The translations under genes and the position numbers were made by a program. Positions 1 to 64,000 of a DNA stretch of 64,000 bases are shown here, one piece after another. Below the pieces are notes generated by a model, which was not told where the DNA came from, did no database searches, and saw only the letters and a list, made by a program, of their open reading frames with translations. The stretch lies in IMG/VR virus record IMGVR_UViG_3300032294_001558, one strand, 5' to 3'. Numbering within the stretch: position 1 is the first letter of the stretch; the number at the start of each line of letters is the position of its first letter. The DNA comes from a virus.

Positions 1-2
1 CG

Positions 3-485
3 TACACACTCCCGGGCGATACGGTTGATCTGATGGAGCATGTTATCCGTACGGGGGCGGGCAGTACAGCTACGCAGACCGACCTCACCATTACGCGTAT
101 CAGTGTTTCTACGTACTCGTCCATCCCGAACAAGCTGCAACAAGCGCGACCGATCCAGGTTTACATTGACCGACAACAAGCTGCGCCGAAGTTCACTGTG
201 TGGCCGGTGCCGGATAGTTCTCAGACGTACACTTTCGTCTATTGGCGGCTTCGCCGTATCGATGATGCTGGGTCTGGCGGGGCCAACACGCAGGATGTCC
301 CGTTCCGGTTCCTGAACGCGCTCGTCGCGGGACTTGCCTACTACCTAGCGCTGAAGATTCCTGGCGCGGCCGAACGCCTGCCGATTCTCAAACAACAGTA
401 TGACGAGGCGTGGGACTTGGCGAGCACTGAAGACCGCGAGAAAGCCGCGGTGAGATTCGTCCCCAGGCAGATGTTTATTGGGTGA
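3..485 (+). CDS. virion structural protein, 5' end cut by the window edge (adaptor/head-completion-like position)
   Basis: The frame of ORF 33..485 stays open back to nt 3. It is co-oriented and tightly packed with the structural operon (next start at 489). Confidence 0.55.
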   Translation, partial: YTLPGDTVDLMEHVIRTGAGSTATQTDLTITRISVSTYSSIPNKLQQARPIQVYIDRQQAAPKFTVWPVPDSSQTYTFVYWRLRRIDDAGSGGANTQDVPFRFLNALVAGLAYYLALKIPGAAERLPILKQQYDEAWDLASTEDREKAAVRFVPRQMFIG

Positions 486-488
486 CGC

Positions 489-1139
489 ATGTTCACGGTA
501 GGCCCTGCTTTGCTTGGGACCGGCGTAAAGATTTCATTTGTAGGGATCGGCACGCCAAACGCCAATATCAATTTTCCTACAGTTGTGCCGGCACACAATG
601 CTGGTGACATAATTGTTACGCTTGATGTTGGCACTTCAGGAGTTATTCCCAACTTAAGATCGGGATATACTACGCTTTGCACTTGCAATGGGGCGTTTAT
701 TGGTGGCGCGCGACTTTCAGCTATTGCCGATACAAGTAATAGTATTACAAGTCTTGCGGCGGCGAGCGGGGCTGCTATGCCGCCGATAGTCGCAATATAC
801 AGAAACGCGCAAGTGAACCCGGGATCATTTGGAAGCGGTGTAGAAACAGTAGGTGGAAGCAATCCGCGTAATTGGCCTAGTCTCGCCGCATTTGTCGGTA
901 GTGGTTCGTGGGTTATCGGTATGCTGGGGACGAATAATCAATATCCGGTTGTGCTAACAGCCGGTGATACGCCGGGAATGGTGCAACGCACTATTAAACC
1001 GGCCGGATGGGGCGGCTCTACATACGCAATTTTTGATTCAAACGGTGTTCTAAGTAGTTTTACAGGATACACATGGAATGCCAATGAAGCAGCTAGCACT
1101 GCGAACATTTCAGCCGCTGCCGAGTTGAGAAGGAAATAA
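489..1139 (+). CDS. hypothetical virion protein (216 aa)
   Basis: Long ORF, 3-nt gap to its neighbours, inside the structural operon. Confidence 0.6.
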   Translation: MFTVGPALLGTGVKISFVGIGTPNANINFPTVVPAHNAGDIIVTLDVGTSGVIPNLRSGYTTLCTCNGAFIGGARLSAIADTSNSITSLAAASGAAMPPIVAIYRNAQVNPGSFGSGVETVGGSNPRNWPSLAAFVGSGSWVIGMLGTNNQYPVVLTAGDTPGMVQRTIKPAGWGGSTYAIFDSNGVLSSFTGYTWNANEAASTANISAAAELRRK

Positions 1140-1142
1140 AGC

Positions 1143-1526
1143 ATGGCAAATCGCTTTGCTAATGGCGCTAAAGCGTTTGGGTTTTGCGACGTTTGTGGGT
1201 TCCGTTTCAACCTGAAGAAGCTGAAGAACCTTACCGTCAAGACAAAGCAGACACAGATTCGCGCGTGCCCGCAGTGCTGGGTGCCCGATCAGCCGCAACT
1301 GCAACTCGGCATGTATCCCGTCGCGGATCCTCAAGCGATTCGCGACCCGCGCCCTGATACGAACACATGGGTTGCTTCCGGTACGGGCGTTTCCGGGTTC
1401 CCTGGCGAAGGCAGTCGTGTTACTCAGTGGGGCTGGGCTCCCGTAGGCGGCCCCAACGCAGTTCTGGGCTCCGTCGTCCCCAACGCCTTGCTTGGACAAG
1501 GTGTTCTTGGTACAGTGACCTTCTAG
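1143..1526 (+). CDS. small Cys4 zinc-ribbon protein (127 aa)
   Basis: Contains CDVCG...CPQCW (CxxC-N~35-CxxC). Lies in the operon. Confidence 0.55.
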   Translation: MANRFANGAKAFGFCDVCGFRFNLKKLKNLTVKTKQTQIRACPQCWVPDQPQLQLGMYPVADPQAIRDPRPDTNTWVASGTGVSGFPGEGSRVTQWGWAPVGGPNAVLGSVVPNALLGQGVLGTVTF

Positions 1527-1535
1527 GAGATTTTT

Positions 1536-1688
1536 ATGGCTACAACCCCTGAAAAAGCTGTCCGTAAGCACGAGAAGCGGATGCACCCCGGCAAGACCCC
1601 TTCGTTTAAGAAGGGCGGGCCTACGACCGACGATTACAAGCGCCTCGGCCGTAACATGGCGCGTGCCATGAACCAGAAAGGCCGCTGA
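1536..1688 (+). CDS. tiny basic protein (50 aa), below the ORF-track cutoff
   Basis: Read by hand: GGAG-N7-ATG at 1536, MATTPEKAVRKHEKRMHPGKTPSFKKGGPTTDDYKRLGRNMARAMNQKGR, TGA at 1686-1688. It fills the gap between neighbouring genes exactly. Confidence 0.45.
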   Translation: MATTPEKAVRKHEKRMHPGKTPSFKKGGPTTDDYKRLGRNMARAMNQKGR

Positions 1689-1689
1689 G

Positions 1690-1872
1690 ATGAAGACCAA
1701 AACTACCAAGGCCCCAGCAGCCGGCCAAACGGCTCCAGGCGTCGAGACGCTGAATGTCTCTGTGGCGAACGAGCGGGCCAAGCCGTATGGCGGTGTCAAG
1801 ACTGCGGGCGTGCAGATGCGAGGTACAGGCGCGGCTACGAAAGGTAAGATGTCGCGCGGCCCGATGGGGTGA
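1690..1872 (+). CDS. tiny basic Gly/Lys-rich protein (60 aa)
   Basis: ORF track entry. Starts 2 nt after the previous stop. Basic composition. Confidence 0.45.
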   Translation: MKTKTTKAPAAGQTAPGVETLNVSVANERAKPYGGVKTAGVQMRGTGAATKGKMSRGPMG

Positions 1873-1875
1873 TCT

Positions 1876-2535
1876 ATGCCGATGACATATACGCAGCTTC
1901 AAGCTGCGGTATCATACTACACTGAGAATACATTTTCGGCAGTAGACTTTGCTACTATGACTCGGCTTGCCGAGCAAAAAGTCTATAGTGTAGTCCAGCT
2001 TCCTACGCTCCGTAAAACGGCGACGCTGACGTTTAACGTTGGTGTTCAGACGATCAATCTACCTACAGATTTTTTGTCGTCGTATAGTTTTGCGGTGGTT
2101 CTGCCAACAGGCGAATACGCGTACATGCTGAATAAAGATGTCAACTTTATTCAGGAAGCATACCCAAGTCCTGTGTTCTCAGGCGTTCCCAAGTACTACG
2201 CGCTTGCTGGCACCGTGAGCAACCCATTGGTGCAAGTAGCAGTAGTTGGGCCTGCGCCCCAGCTTGGGTACGATACGGCACTCAATTACGCGGCGTACCC
2301 CGAAAGCATCACGGTTGCGACTACAGGCACTTCTTGGTTGGGTAACAACTTCGAGTCTGTACTATTCAACGGAGTGATGGTCGAAGCTGCCCGTGCCATG
2401 AAGCAAGAGCCCGATATTGTCGCCATGTATGAGAAGCAGTTCCAAGAGTCGTTGATGCTCGTTAAGGAACTCGGTGACGGGCGGAACCGCCGCGACGCAT
2501 ATCGCTCCGGCCAGACACGCTCTGGGGTGACCTGA
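1876..2535 (+). CDS. hypothetical virion protein (219 aa)
   Basis: Operon context. TGATG stop/start overlap with the next gene. Confidence 0.6.
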   Translation: MPMTYTQLQAAVSYYTENTFSAVDFATMTRLAEQKVYSVVQLPTLRKTATLTFNVGVQTINLPTDFLSSYSFAVVLPTGEYAYMLNKDVNFIQEAYPSPVFSGVPKYYALAGTVSNPLVQVAVVGPAPQLGYDTALNYAAYPESITVATTGTSWLGNNFESVLFNGVMVEAARAMKQEPDIVAMYEKQFQESLMLVKELGDGRNRRDAYRSGQTRSGVT

Positions 2536-2951
2536 TGCCTATCATCCAAGGACTTGTTTCGTCGTTCAAGCTAGAGTCTTGGCAGGCGATCCACGACTTT
2601 CCAACAGATACACTCAAGTTTGCACTTTATACCGCCAATGCCTCGCTTAACTCCACTACGACGACATACACCAGTGCTAACGAAGTCACTGCTGTGGGCT
2701 ACACTGCTGGTGGCGTTGTGCTTTCTGGTGTCACTCTCACTCTAAATAACGGGGCCGCCTGTCTATCTTTTGATAACCCAACGTGGGCAGGTGTAAATTT
2801 TGTCTGCCGAGGCGCGTTGATTTATAACGCCAGCAAAGCCAATCGAGCAATTGCGGTGCTAGATTTTGGCGCGGACAAGACCGCCTCTGGTACTTTTGTT
2901 GTACCCATTCCAGCGAATACTTCTTCTACGGCGATTATCCGCTTCCAGTAA
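2535..2951 (+). CDS. hypothetical virion protein (138 aa)
   Basis: Translationally coupled to its neighbours in the operon. Confidence 0.6.
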   Translation: MPIIQGLVSSFKLESWQAIHDFPTDTLKFALYTANASLNSTTTTYTSANEVTAVGYTAGGVVLSGVTLTLNNGAACLSFDNPTWAGVNFVCRGALIYNASKANRAIAVLDFGADKTASGTFVVPIPANTSSTAIIRFQ

Positions 2952-2959
2952 GGACAGTC

Positions 2960-4483
2960 ATGCCTACTAGTTTCACTCCCCTGCTCGGTCTCGCGCTACC
3001 TGCTACAGGCGAATTGTCGGGCACCTGGGGCGATACGGTTAACAACTCCATTACGTCTTTGGTTGAAAGCGCTGTAGCTGGCACTACAACGTTAAATACT
3101 GATGCAGATGTTACGCTAACGACTAACACGGGTGCTAGCAACCAAGCGCGGCAGGCTGTATTGCTCTGCACGGGCGCGCGTACGGCGCAAAGAACAATTA
3201 CCGCCCCAGCGCAATCGAAGACGTACATTGTCGTAAATAATACTACGGGCGGGTTTTCTGTAAAGCTTGTTGGGTCAGGTCCTACAGCAGGTATTACTGT
3301 TGATAGTGGGGAACGTGCGCTAGTTGTGTGGAATGGGTCCGATTTTGTCAAGCTAGGCTACGCGAGCGGGGTAGGGGTGTTCACCAGTGTTGTCGCCGGT
3401 TCGGGCACAGCGGCGCTGCCGTCTTACTCCTTCCTCGGAGACACCGATACGGGAATGTTCTCGCCGGCCGCCAATACGCTGGCCTGGAGCGTAGGCGGGA
3501 CGGATGGCGTGCGGCTGGACTCCAGCGGGAACCTTGGGATCGGAGTGGCGAGTCCGGGTAGTCGACTGCACGTTAGCAGTTCTGCATCAGAGATCGCACG
3601 GTTTCAGACCTCCGGCGCGGATATGTATCTGCGCTTCGTAAACAGTGTCGACCCAAACGGATACATCGGCTACCAAAACAGGGCATTGACGTTTTGGACT
3701 GCCAACGTCCAATGCATGAGTCTCGACGCCTCGGGCAACCTCGGCCTGGGGGTGACGCCGAGTGCGTGGGGCCCCGCGTACAAGGCGATGCAGCTATTTT
3801 TTGGAGGTGGGCCGTTCACTTCAAATGCCGGCGCGGTTGGTTTTACTGGTAACTGTTTCCATAACGGCTCAAACTGGGTGTATGCATCCAGCAACCCTGC
3901 TACTCGTTACGAACTTGGACCAGATAGCGGCAACCATCGATGGTTCACCGCCCCCTCCGGCACCGCAGGCAACGCGATCACGTTTACTCAGGCGATGACG
4001 CTGACTTCGGCCGGACTTCTCCAGCTAGCAGCCGGTAACACTGGTGGTGGCGTTGCACTCAATAACGCAGCTAATACGTCGCCTACTGTTCTTGATTGGT
4101 ACGAAGAGGGCACGTTCACCCCGACGCTCACGGGTATCGGCACACCAACATACACTACGCAGTCAGGCTCTTATACACGGATCGGGAACGTAGTCCACTT
4201 CAATATTACGCTTAATTGGACTGATGGGACAAACGGCGCGGGTATTACCGTGGCTAGCCTCCCGTTCACGGCCGCTGGGGCCAATACACCAGTAAGTGTC
4301 AGTGTTAACTACCTAGGCAATGCGAGTTTCACGTGGACAGGCGTGGTTAAGGCATACGTTAGTGGCGGGACGGCGAATATCGCCCTGGTCGTAGAAAGTT
4401 CTGGCGCTTCCAATGGGACGCTGCTAAACCCTAGCGCGGGTACTAAAGATGTGATTATCTCTGGTACTTACAGGGTTGCATAA
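2960..4483 (+). CDS. tail fibre / spike protein (507 aa)
   Basis: The N-terminus MPTSFTPLLGLALPATGELSGTWGDTVNNSI is the conserved anchor seen in many phage fibre proteins (from memory). The remainder is Gly/Ser/Thr/Asn-rich. Confidence 0.65.
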   Translation: MPTSFTPLLGLALPATGELSGTWGDTVNNSITSLVESAVAGTTTLNTDADVTLTTNTGASNQARQAVLLCTGARTAQRTITAPAQSKTYIVVNNTTGGFSVKLVGSGPTAGITVDSGERALVVWNGSDFVKLGYASGVGVFTSVVAGSGTAALPSYSFLGDTDTGMFSPAANTLAWSVGGTDGVRLDSSGNLGIGVASPGSRLHVSSSASEIARFQTSGADMYLRFVNSVDPNGYIGYQNRALTFWTANVQCMSLDASGNLGLGVTPSAWGPAYKAMQLFFGGGPFTSNAGAVGFTGNCFHNGSNWVYASSNPATRYELGPDSGNHRWFTAPSGTAGNAITFTQAMTLTSAGLLQLAAGNTGGGVALNNAANTSPTVLDWYEEGTFTPTLTGIGTPTYTTQSGSYTRIGNVVHFNITLNWTDGTNGAGITVASLPFTAAGANTPVSVSVNYLGNASFTWTGVVKAYVSGGTANIALVVESSGASNGTLLNPSAGTKDVIISGTYRVA

Positions 4484-4731
4484 TGAAACTTCCAATTTTT
4501 CCACAAGACAAAGCGAACCATTTTATTTACGGCGCCGCAGTCACTTCCTTGGTAGCTTTGTTCAGCGTTGTAGCAGCGATCATTTTATGTGTAGTCGTCG
4601 CAGTTGGAAGGGAGGTATATAACAAGGTGTACGGCGGTGAGGTGTCCTTGGCGGATATCGCATGGACGCTTGCAGGGGGGGCCGTAGTACTGTTTCCGTT
4701 TCTCCGGCAACAAATTCCCTCTATTTTTTGA
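4483..4731 (+). CDS. small membrane protein (82 aa), lysis accessory or holin-like
   Basis: Two clear hydrophobic segments (AAVTSLVALFSVVAAIILCVVVAV and WTLAGGAVVLFPF). TAATG coupling. Sits directly upstream of the holin-like and endolysin genes. Confidence 0.5.
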   Translation: MKLPIFPQDKANHFIYGAAVTSLVALFSVVAAIILCVVVAVGREVYNKVYGGEVSLADIAWTLAGGAVVLFPFLRQQIPSIF

Positions 4732-4751
4732 TAACTACGGTTTATTGAACT

Positions 4752-5297
4752 ATGCCACTTCCTGCATTTCTTGCTCCACTACTGGCCCAAGGACTCAGCC
4801 TTCTTAGTAATGCTGCGCTCGCTAAAGGCAAAGAGTGGGTCGAACAGAAGACGGGCGTCAGCCTCGATCAACCGCTGTCGTCAGAAGATGTACTGAAGCT
4901 TCGTCAGTATGAGATGGATCACGAGGAGGAGCTTATCAGGCTTCGGCAGGAAGACGATAAGCTTAAAGCGACGCTGGAGCTTGCGTATCTTGAAGATGTA
5001 CAAAATGCACGAGATCTACAGAAAGCCGCTCTGGCGCAGAACGATTTGTTTGCAAAGCGCTTCATCTACTACCTCGCGATCTTCTGGAGTGTCGCAGCGG
5101 TTCTCTACATCGGATTTATCACGTTTGCGGAGATCCCCGAAGCGAATGTACGTTTTGCTGACACAATTCTTGGTTTCTTGTTGGGCACATTGATCGCTAC
5201 CATCATGAACTTCTTCTACGGCTCTAGTCGCGGCAGTGCAACTAAGGGGCAGGTACTTGAGGATGTTGTGTCTAAGGTTGCGGGGGACAAGCAATGA
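4752..5297 (+). CDS. holin-like protein, 3-TM (GTA_holin_3TM-like)
   Basis: Coiled N-terminal half followed by three hydrophobic segments (FIYYLAIFWSVAAVLYIGFITF and ILGFLLGTLIATIMNFFY). ATGA overlap with the endolysin. The family name is from memory. Confidence 0.5.
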   Translation: MPLPAFLAPLLAQGLSLLSNAALAKGKEWVEQKTGVSLDQPLSSEDVLKLRQYEMDHEEELIRLRQEDDKLKATLELAYLEDVQNARDLQKAALAQNDLFAKRFIYYLAIFWSVAAVLYIGFITFAEIPEANVRFADTILGFLLGTLIATIMNFFYGSSRGSATKGQVLEDVVSKVAGDKQ

Positions 5298-5632
5298 GTC
5301 TTGTGCCAGAACAAGCAGCGTTCCTGCTCGATGTGTGCCGCCTGATCCAATATGCTACTTCACAGGGTTGGACGATCACAGGCGGGGAGTTGTACCGCAC
5401 GCTTGAGCAGCAGCAGATCCATGTAAAGGCAGGTCGTTCAAAGACGATGAACAGCAACCATCTCAGGCGTCTTGCAATCGATCTTAACTTCTTCAAAGAC
5501 GGTAAGTTGGTCTGGGACAAGAACACAATCGCCCCTCTAGGCTCGTATTGGGAGACGCTTCACCCTAAGAATCGTTGGGGCGGCAATTTTAGGTCGCTCG
5601 TCGATGTACCGCATTTTGAACGAAATGTGTAG
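5294..5632 (+). CDS. endolysin, peptidase M15 (L-Ala-D-Glu / VanY-like) family
   Basis: SNHLRRLAIDL (H..D) and DVPHFE motifs. 112 aa. Confidence 0.7.
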   Translation: MSLVPEQAAFLLDVCRLIQYATSQGWTITGGELYRTLEQQQIHVKAGRSKTMNSNHLRRLAIDLNFFKDGKLVWDKNTIAPLGSYWETLHPKNRWGGNFRSLVDVPHFERNV

Positions 5633-5634
5633 TC

Positions 5635-7488
5635 ATGCCGCTTAAGACGATTAGGTTTAAGCCTGGGATTAACCGCGAGAATACTAGATATCTTGCGGAA
5701 GGGAAGTGGTATGACTGCGAAAAAGTCCGTTTCCGTCAAGGAACACCTGAGAAGATCGGCGGCTGGGCACGTATCTCAAACAATACCTACCTTGGTGTTG
5801 CGCGGTCTCTCTGGCCGTGGGCGGCGTCAGCCGGGGCGTTGTATCTTGGCGTCGGCACCCACCTTAAATACTATGTTTCTACGAGCGGGGCGTACTACGA
5901 TGTTACCCCACTGCGTGTAACCACGACACTCCCAAACAATCCGTTTACTGCGAACGGCACTAATATTATCTCAGTAAACGCCCCCACACACGGGGCTATT
6001 GTTGGAGATTTTGTTACGTATAGTGGGGCGACAGCATTCAGTGGTGTGACGATTGTTGGCGAGTATCAGGTCGTCTCTGTTACAGACGCGAATACGTACA
6101 CGATCGATTTTGGTTCTAATGTCGCCGCCGGTTCAGGTGGCGGCGCGGCTGTTTCCGCAGCGTACCAAATCAATATTGGTGCAGCCACGCAACTGCCCTT
6201 GGTCGGATGGGGGGCGGGAGGATGGGGCCAAGGGACTTGGGGCCAAGGCGCGATGGGGACAACGCAGATCCGTATTTGGAACAACCAGAACTTCGGGTTT
6301 GACCTACTCTACGGGCCGAAAGGCGGGGCCCTGTACTACTGGAATAACACTACTGGACTTGCCTCGCGGGGTGTCGCGCTTACGAGTTTGCCCGGTGCAT
6401 CTGATGTACCCACGCTCCACAATCACATGATTGTGTCAGACGCATCTAGGTTTGTTCTTGTTTTTGGTTGTAACGACTACGGCAATACGTCTATAGACCC
6501 GATGCTGATTCGGTGGTCTGACCAAGAGACTGCGGTTAATTGGACCCCAGCAGCGACGAACCAAGCCGGGAGTTTACGTCTTTCTCGCGGCTCTAAGATT
6601 AGCGCCGTACTTCAAGTCCGACAAGAGCTTCTTGTCTGGACGGATATCGCGTTGTATTCTTTGCAGTATCTAGGTCCTCCTGTTGTTTGGGGCTCTCAGA
6701 TTTTGGGAGACAATATCTCTATCGTCAGTGATAGAGCGGTAATGGTGGCTGCTGGTACTGCATATTGGATGGGCGAAGAGAAATTCTATGTCTATGACGG
6801 CCGATTGAACACACTTACTTGCGATGTCCGCCAGTATGTGTTCGGAGATTTTAATTTTAACGAAGCGCAACAAGTGTTCGCTGGTAGTGTAGAGGAATTC
6901 AACGAGGTCTGGTGGTTCTATTGTTCTGCGGGGTCTACTACAATTGATCGTTACGTTGTTTACAATTACCTAGAACAAGCTTGGTACTACGGCCGTATGG
7001 CAAGAACGGCCTGGATTGACGATAGCCTTGTTAGTACTTACCCGATAGCCGCTACGTATTCAAACGTATTGGTGTATCATGAACTGGGAGTGAATGACGC
7101 TGAAGGCCCAACCGCCCAACCAGTCACTGCGTACATTACATCCGCTGAGTTCGATATTGAAGACGGGCACAACTTTGGGTTCATCTGGCGCGTACTGCCA
7201 GACGTAAAGTTTGACGGCTCAGATGTGCAAAATCCGTCTGTGACGATGACACTCCTGCCGTTGCAGAATTCTGGTTCGGGATATAACGTACCGCCATCTG
7301 TTGGCGGCGCTGACTCGGGCGCTATTGTCCGATCGACCACAGTCCCGGTGGAGCAGTTCACGGGACAGATTAACGTGCGCGTGCGCGGGCGACAAATGGC
7401 GTTTAAGGTGCAGTCAGACTCGCTCGGTACCCATTGGCAGCTTGGCGCGCCTAGAATCGATATTCGTCCTGACGGCAGGAAATCCTGA
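5635..7488 (+). CDS. tail structural protein (617 aa)
   Basis: Large ORF, coupled to its neighbours, in the tail region. Confidence 0.6.
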   Translation: MPLKTIRFKPGINRENTRYLAEGKWYDCEKVRFRQGTPEKIGGWARISNNTYLGVARSLWPWAASAGALYLGVGTHLKYYVSTSGAYYDVTPLRVTTTLPNNPFTANGTNIISVNAPTHGAIVGDFVTYSGATAFSGVTIVGEYQVVSVTDANTYTIDFGSNVAAGSGGGAAVSAAYQINIGAATQLPLVGWGAGGWGQGTWGQGAMGTTQIRIWNNQNFGFDLLYGPKGGALYYWNNTTGLASRGVALTSLPGASDVPTLHNHMIVSDASRFVLVFGCNDYGNTSIDPMLIRWSDQETAVNWTPAATNQAGSLRLSRGSKISAVLQVRQELLVWTDIALYSLQYLGPPVVWGSQILGDNISIVSDRAVMVAAGTAYWMGEEKFYVYDGRLNTLTCDVRQYVFGDFNFNEAQQVFAGSVEEFNEVWWFYCSAGSTTIDRYVVYNYLEQAWYYGRMARTAWIDDSLVSTYPIAATYSNVLVYHELGVNDAEGPTAQPVTAYITSAEFDIEDGHNFGFIWRVLPDVKFDGSDVQNPSVTMTLLPLQNSGSGYNVPPSVGGADSGAIVRSTTVPVEQFTGQINVRVRGRQMAFKVQSDSLGTHWQLGAPRIDIRPDGRKS

Positions 7489-8840
7489 TGTCTGTATGGA
7501 GCAATCTCGTAAAGCGCTTTCGCGCCCCCGCACTGCCAAAGCCGGGGCCGACGTACACGCAGACGTACATGGACAACCTGCTGAATGTCCTGCGTTTGTA
7601 CTTCAACCAGCTTGACGAACTTCTGGCGAATATCTTGGCTGCTCAACCCGTAAACGTCCGTTTTTTCGGGACCGCACTTGATGCGTTTGGTCGTACGCGT
7701 ATTAGTCAGCCGTATACCCTGTTTGACTCTCAGAACCGCTACGAGAAGAACGACCTTTTCGACGAAACTACTGCTACAGGCGGTACGGTTACGTATACGG
7801 CCAACGAAAGCACGGTCAATCTGAATGTAACCACCAGCAGCGGGTCAAGCGTCACCCGCCAAAGCTACCGCTCATTTGCCTACCAGCCCGGTAAGGGCTT
7901 GATGGTGATGAATACGTTTGTCATGGGGTCGCCCCAGACGAACATGCGGATGCGTGTGGGGTACTTCAATTCAGAAAACGGCGTGTTTCTTGAGCGGGAC
8001 GGCGCTACGGTCTACATTGTCCGACGTACGTTCGTCTCCGGTGCCGCAGTCGATACGCGTGTGGCGCAAACTGACTGGAACGGTGATAGGCTCAACGGTA
8101 CCGGCGCGTCCACACTGACGCTCGATCTTACAAAGGCCCAAATCCTCTGGATGGACTTCGAGTGGCTGGGCGTAGGTTCCGTCCGGGTTGGGTTCGTGAT
8201 CGATGGGCAGCCCGTTATCTGCCACACGTTTAACAACGCCAACAACCTCACGACGGTCTATATGACGACGGCGATCCTGCCGGTGCGTTATGAAGTGACT
8301 AACACCGGGGCTGTCGCAGCCGCGGCTACACTGAAGCAAATCTGCTCTACGGTTATTTCTGAAGGCGGCTACGAAAAGAAGGTGGCTACGTTTGTCGCAC
8401 GTATGACGGCTGCCAATCCGTCTATAAGCACTACGTTCGTTCCGCTAGTATCTATCCGGCTGGCTGCGGGGCGCACAGGGGCGGTTGTGGTTCCTGATAG
8501 TTACGCAGTTCTTCCTACAGCGGGGGCGGCAACTACATTCGAGATTGTACTAGTAAAGAATCCTACGCTCACTGGCGCATCTTGGGCGCCCACAGACTCT
8601 AATAACGTGCAGCGAGATATTAGTGCTACGTCTTTTACTGGCGGGACTATTATCGAATCGCAGTATGTTGTATCCTCTTTTTTATCCCAAGGTATGTCGT
8701 CTGGCGGAGGGGATTATAACTGGGATCTACAACTCGGCGCCACGATCGTCGGCACTAGCGACATCTATACTGTTGCTGCGCGTACATTAAGTGGCACGCA
8801 AACTGCGATTGCAAGCATGTCGTTTTGGGATCTGACATGA
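7488..8840 (+). CDS. tail structural protein (450 aa)
   Basis: TGATG coupling to the upstream gene. Operon context. Confidence 0.6.
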   Translation: MSVWSNLVKRFRAPALPKPGPTYTQTYMDNLLNVLRLYFNQLDELLANILAAQPVNVRFFGTALDAFGRTRISQPYTLFDSQNRYEKNDLFDETTATGGTVTYTANESTVNLNVTTSSGSSVTRQSYRSFAYQPGKGLMVMNTFVMGSPQTNMRMRVGYFNSENGVFLERDGATVYIVRRTFVSGAAVDTRVAQTDWNGDRLNGTGASTLTLDLTKAQILWMDFEWLGVGSVRVGFVIDGQPVICHTFNNANNLTTVYMTTAILPVRYEVTNTGAVAAAATLKQICSTVISEGGYEKKVATFVARMTAANPSISTTFVPLVSIRLAAGRTGAVVVPDSYAVLPTAGAATTFEIVLVKNPTLTGASWAPTDSNNVQRDISATSFTGGTIIESQYVVSSFLSQGMSSGGGDYNWDLQLGATIVGTSDIYTVAARTLSGTQTAIASMSFWDLT

Positions 8841-10132
8841 ATGAAAACGACCCTTACGCCGGGATTAGAAACCTGAAGTTTCGCGGGGTAGACGAGGTTT
8901 TCACTCCGGTATCCCAGGATGAACTATCTCAGTTCTACGTTGATACGGACGAGGGTCGGCGAGTTGACCAACAGCGCGCCATTGCGGCCGGATTCGCGCC
9001 GAACGCAGTGTCTGTCGGGGGGTCCGAGTACGGTGGAGAGAACTTCACTTGGGGGCGCCCCACTGGGCAATTTCGGGGCTGGGCTCCAGATTGGGAAGCA
9101 CTAAAACCGCTTGGGTTCCAGTCTAAATACAACCAATCAGACGACATCACCAGCCAGCTCTCTGAAGCACAACGTGTGGCTTTGGGGGGTGATAGACTCT
9201 TTAAAATTACGCTGCAACAGCCAGGCAAACATAAATACGATACTCAAGAAGCTTTTTATCGTGTGGGTCCCCAGGGCGAAGGGGTACTACTCGGCACGCC
9301 AACAGCGTCACGGCAGCAGTCTAGTTCAAAGCAGTTCCGTGACACACTATTCAAGGAGATGCTTCCGGCCGCTGCGCAGTTTGCTGCGCTCGCTGGCGGC
9401 CTGCCCGGACTCTCGTCAGCCACTTTTGGTGGCGGACTACTCGGCGCTGCGGCCGCGGGTGCGGCTAATAGTGCTATCGGCACGCTACTTCGCGGTGGTG
9501 GTCTAGATGACATTCTGAAGAGTGCGGTAACTGGTGGGGTCACGGGCGGCGTGATGCCCACGATCTCATCGGCTATTTCTGACATTATTCCTAGAGAGGG
9601 CATCGGGGCGCTACTCAACCGTGCCACTACAGATGTTGCGCAGTCGGGTCTTCGCTCCTTGTTGTCAGGGAGAGACTTCGATCTTGGCGATGCCCTCAAG
9701 GGGTCCGCGCTGAACCAACTCACAGCGGGCTTGACCGACAACTTGGGGGTCCCTAAGGGTCTGGCTTCGCTGGGCGTAAGGCTGGCTGGAGGGCAGCAGG
9801 CGCGACCTTCGGACATCCTGGGACTGGTTCGCGGCTTCGGTGGGCCTGACAACGCACTTGCTCAAGTTGGACGAATCGCGGATACTGTGGCTGGGAGAAA
9901 AACTCGCCTACCCATGTCGTCCACGCCCCCCGAAGCTCTGACCCAGGCACGTGCCACGGACGACGCATTCGCGCCGCTTGCCCTGATGAGTCTGCTCGGA
10001 CAGCCCGCGCGTAGCGCCCCGGCCCCAGAGTACGAGGTAGCGCAAATCAACGCACGTTCGCCGTTCGGCAACGTCTTTGACCGCAACCAAGACGAATACA
10101 CAAGCCAGCTTCTTAGAGGTCGGTATGGATAG
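8837..10132 (+). CDS. internal virion / ejection protein
   Basis: The ATG at 8837 forms an ATGA overlap with the upstream stop. The ORF track's 8825 start is an in-frame alternative. Gly/Ala-rich middle region. Confidence 0.55.
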   Translation: MNENDPYAGIRNLKFRGVDEVFTPVSQDELSQFYVDTDEGRRVDQQRAIAAGFAPNAVSVGGSEYGGENFTWGRPTGQFRGWAPDWEALKPLGFQSKYNQSDDITSQLSEAQRVALGGDRLFKITLQQPGKHKYDTQEAFYRVGPQGEGVLLGTPTASRQQSSSKQFRDTLFKEMLPAAAQFAALAGGLPGLSSATFGGGLLGAAAAGAANSAIGTLLRGGGLDDILKSAVTGGVTGGVMPTISSAISDIIPREGIGALLNRATTDVAQSGLRSLLSGRDFDLGDALKGSALNQLTAGLTDNLGVPKGLASLGVRLAGGQQARPSDILGLVRGFGGPDNALAQVGRIADTVAGRKTRLPMSSTPPEALTQARATDDAFAPLALMSLLGQPARSAPAPEYEVAQINARSPFGNVFDRNQDEYTSQLLRGRYG

Positions 10133-10940
10133 TTTTTTCGACTATTTTGAACCGGGGGCGATCGGGTACGACTTCGACACTACGCTGTCTCCGTATAACG
10201 AAGACTTTAGCGCCAACTATTTTTTGCCGGGCGGTGTAGATTACATTGGTGGGGACGAGGGCGGCGCCGTACCGCAAGACAACGAGTGGATGAAGTTTTT
10301 GCGGCAGCAAGAGACCGCCCAAAGCGGCGAGTCCCCGTTGGGCGGAATTGGTCCTAACGCAGAAAGCCTCCCACTAGTTAACACCAATACTAACCTACTC
10401 TCCAAACTTTTTGGTAGTCTCAAGAGTGGCGGACAACAGGTAGCGAATGCCGCGGTATCTCCTAGCGGACTGATGGGGATTCTAGGTGCATTGCTGGCGA
10501 ATAAGTTCGACAAGGCCCCCGCTCAAGGGGGTGGTGTAGGTGCGGCGTACGCAGGGGCGAAACCAATTACTCGCACAATCGAACAGGGCAAGTACGGCCC
10601 TATTGCTCGTTACGCGGCTGATGGCGGTATCATGAACGCCTACGCGTATGGCGGCTCCGTCTCCCCCTTTCCTATGCAGGATGGGGGGTTTGTGATGACC
10701 AAAAAAGCAGTAGATGGCGCGGGTGGCGCGGGGGGCATCAAGCGGATTCTCCCGGGCGCGCGTATGATCGGCGGTCCTCCCGACCCTACTGGTCGGCGCG
10801 ACCTGACGCCTGCGGTCATTCATGGCCCTCGTGGGCAGACTCCGGCACGGGTGTCAAACGGCGAAGCGTATGTCCCCCCCGGCCGCGACACCAAGGGCCT
10901 CTACGCCCTGATGAAACATCTTGAAGGGAAGGCCGCATGA
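10125..10940 (+). CDS. internal virion protein (271 aa)
   Basis: ATG at 10125 preceded by GAGG, overlapping the upstream stop region. The ORF track gives a longer form from 10077. Confidence 0.5.
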   Translation: MDSFFDYFEPGAIGYDFDTTLSPYNEDFSANYFLPGGVDYIGGDEGGAVPQDNEWMKFLRQQETAQSGESPLGGIGPNAESLPLVNTNTNLLSKLFGSLKSGGQQVANAAVSPSGLMGILGALLANKFDKAPAQGGGVGAAYAGAKPITRTIEQGKYGPIARYAADGGIMNAYAYGGSVSPFPMQDGGFVMTKKAVDGAGGAGGIKRILPGARMIGGPPDPTGRRDLTPAVIHGPRGQTPARVSNGEAYVPPGRDTKGLYALMKHLEGKAA

Positions 10941-11884
10941 TCACCGCAGCGCCTGAGATGCCCACCAGCCTGCCGGTCACTACGCAGGCTGCACAGTCCG
11001 CTCCGCTCGGGGGCGCCCAAACGACGCCAATCAACCCGTCGCAGTCCACGCTCGCGCCCAATTTCGCCAGCTACATCTACAACCTGCTCGGTAGGGGCGA
11101 GGGGCTAGCTAATCTACCGTTCCAAGAGTTCACCGGGCAGCGGTTCGCCGGCACGTCGCCGCTTCAGCAGCAGGCGTTCACGGGCCTCGGTAGTCTGGGG
11201 CCCAGCCAAGCAACCGGCGCAGGCATCGCGGCCACGCAGCAGGCGCTGACCGGCCTACAGGGGCTGCTGCCGTACAAGGTCGGCTCCGTGTCGGAGTACA
11301 TGAGTCCTTACATGCAGAATGTAGTGGACATTCAGGCGAGGGAAGCACGGCGACAAGCAGACATTGGACGTACCGCAGAACAGGCGCGACTCACGCAAGC
11401 GGGGGCTTACGGCGGCTCGCGGCAGGCCATCATGGAGGCGGAGCGCCAACGCAATCTCAACGAACAGATTGGCGACATCCAGGCCAAGGGACTCCAGTCA
11501 GCGTACGACCGTGCGGTGGAACAGCGGCTTAAGGAGGGCGATCTCGGTATCCGCGGCTTGACGGGACAACTACAAGGCGCCCAGACGCTCGGCACCCTCG
11601 GCCAAAGCCAGTTCGGACAGGGACTTCAAGCGCTGCAAGAGCAGCGGCTCGCCGGCAAGGAACAGCGTCAGATTGAACAAGAACCGCTTGATTTCGGATA
11701 CCAGCAGTTCCAAGAATCGCTCAAGTACCCGTACCAGCAGACTACGTTCATGCAGAGTCTGCTTCAGGGGCTCCCGCTGGCGACGCAACAACCCTACCAA
11801 GCGGGGGATTCTACCTTTGGCGCTTTGACGCAGGGCGGACTGACAGGACTGGCGCTGTATAAACTTCTGACTGAGGGTAAGTGA
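10937..11884 (+). CDS. internal virion protein (315 aa), Gln/Gly-rich
   Basis: ATGA coupling. Operon context. Confidence 0.55.
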   Translation: MITAAPEMPTSLPVTTQAAQSAPLGGAQTTPINPSQSTLAPNFASYIYNLLGRGEGLANLPFQEFTGQRFAGTSPLQQQAFTGLGSLGPSQATGAGIAATQQALTGLQGLLPYKVGSVSEYMSPYMQNVVDIQAREARRQADIGRTAEQARLTQAGAYGGSRQAIMEAERQRNLNEQIGDIQAKGLQSAYDRAVEQRLKEGDLGIRGLTGQLQGAQTLGTLGQSQFGQGLQALQEQRLAGKEQRQIEQEPLDFGYQQFQESLKYPYQQTTFMQSLLQGLPLATQQPYQAGDSTFGALTQGGLTGLALYKLLTEGK

Positions 11885-13494
11885 TGGTGCTGCAACCGCA
11901 ACCGCAACCGCAGACGGCCCCGGGGCAAGCGGCTATGCCCACGCCCACCCCCGCTCAGACGACGCAGACTGCCTCGCCGCAGACGCCATCGTTGATGCAG
12001 ATGGGTAGCAACGCACTGCGGCAGTTGTTTATGCAAGTCATGAACAACACGGGCCCCAAGCTGCCCCCGGCGTTGATTTTGAGTGCGCTCAGTAAAGTCA
12101 TGCAGCGCGAGAACATGGCCGAGGCGGCGCAAGGTCAAATGGCTATGGCTCAGGCTAACCAGCCCACGGTCGCGCAGCAGCTTATGGGTACGCGCCAGAT
12201 GGCTGAAGGCGGGGTTGTGTCTTTGAGCGGTGGCGGTGACCCGACCATTGAAGCAATTCTTCGTAAAGGCCCTGCGGCGCGAACGGCCGAAGAGAATGAG
12301 CTTCTGAGGAGCGCAGGTTTCCAGATGCTGGAGCGTAAAGTACCTTCGGACTCAGGCATCGCGCGTCTCAACCGCTGGCTTGAGGATGCGCTTGGTGCAG
12401 GCAAGCCAAAAGCGGCATTGGGGTTTTCATCCACGGGGTTTCCCTCGTCTGCCCCCGTGAAGCAGGACGACATCGCAAAGATGCTGTTTGCTATGGACTT
12501 GGCGAAGCCGTATCGGTCTGAAGTGCCTCCCGCCACTCCCCCTACCCCAACCGCCTCCGCCGCCCGCGGCGGTTCTGGGGCCGCCGCACCCAGAACGCCG
12601 ACGACTTCTCCACTCACTGACGCTTTGGCGGATATCGAGAAGCAAATCGCCGATGCTATCCGTATGCAGGGGGTTGTCCCCCCGGAGCTTCTAGCCGAAA
12701 GAGAGCGTATCCAACGACTTATAGCGGAGCAGATTGAAGCTCGAAAAGGGCGTAGTGCGGAGGCGCTGAGAGAAGGGGAGGAGCGACTTGGACAGGTCAT
12801 GTCTCGTGGCATCGGCGCGCAAGACCTCCTTAAGATGGCTGCTGGGATCGATAAGCGTAAAGGCAAAGTGGCCGGCTCTATCGCTGGCGGGATTGCTGGC
12901 GCTCTAGGCGAGCAAGAAGCAAGACGGGAAGCGGCGCGTAAAGAGTTTATGCAGGTCAAGGCCGCTGAGCGTACGGAGACTAATCTCATCGAACAGATGC
13001 AGATGCAGGAACTCGTCCGTCAGAACGCTCTGAAGACCGGCGACGTTGCAGCAGCGCAGGCAGCCACGGCCAAACTCGCGGAACTTAAGCGGGTGATGAA
13101 TGAGCTTCGCTACAGCCGCGAGCAGCAAGCCTTCAAAAACCTTCTCGATGAGCGCAAGGTCGCGGCTGATGAGATGTCCGCCCGAGCGCAGATGGTCAGC
13201 GCCCAGGCGCGTGGTAGTGGCGCGACTGCCCCAGCAACACTGAATCCAAACCAGCGGGCGGTACTCCTTGAGAAGGCGGTGGATAATGTCAGGCAAGATC
13301 CGCAAACCAACGTGCGCCTAGCAAGGGCACAACAAGAAGCGATCAAGAGCAAAGTACCGTTTGACCGCCAAGCCTTTATCGACCGGCTTGTCCAAGCGCA
13401 ATTTGAGCAAATGCTGGCCGCTGCCGAAGGTCGCCAACCTGCTGTAGCTGCCCCGCCTCCAGGGCGGGTTATCGATTTCTCAAGCATTAAGTGA
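11884..13494 (+). CDS. internal virion protein, coiled-coil and Ala/Gln-rich
   Basis: ATG at 11884 forms a TGATG overlap. An in-frame GTG at 11881 is an alternative start. Confidence 0.55.
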   Translation: MVLQPQPQPQTAPGQAAMPTPTPAQTTQTASPQTPSLMQMGSNALRQLFMQVMNNTGPKLPPALILSALSKVMQRENMAEAAQGQMAMAQANQPTVAQQLMGTRQMAEGGVVSLSGGGDPTIEAILRKGPAARTAEENELLRSAGFQMLERKVPSDSGIARLNRWLEDALGAGKPKAALGFSSTGFPSSAPVKQDDIAKMLFAMDLAKPYRSEVPPATPPTPTASAARGGSGAAAPRTPTTSPLTDALADIEKQIADAIRMQGVVPPELLAERERIQRLIAEQIEARKGRSAEALREGEERLGQVMSRGIGAQDLLKMAAGIDKRKGKVAGSIAGGIAGALGEQEARREAARKEFMQVKAAERTETNLIEQMQMQELVRQNALKTGDVAAAQAATAKLAELKRVMNELRYSREQQAFKNLLDERKVAADEMSARAQMVSAQARGSGATAPATLNPNQRAVLLEKAVDNVRQDPQTNVRLARAQQEAIKSKVPFDRQAFIDRLVQAQFEQMLAAAEGRQPAVAAPPPGRVIDFSSIK

Positions 13495-13495
13495 T

Positions 13496-16400
13496 ATGGC
13501 TTACGCTATCCGTTTGCCTGACGGTACGCTTGTCCAGAATATTCCTGACGAGGTAACACCGCAGGAAGCGAAGCGGCGAATCCTTGCTGCTGGTTTGTAT
13601 AAACCGCCCACCCCTGAAACTACTGTCCTTGGTGAAGCAAAAGAGTTGTTCAAGGGGCTGGTCCCGGGAGCGGTCGGACTGGTTGAAAGCGCCGCAACTG
13701 GTGCGTCTGCGCTACTGCCAGAACAGACTGAGAAAGCCGTTCGGGAAAAAATCGCCAGCATCGCGGGTGCTGCCAAAGCCCCGTTTGCTGCTGCGCCGGG
13801 GTATGAAGAGGCCGTAGGTCGCAAGCTGGGCGAAGCCATTGGTTCCACGGCCCCGTTTCTTGTAGCGGGGCCTCTCGGGCTGGCGGGTAAGGTCGGCGCA
13901 GTCGGTCTTGGTGTTGGTGCCGGTGCGGGGGAGGCGCGCACGCGCGCTGAGAAGGAAGGCGCGACTGCCGAACAGAGAAGCACAGCCACGGCGCTTGGCA
14001 TCATCCCCGGTGCGGCGGAGGTTTTTGCGCCTTTCCGCATCTTGTCCCGAATTCCTGAGTCTGCAAAAGCTCAGGGCGTCCAGTTGGTTAAACGGGCACT
14101 TGTTGCCGGTGGGGAGGAAGCTGCGCAAGAAGCCGCGTCAGGTTTCGCTCAGAATCTCATCGCCAAGGGCGTCTACAAGCCCGAGCAGGAACTGATCGAG
14201 GGTCTGGGTGCGCAGGCCGCCTACGGCGGGGCCACTGGTGCCATCGTTCAGGGACTGATGGATCTTGCCTTGGGACGGCGCGCACGCGCTGCAAGGACTG
14301 CGCCTGAGGAAAGCCCAATCGAGCGCGCCGAACGTGAGGCGACTGCGAAAGCCGCCGCTGCGCCCCCTGCACCGCCTGCCGAAGAGCCCACGCCCTCTGC
14401 GGTGGAGGCCCCTGCACCGCCCGTCGAAGAGCCCACAGTCCGGAAGAAGGGTGAACCCCCTGCCACCGGCTTGCAGCCGGATGAGATTACCGGGCTGGGC
14501 GTCACCAAGAAGCAGCCGATCTTCCGACGCATGCTGGGCAAAGACATGGCGGACCCCGCGCAGCGTGATGCGGTGCTGGCAGACATCGAGAAGTACCTCA
14601 CCCGGGGGAATGGTAGCGAGGAATCGCGGGCGAAACTGACAGAGTTCAAAGAACGCTTCGCTCCCCCCGCTGCTGAAACCCCCACGCCCCCTGCCGCCGA
14701 AGCGGCCCCCCCGGCACCAACGGAGACCCCAAGTGCTACAGGAACTGTCGAACCATCAAGTGGAGCAGGCGTTGCAGTGGCTGGCGAGTCCAGTACAGGA
14801 GCCGCCCCCGGAGGGGTTGAAGTCACTGAACCAACTGGAGTGGTTCCTCCTGTCGCGGATGTTGGAGAGCCTGCTGCTGGAGAAGGAGCAGAGCCCGGTG
14901 CAGTAGCACCGCCCCCCGCTGCCGCTCCTGAGACCGCCGTTGAACCCATAGCCCCTGTTGCGGAAACGCCCGCTGCTCCCGCTCCCGCCCCAAAGAGAAA
15001 GGTCCTGAAGGGCTCGGTTGAGAACCAAGTCAAAGCGCTAGGTATCAACGCTGCGCAGGGTGGGGCGCCTGATCCGAAGGTTGTCCGCGAGACGCTGGAA
15101 CCTATCGACCCGAAGATGGCTCGGGCGGTGATGTTCTATCTGGGTGTCGATTACAACGGGAATTTCCTTGTCGGTGCCAACAACCTGCCTCAGACGCCAT
15201 CGGCTCAAAAAGCCGGACAGATGGCGGGGCTCGGGAAGAACTCCGGGGATCGCGTCAAAAAAGTCGCTGCCGCACTGGGTATCACGGGCGGCATTCGCAG
15301 GAAGTATCAGGCTTCGCAGACGGATGCGGTAGTCACTGGTCGTGCAGTTTCGGAAGCTGGCACCGGGGCTGATGTCGAGTCTGCAAAAACTGGTCTGATC
15401 ACCGAACAGTCGTGGTATGAACCGATTGCGCGCAAAGGCATCGAACAGGTAAACGATACGGAGCTTGCCCGCGTGGCAGTCAAGGCGGATCGGTTCTTGA
15501 AAAACCGCGCCAACGAACCCACGCACGCTGCCATCATGGCAGAGGTACAGAACCGGGCGAAACGCCCTGAGTTCCGCTCTGCGCTGAAGAGAGAGTTTGG
15601 TATCGCCAGTGAAGAGGCGACAGTTGAAGAAGGTACGCCGGGTACTGAGGATGCGGTCGATGAAGATGATGGGCCGACCTACCGCTCTATCCCGCAGACG
15701 CCTGTCATCACCGACCGTGCTTCTCACGCTGAGCTTGAAAAGGTCGTTGCAGACATTGAAAAGGCCCTGGGGGGCCAAGTAGATGTCGTCATTCTTGACG
15801 ACGTTACTGACGTAGACGCTAAGCAAGCTTCTGGTACTCGCGCCGGTGCGTTGATCAAAGGGCAGATATATCTGTTCCGTAGCGGAATCGCCAAGGGGCT
15901 CGAAGGACAGAAGACTGTCTTCCACGAACTATTCCACAAAGGGCTGAAGAATCTGCTGCCTGAGGCTGAGTACCGGGCGACGATGAACAGGTTCTATAGC
16001 CAAAGCGCGGACATTCGTGCGATGGCTGACGCTTATCTTGCGTCAGATGCAGGTAAACAGGATACAAAGAATCTCAGCCCGCAAGACGCTCGGGTGTTGG
16101 CAGTCGAAGAGTCGCTTGCCGAGGTGGCGGAGCAGACCGATCTCAAGCCCACATTGGTCCGGCAGGTCGGGGGCTTCCTCGCCAGAGTCGCTGACCGTCT
16201 GGGCATGCCGCAGCTTGCCCGTGCCATTCGTACGATGGGGCTGAACGAGCAGGAGAAGTTCATCCGCGATGCGCTTCAAGCTGGGCTGGGACCAACGACC
16301 GGCGAAGGGGCTACGCGGTTCCGTACGACTATCACCCCCGAAGCCGAAGCTACCGCCAAGGATCTCGACGCCATTGGTGAGCGCAAACAGCGTGGTGTGG

Positions 16401-19054
16401 TCCAGAAAATCGGCAAGCAACTAGAAGGCCGTGTGCCTCTTCGTATCCGCGAAAAGTTGGTGGATTCTCTGGCCCCTATGGAGGATTGGTTTGTCAACGC
16501 CTATGGCGGGCAAATCCGCACTGCTAGCGGGCGGCTGAACCCGATGGTGCTACTCTCGCGCGCCCTTGATGCGCTTCGTATAAGCAAAGCTGCGCAGATT
16601 GAAGGCGGACTTAGCCGAGAAGACGGACTTATCGTTGCCACGGAGCTAAAAGACGCAAACGGGCGTTCTGTCAGCTATTCTGGAGTACTTAATCGTATTG
16701 CCGATGCCGCTAAAGCAGAGGGCAAGACCTATGAGGACTACCGTAATACGATTGACAATATTCTGTACGGGCACCGCGAATTTTACTTGCGCCAAAAGAA
16801 CCGTGAGATTGAGCAACAAGCACAAGCCCTAGATGACGCCGGGAAGGCAGACAAAGCGAAAACGCTCCGTGAAGGCATCGTAGAGTTGTACCTTACCGAT
16901 GAACAGATCGATAGGGCGGAGACAGCGTTCCAACAAGACGACTTCATCAAAGGTGTTCTGTCCGATCTTGATACTGTCCGGTTTAATATGCTAGATATGC
17001 TGGTGGAAACTAGTCGTATCAGTAAAGAGCAAGCGCAAGACTACAAAGATAACCTAGGCTATATTCCATTTGAGCGCATCGGCGAGTACGAAAACCAATG
17101 GACACAGGCGACTCGGGGGGCCAACCGTGGCGTTGCCGCACTAAGGAAGCTCAGGCAGCTAGAAGGTAGCAAGCGGAAGTCCACGTCGGTCGTCGAAAAC
17201 TTCTCCGGGTTCATGGATTGGGCTACCAAGGAGGCGATGAAGAACGAAGCGGCTAGACGTGCCCTGGGGGATATGGAACTGCTCGGCGCTGCCCAACGCC
17301 GCGAACAGCCCCCCGCTACGGACTCCCCAGGTGGCATGGTCGATGTCTACGAAGACGGGCAGAAGGTTAGGTTCTACGTACCCGACCCGGCGCATCTGGT
17401 CACTTTTAGTCTTGCTGACCCCCAACTGTCCAACATCATCAAGGGACTTTCGCAGGCCACGCGCCTACTCCGCGCGGGCGTGACTTCGATGCCGCCGTTT
17501 GCTATCAAGCAGATTTTTGACGATGTGGTCCGTGCCTATACCTACGCTGGAGTCAAGGACAATAAAACGCTTGTTAAGAACGTACTGTCGAACTTTCCTA
17601 AGCTGTGGCTTAGCGAACTTCGCAGCCAGAAAACCGCTGGTATCCGAGAACTAGAGAACCTTGGTATTGTTGGTACATACGACGTTACTCAGCACACTAA
17701 TCTTAAAGACGTTCTGAAAGAGTCAGGTGCGGAGAAAGAAGGGCTTGGCAGTGCCATCCTGCGTGTGATGGAGGCTGGTGCCAAAGCGTCTGACCTCGCC
17801 GTGCGTAAAGCGATCTATGACCAAGTACTGACGGAAACTGGCGATACGGCGCAAGCCGAGTCCGCAGCGCGAGAGATTATCAACTTCAGCCGTCGTGGAT
17901 CATCGCGCATGATGAACATGATGATCAGCATCATCCCCTTCTTCAACGCCTATGCGCAAGGCATGGACAAGCTGGCGTCTGCTGCCGCTGGCGGGCTTGT
18001 AGGTAAGAAAACGGGCACTGCACGGAGCATGTTCTACAAGCGCATGATGGTGCTGACTGCTATGGGCACGGCTTATGCGCTGTTGATGTCAGACGACGAG
18101 GAATACGAAAAACTCCCCGACCACGTGCGGGATACCAACTGGGTGCTGCCTTACGGCAAGGCGCTCGGGTTCACCCCTGCCATCCCCATCCCGGCGGAAC
18201 TTGCGTTCTTTTTCAAAGCGATCCCCGAACGAGTTCTGCGGTACTACAAGTACCAGGGTACTGAAGACGAGCGCGCCGCTATTGATGTGCTAAAAGAGTT
18301 GACAAAGCGCGGGGTTGATGTTTTCTCGTCTCCGAATTTGATGGCCCAAGGTATTCGGCCGCTTGTGGAGAACTTGATCAACTACTCGTTCTTCCTTGGT
18401 CGGCCGCTAGAGAGTCAGTCTCAGCTTGCTCTGCGTCCGTTTGAACGCTACGGTACCGGCACGTCTGAGAGTATGAAGGCAGTCGGTAGCTTGCTCGAAG
18501 ACGCAGCCAACGCAACTGGTATAGAGACCTTCGCCATCTCTCCGATTAAATTGGAGAACGCGTTGCGGGGACTTTTTGGCACTTCAATGGGTCTTGCGCT
18601 GTCTGTCAGTGACGCACTGCTTTACCCAAACCGTACAGACCGCCCGCTTCATCAGCAAATCGGGGCGCAAATTACTGGCGTAAGCGCTGTGATGAAAGAC
18701 CCAGTAGGTACGCGGTTCATGGATGAGATTTACGATCTAGAAAAGCGGACTGCGCAAGTCTATGGGACGTACAACCGTATGCTCAAGACTAAGCCCGAAG
18801 AAGCCGAGGTGTTCCTTCTGGATAATATAGGCATATATTCGATCCGGCCGCAGGTTCAGTCTTTGATGGAGACCATCCGCGTGATGAACGAATCGACGCA
18901 GGCCATCAACCGAGACACCTCGCTCAGCCCCGAGGAGCGCCGCAAGCTCATCGATGACTTACGGGCGGAGCAGAACGACATCGCTCGTCAGGTTTGGCAG
19001 TTGCGCCGGGAGGCGCGGAACATTCAACTGGGGCTGGTGGCCCCGTCCTCGTAA
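13496..19054 (+). CDS. giant internal/ejection protein (1852 aa) with an HExxH metalloprotease-like motif
   Basis: Single 5.56-kb ORF. FHELFH at nt 15920-15937. Ala/Pro/Glu/Thr low-complexity linker at about 14330-15000. Last gene of the late operon. Confidence 0.75.
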   Translation: MAYAIRLPDGTLVQNIPDEVTPQEAKRRILAAGLYKPPTPETTVLGEAKELFKGLVPGAVGLVESAATGASALLPEQTEKAVREKIASIAGAAKAPFAAAPGYEEAVGRKLGEAIGSTAPFLVAGPLGLAGKVGAVGLGVGAGAGEARTRAEKEGATAEQRSTATALGIIPGAAEVFAPFRILSRIPESAKAQGVQLVKRALVAGGEEAAQEAASGFAQNLIAKGVYKPEQELIEGLGAQAAYGGATGAIVQGLMDLALGRRARAARTAPEESPIERAEREATAKAAAAPPAPPAEEPTPSAVEAPAPPVEEPTVRKKGEPPATGLQPDEITGLGVTKKQPIFRRMLGKDMADPAQRDAVLADIEKYLTRGNGSEESRAKLTEFKERFAPPAAETPTPPAAEAAPPAPTETPSATGTVEPSSGAGVAVAGESSTGAAPGGVEVTEPTGVVPPVADVGEPAAGEGAEPGAVAPPPAAAPETAVEPIAPVAETPAAPAPAPKRKVLKGSVENQVKALGINAAQGGAPDPKVVRETLEPIDPKMARAVMFYLGVDYNGNFLVGANNLPQTPSAQKAGQMAGLGKNSGDRVKKVAAALGITGGIRRKYQASQTDAVVTGRAVSEAGTGADVESAKTGLITEQSWYEPIARKGIEQVNDTELARVAVKADRFLKNRANEPTHAAIMAEVQNRAKRPEFRSALKREFGIASEEATVEEGTPGTEDAVDEDDGPTYRSIPQTPVITDRASHAELEKVVADIEKALGGQVDVVILDDVTDVDAKQASGTRAGALIKGQIYLFRSGIAKGLEGQKTVFHELFHKGLKNLLPEAEYRATMNRFYSQSADIRAMADAYLASDAGKQDTKNLSPQDARVLAVEESLAEVAEQTDLKPTLVRQVGGFLARVADRLGMPQLARAIRTMGLNEQEKFIRDALQAGLGPTTGEGATRFRTTITPEAEATAKDLDAIGERKQRGVVQKIGKQLEGRVPLRIREKLVDSLAPMEDWFVNAYGGQIRTASGRLNPMVLLSRALDALRISKAAQIEGGLSREDGLIVATELKDANGRSVSYSGVLNRIADAAKAEGKTYEDYRNTIDNILYGHREFYLRQKNREIEQQAQALDDAGKADKAKTLREGIVELYLTDEQIDRAETAFQQDDFIKGVLSDLDTVRFNMLDMLVETSRISKEQAQDYKDNLGYIPFERIGEYENQWTQATRGANRGVAALRKLRQLEGSKRKSTSVVENFSGFMDWATKEAMKNEAARRALGDMELLGAAQRREQPPATDSPGGMVDVYEDGQKVRFYVPDPAHLVTFSLADPQLSNIIKGLSQATRLLRAGVTSMPPFAIKQIFDDVVRAYTYAGVKDNKTLVKNVLSNFPKLWLSELRSQKTAGIRELENLGIVGTYDVTQHTNLKDVLKESGAEKEGLGSAILRVMEAGAKASDLAVRKAIYDQVLTETGDTAQAESAAREIINFSRRGSSRMMNMMISIIPFFNAYAQGMDKLASAAAGGLVGKKTGTARSMFYKRMMVLTAMGTAYALLMSDDEEYEKLPDHVRDTNWVLPYGKALGFTPAIPIPAELAFFFKAIPERVLRYYKYQGTEDERAAIDVLKELTKRGVDVFSSPNLMAQGIRPLVENLINYSFFLGRPLESQSQLALRPFERYGTGTSESMKAVGSLLEDAANATGIETFAISPIKLENALRGLFGTSMGLALSVSDALLYPNRTDRPLHQQIGAQITGVSAVMKDPVGTRFMDEIYDLEKRTAQVYGTYNRMLKTKPEEAEVFLLDNIGIYSIRPQVQSLMETIRVMNESTQAINRDTSLSPEERRKLIDDLRAEQNDIARQVWQLRREARNIQLGLVAPSS

Positions 19055-19058
19055 AAAA

Positions 19059-19091
19059 GCCCCGGGCCGGACAGCAGCCGTAACCCGGGGC
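19059..19091. terminator. hairpin between convergent late (+) and early (-) operons
   Basis: GCCCCGGG (19059-19066) pairs with CCCGGGGC (19084-19091) around a 17-nt loop. Preceded by an A-run on the + strand. Confidence 0.45.
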
Positions 19092-19136
19092 GAATAGGAG
19101 GAGAAACGCTGGCAACTGCACCGCCAGCGGGGCCGA

Positions 19137-19361
19137 TCATACAACGCGCCAGACTCGGATGCCAAGCATCCCGGACTCGATTCTTTCGACGTAAGTCATC
19201 CCGTATTTCTTTTTAGAGTAGTACCGGGAAACTGCGGTGAAAGCTTTTTTTGGTGTCAAAGTAGGCAAGAAAAAACTATCGTTTACCGCCATATTATCCG
19301 GCACTCGATAGTTAACACCGCTTATTTTAAGCGGCTTTTGTACTACTGGCGGCTGTAGCAT
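19137..19361 (-). CDS. small conserved phage protein (..DSFF..GIRVWR family), paralog of 35925..36173
   Basis: Shares ..NMAVNDSFFLP.. and a C-terminal GIRVWR with the 82-aa ORF at 35925. Last gene of the - strand operon. Confidence 0.5.
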   Translation of the reverse strand: MLQPPVVQKPLKISGVNYRVPDNMAVNDSFFLPTLTPKKAFTAVSRYYSKKKYGMTYVERIESGMLGIRVWRVV

Positions 19362-22155
19362 CGTCTGTTAGCCCGAGCACTTGGGCGGCATCTTTAATGC
19401 AGTACGCACTGACTGGACCAAAGTCGGTGTCCCACCCTGCCCCCATACGCTTCTTGATTAGCTCAACTTCGCGTCCGGTCTCTTCATTAAAGAGAACGCG
19501 AATCTCTTTGGCGTTGATGTAGTTATCTGCGCACCAACGCGTAAAGTCTTTTTGGACAATAAACAGGGTCTTAGTGTCTGGCTCGTACCGCACCACCAAC
19601 CTACCCTTAGGCTTCATATACGGCTCGTTCTGCAACCCGTTGCTGCGCTGTTTAGAGTCGATAGTCAGCATGTTGTTGATGTTGTTGTTGATGAACGCAG
19701 CAAAAGTCTCGACAGCCCTAGTAGACTGTGACTGCATATCTGCGCCAGACTTTTTGACGACTGTAAGAATCTGCGCGGCGATTCTCGATATGTTGAAAGA
19801 GGTCAGTCCCAAAGTGTTAGTTATCACGCCCGCCGCCAGCGCGCAAACCACTTGGTTCAGCTTATACCGCTCTGTCTGAGTCCACGTGTGCTCCAGATAG
19901 ACCCAATCGCGAGTCTGCTCCCATACTCGCTGTACATACTCAATGTTCGAGACTACAAACGATATGAACAACGGCCCTGCGTGTCCGTAGTTGTCCTCAA
20001 GCTGGTTAAATACTTTCTGCGCGCCGAGAACATCATCAGGAACGGGTGTCCGGAGATGGATCTCAATAACACGGGCCATCTCCCCTTGCGGATCGAACTT
20101 GATTATTCCGAGCCTGTCTTCAATACTTGTGTTGCTTGACCAGATGCTGTTGCCCTTCCAAGTAATGTCGTTATGCCGCTCAGCGTTCTCCCCAGCCTTC
20201 ATACGGTCCCGCGCTCGACCTTGCGTACTGCCGTAGAGAAGCACCGACATCTCCTCTGGCTTTGTATTGGTCATCTCATCGAGGGTCATAGCAATACCGT
20301 TCAAAACCCCCATTCTATGGACCTTGGATAGATGGGTGTCTTGCGCGTCTTTCATCATCGCAGACGGGTTAGCGAAGATGGAGTTGATCATTTTTAGAAT
20401 AGTGGTTTTCCCGGTGCCACTTTTCTTAGAGAAGTAATTCAACACCCCGCCGTTCTCCGGCGAGAAATGCATCAACATACTGCCAAACCCAGTGAGCAGT
20501 CCGTAGGCGTGCAGATCACACTCAGGGCGGTTGTACATATCCACGACCCGCTTCCAGCCCTCCAGCGTGCCTTTCGGCCTGAACCAGTCTAGATATCTAT
20601 CAAGTGAGCGCGCTGCTGGAGTGTATTTAATACCCTTGTCTGTATACTCCCTATCACCAGCGATGAATGTGTTGTGCTTTGTCCAACCAAACCTCGCGTG
20701 TACGGCGTCTGCCTTGGTAGAAAGCTGCAAATCCTGAATAGAACGGGCAAAATAGTGTTGTAGCTGCTGTAGTTGCTTTTGGTTGTAAGTGGTGACGCCT
20801 TGCTCGTTCAGCTTGTCCCGAAGTTTTTCAGGAGCAGCGAATTCTTTCTGACTCATCATGAAGTCACGGACACCGTCGTTTGGCAAGTGGTGCCTCAACC
20901 ACAGCACGTCCCCTAGCTCTGAGTCGCGCATCCGCTTATAGATGTACAGGTCATGTGGGTACACCAGTTCGTATTCTTCTGGTGTGTCACCGTCATCGTC
21001 CCCCGACTTTTCCTTGTGCTTGACCATATACACGCCCCCATGCTTACCGCGAAGGTACGGCCACGGGTACGCGGGGATGTCGTAACGCCTCCCCCCTGCT
21101 TCAACAAAAGGCTTTTCTTCTACTCTCTGTAGGGCGATGGTGGCGCCAAGCTGGATAGGTGATGTGATCTTCCCTCCATGCGGGCAGCCAACGCAAAGCT
21201 CGGGACGGTCTAGAGACTGGAACGTCTCGCAGGTATAGGGGCCCTTCGTGAGGGCAGCTTTCCTCTCTGTCTCTTCGGGGCTGTAGTCAGGATGCCCCTT
21301 AGACACTTCGTGGATCGCCCAATCGCGGTCGTCGCACTGTTCGGCGATAGACAGCACCCCGCGCCAGCAAGGCTCCGTGACATTCTCTGGATGCTTGATG
21401 GCTTCAGCAATCTGCGCGCAGCCTTGGCCTTTGGTGGACTTGATCCAGATGGTTTCAAATTTACTAATCCGGTTATCCCACCCAGCCAGTGTCTTAGTGA
21501 TATTACTTAGCTTAGGTCTGCTTACCGTAGCGACAGGGGTAGGCGGTACTGCTACGTTGTTAAGGATACCGGCTAGTTTATCAAAGCTGTAGTGAACAAC
21601 ATCTGTCAGTAGAACTACTTGTGCGCCATTTTTTTGGTTGATCGTATCAGGGATACGTAGCACACGAACGACGTCCGCAGTACAGCCACCGTCTACGCTG
21701 AATCTTTCTGCTTTGCACAGCGCTTTCAGTCGCTCGGCTGCTTCAGTCCATTGGTGGACCGGCACCGCATCAGTAAATATCCAATGGGCGTGGTATCCAT
21801 TACCAGAATCGACGATTGTTGGTTTCGGTAGTTTTACCTTTTTGCAGAACTCTTTTAGAGCCTGCATTGCTTCTGTTTTGTTGCTGTACGGCTTACGGTC
21901 GCCGCAATCAACGTCTATATACAGTTCTCTCTTAGCTACAGCGTTTATAGCTTCGGCAGTTGTACCAGACCCAAACCCCGCTGTTGCGTAGTATACGTCA
22001 ACATCTTTTGGTAGTCCTTGCTTGATGTTTTCAACCATCTCTGAAGGACTGTTAAAGAATCGATTGAACGCGGTCTTGGTCTTCCTGTTTACGAATCTAA
22101 GAGAGTACCGTGCCCTTTCTGGGAGAATGCCTTGTAGGAAATCCAATTGGGACAT
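19327..22155 (-). CDS. bifunctional primase-polymerase / SF3 (D5/VirE-like) helicase
   Basis: N-terminal prim-pol motifs (ELYIDVDCGD, VDSGNGYHAHWIF). Walker A KKSGTGKTT. 942 aa. Confidence 0.8.
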   Translation of the reverse strand: MSQLDFLQGILPERARYSLRFVNRKTKTAFNRFFNSPSEMVENIKQGLPKDVDVYYATAGFGSGTTAEAINAVAKRELYIDVDCGDRKPYSNKTEAMQALKEFCKKVKLPKPTIVDSGNGYHAHWIFTDAVPVHQWTEAAERLKALCKAERFSVDGGCTADVVRVLRIPDTINQKNGAQVVLLTDVVHYSFDKLAGILNNVAVPPTPVATVSRPKLSNITKTLAGWDNRISKFETIWIKSTKGQGCAQIAEAIKHPENVTEPCWRGVLSIAEQCDDRDWAIHEVSKGHPDYSPEETERKAALTKGPYTCETFQSLDRPELCVGCPHGGKITSPIQLGATIALQRVEEKPFVEAGGRRYDIPAYPWPYLRGKHGGVYMVKHKEKSGDDDGDTPEEYELVYPHDLYIYKRMRDSELGDVLWLRHHLPNDGVRDFMMSQKEFAAPEKLRDKLNEQGVTTYNQKQLQQLQHYFARSIQDLQLSTKADAVHARFGWTKHNTFIAGDREYTDKGIKYTPAARSLDRYLDWFRPKGTLEGWKRVVDMYNRPECDLHAYGLLTGFGSMLMHFSPENGGVLNYFSKKSGTGKTTILKMINSIFANPSAMMKDAQDTHLSKVHRMGVLNGIAMTLDEMTNTKPEEMSVLLYGSTQGRARDRMKAGENAERHNDITWKGNSIWSSNTSIEDRLGIIKFDPQGEMARVIEIHLRTPVPDDVLGAQKVFNQLEDNYGHAGPLFISFVVSNIEYVQRVWEQTRDWVYLEHTWTQTERYKLNQVVCALAAGVITNTLGLTSFNISRIAAQILTVVKKSGADMQSQSTRAVETFAAFINNNINNMLTIDSKQRSNGLQNEPYMKPKGRLVVRYEPDTKTLFIVQKDFTRWCADNYINAKEIRVLFNEETGREVELIKKRMGAGWDTDFGPVSAYCIKDAAQVLGLTDDATAASSTKAA

Positions 22156-22197
22156 GACGACACGGGGTTAGCCGCGCAGGCGCAGCGGGGCAGGCAA

Positions 22198-22431
22198 TCA
22201 AGCCGGGGTGAGCCGCGAACGATAGTACGCCGCGACCTTGGGGCGCAAGTGCTTTCCCACCTCTCGCTTGCCCGAGAACCACTGGTAGACAGCAGCCTTG
22301 CAGACACCAAGGTCAAGGCAGACCTGGGTCACAGGAATCTGCCTGGAGATACACAAGCGCCCCAAGGAGACCCCGAGACGTTCGGGGTCAGCCTCCGCAT
22401 TCAGCCTGACGATCTTGGCTGAATACGGCAT
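22198..22431 (-). CDS. helix-turn-helix DNA-binding protein (77 aa)
   Basis: HTH-like IPVTQVCLDLGVCKAAVYQWFSGKR. The ATG at 22431 avoids overlap with the upstream gene; the ORF track's longer form starts at 22461. Confidence 0.55.
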   Translation of the reverse strand: MPYSAKIVRLNAEADPERLGVSLGRLCISRQIPVTQVCLDLGVCKAAVYQWFSGKREVGKHLRPKVAAYYRSRLTPA

Positions 22432-22432
22432 C

Positions 22433-23374
22433 TCAGTCGTCAGAGTCGGCGGCCCACTCACTCAGGATCGACTGCACGCTCACGGGTGCAGCGGTGGCCT
22501 TGGATTCCTTGACGGTGGGCTCGTCGGGATCTGTGGCGACGGGCGGCTTCACCTTGGCCTTCACAACGGGCGTAGCGGGCGCTGCGGGCGGTTGGGCGGC
22601 TGCCTTGGGCTGCACGAACACAGGCTGTTCGGTGGGCGCAGCGGGTGCCTCGGGGGTGCCATCAATTTCCGCCACCGTCATAGTGACTGCATCGATAGCT
22701 GCCTGATCATCCATACGAGCGATGACCTGTGCCCACTCAGCCTCTTCCAACGGGCGCACAGCAGAGAAAACGAGCTTCATGTTCGCCGAAGTATCGAAAC
22801 GCATCTCCGTGACAACCGCGTTGACTTCGATCCCATGCCCGCCAAGGAACCGCGCGTACTGCTGGAGCCCCATCTTACGCCCTTCGCCTTGTGCAAAAAG
22901 ACTGCTAGCGTTGATGTTCATGGCGAAAATGTCGCCTTCCATATCCGATGCGAGCAGCACAGCCAGACGCCGGCTATAACGGCACGCTTTGGACTCGCCT
23001 TGCCCAGAGCCCTTGATATCCTGCGGGCAACCGTTGCAGGTCTTGTGCTGCGGGGTCTTGACGTTCTCGTGCGGCTTGACGCTATCGTCGGACCAGCAGA
23101 CAGGGCGTGACTTCACGCCTTTTTCGTATTGTCCCCCGTAGTAAGTGCGAGCGTTGGCCTCGGCGGCACGAACAATCACGACGTTCATTGCGCGGTCTTC
23201 GTTGACAGCCACGGGCTTGCCGCCGACCATCATGGTGAAGACGTTGTTCTCAATACTGATCCGCTTACTGTTTCCGCCCCCCATGAGGGACTTAGTAAGA
23301 TCGCTCAGTTGCCCACGACGAAGATGCGGAGGCAGAACATTACCGGATTGAAACAGGGTGAGTTCAGACGACAT
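22433..23374 (-). CDS. putative ssDNA-binding protein (313 aa)
   Basis: Ala/Pro-rich linker followed by an acidic C-terminal tip (EWAADSDD). Cys cluster CWSDD..CNGCP..C. Sits next to the primase, as in N4-like phages (from memory). Confidence 0.4.
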   Translation of the reverse strand: MSSELTLFQSGNVLPPHLRRGQLSDLTKSLMGGGNSKRISIENNVFTMMVGGKPVAVNEDRAMNVVIVRAAEANARTYYGGQYEKGVKSRPVCWSDDSVKPHENVKTPQHKTCNGCPQDIKGSGQGESKACRYSRRLAVLLASDMEGDIFAMNINASSLFAQGEGRKMGLQQYARFLGGHGIEVNAVVTEMRFDTSANMKLVFSAVRPLEEAEWAQVIARMDDQAAIDAVTMTVAEIDGTPEAPAAPTEQPVFVQPKAAAQPPAAPATPVVKAKVKPPVATDPDEPTVKESKATAAPVSVQSILSEWAADSDD

Positions 23375-23375
23375 A

Positions 23376-23783
23376 TTAAGACCTTCTAACGGTTACAGTG
23401 TACTTTGACTCGACATTCATGCCTTTTGGCATCTTGTCAGGGTTAGACTTTAGGAATTCACTCATCGCGCGTTGCGCGATGCGCCGTTCAAGCAAATCTA
23501 GCGCGTTGTTCTCCTCGATAAACTTATGCATCGCCTCCCAATCAGATGTCCAGTAGCGGGTAGATACCCCACGAATAACTACACCAACACCGGGGATGCT
23601 GACATTGCCCCCCGCGCGCTTGCAGGTTTCAAGTAGGAATCCCTCTATCACTTCCATCTGGTCTTTGATCTTCTTATCTTCTTCTTCATATTTTGCCGAC
23701 AGAGCACTACGTGCTTCTCGCATCTTTAAATACGCTCTGACCAGTACTGGTGTCGGCGGCAGTTCACTGTGCGTCTCTTGCAT
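23376..23783 (-). CDS. hypothetical protein (135 aa)
   Basis: ORF in the operon, 1-nt gap to the downstream gene. Confidence 0.55.
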   Translation of the reverse strand: MQETHSELPPTPVLVRAYLKMREARSALSAKYEEEDKKIKDQMEVIEGFLLETCKRAGGNVSIPGVGVVIRGVSTRYWTSDWEAMHKFIEENNALDLLERRIAQRAMSEFLKSNPDKMPKGMNVESKYTVTVRRS

Positions 23784-23823
23784 TGGGGCCTCCTAGACAG
23801 ACTCGTAGTTTACATGAAAACTT

Positions 23824-26295
23824 TTAGGCGTCAAGTACCTCCTTGTACAGGTTCAGAAGCGAATCGAGGCTGGCGGTCTTGGACTCCAGCGCTTCATACT
23901 GCTTACGCTCGACCGGGGAGCCGCAGAGCTTGACCACCAAGCAGGGGTTTTTCTGGCCCGCCCGGTGGACGCGAGCATTGGCTTGGTGCCAGATTTCGTT
24001 AGAGGTCACAGGCCCCCACCACACGACAGTGTTGGCCGCGTGCAACGTCACACCATGCGAAGCAGCGGCGGGCTGAATCAACAGAATGCGTGGATCAGGT
24101 CCAGTCTGAAACGCCTTAAATATTTCTGTACGTTTATGAGCAGCTACACCACCATGAACTACTTCTACTGTGTATCCGTCTTTTTTCAGTTGGTTCTCTA
24201 GATGGTCTATTGCGTGCCGGAAAGGGACGAAGACAAGAACTTTGTGTGTGCTTTCTTCTATCGCTTCTAGTAAAACATTATACCGATGTGTCATGTCGAA
24301 CACTACGGTATTACCGTCGTCGGTATAGACCGCCCCACAGTTATGTACAATTAGCGGGGTGCCTGTAGCCCCCCGGACTACAAACCTACTGCGCGGCCCA
24401 CAGTTTACAAGGTCGTAGACTCGCTCCGTACCAGCGTAGTGAGCGCTTTCTCTAGCGGCCAGTTGTACCGAAACAGTCGCGCATGTAGCGTCGCTTTCTT
24501 TATACCGTAGACTTCCGCCGCCTGTGTTACCGTCAAACGGCCCTTTGGTGTATCCACCCACTGGTTGAACCGCGTATTGTTGGCTTGCTCCGTAGCCGTA
24601 GCCCATCGACAGTTCTCTGGACTGTACGGGCCATTCACGTTTATCCGATCTAACGCCAAACCATCGGCGTACCCTTCCTGCATGTCGGCCCAGAAATTCG
24701 CAAACGACTCTTCCCAATGTTTGCAAACAGTTATCCCCCGTGCTCCGTAATTTTGGTAGTCTTTGTCTTTTGGGTCTAAACATCTCCGCCGCATACCGGA
24801 CCATACGCGGTACGGGCGAGATTGCGTCATTCTGTGCGTTTCGTTCCCGTGATGGCAACCACAACTCCTTGGGTGCACCCTCTTCGTATTGCGAAGATAT
24901 TGGCTCTGCCTCTCCACAACCGCCCCGCAATCGCATTGACACACCCACTTCGCGCACTGACTTCCGCGCACCGTTGACTCGGCTCGCGCTAATACCACCA
25001 GGAAGCCGAACCTCTGCCCAGTCAAGTCCAGCGCCCGTCGCACGGGGTTTGAGTATGTCATCTGCCGTCGCCCATCCGTCATTTGTAAGCACCTTATGAT
25101 CTGCGGTCATACGAACCCCAGCAACGGTAACCAAGGGCTTTACACCCCGGAAGATCGCTCCTTGCTGGGCCACCCACTCCACGCCATCCCAAACGCGATG
25201 TTGTGGAGTAACGAGTTGGATTGGTAACCAACCTACGTCGGTTAATACGTCTGTGTTATACGATATACATGCTACCTGTAAAAGCTTGTTAAGATTAGTA
25301 GCCGCATTGACCGACGTTACGGTTTCTCCAGCGGCAGTCATTATAAACTGCTCTTTGAGGAGCTTGTAGTACTTAGACTGCTGCGGTGTGAGCGGGGCTT
25401 CGCGCGTGGTATACAGCAATTCCGGCAGGTCTAAGCATTCATCTTTCGTAAATCTGATCGCTGGCTGTAGTATTTTGTTAATCGTTTCGGCTGCATCAGT
25501 CTTAGGTTTCCACCTAAACTGTGTGAGTTTATACATCACTCTATCGCGGAATGTATAGAAATTTGATGGTATTGATCCCGGGTCCATCATTTTAGCTAGG
25601 CCATAAGCGTCAGTAGGACTTTGCGAGGCAGGGGTGCCAGTCAACATCCACAGCCACGTATTCGGCTGAATTAATGAGTTGATCGCTCTCCATCTTTTGG
25701 TGGTGGCGGTTTTTACTGCGTTGGCTTCGTCGATTATTACCAAATCGAAACCGCTATCTTTCAGGTCTGGTAGGACTGTTTCGACGCCATCAAAATTTAT
25801 GATGACAAACTCAGCATCGGATTGTATGACTTTAGTACGTTTCTCTCTGCTACCGTGAGCAATATCTACCCTGCGGTGCATGACCGTTTTGAACAGGTCA
25901 GCGCGCCACGCCGAGTTCATGATCGACAGTGGGCAGATCACCAAAACGCGTCTGACATGCCCCGTACGCAACAAGTAGTCCGCTGCCCACGCTACGCTTG
26001 CGGTCTTGGCGGTGCCCGGGTCGTTGAAACAATACGCTCTACGATGGAGTGTGAGAAACGAAGCTGTAGTCCGCTGGTGCGCAAATGGCGTATATATCCC
26101 CGGCCAGTTGTAGTGCTTTTCTATTGGCGATGGTACTTTCTTGACGCCTAGATTCTTTAGTACTTGGGACTCGTCTAGGCCCCAATAGACCAACACTGTG
26201 CCATCGGCTAGTTGTTTGGAACGGGGGATCGTTGCGAGCACCCGCTCGGGGTGCCGCAACTTAAGAAGCAAAGCTTTGTTCTCTACTATCTGCAT
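23824..26295 (-). CDS. SNF2/DEAD-like helicase precursor containing an intein
   Basis: Motif I DPGTAKT, motif II VIIDEAN, motif VI QANARVHRAGQ. Interrupted between ..LLQVA and CGAVYTDDG by a Hint-type element. Confidence 0.85.
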   Translation of the reverse strand: MQIVENKALLLKLRHPERVLATIPRSKQLADGTVLVYWGLDESQVLKNLGVKKVPSPIEKHYNWPGIYTPFAHQRTTASFLTLHRRAYCFNDPGTAKTASVAWAADYLLRTGHVRRVLVICPLSIMNSAWRADLFKTVMHRRVDIAHGSREKRTKVIQSDAEFVIINFDGVETVLPDLKDSGFDLVIIDEANAVKTATTKRWRAINSLIQPNTWLWMLTGTPASQSPTDAYGLAKMMDPGSIPSNFYTFRDRVMYKLTQFRWKPKTDAAETINKILQPAIRFTKDECLDLPELLYTTREAPLTPQQSKYYKLLKEQFIMTAAGETVTSVNAATNLNKLLQVACISYNTDVLTDVGWLPIQLVTPQHRVWDGVEWVAQQGAIFRGVKPLVTVAGVRMTADHKVLTNDGWATADDILKPRATGAGLDWAEVRLPGGISASRVNGARKSVREVGVSMRLRGGCGEAEPISSQYEEGAPKELWLPSRERNAQNDAISPVPRMVRYAAEMFRPKRQRLPKLRSTGDNCLQTLGRVVCEFLGRHAGRVRRWFGVRSDKREWPVQSRELSMGYGYGASQQYAVQPVGGYTKGPFDGNTGGGSLRYKESDATCATVSVQLAARESAHYAGTERVYDLVNCGPRSRFVVRGATGTPLIVHNCGAVYTDDGNTVVFDMTHRYNVLLEAIEESTHKVLVFVPFRHAIDHLENQLKKDGYTVEVVHGGVAAHKRTEIFKAFQTGPDPRILLIQPAAASHGVTLHAANTVVWWGPVTSNEIWHQANARVHRAGQKNPCLVVKLCGSPVERKQYEALESKTASLDSLLNLYKEVLDA
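24340..25269 (-). mobile_element. intein (310 aa, Hint splicing blocks, no in-frame endonuclease motif)
   Basis: Cys1 codon at 25267-25269 (CISYNTDVLTDVGW). Block-B-like RMTADHKVLT. C-terminus VYDLV..PLIVHN, with the Asn codon at 24340-24342, followed by Cys+1. Confidence 0.8.
24405..25082 (-). CDS. HNH_3-like homing endonuclease encoded in the +1 frame inside the helicase intein
   Basis: 225 codons. Motifs GQRFGFLVVL, WVCQCDCG, YQNYGARGITVCKHW, LDRINVNGPYSPENCRWATATEQANN. Frame offset from the intein start is 187 nt (mod 3 = 1). Confidence 0.65.
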   Translation of the reverse strand: MTDGRRQMTYSNPVRRALDLTGQRFGFLVVLARAESTVRGSQCAKWVCQCDCGAVVERQSQYLRNTKRVHPRSCGCHHGNETHRMTQSRPYRVWSGMRRRCLDPKDKDYQNYGARGITVCKHWEESFANFWADMQEGYADGLALDRINVNGPYSPENCRWATATEQANNTRFNQWVDTPKGRLTVTQAAEVYGIKKATLHARLFRYNWPLEKALTTLVRSESTTL

Positions 26296-26837
26296 TAACG
26301 CAACTCAAACTTACAAGCTGCCGCGCGTTCGATAAGGTCAAGGGCCTGGGTCGTAGCGTCATCAAGAGCGTTGTGCGGTACCCCTACGTTCTGCTTCTTC
26401 TCCTTCGTACCAAACATAGCCCGGATAGTTCGGTAGCAGCGGTCGTTCCAAAAATGCCAAGGGGTATCCATTTTCATGAGACGGTAGGCAGCGGCGAGCA
26501 GCGCATTATCAAAGTTTGCACCGTTGCCCCAAACCACTGCTACGTCTTGTGGAGGCATCCACATAGAGAACTTAATGAGTGCGAGGTCGATTTTAAGCGT
26601 ACCAGAAAATGCAGCAGTTCTGGCTTCTTCTGACTGTTTAGACCACCACTCCAAAGTACTTTTTTGCGCGCGGAATCCGGCTTCTTTACAGGACTCTGAG
26701 TCAATCGCAACATAGAATTTTTCGGCAATTCCTTTTTCGGCGCTGAACTTAACTGCGCCGATAGATAGGATCGTATCCCCCGGCCTTGTGCCCAGGGTCT
26801 CAAGATCAATCATTACATGCTTAAGATCGTTGTCCAT
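26295..26837 (-). CDS. DnaQ-like 3'-5' exonuclease
   Basis: MIDLETLG (DxE) and PHNALDDA motifs. TAATG coupling with the helicase. Confidence 0.75.
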   Translation of the reverse strand: MDNDLKHVMIDLETLGTRPGDTILSIGAVKFSAEKGIAEKFYVAIDSESCKEAGFRAQKSTLEWWSKQSEEARTAAFSGTLKIDLALIKFSMWMPPQDVAVVWGNGANFDNALLAAAYRLMKMDTPWHFWNDRCYRTIRAMFGTKEKKQNVGVPHNALDDATTQALDLIERAAACKFELR

Positions 26838-26858
26838 TTCTTCTCCTAAATACCAAGA

Positions 26859-26907
26859 TGGTTCGATGAGGGGATCTCATCGAACCGTAGACCCCAATCT
26901 TGTTGGG
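26859..26907 (-). terminator. two strong intergenic hairpins (terminator or RNA-processing site)
   Basis: GGTTCGATGA (26859-26868) pairs with TCATCGAACC (26876-26885). CCCCAA (26891-26896) pairs with TTGGGG (26902-26907). There is no clear U-run. Confidence 0.3.
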
Positions 26908-26930
26908 GATTAAACCCGCTCTAAGCGGTG

Positions 26931-27197
26931 TCAGGCCCCGCTTCGCGGGCTCTTGTAGTTTTTTGCGCTGTTGGCGCTAAAAGACTTAAGCCGGACGTTC
27001 CCTGGCTTGCTTTTCCCACCATCTTTGATGGGCTTGATGTGGTCTAGGGCTTTCCCTTCCCGGGAAGCTCGCCCGTGCTCTTTATCCCAAGCACGTCTAG
27101 CCCGCTGTCTTTCCGACTGCTTAGCCCGCCCACCATTTGCGAGGAAGTCTCTGTACTCTTTTTGGTGGTTTCTATCAGACTTGTTTTTGTAAGGCAT
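26931..27197 (-). CDS. small stand-alone HNH nuclease (88 aa)
   Basis: LDHIKPIKDGGKSKPGNV (DH..P..GG..N). Very basic N-terminus. Confidence 0.5.
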   Translation of the reverse strand: MPYKNKSDRNHQKEYRDFLANGGRAKQSERQRARRAWDKEHGRASREGKALDHIKPIKDGGKSKPGNVRLKSFSANSAKNYKSPRSGA

Positions 27198-27234
27198 TCG
27201 TTATCTCCAAAATCCAATTCCAACTGGACCCAGT

Positions 27235-27906
27235 TCATGTATTAGCTCCATTATGGGGACAGGTAGTAACGACGCAATGGCGACGGCAAAGCCCCGACGG
27301 ATTAGGGTTCCATACGTTTGTGCGGATTGCGGTTTCCAGTCGTTGGATATCTTGCATCCATTGCCGCCAGTAGACTTTTTCACGTTCTACTGTGTATTCA
27401 GCGGGCTTGAAGTGGTTCGCTACTACGAACAGCAGCCCGCCCTTGACCCTACGCACTGAGGGGAAGTGTTTGAAGACCAGCAAGGCCATCAACTCCAACT
27501 GTGCTGTATCTGCGTATTTGGCAGAGCGGCTCGTCTTGTAGTCCACGACCCGGGCAGAGCCTTTGTCCTCGTTGACGATCAGGAGGTCCACGACCCCCCG
27601 GCACCATACATCAGGCGCGTCAAACGCGCAAGGGTGCAGATCCTTGGTCAGGCCCATCTTGTGCTCGCACAGCTTAGTCCCGGGGATGTTTCGCAGGGCA
27701 TCGAGGTGGGGCTTGACGTAGCCGAAGGCCCCAGGCAGGGGGGTGCCGTCTCGCACGTAAGACTCGGCTGCTTCGTGGAAATTCGTGCCGTATAGCGTAG
27801 CCTCTGTGAACGGTGGCTCCACAAAGTTGCGGAAGACTTTTACCTCTGCATACTGTCTCGGACAAGTCTTAAATTTTTTTAGGCTACTAAACGACCACGC
27901 TTTCAT
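27235..27906 (-). CDS. PD-(D/E)XK nuclease, Cas4/RecB-like with a Cys cluster
   Basis: VVDLLIV...ARVVDYKTS core. N-terminal CPRQY plus C-terminal CRRHCVVTTCPHNG cysteines. Confidence 0.65.
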   Translation of the reverse strand: MKAWSFSSLKKFKTCPRQYAEVKVFRNFVEPPFTEATLYGTNFHEAAESYVRDGTPLPGAFGYVKPHLDALRNIPGTKLCEHKMGLTKDLHPCAFDAPDVWCRGVVDLLIVNEDKGSARVVDYKTSRSAKYADTAQLELMALLVFKHFPSVRRVKGGLLFVVANHFKPAEYTVEREKVYWRQWMQDIQRLETAIRTNVWNPNPSGLCRRHCVVTTCPHNGANT

Positions 27907-28088
27907 CGCCTATTTTCTTCCATTATTGAAAGAGTATGCTGGAGCAGCCGCCCTTCGACACAAAGGCTCTCGGCCTTCAACCGCGCTTTTTCATATTCGT
28001 GGCTCAGACAAAGATGGTGAATCTCTTTCGCAAGCTTTTCGATCTGTATTAGCGGCATTGCGTAGTCAACAATCTCGTCATTCTTCAT
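27903..28088 (-). CDS. hypothetical protein (61 aa)
   Basis: ATGA overlap with the downstream gene. Lies in the operon. Confidence 0.45.
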   Translation of the reverse strand: MKNDEIVDYAMPLIQIEKLAKEIHHLCLSHEYEKARLKAESLCVEGRLLQHTLSIMEENRR

Positions 28089-30855
28089 CAGCCATTTCCC
28101 CGTAATTATAGCCCCATTTGGACTCGCAGTTGATCGGCAGCCCCGCTGCCCAGGGAGGCACCCAACGCATGCAGGACTCGATGTAAGCCCGCGCCTCGCC
28201 TAGCTCGGCCTCGCGCACTACGGCCAGAATACTATCATGGACGGTCAAGGCCACACGGTACTTCTTTGCAATGCGCAGCAACTGCGACATCACAATAATA
28301 CGGGCGAGTGCCTGAGTACAGTTCTCAACCAATTTCCCGCCGTATATATCTACTAGTCCTGTGTCGTCTTTATACTGCCACCGCATTACTTGTCGGTTCG
28401 GGTCCTGTGTCCGGTGCAGTTGCGGGTAGCTGACGTACAGCCCGCTGGGCAGGCGCACGCCTTTCTTTCCCTCGATGAGCAGCACACCCTCGCGCCCGAG
28501 CCACCGGGTCTTGTTGGCGTGCATGGACTCGATGCACTGCTCGGCCTCGTACCACAGATTTTTGATACGGTCATTAGTCATGCGATAAATGTCAATGATC
28601 CGCTGGCACTCTTGAATATCAAGATCCATTGGCGGGTTTGCGGTCTTTAGCGTAGCCTGTAGTTTGAAGGCCCCGGTTTGGTAACCGCAATTATGTACGA
28701 TCAGCGCCCCCGCTGCTGTCAACACAGTGAATCTGTTGTTCGGTCCTGCTAAGGCGATGTCGTAGGTCTGCATTTTCTGTTTTAAGACGCTCGATCTCCT
28801 GTTGTAGGACTGACACCCTGCGTCTATTGTTGGCGTTCTCGCCTCTAGTACACCACCGAAGATTCCCAGGTTCGTAGCCTTTATCGTTGTCGATCCGGTC
28901 AAGTTCAAGTAGAGGGTTGTCCCAGCCCGGCAGAGAAATGATGTATCGCAGAAACGCCCTGCGGTCTTTAGTCCACGCCGGATAAACTCGTATACCTCTC
29001 CCGCCGTAATTTTCGTACTGTCTACAAGTCGGTATTTCGCATCGGTTAATGCAGGAAGATATTCTATTAAGGAGGCGTTCTCTTGTTGCGTCATCTGGAA
29101 CGGTGTCGGCATACCCCCAATAGTGTTTGCGTGTTTTAGCAGACGCTTTCCTTGCGCAATCCCCGCATCTAGCAGTTTTTTTATTGATGAAGTTACTACG
29201 GTGAACAAGACCTTCCCATCCGCAAGTACACTTGACGCGCGGGTTCCAGCCTTCACTGTATCCGTTTTTCCGTAATTGTTGTTCCCAGCCAATGACGGTA
29301 AGGTCGCCCTGTTGAGTGCCGATTGGAGCAGGGAAGGGTTTGAATGGACCTCGGACCACGCCCGCCATCCATGTCCCGTCAGGATTTCGTGGTCCGCCGT
29401 GGCGTGCAACATCAAATCCGTTTGTGTTTCTGTTATTCGGTACCCCTGATTCAACAATCCGCTGTGGCTCACCCATGATTCCCCATCCCATAGTTTGTCA
29501 GATAGCTGGACCCGTACGATAGTCTTCCAGCCTGAGTCTGTCAAGACTTGGGTATCAGGTCCGAAGCACCCGAGGACCACTGTTTTTCCTAGGAACCTTT
29601 CGTTCTTGTTAGCCTTCGTAATTGGACGGCCGTAGATACGACTCGCCATTTTGCAATACACATCGACTCCGTTGGCGAAATCCTCAACAAGATCGTTCTG
29701 CCTCGCCAGCCACGCCAATACCCGAGCTTCGATGTTGGACGAATCAGAATCAATCAGAACGTGCCCAGGCGGGGCTTCAATACATGCTTTGAGTTCTGTA
29801 CCCCCTCGTGCAGGTAGGTTTTGAAGATTAATATTATCGCCGCCGCTCGTTCTTTTTGTTCTTGCGTAGCTATACTTGAGAGGGACTGGTAGTACTGGGT
29901 TACGCTTAGCGATGTCGATAAACGTACTTGTGCGGGTCTCCTCCAGCGTGCTTTTGGTCCCCAGGCGCGCAGCTACGGCGGTCTGCACTCGCTCATCAGG
30001 ATGGTCCAGCAGGGCTTTAAGTCCGGGGTCGGTCTTAGCGAATGCGAACGCCGGTTTCCCCGTCGTCTTGCTGATCTTCATGGGCGGCTCGACACCCAGT
30101 TCCTTCAGTACCTCGGCAAACTGCGGGTTCGACGATAGCCGCTCCTTACTGAACTCTGTCTTACTTAGAAGCTCTTCCTTGCGCTTGATCACCCCTGCGA
30201 GGTGCGCTTCCAGCTTCTCCTTGTTCAGCCGCAGCACAGGCTCCGAGAACATCCTGATATGCCGGTCGATGAGCCGCAACTCCTCCAGGGGGTAGTTGTC
30301 CCGCTTGTCGAACTCCTCGATGTTGTACCAGCCCTCGGACATCGTGTGCCACATGTCGTAGCAAAGCTTAACGTCATGCAGGCAGTAGGCTGCGTATCGG
30401 CTGAACCCCTCGGAGGTGAAGTCTTCTCTACGCTTGCCCATCGCGTTTTGCACCTCGGTGCCCTTATCCTCGAAGCCGTACCGCTTGGCAAGCATGGCGA
30501 GAGAGTTGTTCCGGGACCCAAACATGGCACGGGCCATAGACAGGGTGTCTAGCCACGCGCGGGGATTAACGTCAAAGAGCCACGAGAAGATGGCTGAGTC
30601 GAACATCGTGTTGTGGCACAGCACGGCGTACTTACCCCAGTCTACCGCGTCCAGTCTATATTTGATGTCCGCGTGGGTGCCAGTGACCACTTCTGTAGTG
30701 CCATCGGGCCACCGAAGCCCGAGCATTATAACTTCAAATCGTGGGTCACGTACATACGCCTCAGTAGTTAGTTTTGTGAGGCTGTATTCTTTGTCGTAGT
30801 ACGTTTCAAAGTCCGCGGTGATTATTTCCATATGTCTCTCTAAACCACTGCTCAA
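28078..30855 (-). CDS. family A DNA polymerase precursor containing an intein in motif B
   Basis: 3'-5' exonuclease motif ITADFETY. Motif A LIDSDSSNIEARVLAW. Motif B split as RFLGKTVVLG / CGYQTGAFKL. Motif C LTVHDS. Confidence 0.9.
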   Translation of the reverse strand: MSSGLERHMEIITADFETYYDKEYSLTKLTTEAYVRDPRFEVIMLGLRWPDGTTEVVTGTHADIKYRLDAVDWGKYAVLCHNTMFDSAIFSWLFDVNPRAWLDTLSMARAMFGSRNNSLAMLAKRYGFEDKGTEVQNAMGKRREDFTSEGFSRYAAYCLHDVKLCYDMWHTMSEGWYNIEEFDKRDNYPLEELRLIDRHIRMFSEPVLRLNKEKLEAHLAGVIKRKEELLSKTEFSKERLSSNPQFAEVLKELGVEPPMKISKTTGKPAFAFAKTDPGLKALLDHPDERVQTAVAARLGTKSTLEETRTSTFIDIAKRNPVLPVPLKYSYARTKRTSGGDNINLQNLPARGGTELKACIEAPPGHVLIDSDSSNIEARVLAWLARQNDLVEDFANGVDVYCKMASRIYGRPITKANKNERFLGKTVVLGCFGPDTQVLTDSGWKTIVRVQLSDKLWDGESWVSHSGLLNQGYRITETQTDLMLHATADHEILTGHGWRAWSEVHSNPSLLQSALNRATLPSLAGNNNYGKTDTVKAGTRASSVLADGKVLFTVVTSSIKKLLDAGIAQGKRLLKHANTIGGMPTPFQMTQQENASLIEYLPALTDAKYRLVDSTKITAGEVYEFIRRGLKTAGRFCDTSFLCRAGTTLYLNLTGSTTIKATNLGIFGGVLEARTPTIDAGCQSYNRRSSVLKQKMQTYDIALAGPNNRFTVLTAAGALIVHNCGYQTGAFKLQATLKTANPPMDLDIQECQRIIDIYRMTNDRIKNLWYEAEQCIESMHANKTRWLGREGVLLIEGKKGVRLPSGLYVSYPQLHRTQDPNRQVMRWQYKDDTGLVDIYGGKLVENCTQALARIIVMSQLLRIAKKYRVALTVHDSILAVVREAELGEARAYIESCMRWVPPWAAGLPINCESKWGYNYGEMADEE
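28690..29568 (-). mobile_element. intein (293 aa), paralog of the helicase intein
   Basis: Cys1 codon at 29566-29568 (CFGPDTQVLTDSGW). Block B ATADHEILT. C-terminus YDIALAGPNNRFTVL..ALIVHN, with the Asn codon at 28690-28692, then Cys+1. Confidence 0.85.
28691..29491 (-). CDS. HNH_3-like homing endonuclease encoded in the +2 frame inside the polymerase intein
   Basis: 266 codons. Motifs GDLTVIGWE, YENYGGRGIRVYPAW, LELDRIDNDKGYEPGNLRWCTRGENANN. Its TAA (28691-28693) overlaps the intein His-Asn codons. A shorter start at Met42 is possible. Confidence 0.65.
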   Translation of the reverse strand: MGWGIMGEPQRIVESGVPNNRNTNGFDVARHGGPRNPDGTWMAGVVRGPFKPFPAPIGTQQGDLTVIGWEQQLRKNGYSEGWNPRVKCTCGWEGLVHRSNFINKKTARCGDCARKASAKTRKHYWGYADTVPDDATRERLLNRISSCINRCEIPTCRQYENYGGRGIRVYPAWTKDRRAFLRYIISLPGWDNPLLELDRIDNDKGYEPGNLRWCTRGENANNRRRVSVLQQEIERLKTENADLRHRLSRTEQQIHCVDSSGGADRT

Positions 30856-31117
30856 GTAGATCGAGCGTATCTTCGCGGACCACCATTGCAGCGCCGCCCG
30901 CTTTATGGATAGCGGTGATCTCTCGCTCTTGCAGAGCGGTGGGTTTGTTATATCCGGCCTTGCATTCTACTGCAAGAAACCTGCCTCGGTAGCAGATGAT
31001 GATGTCGGGTATACCCGCACGACCGTAACCGTTCTGCGCGGGGAAAAAATGCCACGCACCATAGCGCGTGATAAGCTCTACGCACTTACGTTTGACTTTG
31101 CTTTCAGGTGTGGTCAT
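30806..31117 (-). CDS. VRR-NUC domain nuclease
   Basis: GIPDIIICYRGRFLAVECKAG (D..ExK). 103 aa. Confidence 0.7.
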   Translation of the reverse strand: MTTPESKVKRKCVELITRYGAWHFFPAQNGYGRAGIPDIIICYRGRFLAVECKAGYNKPTALQEREITAIHKAGGAAMVVREDTLDLLEQWFRETYGNNHRGL

Positions 31118-31118
31118 T

Positions 31119-31373
31119 TTATTCTGCTTGTTTCAAAGCAAGCGTATAACTCAACCAAAACGGCCAAGCAAGCGCTTTGATTCCTCCGGCTAGAGCCGGC
31201 GGGGATGGAGTTTGGCAGATACGTCTCGTGCTGATGTCATTGGGGAAATCGACCGCACACTTTGCACTGACCAAAGCATGCGCGCGTTCCGATTCTACGG
31301 TGGCGGGGCCAAAACAAATGACCACCCCTGCTAAATACGCCGCCCCAAAACAAAGTGGAATAGATATCTTCAT
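31119..31373 (-). CDS. small membrane/secreted protein (84 aa)
   Basis: ATG at 31373 preceded by GAGGGAG. N-terminal hydrophobic MKISIPLCFGAAYLAGVVICFG. The ORF track's longer form starts at 31517. Confidence 0.45.
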   Translation of the reverse strand: MKISIPLCFGAAYLAGVVICFGPATVESERAHALVSAKCAVDFPNDISTRRICQTPSPPALAGGIKALAWPFWLSYTLALKQAE

Positions 31374-31458
31374 TTTTTCGCTCCCTCTATGAGAAAAATG
31401 GCTACAAGCAGCCCCCGTATCAACAGTGCGTCGTGCATACAAAACCTCTAGATTTTGT

Positions 31459-31767
31459 CTAAAACACGTTAGGCCCCAAGTCCAGCACCACCGTGCGCGG
31501 CTGCATCGCCACGCCATCGGCCACTGCCTTCAGCAGCGCCATGTAGCGCGCGTCCACCTCGCGCAGTTGAGCCGTCAAGCCGTCCACGCGACTCGCCCAG
31601 CAGTGCGCCTCGTCGGCGCGGGCCGAGCGCACCGCATCGCGCAGTTCTTCAATCCGCGCCTCCACCGCCAGCAGCGTGCTGCTCTTGAGCGGCACCATGC
31701 CCGTGTTGGGCGCCAGTCGCGCCGTTGCTAGCGCGCTGCGCCAGTCGCTCAGTTCATGTTCTCGCAT
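31459..31767 (-). CDS. hypothetical protein (102 aa)
   Basis: Co-oriented ORF in a GC-rich block. Confidence 0.45.
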   Translation of the reverse strand: MREHELSDWRSALATARLAPNTGMVPLKSSTLLAVEARIEELRDAVRSARADEAHCWASRVDGLTAQLREVDARYMALLKAVADGVAMQPRTVVLDLGPNVF

Positions 31768-31803
31768 CTTCTCGCTCCGGTTGGTTGGGGCCTAACACTT
31801 CGC

Positions 31804-32280
31804 TCAAGCCGACGCCTGACGGCGCGGCTTACCTCGGGCGTTGGGCGGCTCGCTGTCGTCGTAGCGCCCTAATGCTTCGGCGGCCAGTTCTCGGCACGCT
31901 TCGCGGTCGCGGTTCCAAGTACCGTCCGGCCGCATCGGGGCCGCAATCAACTCCAGCGCCTCGCGCATTTCCATCGCGCGCAGGCTCGGCCGTCGCGCGA
32001 AGCCGGCATCGGCCAGTTTTTGGCTTCGCGTGCGCGCGTCCAGCGTGTACTCGCGCACCACCCATAGGCCCGCCGAGTGAATCTCATGCTCCACTATGGC
32101 GTCGCTGATATGGTCGTTGCACGCTTGCGGGTACGCTGCGCAGAACACCGGAAGGCCCATCTCGTCCAACACAACAAACACGGTGCTCGGTAGGTCATCG
32201 CGCTTCGGCACCAGCCGCCCAACCCCTCGCTCAACCGGAGAGCCGCCGGCTACGGTGTTTGCATCTTCAGGCGTCGTCAT
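31804..32280 (-). CDS. hypothetical protein (158 aa)
   Basis: Co-oriented ORF. Confidence 0.5.
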   Translation of the reverse strand: MTTPEDANTVAGGSPVERGVGRLVPKRDDLPSTVFVVLDEMGLPVFCAAYPQACNDHISDAIVEHEIHSAGLWVVREYTLDARTRSQKLADAGFARRPSLRAMEMREALELIAAPMRPDGTWNRDREACRELAAEALGRYDDSEPPNARGKPRRQASA

Positions 32281-32306
32281 GCGGCGTCTCCCGGTTAGCT
32301 CGAACG

Positions 32307-32552
32307 TTAGGCATCAAGCCCGCTGCGCTTCAGCAGGTCGAGGTATTCGTCTGCAAGTTGCTCGTAGTCGTGCCGCGCGTCTCCCAAGCGGTCCCAGGTG
32401 TTCGCGTACTTGTAGCCGCCCGCATAGGTGTCGCGCACCCATTCGTCGCTCATGCCCTCGGTGTCCTGCGGGTAGTCCGCACGCGCGCGCGCTATCCAGG
32501 CCGCGTCCGTCAGCTTCGGAAACCAGTAGGGTCGGTCGTTGCTTGTTGCCAT
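32307..32552 (-). CDS. hypothetical protein (81 aa)
   Basis: ATG at 32552 preceded by AGGAGAACTGATT. The ORF track's longer form starts at 32672. Confidence 0.5.
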   Translation of the reverse strand: MATSNDRPYWFPKLTDAAWIARARADYPQDTEGMSDEWVRDTYAGGYKYANTWDRLGDARHDYEQLADEYLDLLKRSGLDA

Positions 32553-32622
32553 AATCAGTTCTCCTAGTTGATGCCTAACTAACGGTTCAACCCGGACCGG
32601 CCTCCGGCCGGTTAACCTAGCG

Positions 32623-32865
32623 TTAGAACTCTTGCAAAATTTCGTTGGCGTTCCAAGCAATAGCAGCGGCAACCATCACGGCTGTCTCAAACCGCCGCAC
32701 CTGTTCCCGCACCCGGGTTGCGTGTTTCCCGCGCCTGCGATTGCTGGTTGAAATCACGCGCCAATCTTTGTCAAGCGAGCCTAGCCACGCAAGCGACCTA
32801 TTGCTGATTTTTACAACGCCAAAGTCCGTCACTATTACGTCCATGAGTTTTAACCCTTCACTCAA
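32623..32865 (-). CDS. hypothetical protein (80 aa)
   Basis: Co-oriented ORF. Confidence 0.4.
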   Translation of the reverse strand: MSEGLKLMDVIVTDFGVVKISNRSLAWLGSLDKDWRVISTSNRRRGKHATRVREQVRRFETAVMVAAAIAWNANEILQEF

Positions 32866-32944
32866 CCGGACAAGCCCAGGCAGGCTATCTCGCTCCGGTC
32901 AAGCCAAGTCGTGGGGCTTTCCGGTTACTTCTACGTTCGGCCTC

Positions 32945-33241
32945 TTACTGCGCGCCACCGCAGGTCACGATGTACGGCGGCTCCCACGGCGGGCGCGGCA
33001 CCCATGTCGGTGCCGGCAGCGTCACGGGCACAAACACCGGCTGCACAGTCGGCATCGGCCCAATCCACTCCGGCCGCTGTTCGGCGCGGCGGCGTTGCTC
33101 TGCCAGCAGCGCCTTCAGGTGCGCCAGCAGCGGCTCGTAGCGCGGCTGCCCGGTGCCGCACTCGCGCACCTTTTTGTCCGCCACCTCTATCGCTTGCGCC
33201 AGTTCTTCGTTGGTCATCGTTCCCCCCACGTTAAGCATCAT
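32945..33241 (-). CDS. hypothetical protein (98 aa)
   Basis: ATGA overlap with the upstream gene. Confidence 0.45.
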   Translation of the reverse strand: MMLNVGGTMTNEELAQAIEVADKKVRECGTGQPRYEPLLAHLKALLAEQRRRAEQRPEWIGPMPTVQPVFVPVTLPAPTWVPRPPWEPPYIVTCGGAQ

Positions 33242-33531
33242 ACAAGCCCCGCCGCTTTAAGTTCTGCGCTTGACAGCAGTTTGTTCATGTACTCGCCGGG
33301 GATGCCTTCGACTTGCGCCGCCTGAATCTCGCCGCCCGGGTTGATGCCCAGCGCCCACGCCTTTTGGTACGCGTGTATGAAGCCCGGCGCTTCCACGATG
33401 CACACGCCCAGAAACTGCTGGCCCTTCGGCTTTTCAGGGTCGCAGAACGACATCCACCACAGCACGGGGGGGTTGTCCTGCTCTTCGGCCAGCAGAAGCT
33501 CCTTGAGTTCCTGCACTTGCGGTTCGTTCAT
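33238..33531 (-). CDS. hypothetical protein (97 aa)
   Basis: ATG at 33531 preceded by GAGGTGG. The 193-aa ORF-track entry probably fuses two genes. Confidence 0.45.
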   Translation of the reverse strand: MNEPQVQELKELLLAEEQDNPPVLWWMSFCDPEKPKGQQFLGVCIVEAPGFIHAYQKAWALGINPGGEIQAAQVEGIPGEYMNKLLSSAELKAAGLV

Positions 33532-33920
33532 CGTGCCACCTCTGCATGTTAGGCCGCCCAGGCTCTTACGTGTCACTTCGTACACCTCGTACCGCATCCC
33601 CGTGTCGTCGTTCGCGTACTGACCCAGGTAGTGGGCCGCTTCGCGCTCGGCCTCTTCGCGCGTTGAGGCGGTGCCGCCCGCGTGCCAATCGTCGTCTTTG
33701 CTGGGCTCGCGCCCAGCGCAATTGGGAAGACCCCCCAGAAGTCCGCGGACGGCCAGATGCTGAGAGCCAAGTATGCGGACGCTCCCACCCAGCCACCGTA
33801 GCACAGTCGTGCGAGACACGTTGATCTCGCACTCGACGCGGCGTCTGCACTCGTGGATTCAGTAGTCATCGGTTTTCCTCTTTAGGCCGCAAAAAATCCC
33901 GCCGCGCCTCCGCGTGCGGC

Positions 33921-34271
33921 TCAACTTCTACGTTGGGCATCACCAACAACCCAGTATTGGCGCGGCGCCGTCGCCTTGAATTGCATGCTGTCCACGCATT
34001 GCACCACGGAAGTACAGCCACCAGACTTTATGGTGAAGTGGGCGCAAAGGCGGCAGTCACGCGGCCACAAGTTCAGGGCTGCATTACGCGCCGCTTCAGC
34101 CTCGCGCATAGCGTAGGCAATCCACTCCGCCACGTCCGCGCTGTCTCCCAGCGTGGTCTCCCCAACCGCGCCCGCCTCATAGGCGGCAAAGGCCAAGCCA
34201 TCCAGCGCTTTGCGCACGGGGGATAACCCCTCGGTCAACCGGACCTTGGCCGGCGTTGCGTCGTCATTCAT
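33921..34271 (-). CDS. hypothetical protein (116 aa)
   Basis: Co-oriented ORF. Confidence 0.45.
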   Translation of the reverse strand: MNDDATPAKVRLTEGLSPVRKALDGLAFAAYEAGAVGETTLGDSADVAEWIAYAMREAEAARNAALNLWPRDCRLCAHFTIKSGGCTSVVQCVDSMQFKATAPRQYWVVGDAQRRS

Positions 34272-34299
34272 CGTTACTCCTTCCGGCCAAGGCCGGTTT

Positions 34300-34605
34300 T
34301 CACTGCGGCAGGGCAGCGTGAACGACCTCGTACCCGGCGCCGCGCAGCGCTTCGGCGTGGTCTAGACCGCCGCTGTAGCTGCCTTCCAACTCGCCAAAGC
34401 TCTTGCACCGGCCATCTTCCGTCGCCGGAAAGATGTAGGTTTCCGGGCCGCCGAACATCGCCACCGTCGCAGACACGATCACGAATCCGTGTGTCTCCAC
34501 AGTCTTGCCGTCGTAGTCGATAGCCACCAGCGGCGGCAGCAGCGTGTAGAGCCGGGCGTCGCCGGTCCAGCCTTCGAGGTTCTTCACAAACACTGCTTGG
34601 TTCAT
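34300..34605 (-). CDS. hypothetical protein (101 aa)
   Basis: Co-oriented ORF. Confidence 0.5.
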   Translation of the reverse strand: MNQAVFVKNLEGWTGDARLYTLLPPLVAIDYDGKTVETHGFVIVSATVAMFGGPETYIFPATEDGRCKSFGELEGSYSGGLDHAEALRGAGYEVVHAALPQ

Positions 34606-34644
34606 CTCTGCTCTCCTGCCGCGCGTGGCGGCTTGTCTCGAACG

Positions 34645-35034
34645 TTAGGCGCCGGGCAGCGGCTGTCGGCCGCTAGCTATTTCTTCTGCGCACCAGTCGG
34701 CCACCTGTCGCATAGTGGCGCTTCCAACGCGGCCATACACAGCAGACCGGCAGACCTTCGCACACCGCTCGCGCTCTGCGGCCACGGCGGCAGCAATCCG
34801 ACGCTCTTGTTCCTGCCAAGCCCACAGCCCATGCAGCGACATCATCGGTCCGTGCAGCGTCATAGTGCCTCTTTGATCCAGCGCGTCGGGCAGGTAGTAG
34901 GTCTTGCACCACGCGGCATAGTCTGCGGTTGTGCGCTCAAAAAATCCGCGTTCCGGCACCTGTGCGTCTGGTTCAACCGGACCCGCCACGGTGGGCTGCG
35001 TCGTCTCGTTCATCGTCGCCCACTTCTTCGCCAT
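34645..35034 (-). CDS. hypothetical protein (129 aa)
   Basis: Co-oriented ORF. Confidence 0.5.
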   Translation of the reverse strand: MAKKWATMNETTQPTVAGPVEPDAQVPERGFFERTTADYAAWCKTYYLPDALDQRGTMTLHGPMMSLHGLWAWQEQERRIAAAVAAERERCAKVCRSAVYGRVGSATMRQVADWCAEEIASGRQPLPGA

Positions 35035-35268
35035 CCTGCTCGATCAAGCCTTCGGTCAGGGCGTACTTGCTATTCCAAATCTTCATTCGTTTCTCCGGTT
35101 GTATAGTCAAATTAAAGTGAGGGGGGAACGTAGATTCCTAGCCCCCTCGTTCTAGGTATTGGAGTGCCGTGCCCTGAACACACTTCGTGGGCGGGAGAGC
35201 ACGGCTCTGTTTATGCTTTTCATCTACGAGGTACTTACATAAACAGGTATGAAAGCCCCGCCACGTTG

Positions 35269-35481
35269 CTATATCAATCCACGTCGAATGACTAGCGCTA
35301 CTGCATGCGTAATCGTTTTCGCCTGAAGCTTTCTACGAATTTCGGATGAGTAGTACTCTGTAGTCTTTACAACTACATTGAGTTCACTTGCCGCCTGTTT
35401 ACGTGACATCCCCTGCGCGAGCAGGGTGAGATACAGAATCTCGACCTCGGACAGCTTGTCGCTTTTCCCGGGCAGGGCCAT
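35269..35481 (-). CDS. LuxR/GerE-type HTH transcriptional regulator (70 aa)
   Basis: LSEVEILYLTLLAQGMSRKQAASELNVVVKTTEYYSSEIRRKLQAKT matches the LuxR_C pattern. ATG at 35481. Confidence 0.6.
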   Translation of the reverse strand: MALPGKSDKLSEVEILYLTLLAQGMSRKQAASELNVVVKTTEYYSSEIRRKLQAKTITHAVALVIRRGLI

Positions 35482-35605
35482 CACCACCTCGCATCTTCCT
35501 CCTGGCGAGTGGCCGGCTCTGGGCGTGCGCGAGGGGGCTTGTTGGTATACCACTGCCCGCCCTCGCTGTAAATGAGGAACGGCCACCCGGCCCGGGGGCG
35601 ATTCT

Positions 35606-35815
35606 TCAGTCCGTGGACCCAGCCGTGTGGGTCGCCCGCAGTGCCTCCTTGAGGCGCGCGATCCGGGCTGTGTACTTCTGCACCAGGGACTCGGCCTCTT
35701 CGCGATGCGCGTGCGCCAGCAGAAGCATTCGCTTCGCATCTTCCAGATGCCGCACCATCATCACCTCCGCAGTCGGGGGCTGGAACAGTGCTTGGATTTG
35801 GCGTAGCCATTTCAT
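35606..35815 (-). CDS. hypothetical protein (69 aa)
   Basis: TAGGAGCGATAG precedes the ATG. Lies just downstream of a terminator. Confidence 0.45.
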   Translation of the reverse strand: MKWLRQIQALFQPPTAEVMMVRHLEDAKRMLLLAHAHREEAESLVQKYTARIARLKEALRATHTAGSTD

Positions 35816-35827
35816 CTATCGCTCCTA

Positions 35828-35859
35828 GAAATAAAAACACTCTGCCGAAGCAGAGTGTT
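35828..35859 (-). terminator. intrinsic terminator inside the early (-) gene string
   Basis: On the - strand: AAACACTCTGC-TTCG-GCAGAGTGTTT (11-bp stem, TTCG loop) followed by TTATTT. Confidence 0.65.
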
Positions 35860-35924
35860 TAGTGGTGCAGCGCTGGGGTGGGGCAGCGCTGCGGGTTCAA
35901 ACACATCCCACCATTTGTCTTTTG

Positions 35925-36173
35925 TCAGGCAGTGCGCCAGACGCGGATGCCGTCCGAAACCTTCGCGGTAGTCCACTCACCGCCCTCGATGCGCTTTTTG
36001 GCAACGAGGAGCTTACGGCGCCACGAATCGACCACCTTCTTGTCGTTGGGGTCACACTGGATGAGGAAGCTGTCGCCAATGTCCATGTCAGCCAGAGGGA
36101 AAGCGGTCGGCTTGCGGCCACGCCCACCACGGTTAGTGACTTGAGGGATACCAGCTTCGACTTGGAAGTTCAT
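35925..36173 (-). CDS. small conserved phage protein (..GDSFL..GIRVWR family), paralog of 19137..19361
   Basis: FPLADMDIGDSFLIQ and a C-terminal GIRVWRTA. Confidence 0.55.
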   Translation of the reverse strand: MNFQVEAGIPQVTNRGGRGRKPTAFPLADMDIGDSFLIQCDPNDKKVVDSWRRKLLVAKKRIEGGEWTTAKVSDGIRVWRTA

Positions 36174-36254
36174 CTATTTTCCTTGCGGCCTCCCGGGCAG
36201 CGGGAAGCGAAAAGTTGTTTGTGGCTGCCCCACGAAAAGCACATTCTACTACGA

Positions 36255-36506
36255 TTAGTCAGGCTCGATCCAGTAGGCGCCCCCTATTTTGACACCGATA
36301 CCTTTGACTTTTACATTTTCCCCCGCTACGTCCAAGAAACGTATAGCGTCCTGCAACCACAAAGGCAGCAGGTCTAGGCGGTAAGATCCTTGTGTTTGTG
36401 CGATAGCTTGTGGTAAGCGGGGGTAGATGGTCAATCGGTACAAACCCGTATAGCACGTAACACAATACGTTGTTTCTGGATTGCGTGGATCGTCTATGGT
36501 GTGCAT
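36255..36506 (-). CDS. hypothetical protein (83 aa)
   Basis: Abuts the upstream gene with no gap. Confidence 0.5.
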   Translation of the reverse strand: MHTIDDPRNPETTYCVTCYTGLYRLTIYPRLPQAIAQTQGSYRLDLLPLWLQDAIRFLDVAGENVKVKGIGVKIGGAYWIEPD

Positions 36507-36785
36507 TTATGCCTTCTCTTTTTCTGCGCGTTCCCTCTCTTCCAACATTTTTTGATTTTGCAGCGCTTGGTGGAAGTGGGCAGGCCCGATGGCGCGCAGG
36601 GTGGGCATGTCTTCGATATTTAGAAGTTTCGCATACCCTTTATCTCCCCCTTCTTCCCACCTAGTATCGTAGGTGTATACGTCTTGTCCTTGACACGCTT
36701 CAAAGATCGCGAGTGCTGCTTTTTTAGGCATGACGATGTTTCTGTACCCAAAACTAATGATGATTAAATCGAAGTTTTTATCCAT
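36507..36785 (-). CDS. hypothetical protein (92 aa)
   Basis: Co-oriented ORF. Confidence 0.5.
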   Translation of the reverse strand: MDKNFDLIIISFGYRNIVMPKKAALAIFEACQGQDVYTYDTRWEEGGDKGYAKLLNIEDMPTLRAIGPAHFHQALQNQKMLEERERAEKEKA

Positions 36786-36830
36786 GTTTGTTCCTTACAG
36801 TTTGTGTGTTGACACCCGATCCCGAAAACT

Positions 36831-37058
36831 CTAGAAATGCGGTGGGGGGCGTGATAGGTAATCACCGCTGCCGTTGCCGTAGCCGTCGCCATAGCCGTTG
36901 CCGTTGCCGTAGCTGTTGCCGTAGTAGCCGGAGCCGTCGCCGTAGCCGTCGCCGCTGCCGTCGCCGTAGCCGTAGCCGTAGCCGTCGCCGTAGCCGTCGC
37001 CGGAGCCACACATCACTGCTCCGGCTGTGTACCACATGAAAAACGATACGTCAGACAA
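36831..37058 (-). CDS. Gly/Tyr/Asp-rich (Gly-X)n repeat protein, paralog 1 (75 aa)
   Basis: TTG start 4 nt after AGGAGG. N-terminal MSDVSFFMWYTAGAVM, then a GYGDGYG core, then a C-terminal ..PPPHF before the stop. Confidence 0.6.
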   Translation of the reverse strand: MSDVSFFMWYTAGAVMCGSGDGYGDGYGYGYGDGSGDGYGDGSGYYGNSYGNGNGYGDGYGNGSGDYLSRPPPHF

Positions 37059-37066
37059 TGCGCCTC

Positions 37067-37447
37067 CTAGAAATGCAATAGGGCATCCGACTCAAAATCG
37101 CCGTCGCCGTAGCCGTAGCCGTCGCCGGAGCCATAGCCGTCGCCGTAGACGTCGGCGTAGCCGTTGCCGCCGCCGTAGACGTCGGCGTAGCCGTTGCCGT
37201 AGCCGTCGCCGTCGCCGTCGCCGTAGCCGTAGCCGTGGCCGTAGCCGTTGCCGTAGCCGTGGCCGTAGCCGTCGCCGTCGCCGTCGCCGTAGCCGTAGCC
37301 GTGGCCGTAGCCGTTGCCGTAGCCGTGGCCGTAGCCGTCGCCGTAGCCGACGCCGTTGCCGTAGCCGGAGCCGGCGCCGTCGCCGTAGCCGGAGCCAAAC
37401 ATCACTGCTCCGGCTGTGTACCACATGAAAAATGATACGTCAGACAA
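37067..37447 (-). CDS. Gly/Tyr/Asp/His-rich (Gly-X)n repeat protein, paralog 2 (126 aa)
   Basis: TTG at 37447 after GGAGGTACA. Same N-terminal box. Tail GDFESDALLHF. Contains a perfect 2x66-bp duplication. The 195-aa ORF-track form is an upstream read-through. Confidence 0.6.
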   Translation of the reverse strand: MSDVSFFMWYTAGAVMFGSGYGDGAGSGYGNGVGYGDGYGHGYGNGYGHGYGYGDGDGDGYGHGYGNGYGHGYGYGDGDGDGYGNGYADVYGGGNGYADVYGDGYGSGDGYGYGDGDFESDALLHF

Positions 37448-37484
37448 TGTACCTCCTAAATCCGCAATATCTCCTGCGGAGTTA

Positions 37485-38693
37485 CTACGCCGGTACATAG
37501 AGAGACACCCCGCAAGGGGCAGTAATACCTTTAGTGCTGATGCACCACAGCACCGGGGCGTTCCATTCGCCCCAGTTTTTGCCCACATAGCCGTCAGTAA
37601 AGTGGATGATGCAGTCGGGCTTAATACCTTTAGCAGCGAGGTAACGAGAGACACTGGTCGGGTCCGTACCGCCGCCGCCCTTGGGCTTAGTCACATCTGC
37701 GATAGACGTAACAGCATCGCCTTCGTATACCTCATGAGCGGCTACTGTCGTGTCCCAGTAAATCACATCGACGATCTCGGGCTTGACCGTCTCGCAGGCA
37801 CTGACGATCTCGGTCATAGCACGCCGGAGTTGTGCTTCGCCGATTGACCCACTAGTGTCGCAGGTAACTACAACGCGCTTCATCGTTTCACTGATCCTGC
37901 TCGGCATGTACGCATCCTGCGCCATCCACCTACGCGACGGTTTGCGCCACGTTGACATATCGCTACCAGCAGCATGCGTGCGGTAAAAATCTTTCAGTTG
38001 ATCGCGCCAGTCAACAGTGACTTCCAACAGGTCTTTGATACTACGATCTACGTTAGCACCCATCTTGCCAGCAGCAATAACGGCTTGCCGGATAGCGGTA
38101 TCAACGGCCTTGGCAACTTCCGTCGCTTCCGACGCGCCCAGCGCTTCGCCTGACTTGCGGCTACTGCCATCCCCAGGTGCGGACTTAGCCGGCCGATGCT
38201 CGTCCATTGGTTGGGCTTTGCCGCCGCTAGCGCTGCGTTGCGCTTTCTGTTGTTGTTGTCGTTGCTGTTTCATCCGGCGATAGACCTCACCCGTATCCAT
38301 CCCTTCGTACTGGTAATCGAGGATGGCGTGCGGCCACACCGTCAGCCAGTTGTCCGCCCCCTTGCCAGCGAGCTTATCGAGTTGAAGGTTGATTACCGCA
38401 TCCGCCGCTATGTTGGCGGTATCAGAGTCTTCGTCCCACAGATGCTTCCAAGTGATCATATGGAGGTAGAGCACGTGATAGTACTCGTGCAGCACAACGA
38501 AACGCAGTGTAGCGTCGTCCAGCGTGTCGATGAATTGACGGCCGACGAGTACATCACGGCCGTTAGTAGCCGCGGTGGGGAGTCCATCCGCAACAATACA
38601 GTCGCCGGTCATCATGATACCCGACAAGGCGATGAACCTTGGTTCGCGCATGATCGCAACTCGCGCCCGTAGAAGTCTGTCTTGCTGGTTCAT
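37485..38693 (-). CDS. VWA-domain protein with an N-terminal HExxH metallopeptidase-like domain (DUF2201/CobT-like)
   Basis: VVLHEYYHVLYLH (HExxH). MIDAS motif VTCDTSGS. 402 aa. Partner of the AAA+ gene. Confidence 0.7.
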   Translation of the reverse strand: MNQQDRLLRARVAIMREPRFIALSGIMMTGDCIVADGLPTAATNGRDVLVGRQFIDTLDDATLRFVVLHEYYHVLYLHMITWKHLWDEDSDTANIAADAVINLQLDKLAGKGADNWLTVWPHAILDYQYEGMDTGEVYRRMKQQRQQQQKAQRSASGGKAQPMDEHRPAKSAPGDGSSRKSGEALGASEATEVAKAVDTAIRQAVIAAGKMGANVDRSIKDLLEVTVDWRDQLKDFYRTHAAGSDMSTWRKPSRRWMAQDAYMPSRISETMKRVVVTCDTSGSIGEAQLRRAMTEIVSACETVKPEIVDVIYWDTTVAAHEVYEGDAVTSIADVTKPKGGGGTDPTSVSRYLAAKGIKPDCIIHFTDGYVGKNWGEWNAPVLWCISTKGITAPCGVSLYVPA

Positions 38694-38702
38694 ATCTCGC
38701 TC

Positions 38703-38996
38703 CTAAAAATGCAGTGGGGCATCCGACTCAAAATCGCCGTAGCCGTGGCCGTAGCTGTCGCCATAACCGTCGCCGTAGCCGTCGCCGAGGCCGTTGCCGT
38801 TGCCGTCGCCGTAGCCGTTGCCGTAGCCGTCGCCATAGCCGTTGCCGTTGCCGTAGCTGTTGCCGTAGTAGCCGGAGCCGTAGCCGTAGCCGCGGCCGTT
38901 GCCGTTGCCGTAGCCGTCGCCGTAGCCGTAGCCGTAGCCGGAGCCAAACATCACTGCTCCGGCTGTGTACCACATGAAAAATGATACGTCAGACAA
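38703..38996 (-). CDS. Gly/Tyr/Asp/Asn-rich (Gly-X)n repeat protein, paralog 3 (97 aa)
   Basis: TAGGAGGCGCA precedes the TTG at 38996. Conserved N-terminal box and GDFESDAPLHF tail. Confidence 0.6.
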   Translation of the reverse strand: MSDVSFFMWYTAGAVMFGSGYGYGYGDGYGNGNGRGYGYGSGYYGNSYGNGNGYGDGYGNGYGDGNGNGLGDGYGDGYGDSYGHGYGDFESDAPLHF

Positions 38997-39004
38997 TGCG
39001 CCTC

Positions 39005-39292
39005 CTAGAAATGCAGTGGGGCATTCGACTCAAAATCACCGTAGCCGTCGCCGTAGCCGAGGCCGTAGCCGTCGCCGCTGCCGTCGCCGTAGCCATAGCC
39101 GAAGCCGAAGCTATAGCCGTAGCCGTAGCCGTAGCCGTAGCTAGCGCCGTTGCCGAGGCTGTAGCCATAGCCTTCGCCATAGCTGTTGCCGTCGCCGTAG
39201 CCGTCGCCGTAGCCGTTTCCGTCGCCGTCGCCAAACATCACTGCTCCGGCTGTGTACCACATGAAAAATGATACGTCAGTAGTAGCGCTCAC
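39005..39292 (-). CDS. Gly/Tyr/Asp-rich (Gly-X)n repeat protein, paralog 4 (95 aa)
   Basis: GTG at 39292 (weak RBS; the internal ATG of FFMWY is an alternative). Tail GDFESNAPLHF, with its TAG inside the SD of paralog 3. Confidence 0.55.
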   Translation of the reverse strand: MSATTDVSFFMWYTAGAVMFGDGDGNGYGDGYGDGNSYGEGYGYSLGNGASYGYGYGYGYSFGFGYGYGDGSGDGYGLGYGDGYGDFESNAPLHF

Positions 39293-39299
39293 GACTTTA

Positions 39300-40358
39300 T
39301 CACTTCATCAGCCAGTGCGAGTCCCGGACCCAGTCAGTAAAGCTAGCGTTCAGAACGGCCCACGTCTTATTACGGGTACGAAGCAGTGATGTAGCAAAGA
39401 CACACTGCACTTCTTTCGGTAGCCGCTTAACGTAAATCATCACGTTGTCTAGCGTGTCTTCTTCTGTACGCATGACGGCGCGAAACACCGTCATCATGAT
39501 AGCGGCCGGGTTGTCTGGCACCGGGGCCTTGTCCGGAGTATTGGCAATCAACGCCCAGGCAGGCAGTTTATCGGCCAACTCAACGAACGCCATCAAGTCA
39601 AACGCAGCGCGGGGGCCAATGTTGCCTGCGATGGCAGCCAGTGTGATGTCGGGGTCGTTGATCGAAGCGCGCCGGTCTTCGCGAAGCTCGATGCTCGCAA
39701 GGTACAGCGAGCGGGGCGAAACAAACGAGCGGCGCTTATCGCGGGGGTGGAACCCATACGGGAAATCCTCGGGCTTATCGTAGTCCTTGAAAGTGCCGAA
39801 CAACTTATCCTGTTCTTCCTTGGCCCAGGCCAACATAGCTTCGTGGACTTGGTTACGCAGGCCCCACTCGACCCACTCGTCGGCAGTCGGATTGCGCATC
39901 TCGATGAACGAGACACGATTGCAGGAATGCGCCTGAAACAGATCGCCCACGCCCTCGGCCCCGAGGTTGGTTGCACCGAAGACGATGCTGCCCGGGGGCA
40001 GCGGCACCGCCCCCACCCTGCGTTCAAGCATCACGGGCAGGAGGGCGTTCTGCACTGGGCGGGAAGCCTTGCCGATCTCGTCTAGGTTAATGACCATTGG
40101 CTTTGTGCCGTCGCCAACCAGCAACACATTCGGCAGGAACTCCACGATCCGCCGCTCTTTGTCCACCGAGGGGATCTGCACATCACCTACGTCCCACTGG
40201 GTGCAGTCCACCGTCACCACGTTATACGTGTTGGGGTCAAACAGCTTGGTGATCGAACTCTTGCCCGAACCCATCGGGCCCTCGATGATGTAGGTTTTGT
40301 CGGCACCATTGGTGCGAATGAGCTTGAAAATCTGATTGATGCTGAGTTGCAGTTTCAT
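39300..40358 (-). CDS. MoxR/CobS-like AAA+ ATPase
   Basis: Walker A GPMGSGKSS. Walker B VINLDEIG. 352 aa. Paired with the VWA gene. Confidence 0.75.
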   Translation of the reverse strand: MKLQLSINQIFKLIRTNGADKTYIIEGPMGSGKSSITKLFDPNTYNVVTVDCTQWDVGDVQIPSVDKERRIVEFLPNVLLVGDGTKPMVINLDEIGKASRPVQNALLPVMLERRVGAVPLPPGSIVFGATNLGAEGVGDLFQAHSCNRVSFIEMRNPTADEWVEWGLRNQVHEAMLAWAKEEQDKLFGTFKDYDKPEDFPYGFHPRDKRRSFVSPRSLYLASIELREDRRASINDPDITLAAIAGNIGPRAAFDLMAFVELADKLPAWALIANTPDKAPVPDNPAAIMMTVFRAVMRTEEDTLDNVMIYVKRLPKEVQCVFATSLLRTRNKTWAVLNASFTDWVRDSHWLMK

Positions 40359-40367
40359 GTTTCTCTC

Positions 40368-40645
<278 letters not shown>

Positions 40646-40656
<11 letters not shown>

Positions 40657-40909
40657 GCTTCATCCAAACTCCATTGCAATCGATGAAGTGGCAAAGCCGG
40701 TTTTTCGGAACCATCACGGGCGGGCAGGGGTCCAGTGCAGAGCCTTTCTGCGGGCCCTCGATAGCGAGTTGTCCGAAGCCGTTGGTAGTAGCCGACTTAC
40801 GCACGTTGAGGCAGTTCGTGATCACGTAGTAGTGATCTTCTTCAACGACGCGGCCGACATAGACGAAACCGTTATCCACGACGGCAATCTTGATTCCGAG
40901 GTCTTGCAT
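40646..40909 (-). CDS. hypothetical protein (87 aa)
   Basis: ATG at 40909 (MQDLGIKIAVVDNGF...). The ORF track's longer form starts at 41077. Confidence 0.5.
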
Positions 40910-40961
40910 GATTACTCCTACTAGAGAAAAGAGGGGGCCGTAGCCCCCGGGTTGGGGATTC

Positions 40962-41897
40962 TTACAGTGCGAACTTGTCAATGATATCCTGCATCGCAGT
41001 CTTCGTGCTACGCTGCAACTCGGGGGATTCCTTGAGACTGTCGATATCCACACGGGACAACGCGGTCTCCAAGGCACGTCGCGCTTCCTCCAGGCGCGGA
41101 TCGTTCGTGACGTTCAAGTCACGCAGCAGGCTTGTTAGCTCCAGCCCTTGTTCCAGCATGCTGTCGTACAGCTTGGGGCGGCGCCGCTTCTTGATCTCGA
41201 CAGACACGACGTTGCCCGCGTCATCGAAAGTTTTGTTCTCCTCCACTGCGTCCGGGTCGTATTCCAGCAACGCTGACATTCGCTCTTGGACCCACTCCAC
41301 TTGGGTTTTGATTCGCTGCCACGCGTCCGCGATGGCGCCTGACACCCGTTCCGCGACCATCTTGTCATACTGCGCCCTCATTTGACGCTGTGTTTCTTGG
41401 CCGATATCGACCCGGAAGTCACCCGAAGAAGGCAGCGGTTCGACCACGAACGAGAAGCGGAACTTGGCAGCCACCTCTTCCACGGGCGGGTACTCACTAC
41501 GGTCAAACAGTGCGCCCATCTCGAAGGCTTGCTTACTGATCTCCGTGCTGTATGTATCCAAGAAGACCTGCACCAACTGCCGGACCTGACGCTCATACTT
41601 ACCCACTTGATCAATCACATCGAGATACTGCGCGGTCGTGATAAGTCGCCGGTTGTTGTCGTCCCACGGCAACGTGACACGATTGATCCATTGCCGAACC
41701 TCACCCCGCAGGGACTTGATAGCCTCAAGCGTAGGGCACTCGCTGAACAAGTGTTTCTGCACCGTAGCGGCCTTCTTGCTACGCGCACCCTTGGCGGCGA
41801 TGATCTCGTCTTTCGTCGCCTTGTCCTGCTTCCGTGCTTCCCACACGGACATATTCAGGCTGCAAAGCATGGCAGCAGTCGTGATGTCTACCGTCAC
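40962..41897 (-). CDS. DUF3150-like protein (311 aa)
   Basis: Size and its position upstream of a CobS-like AAA+/VWA pair match the DUF3150 trio as I remember it. No search was run. Confidence 0.4.
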   Translation of the reverse strand: MTVDITTAAMLCSLNMSVWEARKQDKATKDEIIAAKGARSKKAATVQKHLFSECPTLEAIKSLRGEVRQWINRVTLPWDDNNRRLITTAQYLDVIDQVGKYERQVRQLVQVFLDTYSTEISKQAFEMGALFDRSEYPPVEEVAAKFRFSFVVEPLPSSGDFRVDIGQETQRQMRAQYDKMVAERVSGAIADAWQRIKTQVEWVQERMSALLEYDPDAVEENKTFDDAGNVVSVEIKKRRRPKLYDSMLEQGLELTSLLRDLNVTNDPRLEEARRALETALSRVDIDSLKESPELQRSTKTAMQDIIDKFAL

Positions 41898-41923
41898 TTT
41901 CTTTCTCCTAGGTTAACCGCTAG

Positions 41924-42250
41924 TTAACTAGCGTAGTTGATAAAGCATACCTGGCATTCGCCCATCGGGCGAAGCTCTATTGTATCACCATAGTCCACGG
42001 TAATACAGCGCTTTCCTGTCCACCCGGCGATACGCTTTGCACGGCGCACGATGGCGCCACGGGATGCAGCCTGCGGTACTTCCAACGTGTACCGCCGCAC
42101 CCAACAATAGTTCGGCTCCCCGTTGAAGGTGTCAGTAACCTCGATGTTGAACTTGACAATGGGGGAGGTCTTCTGTCGGTTCCCGTCTTTATCAACGTAG
42201 CCGACAGTCGCATTGAACATATCAGACAGAGCCTGCGCAAGCTGCTTCAT
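41924..42250 (-). CDS. hypothetical protein (108 aa)
   Basis: ATGA coupling with the upstream gene. Confidence 0.5.
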   Translation of the reverse strand: MKQLAQALSDMFNATVGYVDKDGNRQKTSPIVKFNIEVTDTFNGEPNYCWVRRYTLEVPQAASRGAIVRRAKRIAGWTGKRCITVDYGDTIELRPMGECQVCFINYAS

Positions 42251-42714
42251 ACGCGCCCCCCTTCTTCAGTGAACTCGTACTCGTTAGCGATAAGGGTCTC
42301 GTCGATGTATTCGTCCGACTGTTGATACTCTCGGTCTTCACGCCAAGCCATGAAGCCTGCATAAAGCGCGTCGTCGAATGCGGCGGATGCATTCCGCTTC
42401 TTCTTGAAGACATCGTAGAAGGTTTCCCAAATGTCGGCATCCAGGTAGTACCCGGTAGGCATATGGTCGCGCTTGAACTCCCTAATCTTGCGCCCGCGGA
42501 AATTCTCCTTCGTTGCGTCGTGCTCATAAGACAGGCTATCGACGTCGTAACCCTTCAACGTGACGCCGAATTCTGAACAGAACGCTTCGATGGATTGTCG
42601 TGCTTCCTCCTGCCACTCGAAATCCGCCACACTGCGCCACCATTCCCGAGCGAGTTCTTTGGCCTTGTCGCTGAGTTCATAGAACTTGAACACCTTAACT
42701 TCGATTGTCCTCAT
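42247..42714 (-). CDS. conserved phage/plasmid acidic protein (155 aa)
   Basis: N-terminal FYELSDKAKELA and C-terminal LIANEYEFTEEG are motifs I recall from plasmid and phage accessory proteins of unknown function. Confidence 0.5.
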   Translation of the reverse strand: MRTIEVKVFKFYELSDKAKELAREWWRSVADFEWQEEARQSIEAFCSEFGVTLKGYDVDSLSYEHDATKENFRGRKIREFKRDHMPTGYYLDADIWETFYDVFKKKRNASAAFDDALYAGFMAWREDREYQQSDEYIDETLIANEYEFTEEGGRV

Positions 42715-42723
42715 ACTAGCTCC

Positions 42724-42930
42724 TTAGCGGTGGAATCCACCCTTGTTGTTAATGCCCTTCAAATCTTCTTTGCTTGTCAGCAATATGTAATTGGACTTGT
42801 GGAGTGGGGCAATGCACCACGAGCGCCGTTCTGCGCGGGCTTCTTCCTCACCGCACAGCAGGCACAAACGTCGCCCAAGGGCGGCACGGGCAGCGGGCAC
42901 AGGCTCGCCGCAGCGGGGGCAGGCGGTCAC
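42724..42930 (-). CDS. TraR/DksA-type C4 zinc-finger protein (68 aa)
   Basis: CPRCG-N17-CLLCG. Confidence 0.5.
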   Translation of the reverse strand: MTACPRCGEPVPAARAALGRRLCLLCGEEEARAERRSWCIAPLHKSNYILLTSKEDLKGINNKGGFHR

Positions 42931-43088
42931 AGCAGTTCCTCCGGAACGTCAACCTCGTCGCCCAGCTTGGACGCGACGAAGCACCGCATAGCTGCGATGA
43001 GTGGTGTGGGGCCGAAGTTGAATCGGTTGGGCCACGGCAGCGCAGCGACCCACCGGGCCTTGATCTCGGGGTTCATCTTGAGTCCCAT
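42927..43088 (-). CDS. hypothetical protein (53 aa)
   Basis: ATG at 43088 preceded by AAGGAGAACTGAA, inside a duplicated 37-bp box. Confidence 0.4.
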   Translation of the reverse strand: MGLKMNPEIKARWVAALPWPNRFNFGPTPLIAAMRCFVASKLGDEVDVPEELL

Positions 43089-43131
43089 TTCAGTTCTCCT
43101 TCGCCTTCTCGGCGGCGCGGTTAGCTTAGCG

Positions 43132-43410
43132 TTATGCCGCTTCCTTGTCGCCAATAGGACGCCCCACGAGTCGCAGCACCTCGTCTTCGCCGTCGCTGTC
43201 TCGCAGCGGGCGCAGGCACGCATCCAGCGGTGGGCGCGGCATTCCGTTGCTCCCAATCAGCACCGGCTCCGTCCGCCAGCGCGGGCCATAACCAAGTGCG
43301 CCCCCACCCTTGGTCAACTTCACGCATCGAACAATCTTGCCTTCGTTCCCTGCGGCGCTACGCACCACAATAGCAAGATCGCCTTGTTTGCAGTTCAGCT
43401 TGCTTCCCAT
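43132..43410 (-). CDS. hypothetical protein (92 aa)
   Basis: ATG at 43410 preceded by the same AAGGAGAACTGAA box. Confidence 0.45.
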   Translation of the reverse strand: MGSKLNCKQGDLAIVVRSAAGNEGKIVRCVKLTKGGGALGYGPRWRTEPVLIGSNGMPRPPLDACLRPLRDSDGEDEVLRLVGRPIGDKEAA

Positions 43411-43411
43411 T

Positions 43412-43651
43412 TCAGTTCTCCTTCGCCTTCTCGGCGGCGCGAGTGAGTCCACCAAGGGCAGCACCCGCACTGCTGGCGCGCAGCACGGTCAGCCTGTCGC
43501 ACAGCGCGGAGGCCAGGGGCACCTCGTCGGGCTGTAGCCGCCCACCCAGCGCCTTCAGCACCAGCAGCGCGTCGTGCTTATCGAGTTCAAACACCCACGT
43601 GGGGCGCATCCAGACCGTGGCCGGCAAGCACTTGTCTTCGGGATTGAACAT
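43412..43651 (-). CDS. hypothetical protein (79 aa)
   Basis: Co-oriented ORF. Confidence 0.45.
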   Translation of the reverse strand: MFNPEDKCLPATVWMRPTWVFELDKHDALLVLKALGGRLQPDEVPLASALCDRLTVLRASSAGAALGGLTRAAEKAKEN

Positions 43652-43688
43652 CTCTTACTCCTTCAGTTGTGGGTCTTGGCCGGCGCTT

Positions 43689-43988
43689 TCACTGCTTCAG
43701 CGCCGCCAGTTCGTCGGCCAGCGTCACGGGTTCGCCGCGCTCAATCATGTCGCGCAGCTTCACGCTGGCGGCGTACCACTTGGGCGGGCACAGATTCAGC
43801 ATGAAATGCGCGTCGGTCAGCGGGCACACCACGCGCCACGCGGCGCGCTCGTTGCTGTCTTCTTCGTACTCCTGAACCAGCAGGGCGGGCCGCTGGTCAT
43901 CGGGGTCCATGCAGCTCACAACCACGTCGCGCACCAAGCGCAGCGATCCCAGCGCGGGGCCTTCGATCAGCGATTCACCAGCGTACAT
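43689..43988 (-). CDS. hypothetical protein (99 aa)
   Basis: Co-oriented ORF. Confidence 0.45.
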   Translation of the reverse strand: MYAGESLIEGPALGSLRLVRDVVVSCMDPDDQRPALLVQEYEEDSNERAAWRVVCPLTDAHFMLNLCPPKWYAASVKLRDMIERGEPVTLADELAALKQ

Positions 43989-43991
43989 TGC

Positions 43992-44255
43992 TTACTCCTT
44001 CCACTTGGGCGTCTTTGCCCACATTGCCCTGAGGCCAAGGGGTGCGGTCTTGATGATCAGCGCCGGTACCGTGGTCGGCTCCGTGCTGAAGCGGTCGTCG
44101 TAGATGAAAGCCTTGGTGTACTGTCCACGCGCAACGCGCAGCACAGCGGCACGCAGCGCGCCATCGATAGTCACGGCGTGGCCGAGTCGGTCACCCGCTG
44201 CACCGGAGTACTCGGTGCGAATGAGGCGCGGTGTGCGCCGGGAAGTGTTGTTCAT
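43992..44255 (-). CDS. hypothetical protein (87 aa)
   Basis: ATG at 44255 (MNNTSRR..) preceded by AAGGAGCTAGAT. The ORF track's longer form starts at 44423. Confidence 0.45.
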   Translation of the reverse strand: MNNTSRRTPRLIRTEYSGAAGDRLGHAVTIDGALRAAVLRVARGQYTKAFIYDDRFSTEPTTVPALIIKTAPLGLRAMWAKTPKWKE

Positions 44256-44257
44256 AT

Positions 44258-44533
44258 CTAGCTCCTTGGTTCCCACACAAAGTTGGTCTGTCGTGTGTCT
44301 CGCGCTTGCGAGTACGAAATGCGGAAGTTGGCACCCAGTGCGCGGAGGATCGCGTTCATATGGGCCGCCGTGGTCGCCGTGTACCAGCCGTACCAGTAAA
44401 ACTGCACGGTGTCGCCCACCCACTTCGCGATGGGCGTGGAGTGCAGCGTGTACACAGTGCCATCCGAGTCCGCGTTATGGCACCTACCAGACGATTTCCG
44501 CGCAAACGCTTCTGCAAGCTGTTGTCTGTTCAT
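44258..44533 (-). CDS. hypothetical protein (91 aa)
   Basis: Co-oriented ORF preceded by TAGGAGTAAGG. Confidence 0.5.
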   Translation of the reverse strand: MNRQQLAEAFARKSSGRCHNADSDGTVYTLHSTPIAKWVGDTVQFYWYGWYTATTAAHMNAILRALGANFRISYSQARDTRQTNFVWEPRS

Positions 44534-44557
44534 CCTTACTCCTAGTGTTCGTTTCGG

Positions 44558-44575
44558 GGTTAACCGCCGGGTAAC
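44558..44575. promoter_or_regulatory. operator-like palindrome GGTTAACCG-C-CGGGTAAC
   Basis: Intergenic (44534-44588). Member of the GTTA(A/C)CCG-N-CGG(G/T)TAAC family. Confidence 0.45.
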
Positions 44576-44588
44576 TCGGGCATTGCGT

Positions 44589-44852
44589 TCAGTAGTACCC
44601 GATCACCTCTCCATCCAGAATGATTTCCTGAATGACTTGGAACGTATACGTGCAGCGCATCTCACCGATGCGCCCGTCGTCGCCGCACCACTCGAAGTGA
44701 CTGAAGTCTTCGCACCCCAAGCACGGGCCCGGGGCGTTGGCGATCTCCCAGCTAGTGATAGCAGAAAGTTCCTCCGGGCTATAGCCCGTCTCGTCGCCGT
44801 TGATGAGGTACGGTGCCCAATGCTCGGGCAGCAAGTAAGTCTGAGTTCTCAT
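44589..44852 (-). CDS. conserved small phage/plasmid protein (87 aa)
   Basis: LLPEHWAPYLINGDETGYSPEE is a motif type I recall from plasmid and phage accessory genes. Confidence 0.5.
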   Translation of the reverse strand: MRTQTYLLPEHWAPYLINGDETGYSPEELSAITSWEIANAPGPCLGCEDFSHFEWCGDDGRIGEMRCTYTFQVIQEIILDGEVIGYY

Positions 44853-45247
44853 ATAACTCTCCGGTTTTCCGCAGCACTGCGCTGCTTACAGGGCTCGTCA
44901 ACATCTGCGGGGGCTGTGCCGCATACGGTCGGAGCACTCTAAGCAGGGGGCGAGTGTTTCCACCCCCTGCGGCCCATAGTCGCGCCGCTATGGGTCGGCT
45001 GTACTATTAAAGGTCAGTACACAACCCGCCATAGGGGATTACCTATGGGCCTTTTGGCACGCTTCGGGCGTGCCCGTCTCGTGGGATTCTTACCCACTGG
45101 AGGACGCGCAGGGACCTTGCATGGACGCGCGATGATGTTCTGTTTCGGTATAGCCCCAGGCAGAGTCGGGTGATTGCCGGCGCATAGCGCCCATCCGAGT
45201 CACCAGTAACTGCCATCATCTATACCACAGGGGGTGCGCTGCGCTTA

Positions 45248-45266
45248 GGTTAACCGGCGGTTAACC
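45248..45266. promoter_or_regulatory. operator-like palindrome GGTTAACCG-G-CGGTTAACC (perfect 9-bp arms)
   Basis: Lies in the non-coding stretch. Same family. Confidence 0.45.
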
Positions 45267-45466
45267 CCGCGCTTTTAGTGTTCGCAAGGTGTACTAGCTT
45301 TCGCCATCCGGGCGGTGTGTGAGCACTACCCGGATGCATGTACATGAATTGTTAGAGAGCGTCGGCCCGAGCGTCGGGCCGGTAGGTGAAGACTTTCTCC
45401 ACCTACAAATACATTATACCATAGATGCGTCTTTATGTCAAGTGGTTCACTGCCGCGCATTCACGG

Positions 45467-45574
45467 CCGGAGCCGTCATCTACGATGACCGCCCCGGAGC
45501 CGTCATCTACGATGACCGCCCCGGAGCCGTCATCTACGATGACCGCCCCGGAGCCGTCATCTACGATGACCGCC
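45467..45574. repeat. 4 x 27-bp perfect tandem iterons, each with the inverted repeat GTCATC-TAC-GATGAC
   Basis: The unit ccggagccgtcatctacgatgaccgcc starts at 45467, 45494, 45521 and 45548. The last unit overlaps the stop of the 379-aa ORF. Confidence 0.9.
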
Positions 45575-46700
45575 CCTTGCGAAGATTTTCTAGTGCTTTC
45601 TCGCCCTTTGAGTTCATGTTCCCCTTTGCCCGCGTATTCTTAAACCATTCATCGGCAGCGTACAGGATACCTACGTCCGTTATATAGGGTAGTACTCGGT
45701 CCACTACGTATCTACCTTCGCTGATGATCCTGCCTAGCTTAGTCATGAACAGCACATTCCCGGTGCGATACGGTTCATGCACTCTGTAGCGACCGATTCG
45801 CGGGCTTTTGGTTGATTGTCCTTCGGCGTGCCCCCATTCGATAGGCAGATCGGTGACTGGGCAGCGGGTGGGGAACCCGCCGGGATCGGATGTCGCTAGG
45901 TCGTCGATCTTAAATTTGGCACCTGACACGGACACCCCCCCGGGGGTCTTGCGATGCTGTGCCGTGCGGAACACGGCGACCACATTCTTTACTTCTTGCA
46001 TGCGTGGATCGGTACGGGCAAACTCATACGCAGCGCGGGGGCTTTTGGTCTTGCTATTCGGCACGTCGCTATCTTCTAGCTTGATGCCTTGGTACTTGTT
46101 AAGCAGGTTGACTAGCACCGGCACCGGGATGCCGATACGGCACGCGGCTACCTTCAGCACGGCGAGGGCGCGGGAGGACTTCGCAGCGAGTCTGTCTTCG
46201 ACGGCAGCTATGGCGTCGGGGGGGCTGGGCCTCGCGAGCAGTCGGGGGGTCGTTATGTTGCAGGCAAGCTCGGCTAGGGTCTCGGGCAGGGGGGCGGTTA
46301 ACTGATGGGTAACCCGGTCGGTTACGGTGGGGCGGCCGTGCGGATCGTATGTGATGAGAAAGGGGTCGGCGTCGGGGGCTATGGCAGCGGTGGCGGCGAG
46401 GGCGTCTAGGAATACGGTGGGGTGGCCGTGGGGGTCGGTGAGGGGCACGACGTACTTATCGAAGACTAGCGCACGGGAGCGGCCCGCCTTGAGGGTGGGC
46501 ACGGGGAGGTTCCAGCGTAGCGAGGGGTTGAGCAGGTTGGGGCGGAAGAGGAAGAGAGGGCGCGCGGGGGCGGCGGGGGCGGCGGGGGCGGCGGGGGCGG
46601 CGGGGGCGGCGGGGGCGGCGGGGGCGGCGGGGCTGAGGTAGACGAGGCGGGGGAGCAGGGTGGGGGCGGGGTACTTGAGGGGCGGCATAGGGTTAACCAT
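45561..46700 (-). CDS. hypothetical early protein (379 aa) with an (Ala-Ala-Pro)7 tract
   Basis: First long ORF of the leftward gene string. No convincing RBS, so the start is uncertain. The C-terminal half looks globular. Confidence 0.5.
   Translation of the reverse strand: MVNPMPPLKYPAPTLLPRLVYLSPAAPAAPAAPAAPAAPAAPAAPARPLFLFRPNLLNPSLRWNLPVPTLKAGRSRALVFDKYVVPLTDPHGHPTVFLDALAATAAIAPDADPFLITYDPHGRPTVTDRVTHQLTAPLPETLAELACNITTPRLLARPSPPDAIAAVEDRLAAKSSRALAVLKVAACRIGIPVPVLVNLLNKYQGIKLEDSDVPNSKTKSPRAAYEFARTDPRMQEVKNVVAVFRTAQHRKTPGGVSVSGAKFKIDDLATSDPGGFPTRCPVTDLPIEWGHAEGQSTKSPRIGRYRVHEPYRTGNVLFMTKLGRIISEGRYVVDRVLPYITDVGILYAADEWFKNTRAKGNMNSKGEKALENLRKGRSS
46566..46628. repeat. 7 x 9-bp microsatellite (gggggcggc), encoding (AAP)7 on the - strand
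   Basis: Counted directly in the sequence. Confidence 0.9.
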
Positions 46701-46849
46701 TAGAGTTTGGGGAACGGAGAATTGTATAAGAGCCGGAGCGGGAGTAAGGGCAGGGATTATATGTTTTCTTGGGGCGCGGGGCCGGGGCAGGGCGCTCGGG
46801 CTAGGATTTTTGGAAAAGATGAATGTATATACCGCCGGGACTGCGTAGG

Positions 46850-47160
46850 CGCTACCTAAAAAACGGAAACCTTTTTTAGTGAAATAATCTCGGGTGTAAG
46901 GGTTAAGGTTCTGCTCCGTTTCTTATACAATCTTGGAATTGTTCCGGCTTTTTATTGTCCGTTCCGTTACCGTTCTCAATAAGTTATATAGACTTCAAAA
47001 CTCGGGTGAACCCTAAGTGCGGTATAGAAAGTGGTCCCTTACGGGTTTCTACGGATCACCCTTAGAGCTTGGTTTTATATACATCACTTAGGGTTTCTAT
47101 CTATTTTTAAACCTATATAATATATCAAGAACGAAAACGGAACGTTTGGAACGGGGGCTG
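46850..47160. promoter_or_regulatory. AT-rich non-coding hub (candidate origin and/or early promoter region)
   Basis: Sharp drop in GC. Roughly 10 copies of AACGG/CCGTT, including tccgttccgttaccgttc and gaacgaaaacggaacgtttggaacgg. Repeated TAAGGGT/ACCCTTA. ATTGTATAAGA at about 46713, with its reverse complement at about 46921. Confidence 0.5.
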
Positions 47161-47216
47161 CCCGACTTGCCACGCCCTGCCCGGCCCTGCTTGGGGATCG
47201 GGTGTCACGGTGCCCG

Positions 47217-47235
47217 GGTTACCCGCCGGGTAACC
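47217..47235. promoter_or_regulatory. operator-like palindrome GGTTACCCG-C-CGGGTAACC (perfect 9-bp arms)
   Basis: Lies between the AT-rich hub and the terminator of the 184-aa gene. Confidence 0.5.
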
Positions 47236-47308
47236 GCCCCCTATGCGCGCCGCGCTTGCGTGCTGGCGTGCCGCTCGCGTGCTCTTGACACCCGGTCCCG
47301 ACCGGGCG

Positions 47309-47332
47309 AAAAAAAGCCCCGCAGCGCGGGGC
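47309..47332 (-). terminator. rho-independent terminator of the 184-aa gene
   Basis: On the - strand: GCCCCGC-GCT-GCGGGGC followed by TTTTTTT, 21 nt after the stop. Confidence 0.7.
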
Positions 47333-47352
47333 TGCGGGGCTGCGGGCCAAGA

Positions 47353-47907
47353 TTACTTCGCGTTACGCTTCAGCAGCGCGAGCATGCGAGCGGCGCTTTC
47401 CTGGAAGGCAACGATATCTTCGGAGGGCCAAGCCTTCCGGCCCGGTACCTTTGCCCGCATCGCCTCCAAAGCCTGCGCCCATGCGCTATCGATATTCTGC
47501 AACCCTTCGGGCTTCGTCTCGGGCTTCGTCTCGGGCTTCGCCGCGGGCTTACCCTTCGGGCGCCCGGCTCCGGCTCCGGGCTTCGGCCCCGTTGCCTTGC
47601 GGATCAGGGCAACCGTGGCATTGATCCCCCCGCCGCTTTCCGCGGCGGAATCCACCAGAATACTGAAGTCGCACTCCAGCATGCGCCTGACTTTCGAGAG
47701 TTTCACTTTTGCCGATGCTGCGTCCATATCCCCCGCGGCAACCCGGGCGGCGATCCCTTCGGTCACGGCTTCCACCGCGGCTTCGGGGTCGTAGTTGTCT
47801 CCCGCGGCTTCGCGCTGCTCAATGATGGTTGCAACCAAGGAAGCCCCGGCCACGGCAAGCGCGGCGATGCCTTCAACAATCGGGGCGGCGTTGAACTTCT
47901 GCGACAT
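47353..47907 (-). CDS. hypothetical protein (184 aa) with an AT-hook-like GRPKGKP segment
   Basis: Isolated monocistronic unit with its own terminator. Contains GAGAGRPKGKPAAKPETKPETKPEG. The + strand ORF 47146..47955 is its antisense shadow. Confidence 0.55.
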   Translation of the reverse strand: MSQKFNAAPIVEGIAALAVAGASLVATIIEQREAAGDNYDPEAAVEAVTEGIAARVAAGDMDAASAKVKLSKVRRMLECDFSILVDSAAESGGGINATVALIRKATGPKPGAGAGRPKGKPAAKPETKPETKPEGLQNIDSAWAQALEAMRAKVPGRKAWPSEDIVAFQESAARMLALLKRNAK

Positions 47908-47952
47908 GGTATAACTCCGTTAGTGTCGCGCCGGAATCAGTCCGGTACTGTA

Positions 47953-47971
47953 TAGGTGTATCGTACACCTA
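47953..47971. promoter_or_regulatory. inverted repeat TAGGTGTA-TCG-TACACCTA in the divergent control region
   Basis: Perfect 8-bp arms, 46 nt upstream of the 184-aa gene start. Confidence 0.45.
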
Positions 47972-47996
47972 CACTCTAGGGAAACGCGTGTTTTTT

Positions 47997-48014
47997 AGTT
48001 ATCCGCGGGTAACT
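47997..48014. promoter_or_regulatory. operator-like palindrome AGTTATCCG/CGGGTAACT (family variant, no central base)
   Basis: Lies in the divergent region between 47907 (-) and 48290 (+). Confidence 0.4.
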
Positions 48015-48289
48015 CACCCGCCCCGGACCCCCCTTGTATGCGTTGGGACTCCGGCGTCGCGCTTCGCGCTGTATTCCGCACAAACAATCCCCACGCGCAA
48101 AACGGCGCAACCAAAACTAGCAAGCGAAACATACGACGGGGCGCGCAAACAAAACCAACAACGGCAGGGTGAACAAAAATAAACTGCGCACAACCAGCCC
48201 CACCCCCCGTAAATACAGAACCCCCCCCCGGGGGAGGAGTCTCAAAATCCCCCTTGCAGGGCATAAAAATTCCGTATAGGATGAGGTGC

Positions 48290-48907
48290 ATGATCGATTG
48301 CAACGCCGAATCGTTCGTCCCCCTGCCGACCCGAGTCTCGCTGCCAACGCTCACATACGAAGAGCTACGCAGGCGGGCCAAGGCTGCCTGTAACGCGGCC
48401 CTGCTTCTTCAGGCGGAGGGCTGCGAAGACCAACCGGACATCGAGTTTGTGCAAACTATCGCCCACAACGCTCTTCGTAAAGCTGCCGAAGGTAAAGATA
48501 TCGTGGCGGCAGAAGCAGCATCAGCCATGAGTACGCCCGAAGGCGCCCTATACGTCGAGCAAATCCTGTCCGCTTACGACATGGAAATAGTGCATGACGC
48601 TAAACGCCTGCGCAATTTTGTAACTAATAAGCTGGTTGTAGAGTCCGAAAATATGGACGCGCGCATTCGTATGAAGGCGCTGGAGCTACTTGGCAAAATT
48701 AGTAACGTCGGATTGTTTACCGACCGTACCGAAATCACTGTTAACAACCGCTCTACAGTAGAACTCGAAGAGTCTTTGCGAGATAAGATCCGTAAACTGG
48801 TAGATAAGCAAAACGTAGAAGATGCGAAAATTCTGATGCCTACTATCAAGAACACTCAGCTTCAGCCGGACAAAATCCCAGATGTGCGGCAGATTTTGGG
48901 TGGCTAA
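48290..48907 (+). CDS. terminase small subunit
   Basis: ARIRMKALELLGKISNVGLFTDR resembles the TerS C-terminal pattern. Directly upstream of TerL. ATG at 48290 after GAGGTG; the ORF track's longer form starts at 48254. Confidence 0.6.
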   Translation: MIDCNAESFVPLPTRVSLPTLTYEELRRRAKAACNAALLLQAEGCEDQPDIEFVQTIAHNALRKAAEGKDIVAAEAASAMSTPEGALYVEQILSAYDMEIVHDAKRLRNFVTNKLVVESENMDARIRMKALELLGKISNVGLFTDRTEITVNNRSTVELEESLRDKIRKLVDKQNVEDAKILMPTIKNTQLQPDKIPDVRQILGG

Positions 48908-48909
48908 AT

Positions 48910-51537
48910 ATGGACCAGATGGAGTTGGAAGCCCTGGCTGCCAACATCAGCCAGTTTTCTCCCGAAGAACAGGCCCAGATCGTAGCGATTATTGAAGAAC
49001 TAGAGCGTCGTAATAACGCAAAACTGTGCCAAACTAGTCTTATTGAGTTCTGTAAGCACATGGACCCTACGTATATCGTAGCTCCGCACCATAAAAAACT
49101 AGCAGAACTTCTAACTCAGGTGGCTTTTGGTATCGAAGATCGTATTGCGGTGTCAATTCCGCCGCGGCACGGAAAACTTTGCGCTGATAGCACACCAGTA
49201 CCAACGCCGTCAGGTTGGAAGACACATGGTGAGCTTAAAGTGGGGGACTACGTATATGGCCCCGATGGTAAACCCACTAAGATTCTAGCTGTGTCGGAAA
49301 AAGGTGTAGCAGACGTGGTTTTTGCTATGTCTAATGGAGACAAGATCAAGGTTCACCGCAACCACGAATGGACGCTGTATTACAAACCTACTAAGACTTG
49401 GCGCACCTACGAGTCTAGTGAATTCAGCGAGCCTATGAAAGATCCGCGGGGTCAAGGCAGAATACGTGCGTTATGGTCGGGGCAATGCGGCGAAAGAGGC
49501 TCTAAAGCGCTATATGCACTCCCTAAGACGCATGCGCTTGAGTACGAAGAAAAAAATGTACCCCTCGATCCCTACCTGTTAGGCGTATGGCTTGGTGACG
49601 GCACTGCTGGTAAGGTATGTATCACCATGTCTGCAGAAGACATGGCCGTTGTTGCGCCGTGCTTTGAGCAACACGGGTTTAACGAAACCGCTAGAAGTGT
49701 TCACTCTGCATCCGGAATCCCGACAGTGAGCTTCGCTGCTTCAGAAGAAGCAGGGTACAATAAGATATCTAGACTACGCACTGCTCTAGAAGCTGCCGGC
49801 ACATACTACGTAAAACGCATCCCAAATATGTATAAACTGGGCAGCGTCGAGCAGCGTAAAAAACTATTAGCTGGGCTGATTGACACTGATGGGCACGTAG
49901 ATAAGGGTACTGGTAGGGTACGGATCGTCACTGTGTCTAAGGATCTAGCAAAAGACATCCACGAAGTCGCTACATCATTGGGTTTTCGCCCATACGTTAC
50001 CGAACAGCAGCCCACACTGTCTAGTTCTGGCATTCAAGGGAGGCAAGTCGTCTATACGGTAGGGTTCCAACCCAATAGTCCGGTGCCTACCATGCTGGAC
50101 AGAAAGAAGATCACAGGACCGTTCAAAGAACCATACTTAGATACTGTTAATAATGTCTACGTTACGGAAGAGAAAGAACTCGGCCACTGCATTCAAGTAG
50201 AACGGGAGGACGGACTGTACGTTGTTGGGAAGAATTTGACGGTAACGCACAACTCGCACCTAATTAGCACCCTTTTCCCCGCTTGGTTTTTGGGGCGTTT
50301 TCCAGACAAAAAGGTTCTAATGGTGTCGCATACTGGCGACTTGGCAGTAGATTTTGGCCGGAAGGTGCGAAATATCATCGCAGATCCGCGTTACGCTAGT
50401 ATTTTTCCGGGGGTTACGCTGGCTGCCGACTCAAAAAGTGCGGGCAGATGGTCAACCAGTTACGGGGGGGAGTTCTATGCATGCGGAGTAGGCGCAGCTT
50501 TGGCTGGGCGGGGGGCCGACCTCCTGTTGGTGGACGACCCGCATTCGGAACAGGATCTGTTATCGGGTAATTTTGACGAGCTAGAGAAGGCATATCAGTG
50601 GTTTGCGTTTGGTGCCCGTACGCGCCTCATGTCAGGGGGGCGGATTGCTGTGGTCCACACCCGATGGCACGAGTCGGATCTGATTGGGCACCTAATTAAG
50701 GACGGAGCAAACAACCCCAAAGCAGACCAGTACAAGATTTTTGAGTTTCCAGCCATAATTACGACCAAAACAACCACTCCTGAAGGTGAAGAGAGGGTGG
50801 TTGAAAAGGCGTTGTGGCCTGAGAAGTTCGATTTAGAGGCCCTTGCACGTACAAAGGCGTCGATGCCAGCGTTCCAGTGGAACGCGCAGTACATGCAGAA
50901 TCCCACGGGGGAGCAAGGTGCCATCATCCAGCGCGACTGGTGGCGTTCGTGGAAGAAAGAAGATCCCCCCAAGTGCGAGTACGTTATAATGGCACTCGAT
51001 GCAGCGGCTGAGAAGACAAATCGCGCCGACTACACTGCTATACTGACTTTTGGTGTCTTTTCTGACGACGAACTTACTGACGGAAACCCGCATATCATAC
51101 TTTTAAACGCCATAAACGTCCGCGTAGAGTTCCCAGAACTCAAAGATTTGGCGATTCAAGAGTGGAAAGAGTGGGAGCCTGACGCATTTATTGTGGAAAA
51201 AAAGTCTAGCGGCATTCCGTTATACCAAGAACTGCGCCGTATGGGCATCCCAGTGCAAGAGTTCACGCCTAATAGGGGTACTGGGGATAAAATTGCTCGT
51301 TTGAACGCCGTTGCTGATATTATTCGCTCTGGCATGGTTTGGTACCCAGAAGGTCGCCGTTGGGCTGAAGAAGTGATTGAGCAGTCGGTTGCCTTCCCGT
51401 ACGGGACGCATGACGATTTAGTCGATTGTTTGTCGATGGTCCTATCCCGCTACCGTCAAGGTGGGTTCATAACCCTCCCGTCCGACTACCGCGATCCCGA
51501 ATACCTAAATCGACCCCGCAGGGCGGCGTATTACTAA
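48910..51537 (+). CDS. terminase large subunit precursor containing an intein
   Basis: P-loop PPRHGK is interrupted. Downstream are DLLLVDDPHSE (Walker B-like) and a nuclease half (IMALDAA.., GTHDDLVD). Confidence 0.85.
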   Translation: MDQMELEALAANISQFSPEEQAQIVAIIEELERRNNAKLCQTSLIEFCKHMDPTYIVAPHHKKLAELLTQVAFGIEDRIAVSIPPRHGKLCADSTPVPTPSGWKTHGELKVGDYVYGPDGKPTKILAVSEKGVADVVFAMSNGDKIKVHRNHEWTLYYKPTKTWRTYESSEFSEPMKDPRGQGRIRALWSGQCGERGSKALYALPKTHALEYEEKNVPLDPYLLGVWLGDGTAGKVCITMSAEDMAVVAPCFEQHGFNETARSVHSASGIPTVSFAASEEAGYNKISRLRTALEAAGTYYVKRIPNMYKLGSVEQRKKLLAGLIDTDGHVDKGTGRVRIVTVSKDLAKDIHEVATSLGFRPYVTEQQPTLSSSGIQGRQVVYTVGFQPNSPVPTMLDRKKITGPFKEPYLDTVNNVYVTEEKELGHCIQVEREDGLYVVGKNLTVTHNSHLISTLFPAWFLGRFPDKKVLMVSHTGDLAVDFGRKVRNIIADPRYASIFPGVTLAADSKSAGRWSTSYGGEFYACGVGAALAGRGADLLLVDDPHSEQDLLSGNFDELEKAYQWFAFGARTRLMSGGRIAVVHTRWHESDLIGHLIKDGANNPKADQYKIFEFPAIITTKTTTPEGEERVVEKALWPEKFDLEALARTKASMPAFQWNAQYMQNPTGEQGAIIQRDWWRSWKKEDPPKCEYVIMALDAAAEKTNRADYTAILTFGVFSDDELTDGNPHIILLNAINVRVEFPELKDLAIQEWKEWEPDAFIVEKKSSGIPLYQELRRMGIPVQEFTPNRGTGDKIARLNAVADIIRSGMVWYPEGRRWAEEVIEQSVAFPYGTHDDLVDCLSMVLSRYRQGGFITLPSDYRDPEYLNRPRRAAYY
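49180..50253 (+). mobile_element. intein (358 aa) with an in-frame LAGLIDADG homing endonuclease
   Basis: Cys1 TGC at 49180 (CADSTPVPTPSGW). LAGLIDADG motifs LLGVWLGDGT and LLAGLIDTDGHV. Ends ..NLTVTHN (AAC at 50251-50253), then Ser+1. Confidence 0.85.
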
Positions 51538-51546
51538 GGAAACGCA

Positions 51547-53970
51547 ATGATTGACAAGAATCTGATGCCGCAAGACGCGCTGGCGCTTTCTGATGAACCG
51601 GCGATTGAGATCGAGGTTGCCTTAGAAGAACCTGCGGGTGCAGAAGTCGTGCTTGAAGCCGAAGCAGAAGAACTCCCCGAGGAGTTCAGCGCCAATCTTG
51701 CGGAGAGTCTTGGCGCCGACGTTCTTGAAGAACTCGCGAGTGAGCTTGTTCAGTTGGTAGATTCCGACATCAACTCTCGCAAAGAATGGGTGGAAATGTA
51801 TATCGCCGGCCTGGAAGTGCTGGGGATGAAGTACGAGGAGCGCACCGAGCCCTGGTCCGGTGCTTGCGGGGTGTTCTCCCCCCTGCTGACCGAAGCGGCA
51901 GTACGGTTTCAGAGCGAGATGATCATCGAGACCTTCCCGGCGCAAGGGCCGGTCAAGACGCAGATCATCGGTGCCATCGACAAATTGAAAGAGGAAGCGG
52001 CGGCGCGCGTGCGCGACGACATGAACTACATGCTGACCGAGCGCATGGTGTCATACCGCTCCGAGCATGAGCGGTTGCTGTACTCGCTGGGGCTTGCTGG
52101 GTCGGCGTTCAAGAAAATCTACCCTGACCCGAACACGGAGCTGCCGGCTGCGCCGTTCGTGCCGGCAGAAGACCTGATCATTCCGTACGGGGCGTCGGAC
52201 ATCTACACCGCCGAGCGGGTCACGCACATCATGCGTAAGACCAAGAACGACATCAAGCGGCTACAGGCTGCGGGGTTCTACGTAGAGGCCGATCTGGGGG
52301 AGCCCACACGCATCTTCTCCGACATCGAGAAGAAAAAGGCGGAAGAGCAAGGCTACTCGCTCAACGACGATGAGCGGTATCAGTTGCTGGAGGTTCACGT
52401 TGATTGGGACTTGAAAGAGGACTCCCAGGGGCTTGCGCTGCCCTACGTCGTGACTATCGACCGGAGCACGCAGAAGGTGCTGGCGGTGCGGCGCAACTGG
52501 GAGGAGGACGACCCCAAGCGACAGAAGCGGCAGCACTTTGTGCAGTACACGTTCGTGCCGGGATTTGGCGCGTATGGCCTTGGGTTCATCCACCTCATCG
52601 GTGGCTACGCCCGCGCGGGCACGTCGCTCATTCGCCAGCTTGTGGATGCCGGCTCGCTCGCTAACCTGCCCGGGGGACTCAAGACGCGCGGCCTGCGGAT
52701 CAAGGGGGACGACACTCCCATCGCGCCGGGCGAGTTCCGCGACGTTGATGTGCCTTCGGGCAGCGTCCGCGACAACATCATGCCCCTGCCGTACAAGGAG
52801 CCCTCCCAGGTGCTCGCAGCGCTGCTGGAGCGCATCACGGAGGAGGGCAGGCGGCTGGCAGCCATCGCAGACCTCAAGGTCTCCGACATGTCCGCCCAGG
52901 CGCCCGTGGGCACCACGCTGGCCCTGCTGGAGCGCCAGTTGAAGACCATGAGCGCGGTACAGGCCCGCGCGCACGCGAGCCTCCGGATGGAGTTCCGGCT
53001 GCTCAAGTCGGTCATTCGTGACTTTGCACCGACTGACTACGAATACACGCCCGAGAACGCGACTCCGCGTGCCAAACAGGCTGACTATGACGTAGTAGAG
53101 ATCATTCCTGTCTCTGATCCTAACGCGGCAACAATGTCGCAGCGGATCATGCAGTACCAAGCTGCGTTGCAGCTTGCGCAAGGGGCTCCGCAGATTTATG
53201 ACCTTCCGCAGTTGCATCGACAGATGCTGGAGGTGTTGGGGATCAAGAACGCGGCCAAACTCGTCCCGGTCGATGCCGATCAGAAGCCGCGCGATCCGGT
53301 AACGGAAAACATGAGTGTGCTCATGGGCAGGCCCATCAAGGCGTTCGCGTACCAAGACCACCAAGCGCACCTGATGGCGCACCAGTCGTTCATGCAAGAC
53401 CCCAACATCGCGGCTACGCTGGGGCAGAACCCACAGGCGCAGCAGATGATGGCCGCGCTGATGGCGCACATTGCCGAGCACACGGCCTTTGCATACCGGG
53501 CCCAAGTGGAGATGGCGCTGGGCGCCCCGCTGCCCCCGCTGGACGACGAGAACGAGTCGCCGCTTGCGCCCGAGGACGAGAAGGCACTGGCACCGCTGAT
53601 TGCTGCTGCGGCGCAGCAGACGATGATCCAGAACCGCGCGGCGATGGCCCAGCAGCAGGCGCAGCAGCAGGCGCAAGACCCCACCTTACAGCTACAGGCC
53701 AAGGAACTTGAACTGAAGGAACGTGACAGCGACCGTAAGGACCAGGACAGCTTGCGCGACTTCGAGATCGCTAGGGGCAAGCTTGCGCTGGAGGCTGCCA
53801 AGATCCAGAAGGACAATCCGCGGGCCAAGGCCCTTGCGGCGCAACAAGAGATCGTGCTCAAGGGCGCGAGAGCGCGGCAGGAAATGACACACAAAGATCA
53901 GATGCACCGGCTTAAGCTACAGCAACAGGCGGAGCAGCGTGCGGCGCGTTCGCAGCCTAAGGAGAAGTGA
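51547..53970 (+). CDS. portal protein (807 aa)
   Basis: Size and position immediately after TerL. Gln/Ala-rich coiled C-terminus. Confidence 0.65.
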   Translation: MIDKNLMPQDALALSDEPAIEIEVALEEPAGAEVVLEAEAEELPEEFSANLAESLGADVLEELASELVQLVDSDINSRKEWVEMYIAGLEVLGMKYEERTEPWSGACGVFSPLLTEAAVRFQSEMIIETFPAQGPVKTQIIGAIDKLKEEAAARVRDDMNYMLTERMVSYRSEHERLLYSLGLAGSAFKKIYPDPNTELPAAPFVPAEDLIIPYGASDIYTAERVTHIMRKTKNDIKRLQAAGFYVEADLGEPTRIFSDIEKKKAEEQGYSLNDDERYQLLEVHVDWDLKEDSQGLALPYVVTIDRSTQKVLAVRRNWEEDDPKRQKRQHFVQYTFVPGFGAYGLGFIHLIGGYARAGTSLIRQLVDAGSLANLPGGLKTRGLRIKGDDTPIAPGEFRDVDVPSGSVRDNIMPLPYKEPSQVLAALLERITEEGRRLAAIADLKVSDMSAQAPVGTTLALLERQLKTMSAVQARAHASLRMEFRLLKSVIRDFAPTDYEYTPENATPRAKQADYDVVEIIPVSDPNAATMSQRIMQYQAALQLAQGAPQIYDLPQLHRQMLEVLGIKNAAKLVPVDADQKPRDPVTENMSVLMGRPIKAFAYQDHQAHLMAHQSFMQDPNIAATLGQNPQAQQMMAALMAHIAEHTAFAYRAQVEMALGAPLPPLDDENESPLAPEDEKALAPLIAAAAQQTMIQNRAAMAQQQAQQQAQDPTLQLQAKELELKERDSDRKDQDSLRDFEIARGKLALEAAKIQKDNPRAKALAAQQEIVLKGARARQEMTHKDQMHRLKLQQQAEQRAARSQPKEK

Positions 53971-54161
53971 TGGCCGAAGACGCAATGAAGCACACGTTTC
54001 GAGAGCTTGAGGAGCGACAAAATGCTCTTACGCAGGCTCTTATTACAGGTGCGGCAAAAGACTACGCAGAGTATCGACAAATGTGCGGGGAAATCCGGGG
54101 TCTTTCATTCGCACATACCCATTTCAGCGACCTCGTGCGGAAACTTCAAGATGACGAATAA
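53970..54161 (+). CDS. hypothetical head-module protein (63 aa)
   Basis: TGATG overlap with the portal stop. Confidence 0.45.
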   Translation: MAEDAMKHTFRELEERQNALTQALITGAAKDYAEYRQMCGEIRGLSFAHTHFSDLVRKLQDDE

Positions 54162-54552
54162 TTTGCTTCTATCAGACGGAGAGAGCACTACGGTGCTGCC
54201 AGATACCGCGGAAGAAAAAGCGCGGCAGATTCCTGATCCAGCGACGTACCACCTTCTTTGTGTACTACCGAAGGCCGAGGAGGAGTACGAGAGCGGTCTG
54301 GTCAAAGCCGGCCAGACTATGCACTACGAAGAAGTGCTGAGCCCCGTGCTGTTTGTGATCAAGATGGGCCCAGACGCGTACGCCGACAAAACGCGGTTCC
54401 CGCATGGGCCGTCGTGCAAGGTGGGGGATTTTGTTCTAGTTCGCCCAAATACGGGCACTAGGATCAAGATTCACGGGCAGGAATTTCGTCTGATTAACGA
54501 CGACTCTGTCGAAGCAGTTGTTCAAGATCCGCGTGGGATCAAGAGGGCCTGA
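54151..54552 (+). CDS. GroES/Cpn10-like protein (133 aa)
   Basis: HLLCVLPKAEEEYESGLV...KVGDFVLVRPNTGTRIKIHGQEFRLINDDSVEAVV follows the GroES pattern. ATG at 54151; the ORF track's longer form starts at 54007. Confidence 0.5.
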   Translation: MTNNLLLSDGESTTVLPDTAEEKARQIPDPATYHLLCVLPKAEEEYESGLVKAGQTMHYEEVLSPVLFVIKMGPDAYADKTRFPHGPSCKVGDFVLVRPNTGTRIKIHGQEFRLINDDSVEAVVQDPRGIKRA

Positions 54553-54554
54553 AC

Positions 54555-55496
54555 ATGGACAAGTTTCAATTCCCCGATGAAAAGACCAACGACAACACCG
54601 AAGATTTTCAGGTAGAGATCGAAGGAGAAGGGGGGTCTGAGGTTGAGATTGTTGACGACACGCCTGAGGCAGACCGTGGCCGCGCGCCAATGGTTGACCC
54701 TCCGAATGAGGTCACTGACGAAGAGCTAGAAAAGTACACCGAGAGTGTCCGCACGCGCATCAAACACTTCTCCAAGGGCTACCACGAGGAGCGTCGGGCG
54801 AAGGAGGCGGCGCAGCGTGAGAAGGAGGAGGCGATCCGCCTTGCGCAGTCGTTGGTTGAGGAGAACAAGAAGCTCCAAGGCAGCCTCGGGCAGGGCCAGC
54901 AAGTCATGCTGGAGCAGGCCAAGAAGGTGTCTGCCACTGAGGTAGAACAGGCCAAGCAGAAGCTTAAGGCGGCGCATGAGGCGGGCGATACTGACGCGTT
55001 TGTTGCTGCGCAGGAAGAACTCACGGCGGCCAAGATCCGGGCGGAGCGGTTCAACAACATCAAAACGCTTGCGCCACCTGAAGAAAGTGTGGTACAACCC
55101 GAAGCGCAAGGCCGACCGCAGCCTGCGGCCGTCACCCCCGACCCAGACGCACTTGCGTGGCAAAAGTCAAATTCGTGGTTTGGGACCAACCGTAGGATGA
55201 CCGCAGTAGCGCTGGAGGTCCACCAAGAACTTGCGGAATCAGGGGTTCGTGTAGGATCTGAGGAATACTACAAAAGGATCGACAAGGAGATGCGTGAGAC
55301 TTTTCCTGGTGCTTTTAAACCACAGGAAGATAGGTCCGCAAAGAAGCCTAGTGTCGTCGCCCCCGTATCGCGCAGCACAGCGCCTAAAAAGATCGTGCTG
55401 ACGCAATCGCAAGTCAACATTGCTAAGCGGCTGGGACTGACTAACGAGCAGTACGCCCGCGCGGTAGCAGATGAGATGAGGAAGCAAAATGCCTGA
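54555..55496 (+). CDS. scaffolding protein (313 aa)
   Basis: Glu/Lys/Ala-rich coiled coil, lying between the portal and capsid genes. Confidence 0.55.
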   Translation: MDKFQFPDEKTNDNTEDFQVEIEGEGGSEVEIVDDTPEADRGRAPMVDPPNEVTDEELEKYTESVRTRIKHFSKGYHEERRAKEAAQREKEEAIRLAQSLVEENKKLQGSLGQGQQVMLEQAKKVSATEVEQAKQKLKAAHEAGDTDAFVAAQEELTAAKIRAERFNNIKTLAPPEESVVQPEAQGRPQPAAVTPDPDALAWQKSNSWFGTNRRMTAVALEVHQELAESGVRVGSEEYYKRIDKEMRETFPGAFKPQEDRSAKKPSVVAPVSRSTAPKKIVLTQSQVNIAKRLGLTNEQYARAVADEMRKQNA

Positions 55497-55950
55497 ACAA
55501 CCAACCCGAGTCCCGCGAGAATTCGACACCCGCGCGAAGACTGAACGGCCCAAGAAGTGGATGCCTCCGCAGATGCTTCCGGACCCCAAGCCTGAGCCCG
55601 GATACGCATTCCGCTGGATTCGCATCAGTACGCTGGGGGCTGGTGATCCGAGCAATGTTTCCGGTAAGTTCCAAGAGGGGTGGGAGCCCGTGAAGGCTTC
55701 AGAACACCCCGAAATCCAGCTTCTGGGCACTAGCTCCAATCGTTTCCCAGACAGCATTGAGATTGGCGGACTGCTTCTCTGCAAGACCCCTGTCGAATTC
55801 ATGGAACAACGCGACACCTACTATCGGCAACAAGCCGAGAACCAGTTGGAAAGCGTTGACAATCACTTCATGCGCCAGAACGATTCCCGCGCGCCGCTCT
55901 TCCGAGAGCGTCGTACTGAGGTTAAGTTCGGGCGCGGTTCTAACTCTTAG
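55489..55950 (+). CDS. hypothetical head-module protein (153 aa)
   Basis: Operon context. Confidence 0.5.
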   Translation: MPEQPTRVPREFDTRAKTERPKKWMPPQMLPDPKPEPGYAFRWIRISTLGAGDPSNVSGKFQEGWEPVKASEHPEIQLLGTSSNRFPDSIEIGGLLLCKTPVEFMEQRDTYYRQQAENQLESVDNHFMRQNDSRAPLFRERRTEVKFGRGSNS

Positions 55951-55959
55951 GAGGCTTAA

Positions 55960-56886
55960 ATGCCGTATCCTATCATTGATGCTCCTTACGGGCTACAGCC
56001 GGTGAATTTGCGCGGAGGTATTCCGTTTGCAGGTTCTACCCGGATGATCCCGATTGGTCAAGGCTACAACACCGGCATGTTCTATGGTGATGTGGTCGGT
56101 ATTTCTAACGGTAACACGGTAATTACTCCGTACAACGCCAATACCCGCTCCGCTGCAACGGCAGGTGATATTGTTGGTGTGTTTCTCGGTGCCGAGTACA
56201 CGGCTACGAGCGGCCCGCTTTTCGGTAAGCTTCGCAACGAGTTCTGGCCTGCGGGCACGAACGCCCCCGATGCGGTCGCTTACGTTGTGGATGACCCCAA
56301 CGCGGTGTTCCGGTCGGTTGTGGTTGCTCAAAACCAAGGCACGGCTAACACTCAGGCCAATACCAGCACGGTCATTGGCTACATGTCGCCGTCGTTCGTC
56401 GGCTCCAACGCGTTCCTCGTCGCAGGTAACGCTGGTAGCTCTATCAGCGGTAACTCGCTGATGGGCGTCTCTGGCGGCAACCCGACCGTGGCCTCTTCGG
56501 TCGCGGGTAATATTCGGCAGACTGTCGGTACGGGTGCGGGCACTTCGCCCTGCCTGCGCGTGATTCAGCTTGTTCCGGATACGGCGGTGACGGTCACGAC
56601 CAACCTGACCTCCTCGCCTGCTGGTGCCGCGACCTTTACGGTGGCGTCCACTGCCGGGCTTCAGCCGGGTATGCAGTGCATCATCGCTGGTGTGTCTGGT
56701 ACTACGGCGGGTTCGCCGGGCTCTAACCTCACGGTTACGGGCGTGGTTCCGGGCACTTCGACCATCACGGTCAGCGCCAACGTCACGGCGGCTAGCGGCA
56801 CCTCGGTTACTTTCGTGGGCTACCCGGAAGTCATCGTGGGCTGGAACTTCGGTTTCCACAGCTATCTGTTGGCTGCGGGCGTCTAA
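55960..56886 (+). CDS. virion head protein (308 aa), possibly a decoration or second capsid protein
   Basis: Strong RBS (TAGGAGG). Immediately upstream of the major capsid gene. Confidence 0.5.
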   Translation: MPYPIIDAPYGLQPVNLRGGIPFAGSTRMIPIGQGYNTGMFYGDVVGISNGNTVITPYNANTRSAATAGDIVGVFLGAEYTATSGPLFGKLRNEFWPAGTNAPDAVAYVVDDPNAVFRSVVVAQNQGTANTQANTSTVIGYMSPSFVGSNAFLVAGNAGSSISGNSLMGVSGGNPTVASSVAGNIRQTVGTGAGTSPCLRVIQLVPDTAVTVTTNLTSSPAGAATFTVASTAGLQPGMQCIIAGVSGTTAGSPGSNLTVTGVVPGTSTITVSANVTAASGTSVTFVGYPEVIVGWNFGFHSYLLAAGV

Positions 56887-56898
56887 GGAGCATAAATC

Positions 56899-57810
56899 AT
56901 GGCAATTTCTCGTGCCCAACTACTCAAGGAACTGCTCCCTGGACTGAACGCGCTGTTCGGCCTGGAGTACAAGCGCTACGGCGAAGAGCACAAGGAAATC
57001 TACGAAACCGAGTCTTCGGATCGTAGTTTTGAGGAAGAAACCAAGCTTGCTGGTTTCAGTGCCGCCCCGGTGAAGAACGAAGGTCAAGCGCTTGAGTACC
57101 AAAATGCTCAAGAGGCGTGGACCGCTCGTTACAACCACGAGACCATCGCTATGGGTTTCGCCATCACCGAAGAGGCGATGGAAGACAACCTGTACGACAG
57201 TCTCTCCAGCCGGTACACCAAGGCTCTTGCCCGTGCAATGGCGTACACCAAGCAGGTCAAGGCGGCTTCGATCCTGAATAACGGCTTCTCTAGCGCCACC
57301 GTTTACGGCGACGGCCAGCCGTTGTTTTCGACCGCGCATCCGCTGACCAGCGGGGGTACCAACTCTAACCGGCCGGCTACGGCGGCGGACCTCAACGAGA
57401 CTTCGCTTGAGGCAGCGGTCATTCAGATTGCTGGCTGGACGGATGAGAAGGGCCTGCTGATCGCGGCCAAGCCGCGTAAGCTGATTGTTCCGCCTGCGCT
57501 GATGTTCGTGGCTACCCGACTTCTGGAGACCTCTCTGCGGGTCGGTACCACGGACAACGACATCAACGCGCTGAAGAACAACGGCTCCATCCCCGAAGGG
57601 TACACGGTCAACCACTTCCTGACCGACACCAACGCCTGGTTCCTAAAAACCGACGTGCCAAACGGCATGAAGCACTTCGTTCGCGTGTCGATGTCTACTG
57701 GTATGGACCAAGATTTCGACACTGGGAATAACCGCTACAAGGCGCGTGAGAGGTATTCATTCGGCGTCAGTGATCCTCTCGGGGTCTTCGGCTCGCCCGG
57801 TTCGAGCTGA
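56899..57810 (+). CDS. major capsid protein (N4-type, HK97 fold)
   Basis: LLKELLPGLNALFGLEYKRY..SFEEETKLAGFSAAPVKNEGQALEYQ..IAMGFAITEEAMEDNLY resembles N4 gp56-type coat proteins (from memory). Followed by a strong terminator. Confidence 0.75.
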   Translation: MAISRAQLLKELLPGLNALFGLEYKRYGEEHKEIYETESSDRSFEEETKLAGFSAAPVKNEGQALEYQNAQEAWTARYNHETIAMGFAITEEAMEDNLYDSLSSRYTKALARAMAYTKQVKAASILNNGFSSATVYGDGQPLFSTAHPLTSGGTNSNRPATAADLNETSLEAAVIQIAGWTDEKGLLIAAKPRKLIVPPALMFVATRLLETSLRVGTTDNDINALKNNGSIPEGYTVNHFLTDTNAWFLKTDVPNGMKHFVRVSMSTGMDQDFDTGNNRYKARERYSFGVSDPLGVFGSPGSS

Positions 57811-57846
57811 GCAAAACCCAGCAAAATCACGCACTTAGCTCGGTCT

Positions 57847-57870
57847 AAGGGGCCCTTCGGGGCCCTTTTT
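57847..57870 (+). terminator. rho-independent terminator after the capsid gene
   Basis: GGGCCC-TTCG-GGGCCC followed by TTTTT. Confidence 0.75.
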
Positions 57871-57879
57871 CTTTGCCTG

Positions 57880-57908
57880 TTGACTTTGAGAGGTACCGCT
57901 GGTACATT
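57880..57908 (+). promoter_or_regulatory. sigma70-like promoter TTGACT-N17-TACATT
   Basis: -35 at 57880-57885 and -10 at 57903-57908, with an exact 17-nt spacer. Confidence 0.5.
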
Positions 57909-57914
57909 ACGGCA

Positions 57915-57996
57915 TCAGCCCTTGTAACGGAGGGCCCGGTTCGTCCTGATCTTATACGGGAATACCCGTATAAAAGGGCCCTTTGGGGCCCTTTTT
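57915..57996 (+). ncRNA. candidate small RNA (about 80 nt) between a promoter and a terminator
   Basis: Bounded by the promoter above and the terminator at 57972-57996. Internal hairpin TATACGGG-AAT-ACCCGTATA. No ORF. Confidence 0.3.
57972..57996 (+). terminator. second rho-independent terminator (near-copy of the first)
   Basis: GGGCCC-TTTG-GGGCCC followed by TTTTTCTTTTT. Confidence 0.7.
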
Positions 57997-58006
57997 CTTT
58001 TTGGGC

Positions 58007-58035
58007 TTGACCTGCGCCACGGCAGCGGCTAGTAT
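58007..58035 (+). promoter_or_regulatory. sigma70-like promoter TTGACC-N17-TAGTAT
   Basis: -35 at 58007-58012 and -10 at 58030-58035, just upstream of the 494-aa ORF. Confidence 0.5.
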
Positions 58036-58052
58036 GCAAATCTTAGAGATTA

Positions 58053-59537
58053 GTGCTACACACCGATATGACGCTGCCCACCTCTCGTGCTGAAGCCGCC
58101 GCCACTGGAAGCAAGCACTACTTCACCGGCAAGCCGTGCGCCCGAGGCCACGTTGCCCCGCGTTTCACCTCCATCGGCGCTTGTTCAGAGTGCTCACGCG
58201 AAAACACAATGCGTGTGTACAGCCACAAGACTGCGCGTCGCAGAGCATACTCGGATCTGCAGGGCTTTATTGCCGCTGCGGTTGACGTACACGCCGGCAG
58301 GTACCGTTACGATGCGGCAGTCTATGCTGGAGCGCACACCAAGATTGCGATTTCCTGCCCCACGCACGGAGTGTTTTACCAGACGCCAACCAACCATATA
58401 CAGGGCCGCGGATGCCCGCGCTGCAAACACGAAGCGTTTGGTCTTCGCTCTAGGACGGAAAAAGCCGACTTTGTTCGCCGGGCGCAACTCGTTTGGGGGG
58501 AGCGATGGGACTACTCCGAAACTGAATATACGGGCGCAAGGTCGCTGCTCAACATCAGGTGCCCTGTTCACGGCGTTTTTCAACAAACGCAGTCTAACCA
58601 TCTCTCTGGCAAGATAGGCTGCACACGGTGCAACCACACCAAATCAAGAGGCGAAGACGCCGTGGCCGCACTACTCGAAACCTACACGTCCATAGAACGC
58701 CGTAACAACACCATTTTGAAGCCTAGAGAGTTGGACATCTACATGCCCGACGCCAAAATGGCGGTTGAGTACTGCGGAGACTACTGGCATAGCCACGGAG
58801 ACGCAGAGTCTGAGCGAAAAAACAGGCTCAAGCACTACGAAAAGTACAAGGCGTGCAGTGCGCTGGGTATTCGCCTGCTGACCGTCTACGAGTCCGAGTG
58901 GCTGACCCGGGGGTACGCGCTCCGCCGCTTGTTGCGCAACGCTATCGGTAAGGCTCGGGGGCGTCTCATGGCACGGAAGTGCGAGCTGGGCAAGCCCACC
59001 AACGCAGAGGCCAAGGCGTTCTACGAGCGCTACCACCCCCAAGGCGGGGACGGCATGGGAGAACACTACGGCCTGTTCTGGAAGGACAAGCTCGTTGCCT
59101 GCATGCGCTTTACTTTTGGGGCCAACGACCGAGGCAGTACCACTAAGCGGGTGTGGACCCTGACGCGCTACGCTACGCGGATCACGGTTGCTGGGGCGGC
59201 TTCTAGGCTTTTCAAAGCTTTCCTGACTGAGCATCAGCCGCTGGAGGTCAAATCGTTCTCTGATAACCGCTACTTTGAAGGCGGTATGTACGCGCAATTA
59301 GGGTTTGCTCTTGAGGAAGAGTCCGGACCAGACTATCAGGTCTGGAGCCCTAGGCTGGGCCTGCGCCCCAAGACGCACTACCAGCGGCGCAATCTCCCCA
59401 AGCGCCTGCAAGAGCACGGCGCAAGCGACACGTTCGACCCAGAAACGGACCCCCGCACGGAGGCCGAGATGACTTTTCTTATGGGGTGCCGACGCCTGTA
59501 TGACTGCGGCAAAAAAAGATGGGTCTGGCAGGCTTGA
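58053..59537 (+). CDS. free-standing homing-endonuclease-like protein (zinc ribbons + Vsr/DUF559-like PD-(D/E)XK core + C-terminal domain)
   Basis: Two copies of CP.HGVF.Q...NH..G.GC.RC. ELDIYMPDAKMAVEYCGDYWH. GTG at 58053 or ATG at 58068. Confidence 0.5.
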   Translation: MLHTDMTLPTSRAEAAATGSKHYFTGKPCARGHVAPRFTSIGACSECSRENTMRVYSHKTARRRAYSDLQGFIAAAVDVHAGRYRYDAAVYAGAHTKIAISCPTHGVFYQTPTNHIQGRGCPRCKHEAFGLRSRTEKADFVRRAQLVWGERWDYSETEYTGARSLLNIRCPVHGVFQQTQSNHLSGKIGCTRCNHTKSRGEDAVAALLETYTSIERRNNTILKPRELDIYMPDAKMAVEYCGDYWHSHGDAESERKNRLKHYEKYKACSALGIRLLTVYESEWLTRGYALRRLLRNAIGKARGRLMARKCELGKPTNAEAKAFYERYHPQGGDGMGEHYGLFWKDKLVACMRFTFGANDRGSTTKRVWTLTRYATRITVAGAASRLFKAFLTEHQPLEVKSFSDNRYFEGGMYAQLGFALEEESGPDYQVWSPRLGLRPKTHYQRRNLPKRLQEHGASDTFDPETDPRTEAEMTFLMGCRRLYDCGKKRWVWQA

Positions 59538-59640
59538 CTCCCGCGCCGTCCTAAGGTATAAAGGGCCGCCGGGGTTCCCCCCGCACGCCGACTGCCCCGG
59601 CAGACTCTCCTCAAGGCGGCGTGTGCACTGAGGACAAATC

Positions 59641-60126
59641 ATGGGTTTCTCTACCTTCTCTGGGCCTATCCGTTCGGGCACGCAGCGCTTTGGCACGGTG
59701 ACTGAAGGCCGCAACACCGGCCTCGTGGTTCTCTCGCAGTCGGTTGACACGGGCGTCGTCACTGCGGGCGTCGGCAACGTCGATCTCCGCTTCGGGAACC
59801 TCCCTGCTGGCGCGCAGATCATCAATATCACGGTTGACCAGACCGTGGTCCCTGGCGGCTCTTCGACGGCAACGATCTCTGTCGGTAGCGCAGTTGGTGG
59901 GGCGCAGTTTTTCCCGGCCACCGCCACTACTGGTGGCGGACGTTTCACCACGACGGCAATTGCCAACGTGCTCAACTGGGCTACGCTGCCGACCAACGCT
60001 GACACGCAGCTTTGGGTGCGTTACGCGGTTGGTGTCGCGGCTGGTGTTGGCCGCGCGGTCATTACCGTCCAGTACGTTCAGCGTGCCTCTAATGGTGCGG
60101 TGGCTCCTACGACTTTTGAAGTCTAA
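59641..60126 (+). CDS. virion protein (161 aa)
   Basis: Late operon. Gly/Thr/Val-rich. Confidence 0.55.
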   Translation: MGFSTFSGPIRSGTQRFGTVTEGRNTGLVVLSQSVDTGVVTAGVGNVDLRFGNLPAGAQIINITVDQTVVPGGSSTATISVGSAVGGAQFFPATATTGGGRFTTTAIANVLNWATLPTNADTQLWVRYAVGVAAGVGRAVITVQYVQRASNGAVAPTTFEV

Positions 60127-60161
60127 GTAAGCCTTTTGTTTCCGCTTTGTAAGGAGATAAA

Positions 60162-60494
60162 ATGGCACAGCCAGCCTACCTAACTGCGTCGGACACGAGC
60201 AGTTCAACGCTCTACGTGCCCAACCTGCACGTTACGCCATTCAACATCGGCCTTGGCGCAATCGTTGTCTCCGGTACGCCGACATACACGGTAGAACACA
60301 CGTTCGACAACATTTTTGCGCCCGGCTTCAGCCCTGCAACAGCTACGTGGTTCCCCCACGCTAGCCTCGCTAATATCGTGAACCAAAATAGGGACGGCAA
60401 CTACGCCTTTCCTATTCAGGCGCTGCGTATCCGTGTTACGGCTAGTACCGGCATTGTTCGGCTTGTTGTTCTCCAAGCGGGGATCAAGCAATGA
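60162..60494 (+). CDS. virion protein (110 aa)
   Basis: AAGGAGATAAA precedes the ATG. ATGA overlap downstream. Confidence 0.55.
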   Translation: MAQPAYLTASDTSSSTLYVPNLHVTPFNIGLGAIVVSGTPTYTVEHTFDNIFAPGFSPATATWFPHASLANIVNQNRDGNYAFPIQALRIRVTASTGIVRLVVLQAGIKQ

Positions 60495-61072
60495 GTAGCG
60501 GCGTCAGTATTACTGGTGGTAGTAGCGATTCTGTCTTGGAGAATCTTGCCATTTTGGCGGACCCTACCAAGTTTCAGGAGCGTCTGGGGCTGCTACAGAA
60601 GGCTACGTTGGACGCAACCGAGGCGTGGACGCGCATCCGCAAGGCGGAGACCGCGGAAGAGATGCTGAAGAACGCTACGCGCCAGCTTGCCGAGGCTAAA
60701 AAGACCTTGGCGGATGCCGCGGAAGAGTCGTCACGGCTGCTCAAGGACGCTGAGCAAAGCGTTGAGCGTATGCTCAAGGCTGCGGAGAGTAAGGTTGAGA
60801 TTGTGACTACCGCGGCTCAGGAGGATGCATCCCGCCTCAAGACGGCAGCGCTGGCTGCGCAGTCGGCCGCAGCGCTCAAAGAGAAGACTGCGGAGAATAT
60901 GCTGACTAAAGCGCAGCTTCAGACCGCAGCACTCAATGAGCGCGAGGCGCAGTTGAAGGCCGCTCAGGAACAGCTTGAACGGGACCGCACCTCCCTTGAG
61001 CAGCGCGAGCAGGATCTTTCGCAAAAAGTCGCCGCTATCGCCTCGGTCACTGCCGCACTTGGGATTAAGTAG
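60491..61072 (+). CDS. coiled-coil protein (193 aa)
   Basis: Ala/Glu/Lys/Leu-rich heptad-like sequence. Confidence 0.55.
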   Translation: MSSGVSITGGSSDSVLENLAILADPTKFQERLGLLQKATLDATEAWTRIRKAETAEEMLKNATRQLAEAKKTLADAAEESSRLLKDAEQSVERMLKAAESKVEIVTTAAQEDASRLKTAALAAQSAAALKEKTAENMLTKAQLQTAALNEREAQLKAAQEQLERDRTSLEQREQDLSQKVAAIASVTAALGIK

Positions 61073-61080
61073 AGGGAATT

Positions 61081-61485
61081 ATGGCGACCTTCAACAAGTT
61101 CAATGCGTGGGCCGAGAACATGGTCGAGGTGGCTAACCTCGGCACTGATCAGTTCATAATTGCACTGACCAACACGGCTCCGGTGGCGGCTAACAGCGTG
61201 TTGGCCGACATCACGCAGATTAGCTACACGAATCTGTCGTCCCGCAACGTGACTACTACAAGCTCTTCTCAGACAGGCGGTACGTATACGTTGGTGCTGG
61301 CGGATCTTGTGATGACTGCTTCGGGCTCGGTGGGCCCGTTTCGTTATGTCGTTCTTTACGACGATACGCCTACTTCCCCAAACAAGCCGTTGGTCGGCTG
61401 GTGGGACTACGGATCGTCTATTACGATGGCGAACGGTGAGACGTTCACTGTAGACTTCACTGGTGCGGTAATTACATTGAGCTAA
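61081..61485 (+). CDS. virion protein (134 aa)
   Basis: Operon context. Confidence 0.55.
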   Translation: MATFNKFNAWAENMVEVANLGTDQFIIALTNTAPVAANSVLADITQISYTNLSSRNVTTTSSSQTGGTYTLVLADLVMTASGSVGPFRYVVLYDDTPTSPNKPLVGWWDYGSSITMANGETFTVDFTGAVITLS

Positions 61486-61494
61486 GGAAACAAA

Positions 61495-61926
61495 GTGTCC
61501 GATTCTTCACTTGGCTATACCCCTGGTACAGGCGCAAGCGTAGCTACCGACCTTGACAACGGACTACACCACCAGAAAACAGTTATTGAATCGCTGATTG
61601 CAGGGGTTCCGACCCCTGCCAGTGTTGCTAACCCAGTGCCGGTGTTGGACGACAATTCCGGCAACCTGCTTCTGCGCATCCTCCAGATGCTCATGGCCCC
61701 GCTGGGCTACGACAAGTCGCTGGGCAGGCAGCGCGGCACAGTGGTGGTTGAGAGCGGCACAGTTACGACCGTCACCACAGTCAGTACTGTAACCACTGTC
61801 AGTACCGTAACCACTGTCAGTTCGCTGAGCAATATCGCGGCTATCGGCGGTTACTCGGCGCAGATGCAGATTTTCGATACCAACCGCACGGCTTGGGCGC
61901 AATGCGTCCGCGCTCGGATCACTTGA
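61495..61926 (+). CDS. virion protein (143 aa) with a TVTTVS repeat
   Basis: GTG start at 61495 after AAGGAAAC. 18-bp repeats at about 61760-61822. Confidence 0.5.
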   Translation: MSDSSLGYTPGTGASVATDLDNGLHHQKTVIESLIAGVPTPASVANPVPVLDDNSGNLLLRILQMLMAPLGYDKSLGRQRGTVVVESGTVTTVTTVSTVTTVSTVTTVSSLSNIAAIGGYSAQMQIFDTNRTAWAQCVRARIT

Positions 61927-61933
61927 GGATTAC

Positions 61934-63544
61934 ATGCCCAACACCTTCAAGAAGGTCATCGACCAACTCGTCTGGCGGCAGGTCAACCCAAGCCCGAACG
62001 CGCATGTGGCGGCGGCATCTATGGCATCGGACTTGCGCTCGGACTTGAGCCGCAACCCATTCGCCTACAATCTACTGTCAGCCACAGTTCTGAACCGCTA
62101 CAACATCGTCACCAAGGCGTGGCAGGCGATGACCTCGCCCGCTCTGGCGGGCGCGTTCGGCGCAGGCTCCACGTCAGCTTTTGCCCCGTCTCTCGGTCTT
62201 GTCGGCACGATTGCGGCGGGTGCGACCACGACTTCGGTGGTTATCTCGACGGCCTTCCCAACGGCGGTCGGCCTCAACATGCTCGCCAATCGTGGCGGCT
62301 CGGGCGACAAGGGTTTCAAGCTCCGCATCACCGACACCACGGCAGGCAAGGTCGAAGAGCGCTGGATCGTCGGCAACACGGCGGGCACGACCCCGACCAT
62401 CACCGTTGAGGCGGCTTTCACCTTCACGCCCGCGACCGGCGCTCGCTACGAAATCCTGTCCGGCCGCCTGTTCATGCTGAGTTCCGGCACACTGGCGTCC
62501 AACGCATGGCGGTCCTTCGAGGTCGCGGCGAACACTCTATCCACCGGCCTGTCAATTACCAACCTTCCCGCCGCCCTTTCCACTGACTCCAGCATCCTCG
62601 TTCTTGACGAGCAGTACACGCCCTTCGACATGAAGCCCGGAGAGGGTATGGTCAAAGGCTCGTTCACCTACGATACGGGCCTGACCTCGCTGACCGCCAC
62701 GGCTGCTGGCGCGTCGACCTTGACCGGGCAGGCGACCGGCGGGGATGCAGTGGTTGCGGCCAACGAGTATCGAAATTTCCAAATCCGCGTTGTCCAGGAT
62801 ACGACCACCCCGGCGGCGGTGGGTCAGCGGCGCATTATCGCCTCGCACACGGCAGGAGCCTCGCCGGTTTATACCCTCGGTACGGCGTGGACGACTCAGC
62901 CTTCGGCTTCGGCCAAGTATGTGATCGAGTTGCCGAACCTGATGGTTTTGCGGACCACGGCCAACACCACGACCTACACGTGGAACTACAGCGATGCGAC
63001 CGTGAATAACGGCACAAACAGCATCGCCTCCAACGCTTGGTCCGCGACCTACTTTGGCACGGCCCCCGCTGCAAACGGTGCGGGCTGCATGTGGGCTCCG
63101 TCCTTCGGTATCCAGCCTGATCCGGCGCGCAACGCCCGGCATAGCTTCAACTACTTCTTCCGTGGCGGCGCAGTAGTAACGCTTGACCTGCTGGATATTG
63201 CCGGGTCGATTACCGGCACCTGGACTGGCGCGATTGCCTATGACGGCAACACCACGACTATCGGCACGGGCTCGACGGGGTGTTACGCCCCCTTCGAGAA
63301 CGAAGGCCGGATGTTCTATGTCAACGCTTATGTGGCGTCCGCGGCAAACCAGTTCTTCCGGTTCGACGTTCAGAACCGGGTATTCAGTCCCTACACCAAC
63401 ACTGACTTTATCCAGGTCGGCGGAGCTACTCTCGGCGGCCGGATGGCGGCGTACTGCGCAATTGATGGCACGGACACTTACGACGTGATTCTGCTTCAAT
63501 CGCACCTTTCTGCCGTTTGTCAGGAACTCGTGGTCCTTGTATAA
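61934..63544 (+). CDS. virion structural protein (536 aa)
   Basis: Large ORF in the late operon. Confidence 0.6.
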   Translation: MPNTFKKVIDQLVWRQVNPSPNAHVAAASMASDLRSDLSRNPFAYNLLSATVLNRYNIVTKAWQAMTSPALAGAFGAGSTSAFAPSLGLVGTIAAGATTTSVVISTAFPTAVGLNMLANRGGSGDKGFKLRITDTTAGKVEERWIVGNTAGTTPTITVEAAFTFTPATGARYEILSGRLFMLSSGTLASNAWRSFEVAANTLSTGLSITNLPAALSTDSSILVLDEQYTPFDMKPGEGMVKGSFTYDTGLTSLTATAAGASTLTGQATGGDAVVAANEYRNFQIRVVQDTTTPAAVGQRRIIASHTAGASPVYTLGTAWTTQPSASAKYVIELPNLMVLRTTANTTTYTWNYSDATVNNGTNSIASNAWSATYFGTAPAANGAGCMWAPSFGIQPDPARNARHSFNYFFRGGAVVTLDLLDIAGSITGTWTGAIAYDGNTTTIGTGSTGCYAPFENEGRMFYVNAYVASAANQFFRFDVQNRVFSPYTNTDFIQVGGATLGGRMAAYCAIDGTDTYDVILLQSHLSAVCQELVVLV

Positions 63545-63592
63545 CTGTCTCTGATCTTGTTCGCTTGACGTAGCCCCGACAAGGAGCGGTAG

Positions 63593-64000
63593 GTGCTCAC
63601 AACACTGCTTTCGCAGCAGGGCGCGGCGGGCTCCTACACACTTGTAGCAGAAGGGGCGGTATACAGCTACTCAGGAAACAACGCCAATCTTGTCTACACC
63701 CCGGCTGGCGGGTTTACTCTTGTAGCAGACGGCGCGACGTACAGCTACTCCGGCAATAACGCTAACCTCCAGTATAACCGAGTTCTTGTAGCAGACGGCG
63801 CGACGTACAGCTACTCCGGCAATAACGCTAACCTCCAGTATAACCGAGTTCTTGTAGCAGACGGCGCGACGTACAGCTACTCAGGCAACAACGCGGATCT
63901 TCGTCTTAACCGCATACTTATTGCCGATGGCGCGACATATAGTTACTCCGGCGATAACGCCGATCTAATCTACACTCCAGCCGGTGCATACACGCTTGCA
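63593..64000 (+). CDS. repeat-containing structural (fibre-like) protein, 3' end cut by the window edge
   Basis: Not in the ORF track because no stop falls in the window. AAGGAGCGGTAG precedes the GTG at 63593. The frame is open to nt 64000. Five or more copies of ~22-aa LVADGATYSYSGNNANLQYNRV units. Confidence 0.55.
   Translation, partial: MLTTLLSQQGAAGSYTLVAEGAVYSYSGNNANLVYTPAGGFTLVADGATYSYSGNNANLQYNRVLVADGATYSYSGNNANLQYNRVLVADGATYSYSGNNADLRLNRILIADGATYSYSGDNADLIYTPAGAYTLA
63719..63850 (+). repeat. 2 x 66-bp perfect tandem repeat, flanked by diverged copies
   Basis: Units at 63719-63784 and 63785-63850 are identical. Diverged copies lie at about 63653 and 63851-63990. Confidence 0.9.

Follow-up and report, generated by a model that had tools for sequence, protein, structure and literature searches.

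The window described here is a 64,000-nucleotide stretch of viral DNA from the IMG/VR record IMGVR_UViG_3300032294_001558, and it comes from a phage without a close sequenced relative. DNA searches of GenBank phages with both inteins and a 12-kb stretch returned only a 51-nt motif in mycobacteriophage HNH genes. The window carries genes for an SNF2-family helicase, identified by the Pfam domains SNF2-rel_dom (2.7e-20) and Helicase_C (1.2e-15), and a family A DNA polymerase, identified by DNA_pol_A (2.9e-23). The real start of the polymerase is likely the ATG of MEIITADF.... Each gene hosts an intein, which in turn encloses an HNH-like ORF of the same strand but another frame. The flanks read LLQVA/CISYNTDVLTD...PLIVHN/CGAVY for intein 1 and VVLG/CFGPDTQVLTD...ALIVHN/CGYQTG for intein 2, with slashes at the intein borders. 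No extra Hint or HNH copies were found elsewhere in the window. The features are summarized in Table 1.

Table 1. Positions in the window of the two host genes, their inteins and the nested HNH-like ORFs.
Feature	Position	Strand	Description
SNF2-family helicase gene	23824..26295	(-)	Hosts intein 1; precursor 823 aa, spliced 513 aa
Intein 1	24340..25269	(-)	Class-1, 310 aa, host (helicase) frame
Intein 1, Cys1	25267-25269
Intein 1, block B TADH	~25096-25107
Intein 1, terminal His-Asn	24340-24345		Followed by Cys+1
HNH1	24405..25082	(-)	Nested HNH-like gene, 225 aa, frame +1 relative to helicase
Shine-Dalgarno-like AAGGTG	25090..25095	(-)	7 nt 5' of the HNH1 ATG; block B codons His-Lys-Val
Family A DNA polymerase gene	28078..30855	(-)	Hosts intein 2; precursor 925 aa as listed
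Intein 2	28690..29568	(-)	Class-1, 293 aa, host frame; between ...GKTVVLG and CGYQTG
HNH2	28691..29491	(-)	Nested HNH-like ORF, frame +2, 266 aa counted from the first ATG

Residues C1, T55, H58, H111 and N112 are invariant across 19 members of the intein family. Blocks A to B of the window elements read CISYNT...TADH and CFGPDT...TADH, both elements end in LIVHN/CG, and the +1 residue is C or S at all loci. When a family profile of the Hint N and C parts was compared with the PDB, all ten matches were inteins (Neq Pol split intein, 3e-5; PI-MtuI, 0.003). Pfam Hint models match the family weakly (Vint at 1e-3 in 3 of 19 members; Hint_2 at 0.047), and Pfam and NCBIfam left the Hint parts of both window inteins unrecognised. 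The host proteins are predicted to splice on the basis of conserved catalytic residues, purifying selection on the Hint parts and location in essential host genes.

The HNH1 ATG (25080-25082) overlaps the Asn-Asp codons directly past block B and its stop lies within block F, while the TAA stop of HNH2 is formed by the last two intein codons, CAT-AAT. A preliminary description of this DNA placed both nucleases out of frame, in different frames, with ATGs 187 nt (+1) and 77 nt (+2) past the first base of Cys1, and this is what was found. The 77-nt offset is, however, only the start of the longest ORF, and the HNH2 start codon is not established; alternatives lie at 29476 (intein nt 92) and 29368 (nt 200, from the block B Trp codon). 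All of these candidates are in frame +2, so the claim about the frame stands. The nested ORFs are significantly similar to each other (BLASTP E=1e-11, 35% over 110 aa). The host-frame inteins also match (E=6e-13), with similarity confined to the first ~67 and last ~26 residues.

Neither intein contains a host-frame stop, compared with 18 and 27 stops in the third frame. When the HNH proteins were synonymously re-encoded with codons drawn from the window's own usage (20,000 trials), a stop-free host frame arose in ~5e-5 for each element. The same layout occurs at ~23 further distinct loci, including the polymerases of Salmonella Jerseyvirus, Caulobacter and Shewanella phages. Finished genomes with the same frames are those of Salmonella phage S528, Caulobacter phage GB2A, Shewanella phage SFCi1 and EBPR siphovirus 2. 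Across 21 distinct loci there are 0 stops in the host frame and 1-22 in the third frame; the per-locus resampling P ranges from <0.0003 to 0.09, and these probabilities are not independent because the loci share ancestry. Host-frame stops are absent from 25 of 25 contiguous loci, with nuclease divergence down to 40% identity. Both frames are held open by selection, and the double openness is far beyond chance.

Selection was compared between frames in two gap-free pairs, the window against L003 and the window against L012. The Hint N and C parts have host-frame dN/dS values of 0.08-0.19 (0.08 in both parts of intein 1; 0.19 in the N part of intein 2). The nested middle has values of 0.13-0.15 in the nuclease frame versus 1.07-1.19 in the host frame, where stops are nevertheless absent (HNH1, 0.15 versus 1.07; HNH2, 0.13 versus 1.19). 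The most variable codon position changes phase at the nuclease borders, at ~intein nt 190-250 and ~nt 780-810; in intein 1 the changes fall at ~nt 190-240 and again at ~nt 800-810, and in intein 2 the phase is back to the host frame at ~nt 780-795. The nuclease frame 5' of the proposed starts has a dN/dS of 1.5-1.7, with no sign of selection of its own.

The nested ORFs belong to a family of >7,700 members, found in phage-like contexts, that carries an N-terminal Cys-rich module. Matches to the PHROG families 374, 3377 and 2081, all named 'HNH endonuclease', span 2e-61 to 1e-20, and PHROG 374 matches HNH1 at 2e-61 and HNH2 at 5e-29. HNH2 also has a weak match to a PHROG 'endonuclease VII' family (2.5e-4). 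No Pfam or NCBIfam HNH model matched the nested ORFs, and a single-sequence PDB search with HNH1 gave no match. The best PDB match of the family profile was I-HmuI (1U3E), at a marginal E=0.047, over the beta-beta-alpha metal motif. The AlphaFold2 model of HNH1 (pLDDT 89) has this topology, with strands at 143-146 and 158-161 and a helix at 163-168. Foldseek comparison of the whole model with the PDB gave no significant match (the best nuclease was the PacI HNH, E=0.9), and the BFVD matches, the best at 1e-21, are phage proteins annotated as HNH, AP2 or homing endonuclease. The general-base His expected at the end of the first strand is absent; an invariant Arg (R146 of HNH1, in the motif LDRI(D/N)) takes its place in 51 of 51 aligned family members and aligns with the catalytic His75 of I-HmuI. 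N157 and N169 are invariant in the same 51 sequences, N169 aligning with the helix Asn of I-HmuI, and D/E145 is also retained. The N-terminal module differs from that of I-HmuI. With no Pfam HNH match, Arg for His and no significant fold match, the nuclease activity of these proteins is therefore putative.

Empty alleles of both insertion sites were found. At locus L101 a helicase allele without the intein is 97.5% identical in nucleotides to the spliced window gene; of the 38 differences between the two, 10 are found no more than 40 nt away from the insertion point. This allele reads LLQVA/CG.VYTDDGN with the insert absent, and the DNA around the junction is CTCTTACAGGTAGCT/TGCGGGTGCGTG. Helicase relatives, in 80 of 80 cases among the matches listed, are uninterrupted and of intein-less length (~1.5 kb for ~512 aa). 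Among IMG/VR loci sharing the polymerase N-extein peptide, 19 of 20 have no intein and read GKTVVLG/CGY. The elements occur sporadically, close relatives carry empty alleles, and insertion is seen at more than a single site; together these make a homing-type distribution. A near-identical phage contig without the helicase intein is deposited as IMGVR_UViG_3300008106_000012.

The two elements had been described as paralogs from one intein lineage that colonised two genes of this phage. Homology holds for both the Hint domains and the nested ORFs, but the elements are not recent paralogs: their Hint parts share only 40% identity, and few pairs in the family are more distant. They belong instead to two separate old lineages, and each has closer same-site relatives in other phages (L003 with 86% Hint identity, L012 with 78%). 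In the Hint tree the +1 lineage has 5 inteins (more were found later) and the +2 lineage 14. The frame is a fixed property of each lineage, and each is found at several different sites of insertion in polymerases and helicases. Given the closer relatives elsewhere and the fixed frames, the phage most likely acquired two different elements by homing, rather than one element spreading within its genome.

For the difference in frame, re-established dual coding and independent entry of HNH genes into mini-inteins had both been suggested, and the second fits better on three grounds. HNH1 aligns with dozens of free-standing phage HNH genes at 100-152 bits but with HNH2 at only 49 bits, and the free-standing matches of HNH2 reach 82 bits. 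In a neighbour-joining (NJ) tree, free-standing genes part the two nested clades. A mini-intein of the same Hint family also exists at the same polymerase site (L264). A single ancient HNH capture followed by a frame change may have occurred instead of two captures, as the deep nodes of the HNH tree are weak (bootstrap <50%). Close free-standing HNH relatives adjoin helicase or replication genes, e.g. in Streptococcus phage Javan46. No in-frame Hint-HNH fusion was present among the best 120 matches of either nuclease, all of which are 160-393 aa.

Each element is very probably a class-1 intein in which the usual slot of the in-frame endonuclease holds a complete HNH-like gene of the free-standing type, on the same strand and in another frame. 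Ribosomes on the helicase or polymerase mRNA would read through the nuclease gene in the host frame, and the product of that region would be a linker of ~200 aa, unconstrained save for the absence of stops. The N-terminal (blocks A and B) and C-terminal (blocks F and G) Hint parts would then fold together and splice the host protein. The splice residues are intact, purifying selection on the host frame is restricted to the Hint parts and the linkers are stop-free; from these we infer splicing itself. Other ribosomes would initiate internally past block B and produce an HNH-like protein of 215-250 aa. In the +1 lineage the start signal would lie within Hint codons, as AGGTG or AGGAG followed by ATG, and in the +2 lineage candidate start codons are formed out of conserved Trp codons. 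No internal promoter or terminator signal above background was found in intein 1. Judging from its distribution, when relatives without the intein co-infect, the nuclease would cut or nick their alleles at the insertion site, and intein and nuclease gene would be copied together during repair. A free-standing HNH gene would have entered a mini-intein at least twice, giving rise to the +1 and +2 lineages.

Several other explanations of the layout can be weighed against this one. It is very improbable that programmed frameshifting (+1 in the helicase, -1 in the polymerase) yields the nuclease fused to the N-extein and first intein half. In the +2 lineage the nuclease frame is open well 5' of block B, from intein nt 2-92, and ribosomes slipping by -1 out of the host frame would land in it; -1 slippery heptamers (X XXY YYZ), however, occur in the relevant stretch at no more than 2 of the 18 loci of this lineage, without conservation. 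In the +1 lineage, the open part of the nuclease frame reaches back only 0-12 codons 5' of a conserved ATG. At seven of seven loci AGGAG, GAGGT or AAGG lies 5-9 nt upstream of this ATG, and at L097 a stop codon immediately precedes it. Because conserved slippery sites are lacking and stops closely precede the +1 starts, frameshifting was rejected; the dN/dS above 1 of the nuclease frame 5' of the starts also speaks against it. Equally, it is scarcely credible that the host frame is not read through, the host genes being split genes joined by trans-splicing and the open frame incidental or a recent relic. A split relative of the polymerase element does exist: in L282 the N-part ORF stops ~40 aa past block B, and the C-part begins with a 35-aa IntC that has its own GGAGA-ATG start. 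The window polymerase intein likewise has a Met ahead of block F (KMQTYD), but this Met has no Shine-Dalgarno motif, and the Met itself is missing from most loci, among them the helicase element. Both the complete absence of host-frame stops from contiguous loci and the resampling result for the window argue against this alternative. There is a negligible probability that an ordinary in-frame HNH intein was broken into two frames by frameshift errors in sequencing or assembly, with nothing in favour of this but the general possibility in metagenomic data. As the preliminary description had argued for the two copies, such an artefact is excluded: the layout recurs in different samples, separate metagenomes, phage isolates and finished phage genomes, each case would need a second compensating error at the C-terminal junction, and the host-frame linker evolves neutrally yet without stops.

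A further alternative concerns the activity of the nested protein and not its expression. The protein could be an HNH-derived DNA-binding protein (a site binder, a regulator or a helper that recruits a nuclease), with the intein kept or moved by other means. The Arg in place of the general-base His throughout the family, the missing Pfam HNH match, the lack of a significant fold match to a solved HNH enzyme and a C-terminal helix-turn-helix-like region (helices 185-215 in the HNH1 model, with a weak Pfam HTH_psq match) are consistent with such a role. It is nonetheless unlikely, since the metal-ligand or structural positions D/E145, N157 and N169 are kept, the predicted topology is beta-beta-alpha and the gene is under strong purifying selection. 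The size and phage-like contexts of the family, together with the mobile-element distribution (sporadic, at several sites, with changes in a near-identical empty allele clustered at the site), also favour a homing nuclease over a DNA-binding protein.

Out-of-frame intein nucleases were first reported in print in 2025, for another nuclease family. Inteins of actinophages were described in a preprint with out-of-frame endonucleases on the same strand and an open host frame, in which the host-frame product of the nuclease region has no recognisable structure, and invasion of the intein by a free-standing nuclease gene with ongoing horizontal transfer was proposed (Gosselin et al., 2025). Both window inteins share the same-strand nuclease in another frame and the stop-free host frame. 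The nucleases of the actinophage inteins are endonuclease VII-like and in frame 3 only, with the ORF outside the splicing blocks, whereas those described here are I-HmuI-like HNH-type proteins with an N-terminal Cys-rich module, fall into two lineages (+1 and +2) and overlap blocks B and F/G. The host genes here are family A polymerases and SNF2 helicases, and the phages include those of Salmonella, Caulobacter and Shewanella, not actinophages.

In fractured genes, a nuclease gene of the free-standing type lies in an intein within phage DNA-metabolism genes; these nucleases are of the GIY-YIG and Vsr-like types and not of the HNH-like one, their ORF overlaps the part of the intein that lies downstream, and invasion of a mini-intein by a nuclease gene is the model put forward (Dassa et al., 2009; PMC2677866). 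L282 has exactly this split form. The window host genes, by contrast, are unbroken, since their frames continue across the nuclease genes. An out-of-frame HNH gene is also hidden in a phage methylase gene as the ShiLan insertion, where the host ORF is open and the HNH gene reaches from a few codons inside the insertion to a stop within its last bases (Arsenault et al., 2025; PMC11855218). That insertion has no splicing domain and is thought to remain in the host protein, whereas the nuclease genes here are flanked by canonical intein blocks. Compared with canonical in-frame inteins (LAGLIDADG or HNH), the slot between blocks B and F and the presumed splicing and homing cycle are the same, but the nuclease is a predicted separate translation product and not part of the intein polypeptide.

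The frame-specific switch in selection and the conservation across >20 divergent loci provide strong sequence-level evidence that the homing nuclease of an intein can be encoded by an overlapping gene translated on its own. The layout is that of the model of intein origin in which the splicing element came first and the nuclease was captured later. A broader interpretation, which we hold tentatively as it falls somewhat short of being probable, is that the overlapped layout is stable and selected and not a short-lived accident. Conserved Hint codons would then serve as the ribosome-binding site and start of the nuclease and sometimes as its stop, lineages would pass between mini, contiguous double-coded and split forms, and the nuclease may be a non-canonical HNH relative that uses Arg for His. 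If so, these elements would be natural intermediates for the origin of both endonuclease-bearing and split inteins. As mini, overlapped and split states occur in one lineage, the proposed route to naturally split inteins is testable. The tolerance of the linker for ~200 arbitrary residues bears on intein engineering. The layout also affects annotation: in deposited records the host frame is annotated and the nuclease overlooked, one example being the Jerseyvirus 'intein-containing DNA polymerase precursor', and metagenome gene callers, conversely, call the nuclease and fragment the host gene.

The replication module of the window contains two intein-bearing genes, for an SNF2-family helicase and a family A DNA polymerase. 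Each product exceeds its homologs by about 300 residues, and the insert in each case is bounded by canonical class-1 intein ends. Each intein contains an HNH-like ORF (HNH1 in the helicase, HNH2 in the polymerase) outside the reading frame of its host protein (host frame); the offsets of 187 nt and 77 nt from the first intein residue, Cys1, given in the preliminary description are arithmetically correct. As listed, the polymerase ORF has a TTG start (LSSGLERHMEIITADF...; window 30830-30855), and an ATG 8 codons downstream is the likelier start because homologs begin near MEIITADFETYY. Directly beyond the module, at about 31250-34000, GC content is 0.61-0.69, up from about 0.51, a rise that could mark a module boundary or a prophage edge. 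No tRNA genes were found in the window.

Replication genes of the window, their inteins and the nested HNH-like ORFs
Feature	Position	Strand	Length and frame	Ends or context
D5/DUF927-type primase-helicase	19327-22155	-		phage replication module
SNF2-family helicase gene, intein-bearing	23824-26295	-		phage replication module
Helicase intein	24340-25269	-	310 aa	LLQVA|CISYNTDVLTD...TADHKVLT...VYDLVNCGPRSRFVV...LIVHN|CGAVY
HNH1 ORF in helicase intein	24405-25082	-	225 aa, frame +1 vs host	
Exonuclease gene		-		phage replication module
PD-(D/E)XK protein gene		-		phage replication module
Family A DNA polymerase gene, intein-bearing	28078-30855	-		phage replication module
Polymerase intein	28690-29568	-	293 aa	VVLG|CFGPDTQVLTD...TADHEILT...TYDIALAGPNNRFTV...LIVHN|CGYQTG
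HNH2 ORF in polymerase intein	28691-29491	-	266 aa, frame +2 vs host	

Both frames are open over long distances. The host frame has no stops in the 310 codons of the helicase intein and the 293 codons of the polymerase intein, and the nested frame stays open for 233 codons in the former and 268 in the latter; the remaining frame has 18 and 27 stops, respectively. All of about 25 distinct contiguous loci, including the two in the window, likewise combine a stop-free host frame with an open nuclease frame, with 1-22 stops counted in the third frame. In 20,000 synonymous re-encodings of each nested protein, with codons sampled from the window's own usage, the fraction that left the host frame stop-free was about 5e-5 for either element. 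Selection was examined in two gap-free pairs, the window helicase intein with the related locus L003 (81% nucleotide identity) and the polymerase intein with L012 (74%). In both pairs, differences upstream of the nuclease start and past about nt 800 fall on the third codon position of the host frame (host-frame dN/dS 0.08-0.19). In the middle stretch they fall on the third position of the nuclease frame (73 of 122 in the helicase pair, 103 of 189 in the polymerase pair), where dN/dS is 0.15 and 0.13 in the nuclease frame and 1.07 and 1.19 in the host frame. The nested nuclease is therefore a real gene under purifying selection, and a decayed or artefactual nuclease is ruled out by this frame-specific pattern. 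The Hint splicing domains are under selection in the host frame, and where the host frame reads through the nuclease gene it yields a linker on which no constraint is visible other than freedom from stops.

The nested proteins match PHROG families annotated as HNH endonuclease (2e-61 for HNH1, 5e-29 for HNH2), and the family comprises more than 7,700 matches at E<=1e-10 with no Pfam model. HNH1 was modelled with AlphaFold2 at high confidence (pLDDT 89): in the model the N-terminal part is a beta module with the CxC...CGC cysteines, the middle is helical, residues 143-168 form a strand-strand-helix unit, and the C-terminal part is helical and HTH-like. The best PDB match of the family profile is the HNH homing endonuclease I-HmuI, exactly over the strand-strand-helix unit (E=0.047). 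In alignment A1 two motif Asn residues are invariant (motifs LDRIN / LDRID), and an invariant Arg occupies the position of the catalytic His75 of I-HmuI, which may indicate either unusual chemistry or a protein that is not a nuclease. A fold search of the whole HNH1 model against PDB gave no significant match, and the proteins it matches in BFVD come from phages and carry the names HNH, AP2 or homing endonuclease. On these grounds the proteins are named only HNH-like, and nuclease activity is treated as likely.

Scanning IMG/VR with both nested proteins returned 89 loci. At 17 of these, an ORF of 680-1278 aa on the same strand in another frame encloses the nuclease ORF, with canonical intein boundaries in every nested case; the others are free-standing nuclease genes. 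The database proteins closest to HNH1 (58-66% identity) occupy the same helicase site in metagenomic contigs that share the gene order of the window, and relatives of HNH2 yielded two more polymerase cases. In GenBank the same layout is found in Salmonella phage vB_SenS_S528 (a Jerseyvirus, annotated solely as ‘intein-containing DNA polymerase precursor’), EBPR siphovirus 2 gp51, Caulobacter phages GB2A, RW, RLK and KcrB, and Shewanella phage SFCi1. HNH2 is covered to at least 80% by 128 GenBank phage records, with the nuclease frame among HNH2 matches checked directly for S528 and EBPR siphovirus 2 only. Of the 40 GenBank matches listed, 39 belong to these 128, the exception being the top match, EBPR siphovirus 2 (76% coverage), and for nearly all 40 the overlying CDS carries a polymerase or hypothetical-protein annotation. 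Annotation is inconsistent: gene callers on metagenomic contigs, including those of the HNH1 relatives, predict the nuclease and fragment the helicase or polymerase (L095-L100, L281-L283), and GenBank depositors annotate the host frame, leaving the nuclease out (OK108608.1, OR260089.1, KX196154.1). Several metagenomic contigs stop 20-670 nt from the nuclease ORF, a pattern that assembly breaks at a polymorphic mobile element would produce.

HNH1 and HNH2 are homologous, as proposed (BLASTP 1e-11, 35% over 110 aa). The inteins also match in the host frame (6e-13), but only over their first ~67 and last ~26 residues, with no host-frame similarity between their middles. The further proposal that one intein lineage colonised two genes of this phage is not supported: the two Hint domains are 40% identical to each other, whereas each is 78-86% identical to same-site relatives in other phages. 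The nuclease frame is a property of the lineage. Frame +1 co-occurs with one subgroup each of Hint domains and nucleases, at the helicase site LLQ(V/I)(A/S)|CGA, in an unrelated host in L006 and at the adjacent polymerase sites VEN|C(T/V)QA and GKL|CEN. Frame +2 co-occurs with the other Hint and nuclease subgroups, at the polymerase site LG|CGY and nearby variants and in a helicase-like host in L026. HNH1 reaches 100-152 bits with dozens of free-standing genes, compared with 49 bits when aligned to HNH2, whose own matches to free-standing genes go up to 82 bits. In a neighbor-joining tree the +2 nucleases form one clade (bootstrap 100%), the +1 nucleases cluster weakly, and free-standing genes lie between the two groups, with deep nodes below 50% bootstrap. 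A single ancient capture of the nuclease gene is a tenable reading of these relationships; the simplest is that related mini-inteins captured free-standing HNH-like genes twice, each unit then spreading whole. The two inteins of the window phage are therefore most likely distinct elements, as opposed to copies of one that multiplied in this genome. The earlier interpretation is right in part: the elements are homologous and their nucleases out of frame, but spread of one lineage between the two genes is not supported.

The same lineage includes mini and split relatives. L264 (~1200-1594, minus strand) has, at the polymerase LG|CGY site, a mini-intein of about 130 aa of the same Hint family that contains no ORF in an alternate frame. 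In L282 (984-3725; Logan SRR12158953 contig) the +2 nuclease gene is present and the host frame has several stops. The polymerase N-part with IntN, ending about 40 aa past block B, is followed by the HNH gene and then by the C-part, which begins with a 35-aa IntC under its own GGAGA-ATG start. This layout is the ‘fractured gene’ organisation with split inteins described in 2009 (Dassa et al., 2009; PMC2677866).

The observation is real and far better supported than a sequence-only reading could show, and elements of this type have been published before. Contiguous inteins that enclose an out-of-frame homing endonuclease, with an endonuclease VII-like gene in ‘frame 3’, were reported from actinophages in 2025 as previously unreported, and the proposed origin, invasion of an intein, is the same as for the window elements (10.1101/2025.01.02.630785). 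The ShiLan insertion also hides an out-of-frame HNH, but without splicing domains (PMC11855218). In the literature searched, which does not span all journals, no publications on the present nuclease/intein family and no mention of a hidden gene in the Jerseyvirus polymerase intein were found. New relative to the published type are the different nuclease family, the two frames (+1 and +2), the overlap of the nuclease ORF with splicing blocks, the wide distribution outside actinophages, and the mini and split relatives.

Each of the seven +1 loci has an ATG directly past block B, 0-12 codons after the nuclease frame opens, with AGGAG, GAGGT or AAGG(T)G 5-9 nt upstream. The window motif, AAGGTG (25090-25095), is formed by the block B His-Lys-Val codons, and the HNH1 ATG (25080-25082) by host-frame Asn-Asp codons. 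In the +2 lineage, NTG triplets formed by conserved Trp codons are candidate starts; they lie at intein nt ~92 and ~194-200. No slippery heptamers are conserved and no promoter or terminator signals within the helicase intein rise above background, so that internal initiation on the host mRNA is the best-supported route by which the nuclease would be made. In the +2 frame the final intein codons CAT-AAY (His-Asn; window 28690-28695) yield the TAA stop of HNH2, and three relatives (L012, L018, L019) end the nuclease at the same TAA. With His encoded by CAT, the +2 ORF is therefore unable to extend beyond the intein.

L101:1501-3039, an IMG/VR contig, contains an intein-less helicase allele with 97.5% nucleotide identity to the spliced window gene, and 10 of the 38 differences are no more than 40 nt away from the insertion point, including Ala-to-Cys at extein position +3; such clustering would be expected from target-site divergence or co-conversion. 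Among the matches listed, all 80 helicase relatives match without interruption and have intein-less length, and of 20 polymerases that share the N-extein peptide exactly, 19 are without the intein. In L269, from a relative of the window phage with an 80% identical helicase, the LG|CGY site has no intein, and the polymerase carries a +1 element with nuclease at VEN|CVQA instead. L269 and L275 (IMGVR_UViG_3300011336_000135 and 3300011337_000089) both have the VEN|CVQA +1 intein and no LG|CGY intein. Compared with the window, these two loci show that one polymerase gene offers two alternative homing sites, with a different lineage at each.

Follow-up and report, generated by a model that had tools for sequence, protein, structure and literature searches.

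The window analysed here is a 64,000-nucleotide stretch of viral DNA (IMG/VR record IMGVR_UViG_3300032294_001558). On its minus strand lies a family A DNA polymerase (PolA) gene that contains an intein, and inside the intein a second protein is encoded in another reading frame. The features of the host gene and of the two overlapping frames are the following:

28078-30855, minus strand: PolA (family A DNA polymerase) precursor ORF, from the ORF listing
30831-29569 and 28689-28078, minus strand: N-extein and C-extein of PolA
28690-29568, minus strand: class-1 intein of 879 nt (293 codons), recognised from the sequence in motif B of PolA
29359-29568, minus strand: N-terminal splicing region, blocks A-B (codons 1-70), with the intein frame under selection
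28690-28773, minus strand: C-terminal splicing region, blocks F-G (last 28 codons, ..YDIALAGPNNRFTVLTAAGALIVHN), with the intein frame under selection
28691-29491, minus strand: alternate (+2) frame ORF, 266 codons from its first ATG, from the ORF listing
28691-28693, minus strand: TAA stop of the alternate ORF, within the His-Asn codons CAT-AAT

The precursor ORF matches the Pfam DNA_pol_A model (2.9e-23), the match being split over two stretches, and its translation probably starts at the ATG at 30831. An earlier, sequence-only reading of this DNA had placed an intein at 29568-28690, splitting motif B, and all of its coordinates agree with the sequence, as do the residues it named. Specifically, Cys1 is the TGC at 29568-29566, block B reads ATADHEILT, and the C-terminus ..ALIVHN, with CAT AAT at 28695-28690, is followed by the +1 Cys (TGC, 28689-28687), giving an insertion point of the form ..GKTVVLG / C...HN / CGYQTG.., where slashes mark the splice junctions. 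The N-terminal Cys, the TxxH in block B and the C-terminal His-Asn followed by Cys that are expected of a class-1 intein are all present. An alignment of 32 homologues shows no variation at C1, T57, H60, H292 and N293, and the C-terminal junction is HN/C or HN/S in 41/41 inteins extracted in full from related loci (IVHN/C in the window). The Pfam and NCBIfam intein models do not match the PolA intein. When compared with the PDB, the mini-intein profile matches inteins only, with NEQ068 (1.6e-4) and the Spl DnaX mini-intein (2.5e-4, over positions 3-112 of the profile) accompanied by DnaB and RecA inteins. The spliced extein sequence aligns continuously, with no break, to intein-less phage PolA genes. 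From this unbroken alignment and from the purifying selection on the splice residues, we infer that the PolA intein splices and restores the host protein.

Between the splicing regions, the middle of the intein frame (~190 codons) had been described as featureless, which proved correct: no Pfam or NCBIfam match was obtained, and its level of conservation is the same as in the non-coding third frame. The alternate ORF lies inside the intein boundaries on the same strand, at an offset of +2 (-1 relative to the host gene), and its coordinates overlap both splicing regions of the intein, as had been noted. The 266-codon ORF first delimited at 29491-28691 is indeed open and coding; its conserved initiation codon, however, is the second ATG (29476-29474, 261 aa) and not the ATG at 29491. 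Over the span of this ORF the third frame contains 26-27 stops. When the alternate ORF was recoded synonymously 20,000 times, the intein frame was left stop-free in only 0.075% of cases (mean 5.6 stops) and, therefore, the openness of two frames goes beyond chance. The encoded protein matches phrog_374 (4.8e-29) and has 640 homologues in a metagenome protein database, and its AF2 model reaches a pLDDT of 85 overall and >90 for residues 50-250. The alternate-frame gene is a real protein-coding gene of a protein family. Its TAA had been read as marking an exact end of the gene at the intein boundary. The stop does lie within the His-Asn codons in the window, but it arises automatically in the +2 frame wherever an intein ends in CAT-AAY (here CAT-AAT) and is not conserved: it is found there in 9/45 loci examined (window included), while in the remaining loci the alternate ORF stops 5-20 codons earlier.

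The two-frame layout is present in 44/44 of the closest relatives, including Salmonella Jerseyviruses and EBPR siphovirus 2, and is common to loci L003-L044 and two GenBank lineages, down to 33-40% aa identity; relatives beyond this close set are mostly free-standing genes. Substitutions were counted by intein codon position (1/2/3) in 14 close pairs, and amounted to 137/134/279 in the N end, 319/1204/459 in the middle, where position 2 is the wobble position of the alternate frame, and 58/37/184 in the C end. The comparison of the window with L003 follows the same pattern (11/11/20, 29/96/41 and 4/4/12 in N end, middle and C end, respectively). In a 10-codon substitution profile selection acts on the intein frame at both ends and on the alternate frame in between, and the same switch is obtained from per-frame amino-acid conservation profiles. 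In the N-terminal splicing region, conservation is 0.30-0.65 in the intein frame, compared to 0.14-0.32 in the other two frames. Two stretches show dual constraint:

29299-29388, minus strand: dual-constraint zone 1, intein codons 61-90 (rates 0.06-0.19 at all three positions)
28750-28779, minus strand: dual-constraint zone 2, block F TYDIAL over alternate-frame ADLRHRL (rates 0.06/0.09/0.28)

The slow change at all three codon positions of zone 1 means that both frames are constrained there. In conclusion, the two-frame arrangement is conserved and under frame-specific purifying selection. Given how few synonymous recodings leave it stop-free, the intein frame across the middle is kept open by selection; it is otherwise an unconstrained linker.

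Putative expression signals for the embedded gene map inside block A and upstream of the ATG at 29476:

29539-29544, minus strand: -35-like hexamer TTGACA, from the Leu9-Thr10 codons of block A
29516-29521, minus strand: -10-like hexamer TATCGT, 17 nt downstream of the -35 and 40 nt upstream of the ATG at 29476
29480-29489, minus strand: predicted Shine-Dalgarno-like purine-rich stretch GGGATGGGGA, from the sequence and the family alignment

The consensus drawn from the family is TTGACA-17 nt-TATnGT with the ATG at 29476. The Leu9 codon is TTG in 33/39 cases, against 28% of Leu codons elsewhere (p=4e-13), and the third base of codon 16, a variable codon, is T in 32/41 cases, against a background of 19% (p=9e-16), both values assuming independent lineages. 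The ATG itself is made by xxA-TGG at Trp32 of the intein, the A being present in 32/41 inteins compared to a background of 24% (binomial p=6e-13, shared ancestry ignored). Once positions fixed by one- or two-codon amino acids are set aside, strong conservation in the first 75 codons is limited to three third-codon positions, namely those of the -35, the -10 and the ATG, and the remaining four-fold sites have background composition. The Shine-Dalgarno-like stretch coincides with the W-D-G-E codons, which are conserved, and precedes the ATG. A promoter-like site occurs at the exact position of the two hexamers in 27/41 inteins, versus 12 such sites elsewhere in 35,811 nt. In two of these 27 it is a perfect TTGACA-17-TATAAT, and in the other 14/41 inteins it is absent by the scan criteria; within the window, the count of promoter-like sites is not above the shuffled expectation. 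The conservation of three free third-codon positions suggests that the embedded gene is an autonomous expression cassette, with its own start codon and its own promoter, from which it would be transcribed.

The protein encoded by the alternate frame comprises three recognisable parts:

29156-29230, minus strand: CxC...CxxC zinc-ribbon-like element (C88, C90, C109, C112)
28817-29089, minus strand: HNH_3-like beta-beta-alpha module (YGGRGI ... LDRIDNDKGYEPGNLRWCTRGENANN)
28724-28816, minus strand: long C-terminal helix, a coiled-coil-like tail (AF2 helix 226-256), entering intein block F

In 116 sequences C88, C90 and C112 are invariant and C109 is at least 90% conserved, and this region is confidently modelled. 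The model of the HNH_3-like core (pLDDT 91.7) shows a beta-beta-alpha topology (beta 196-199, beta 211-214, alpha 216-221), and in the same number of sequences D198, R199 and N210 are invariant, while N219 and N222 are at least 90% conserved. Arg199 (28897-28895) occupies the position of the HNH catalytic His. In hhalign the core aligns with a canonical HNH_3 domain over 33 columns (E=0.0076) with R199 opposite its His. In place of the general-base His, Arg was found in 116/116 embedded-clade and 27/27 free-standing members examined, and no invariant His occurs anywhere in the protein in these members. In the Foldseek comparison with the PDB, HNH nucleases rank first at non-significant values (Gme HNH, E=0.61; PacI, E=0.86). 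The C-terminal helix gives weak bZIP and leucine-zipper matches, as well as coiled-coil matches in the PDB.

The HNH identity assigned in the sequence-only reading stands in part. A profile check of the alternate frame retrieves HNH-labelled PHROG families, from which, along with motif resemblance, the label derives, but the Pfam HNH models match neither the whole alternate ORF nor its core at E<=10, and no match to NCBIfam HNH models was obtained. That a PHROG 'HNH' label can mislead is seen elsewhere in the window, where 37485-38693 is so labelled and corresponds to DUF2201 in Pfam. We found no characterised member of the alternate-frame protein family. An extra nuclease domain is present in 2/30 free-standing relatives: the module comes after a genuine HNH_3 domain (1.7e-7) in L060 and before a VRR-NUC-like domain (1.8e-4) in L061. 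Since the module is fused to genuine nuclease domains in these two proteins, the nuclease activity of the alternate-frame protein, and with it DNA cleavage and its target, is putative.

The ORF had also been called overprinted, and a de novo origin is not borne out. The alternate-frame gene has many free-standing homologues (hhalign 3.7e-45), and most family members occur on their own, scattered sporadically among phage genomes and often in several copies. These free-standing relatives, together with the unconstrained intein linker, reverse the direction: the nuclease-like gene is the older reading and the intein linker the derived one. The element is also polymorphic in presence and absence at a fixed site in near-identical host genes. 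The intein-less alleles L083 and L084 are 96.2% identical in nucleotides across the junction, and the Jerseyvirus junction query shares ~91-97% aa identity with Guernseyvirinae PolA alleles of either kind, intein-containing or intein-less. In many loci conservation is higher for the element (45-55%) than for its exteins (24-34%). The near-identical intein-less alleles indicate that the element is, or recently was, mobile. The window also holds a sister element:

24340-25269, minus strand: homologous sister intein in an SNF2-type helicase (ORF 23824-26295)
25082-24405, minus strand: alternate ORF of the helicase intein (225 aa), in the +1 frame, between blocks B and F

Both inteins of the window, in the polymerase and in the helicase, carry an alternate-frame ORF, and the closest cultured relatives of the helicase copy are free-standing 'HNH endonuclease' genes, such as orf78 of phage D3.

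The explanation that we favour, and hold to be probable with some reservation, is a composite selfish element in which a mini-intein-type splicing domain is combined with a free-standing-type homing endonuclease gene. The embedded gene would run in the -1/+2 frame across the position of the usual in-frame endonuclease domain. Translation of the polymerase precursor would pass through the intein frame, whose middle ~190 codons would act as an unconstrained stop-free linker, and the Cys1, TxxH and HN+Cys residues would excise the intein, restoring motif B. The embedded gene would be expressed independently from the sigma70-like promoter TTGACA-17-TATCGT within block A, with translation starting at a weak Shine-Dalgarno-like stretch and the ATG of the xxA-TGG at the conserved Trp codon. 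Its product, of ~29 kDa, is predicted to contain a disordered N-terminus, the Zn ribbon, the HNH_3-derived beta-beta-alpha module and a dimerising helix. This protein would recognise the intein-less motif-B allele (empty site ..GGAAAAACAGTGGTCGTCGGG^TGCGGTTACCAAACCGGGGC..) and promote a break or nick, whose repair would copy intein and gene together (homing). A fuller reading, which we advance tentatively as possible, places the cassette (sigma70 promoter, RBS-like stretch and ATG within the splicing domain) in synonymous or variable codons and has the His-less HNH-derived product home by Arg/Tyr chemistry or through a recruited nuclease. The partnership would be old and stable and would have moved between PolA sites (motif B insertion points four codons apart); a related intein and ORF lie in the helicase gene of this genome, in a different relative frame.

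The same architecture and expression are compatible with a His-less, HNH-derived, sequence-specific DNA-binding protein that is not itself a nuclease, and that targets a separate nuclease to the empty site (collaborative or trans homing), or that is of other use to the phage, for example in regulation or in protecting the site. A candidate partner is the VRR-NUC-like ORF at 30806-31117, beside the polymerase gene; in the window (phrog_93, 2.4e-19), as in Jerseyvirus (VRR_NUC, 6.3e-5), a small nuclease-like gene lies next to PolA. This would fit the family-wide replacement of the catalytic His by Arg, the missing Pfam HNH match, the non-significant structural match to nucleases and the joining of the module to real nuclease domains in L060 and L061, as DNA-binding modules behave. 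However, the strict conservation of D198, R199, N210 and N219/N222 preserves a metal-site-like constellation rather than a decayed one, such extra domains are limited to the two relatives mentioned, and members are mostly stand-alone, sporadic and often multi-copy, like autonomous homing endonuclease genes. Moreover, His-less HNH enzymes exist: PacI, among the top, non-significant fold matches, lacks the canonical His and uses a Tyr. We consider a purely DNA-binding role unlikely, though far from negligible.

Much less room is left for programmed -1 ribosomal frameshifting or transcriptional slippage producing an N-extein-intein(N)-HNH fusion, which we regard as very improbable. The alternate frame does lie at -1 relative to the host gene and stays open from intein nucleotide 71 on, and an A7 run lies inside the window's ORF. 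That run, however, lies midway through the Zn ribbon and lacks conservation, the window's intein has no -1 slippery heptamer within its first 300 nt, and slippery heptamers are found in 4/41 relatives at non-homologous positions. In addition, the ATG at intein nt 92 is kept at a synonymous site (p=6e-13, shared ancestry ignored), and many relatives have in-frame stops just upstream of it, for example at nt 86 or 89. Hardly credible at all is an artefact, by sequencing or assembly error in an in-frame HNH intein, or a relic, that is, a decaying pseudogene in a non-splicing polymerase; the only formal point for it is the lack of a Pfam intein or HNH domain match. Both had been raised beforehand as possible refutations, and both fail: the same layout in more than 40 independent metagenomic contigs and >100 finished phage genomes in GenBank excludes sequencing error, and the invariance of C1, T57, H60, H292 and N293 excludes a dead intein. 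The intein frame that stays stop-free against the 0.075% expectation, the purifying selection on the splice residues and on the alternate frame, and the conserved start codon argue in the same direction.

The layout matters beyond this locus. More than 100 sequenced phages, among them the Salmonella Jerseyviruses relevant to phage typing and therapy, have within the PolA intein a gene that is unannotated or 'hypothetical', and such loci will be misread by gene callers and by intein databases in which an in-frame endonuclease is expected. With the PolA element, the out-of-frame intein class gains a third nuclease family and a clade that is large and old, which supports the view that inteins gain mobility by capturing free-standing endonuclease genes. 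The promoter and start signals, apparently kept at synonymous sites of the splicing domain, would be a concrete answer to how a hidden endonuclease is expressed. The His-to-Arg HNH-like module represents a large uncharacterised phage family, and culturable Jerseyvirus relatives with and without the intein exist.

The two-frame architecture is not unprecedented. Out-of-frame homing endonucleases in inteins have already been described in papers from the Gogarten laboratory (2025-2026), in whose light the PolA intein is a further example of a known layout; the features that define the class, a same-strand ORF and a shift of selection (Gosselin 2025; Phillips 2026), are both found here. Actinophage inteins with an endonuclease VII-like out-of-frame gene have the same structureless in-frame middle and same-strand endonuclease gene, a similar proposed origin from a free-standing endonuclease gene invading an intein, and the same sporadic distribution among close relatives. 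They differ in host (actinophages versus proteobacterial-type phages) and in nuclease family, the PolA protein having a Zn ribbon and a His-less HNH_3-like module, and the PolA alternate ORF, unlike theirs, overlaps both splicing regions; the paper on that system does not mention a promoter or start codon. A cyanobacterial dnaX intein with a LAGLIDADG homing endonuclease in the +2 frame (Phillips, DeSimone and Gogarten, bioRxiv 10.64898/2026.09.14.751524) shares the offset and the move of purifying selection to the endonuclease frame in the middle; it encodes a LAGLIDADG enzyme in a cellular gene, whereas here an HNH-like module lies in phage PolA and helicase genes, and an internal promoter is not reported for it. 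The ShiLan domain, a hidden out-of-frame HNH endonuclease in a mycobacteriophage methylase insertion (Arsenault et al., Genes 2025, PMC11855218), resembles PolA in its HNH-type gene in an alternate frame, its insertion open in the host frame, its start a few codons into the insertion and its TAA within the last bases. In contrast to the PolA intein with all its splice residues, the ShiLan insertion shows no sign of splicing domains and is believed to stay in the protein.

The Jerseyvirus 'intein-containing DNA polymerase precursor' of GenBank (e.g. OL770276) belongs to the same element family and has a homologous motif B intein, inserted four codons upstream of the site in the window (GKA/CELGLGY). 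Its alternate-frame ORF is homologous (39% aa identity), lies at the same +2 offset and is unannotated or a 'hypothetical protein' in GenBank, where Jerseyvirus records also annotate an 'intein containing helicase precursor'; our literature search found no paper describing this ORF. Canonical in-frame HNH inteins and I-HmuI-type HNH_3 enzymes resemble the PolA module in its predicted beta-beta-alpha fold and in the pattern D-x-I-D/N ... N-L-R ... T ... N, and the inteins likewise carry the module at the endonuclease position; the PolA module differs in being out of frame, in having Arg for the general-base His and in matching neither Pfam HNH nor HNH_3. Finally, in the fractured genes that Dassa et al. 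reportedly described in 2009, split inteins have a free-standing endonuclease gene between their halves. As in PolA, a splicing function and a separately translated endonuclease gene form one unit at one site; there, however, host gene and intein are split into two ORFs, whereas the PolA frame reads through without a stop. Such a split state may plausibly have been an evolutionary intermediate.

The polymerase gene of the window is split by an intein, and a second, alternate ORF is hidden in the +2 frame of that intein. The coordinates that the sequence-only reading had assigned to the three features all proved correct:

28078-30855, minus strand: PolA ORF of 925 codons, matching Pfam DNA_pol_A in two stretches (2.9e-23)
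29568-28690, minus strand: intein of 879 nt (293 codons), with Cys1 (TGC) at 29568-29566, the motif ATADHEILT and the C-terminus ..ALIVHN
29491 (ATG) to 28693-28691 (TAA), minus strand: alternate ORF in the +2 frame, its TAA lying within CAT-AAT

Specifically, PolA breaks between ..ERFLGKTVVLG and CGYQTGAFKL.., a stretch which we take to be the Lys- and Tyr-containing motif B (O-helix) of Pol I, and the His-Asn codons CAT AAT (28695-28690) are followed by the +1 Cys (28689-28687). Searches of both frames of the insert with Pfam and NCBIfam gave no HNH or intein match, and therefore a mini-intein alignment was built from the 82 N-terminal and the 36 C-terminal residues of 32 homologues. Residues C1, T57, H60, H292 and N293 were invariant in this alignment, and its profile, compared with all PDB sequences, matched inteins only: NEQ068 (1.6e-4) and the Spl DnaX mini-intein (2.5e-4, over nearly the full length of the profile), followed by inteins of DnaB and RecA. 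Moreover, the spliced extein aligned without gaps at the junction to intein-less phage PolA genes. On these grounds we file the insert as a class-1 intein, predicted to splice.

The element is housed in a minus-strand replication module (19327-31117) composed of a primase/helicase, an SNF2 helicase with an intein, an exonuclease, a PD-(D/E)XK nuclease and the intein-bearing PolA. No GenBank phage matched the PolA region in a megablast search, and the nearest cultured PolA proteins, from Rhizobium phage RHph_TM3_14A and the Pseudomonas phage KPP25 group, are only 34% identical; the phage of the window is therefore an uncultured one.

The alternate ORF is a gene, which confirms what had been noticed in the sequence and supports, with the corrections set out below, the interpretation placed on it. 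Across the same span the third frame contains 26-27 stops. The alternate-frame protein matches phrog_374 (4.8e-29) as well as three PHROGs related to it, and 640 homologues were retrieved from the metagenome protein collection. Its structure model is confident, with an overall pLDDT of 85 and values above 90 between residues 50 and 250. By tblastn, homologues were located beneath two annotated features, the 'intein-containing DNA polymerase precursor' of Jerseyviruses of Salmonella (39% identity) and gp51 of EBPR siphovirus 2 (49.5%), in both cases offset by +2 from the annotated polymerase frame. The same layout was observed in all 42 viral contigs (33-74% identity) retrieved with a profile of the hidden-protein family: in each, the ORF is embedded in a longer one, of 600-1200 codons where the contig is complete, whose frame is that of the embedded ORF plus one. 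Remoter relatives, which match in the core alone at about 35% identity, occur mostly as free-standing genes.

Selection on the two frames was read from substitutions counted by intein codon position, bearing in mind that the wobble position of the alternate frame is position 2 of the intein frame.

Substitutions at intein codon positions 1/2/3 in 14 intein pairs of 71-91% DNA identity
First 80 codons: 137/134/279
Middle: 319/1204/459
Last 28 codons: 58/37/184

The window compared with its closest relative behaved likewise (11/11/20, 29/96/41 and 4/4/12 in the first, middle and last parts, respectively). This pattern indicates purifying selection on the intein frame at the two ends and on the alternate frame between them. 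A 10-codon profile located stretches in which all three positions are slow, and hence both frames constrained, at intein codons 61-90 and in the block F region. In the middle, amino-acid conservation in the intein frame (0.15-0.33) equals that of the non-coding third frame (0.15-0.31), whereas the alternate frame reaches 0.5-0.8. The intein frame is held open by selection: when the alternate ORF was recoded synonymously 20,000 times, just 0.075% of the recoded versions left that frame free of stops. Sequencing error and a pseudogene were both rejected as explanations, given the conserved layout and the selection detected in the frames.

The alternate ORF does overlap both splicing regions, as had been proposed. 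At the N end, the first ~50 residues of the hidden protein are disordered and unconserved, and therefore ride on intein blocks A and B; at the C end, a helix enters block F, where TYDIAL and ADLRHRL are encoded by the same bases. The placement of the TAA at the splice junction was also described correctly, but it is no design feature: CAT-AAY always holds a TAA in the +2 frame, and therefore no +2 ORF can pass an intein that ends in CAT-AAY. Among 45 loci that were examined, the alternate ORF ends there in only 9, one of which is the window; in the others the stop comes 5-20 codons earlier, within blocks F-G. The stop position is thus a limit rather than a conserved feature.

The start of the hidden gene is probably the second ATG of the ORF, at 29476, since most homologous proteins begin there (MG..). 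In many relatives the two ATG positions are separated by a stop in the same frame, which led us to reject ATG 29491 as the conserved start, despite some enrichment of A at that site as well (27/41). ATG 29476 combines the third base of the variable intein codon 31 with the TG of the invariant Trp32 codon, and 32 of 41 inteins have A as this start-forming base, compared with 24% A at third positions (binomial p=6e-13, lineages taken as independent). A conserved NTG at intein nt 194/200 was likewise rejected as a start, because it reads ATG, GTG or TTG with similar frequency, which is what any xxN-TGG would give.

Upstream of this start, the promoter scan located one further feature:

29544-29516, minus strand: promoter-like site TTGACA-17 nt-TATCGT, 40 nt upstream of ATG 29476

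Taken alone, the site of the window is not significant, and its significance comes from the family alignment. Of 39 Leu9 codons, 33 are TTG, which makes up 28% of the Leu codons at other positions (p=4e-13), and codon 16 ends in T in 32 of 41 inteins, compared with a background of 19% (p=9e-16), even though the encoded amino acid varies; both values take lineages as independent. The remaining four-fold sites of the region show background composition, and synonymous sites are therefore otherwise saturated. By the scan's own criteria, the site is present at the exact position and with the 17-nt spacer in 27 of 41 inteins, two of which carry a perfect TTGACA-17-TATAAT, while just 12 promoter-like sites occur elsewhere in 35,811 nt of intein sequence. 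We infer from these alignments that the hidden gene probably has an internal promoter, a specific and testable proposal. Programmed -1 frameshifting was rejected as the route of expression: no conserved -1 slippery heptamer was found in the intein family, which argues against a frameshift from the polymerase frame. An A7 run at 29176-29182 on the minus strand (intein nt 386-392), within the zinc-ribbon coding part of the hidden ORF, is not kept in the closest relative and is possibly a slippage or sequencing-error hotspot.

The nature of the hidden protein was assessed on an alignment of 116 sequences, in which invariant or >=90% conserved residues were listed. These comprise a zinc-ribbon-like element (CxC...CxxC), YGGRGI, and LDRIDNxxGYEPGNLR(F/W)xTRxEN, where D198, R199 and N210 never vary and conservation is at least 90% at N219 and N222. 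The last motif is modelled as beta-beta-alpha followed by a 30-residue helix, resembles HNH_3 (vDHiD..NN...NLR..T..eN), and was aligned by hhalign to a canonical HNH_3 domain over 33 columns (E=0.0076) with R199 opposite the catalytic His. The HNH identity proposed for this ORF stands only in part: an HNH-labelled PHROG match and an HNH_3-like motif speak for it, but Pfam HNH models gave no match even at E<=10, and Arg takes the place of the catalytic His. All embedded members share this replacement, as do all free-standing ones in which the motif was found, and no invariant His occurs anywhere in the family. Foldseek of full and core models against PDB returned nothing significant, with HNH enzymes (Gme HNH, PacI, ScoMcrA) on top at E=0.6 or worse; the BFVD structure search returned only uncharacterised or loosely named phage proteins, a PDB sequence search with the family profile gave nothing but coiled-coil noise due to the tail, and cluster names of NCBI and JGI homologues were uninformative. 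A PHROG label 'HNH endonuclease' can moreover err, since the 402-aa protein at 37485-38693 (minus strand), which is mislabelled in this way (phrog_1314, 4.9e-77), matches Pfam DUF2201_N (putative metallopeptidase) and a VWA-like domain.

Our call is an HNH_3-derived, His-less module with nuclease activity unproven. For such an activity speak the strictly conserved Asp/Asn constellation and the stand-alone copies, which are abundant, sporadic and often multi-copy in phages; PacI is an HNH enzyme without the canonical His. Two free-standing relatives hint that the module may instead be a DNA-binding unit, as their fusions show the modular behaviour typical of such units: in L060 (3422-4474) a canonical Pfam HNH_3 (1.7e-7) precedes the module and an AP2-like tail follows it, while in L061 (3620-4879) the module is followed by a VRR-NUC-like C-terminus (1.8e-4). 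Weighing these data, we lean towards the hidden protein being the homing nuclease itself, and regard a targeting or DNA-binding protein as rather improbable. A possible partner nuclease is encoded by a 103-aa ORF at 30806-31117 (minus strand), overlapping the start of the PolA ORF, which matches phrog_93 'endonuclease' (2.4e-19), shows a PD...ExK-like motif and has no Pfam match. In Jerseyvirus, a gene for 95 aa with a borderline VRR_NUC match (6.3e-5) lies between those for PolA and the helicase. In addition, an 88-aa ORF at 26931-27197 (minus strand) contains ..ALDHIKPIKDGG...N.., resembling a small canonical HNH, its only match being phrog_4590 (unknown function, 3.4e-14), with none in Pfam.

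Intein-less alleles were found in two related loci (L083 and L084, both 1501-1974), with 96.2% DNA identity to the spliced junction of the window. Their empty site, ..AAAACAGTGGTCGTCGGG^TGCGGTTACCAAACC.., is the putative homing target, and the sole difference near the insertion point lies two codons ahead of it, where the window has CTC (Leu) and the empty alleles have GTC (Val). Among 685 matched Guernseyvirinae records, hundreds have an uninterrupted PolA across the site, with 91-97% amino-acid identity to the Jerseyvirus junction query, and some 150 carry the intein. At many loci, identity to the window is only 24-34% for the exteins but 45-55% for the splicing domains and for the core of the alternate-frame protein. 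Homologous inteins were recognised at two insertion points of motif B, separated by four codons, namely GKxxxLG^CGY (the window and most other loci) and GKx^(C/S)xLGLGY (L001, L021, L025, L030 and L032), which implies a target-site shift within the motif. All together, these comparisons fit a homing element, and they do not identify the cutting protein.

At another locus (L044, 3087-5636), a homologous intein with a hidden ORF has flanks, ..LLLNRPSE^C...HN^CYVLFRH.., that cannot be aligned to PolA motif B; its host ORF may be a different gene. Other relatives of the family marked by the D198-R199 pair also lie inside long ORFs at another offset or under 'DNA polymerase' features, in three loci (L075:2395-5211, L050 and L051) and likewise in Caulobacter phages GB2A, RW, RLK and KcrB and Shewanella phage SFCi1. 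These may be further independent hidden genes in inteins.

The window itself holds a second copy of this arrangement:

23824-26295, minus strand: SNF2-type helicase, carrying a homologous intein at 25269-24340
25082-24405, minus strand: hidden ORF of the helicase intein, 225 codons, matching phrog_374 (2.3e-61)

The ends of the two inteins align (E=6e-13) and the cores of the hidden proteins are 35% identical (E=1e-11). The helicase ORF, however, is in the +1 frame, not +2, is confined between blocks B and F, and has a tail with a weak helix-turn-helix match, not a coiled coil. As both frames and tails differ, the data suggest that related inteins captured free-standing genes separately, or have had long separate histories; the nearest cultured relatives of the helicase copy are free-standing genes, such as orf78 of Pseudomonas phage D3. 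No equivalent internal promoter was found in the helicase intein, where the Leu9-Thr10 codons are TTA-ACC, not TTGACA, and a good SD (AAGGTG) lies 7 nt before the ATG of its hidden ORF.

The architecture is not unprecedented, the concept having been published in 2025-2026. Inteins with a homing endonuclease in another frame were described in a preprint (Gosselin 2025), which gives as a first report an endonuclease VII-like gene that actinobacteriophages encode in frame 3, adds antisense LAGLIDADG and VSR-like cases, and makes no mention of promoters or start codons. An out-of-frame HNH gene is known from a methylase insertion without splicing domains (Arsenault 2025, PMC11855218), and a +2-frame LAGLIDADG gene from cyanobacterial dnaX inteins (Phillips, bioRxiv 10.64898/2026.09.14.751524, with no mention of promoters). 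Therefore, the architecture was already known, if very recently. A literature search found nothing on this layout in PolA or helicase inteins of Jerseyvirus-like phages. In conclusion, the element of the window resembles the cyanobacterial dnaX inteins in showing frame-dependent selection of the same kind. What is new is a different nuclease-like family and a large, old clade, together with the overlap with both splicing regions and, as the alignments suggest, a conserved internal promoter and start. The value of these data lies in the scale of an unannotated clade, a testable expression mechanism and an odd, His-less nuclease-like protein.
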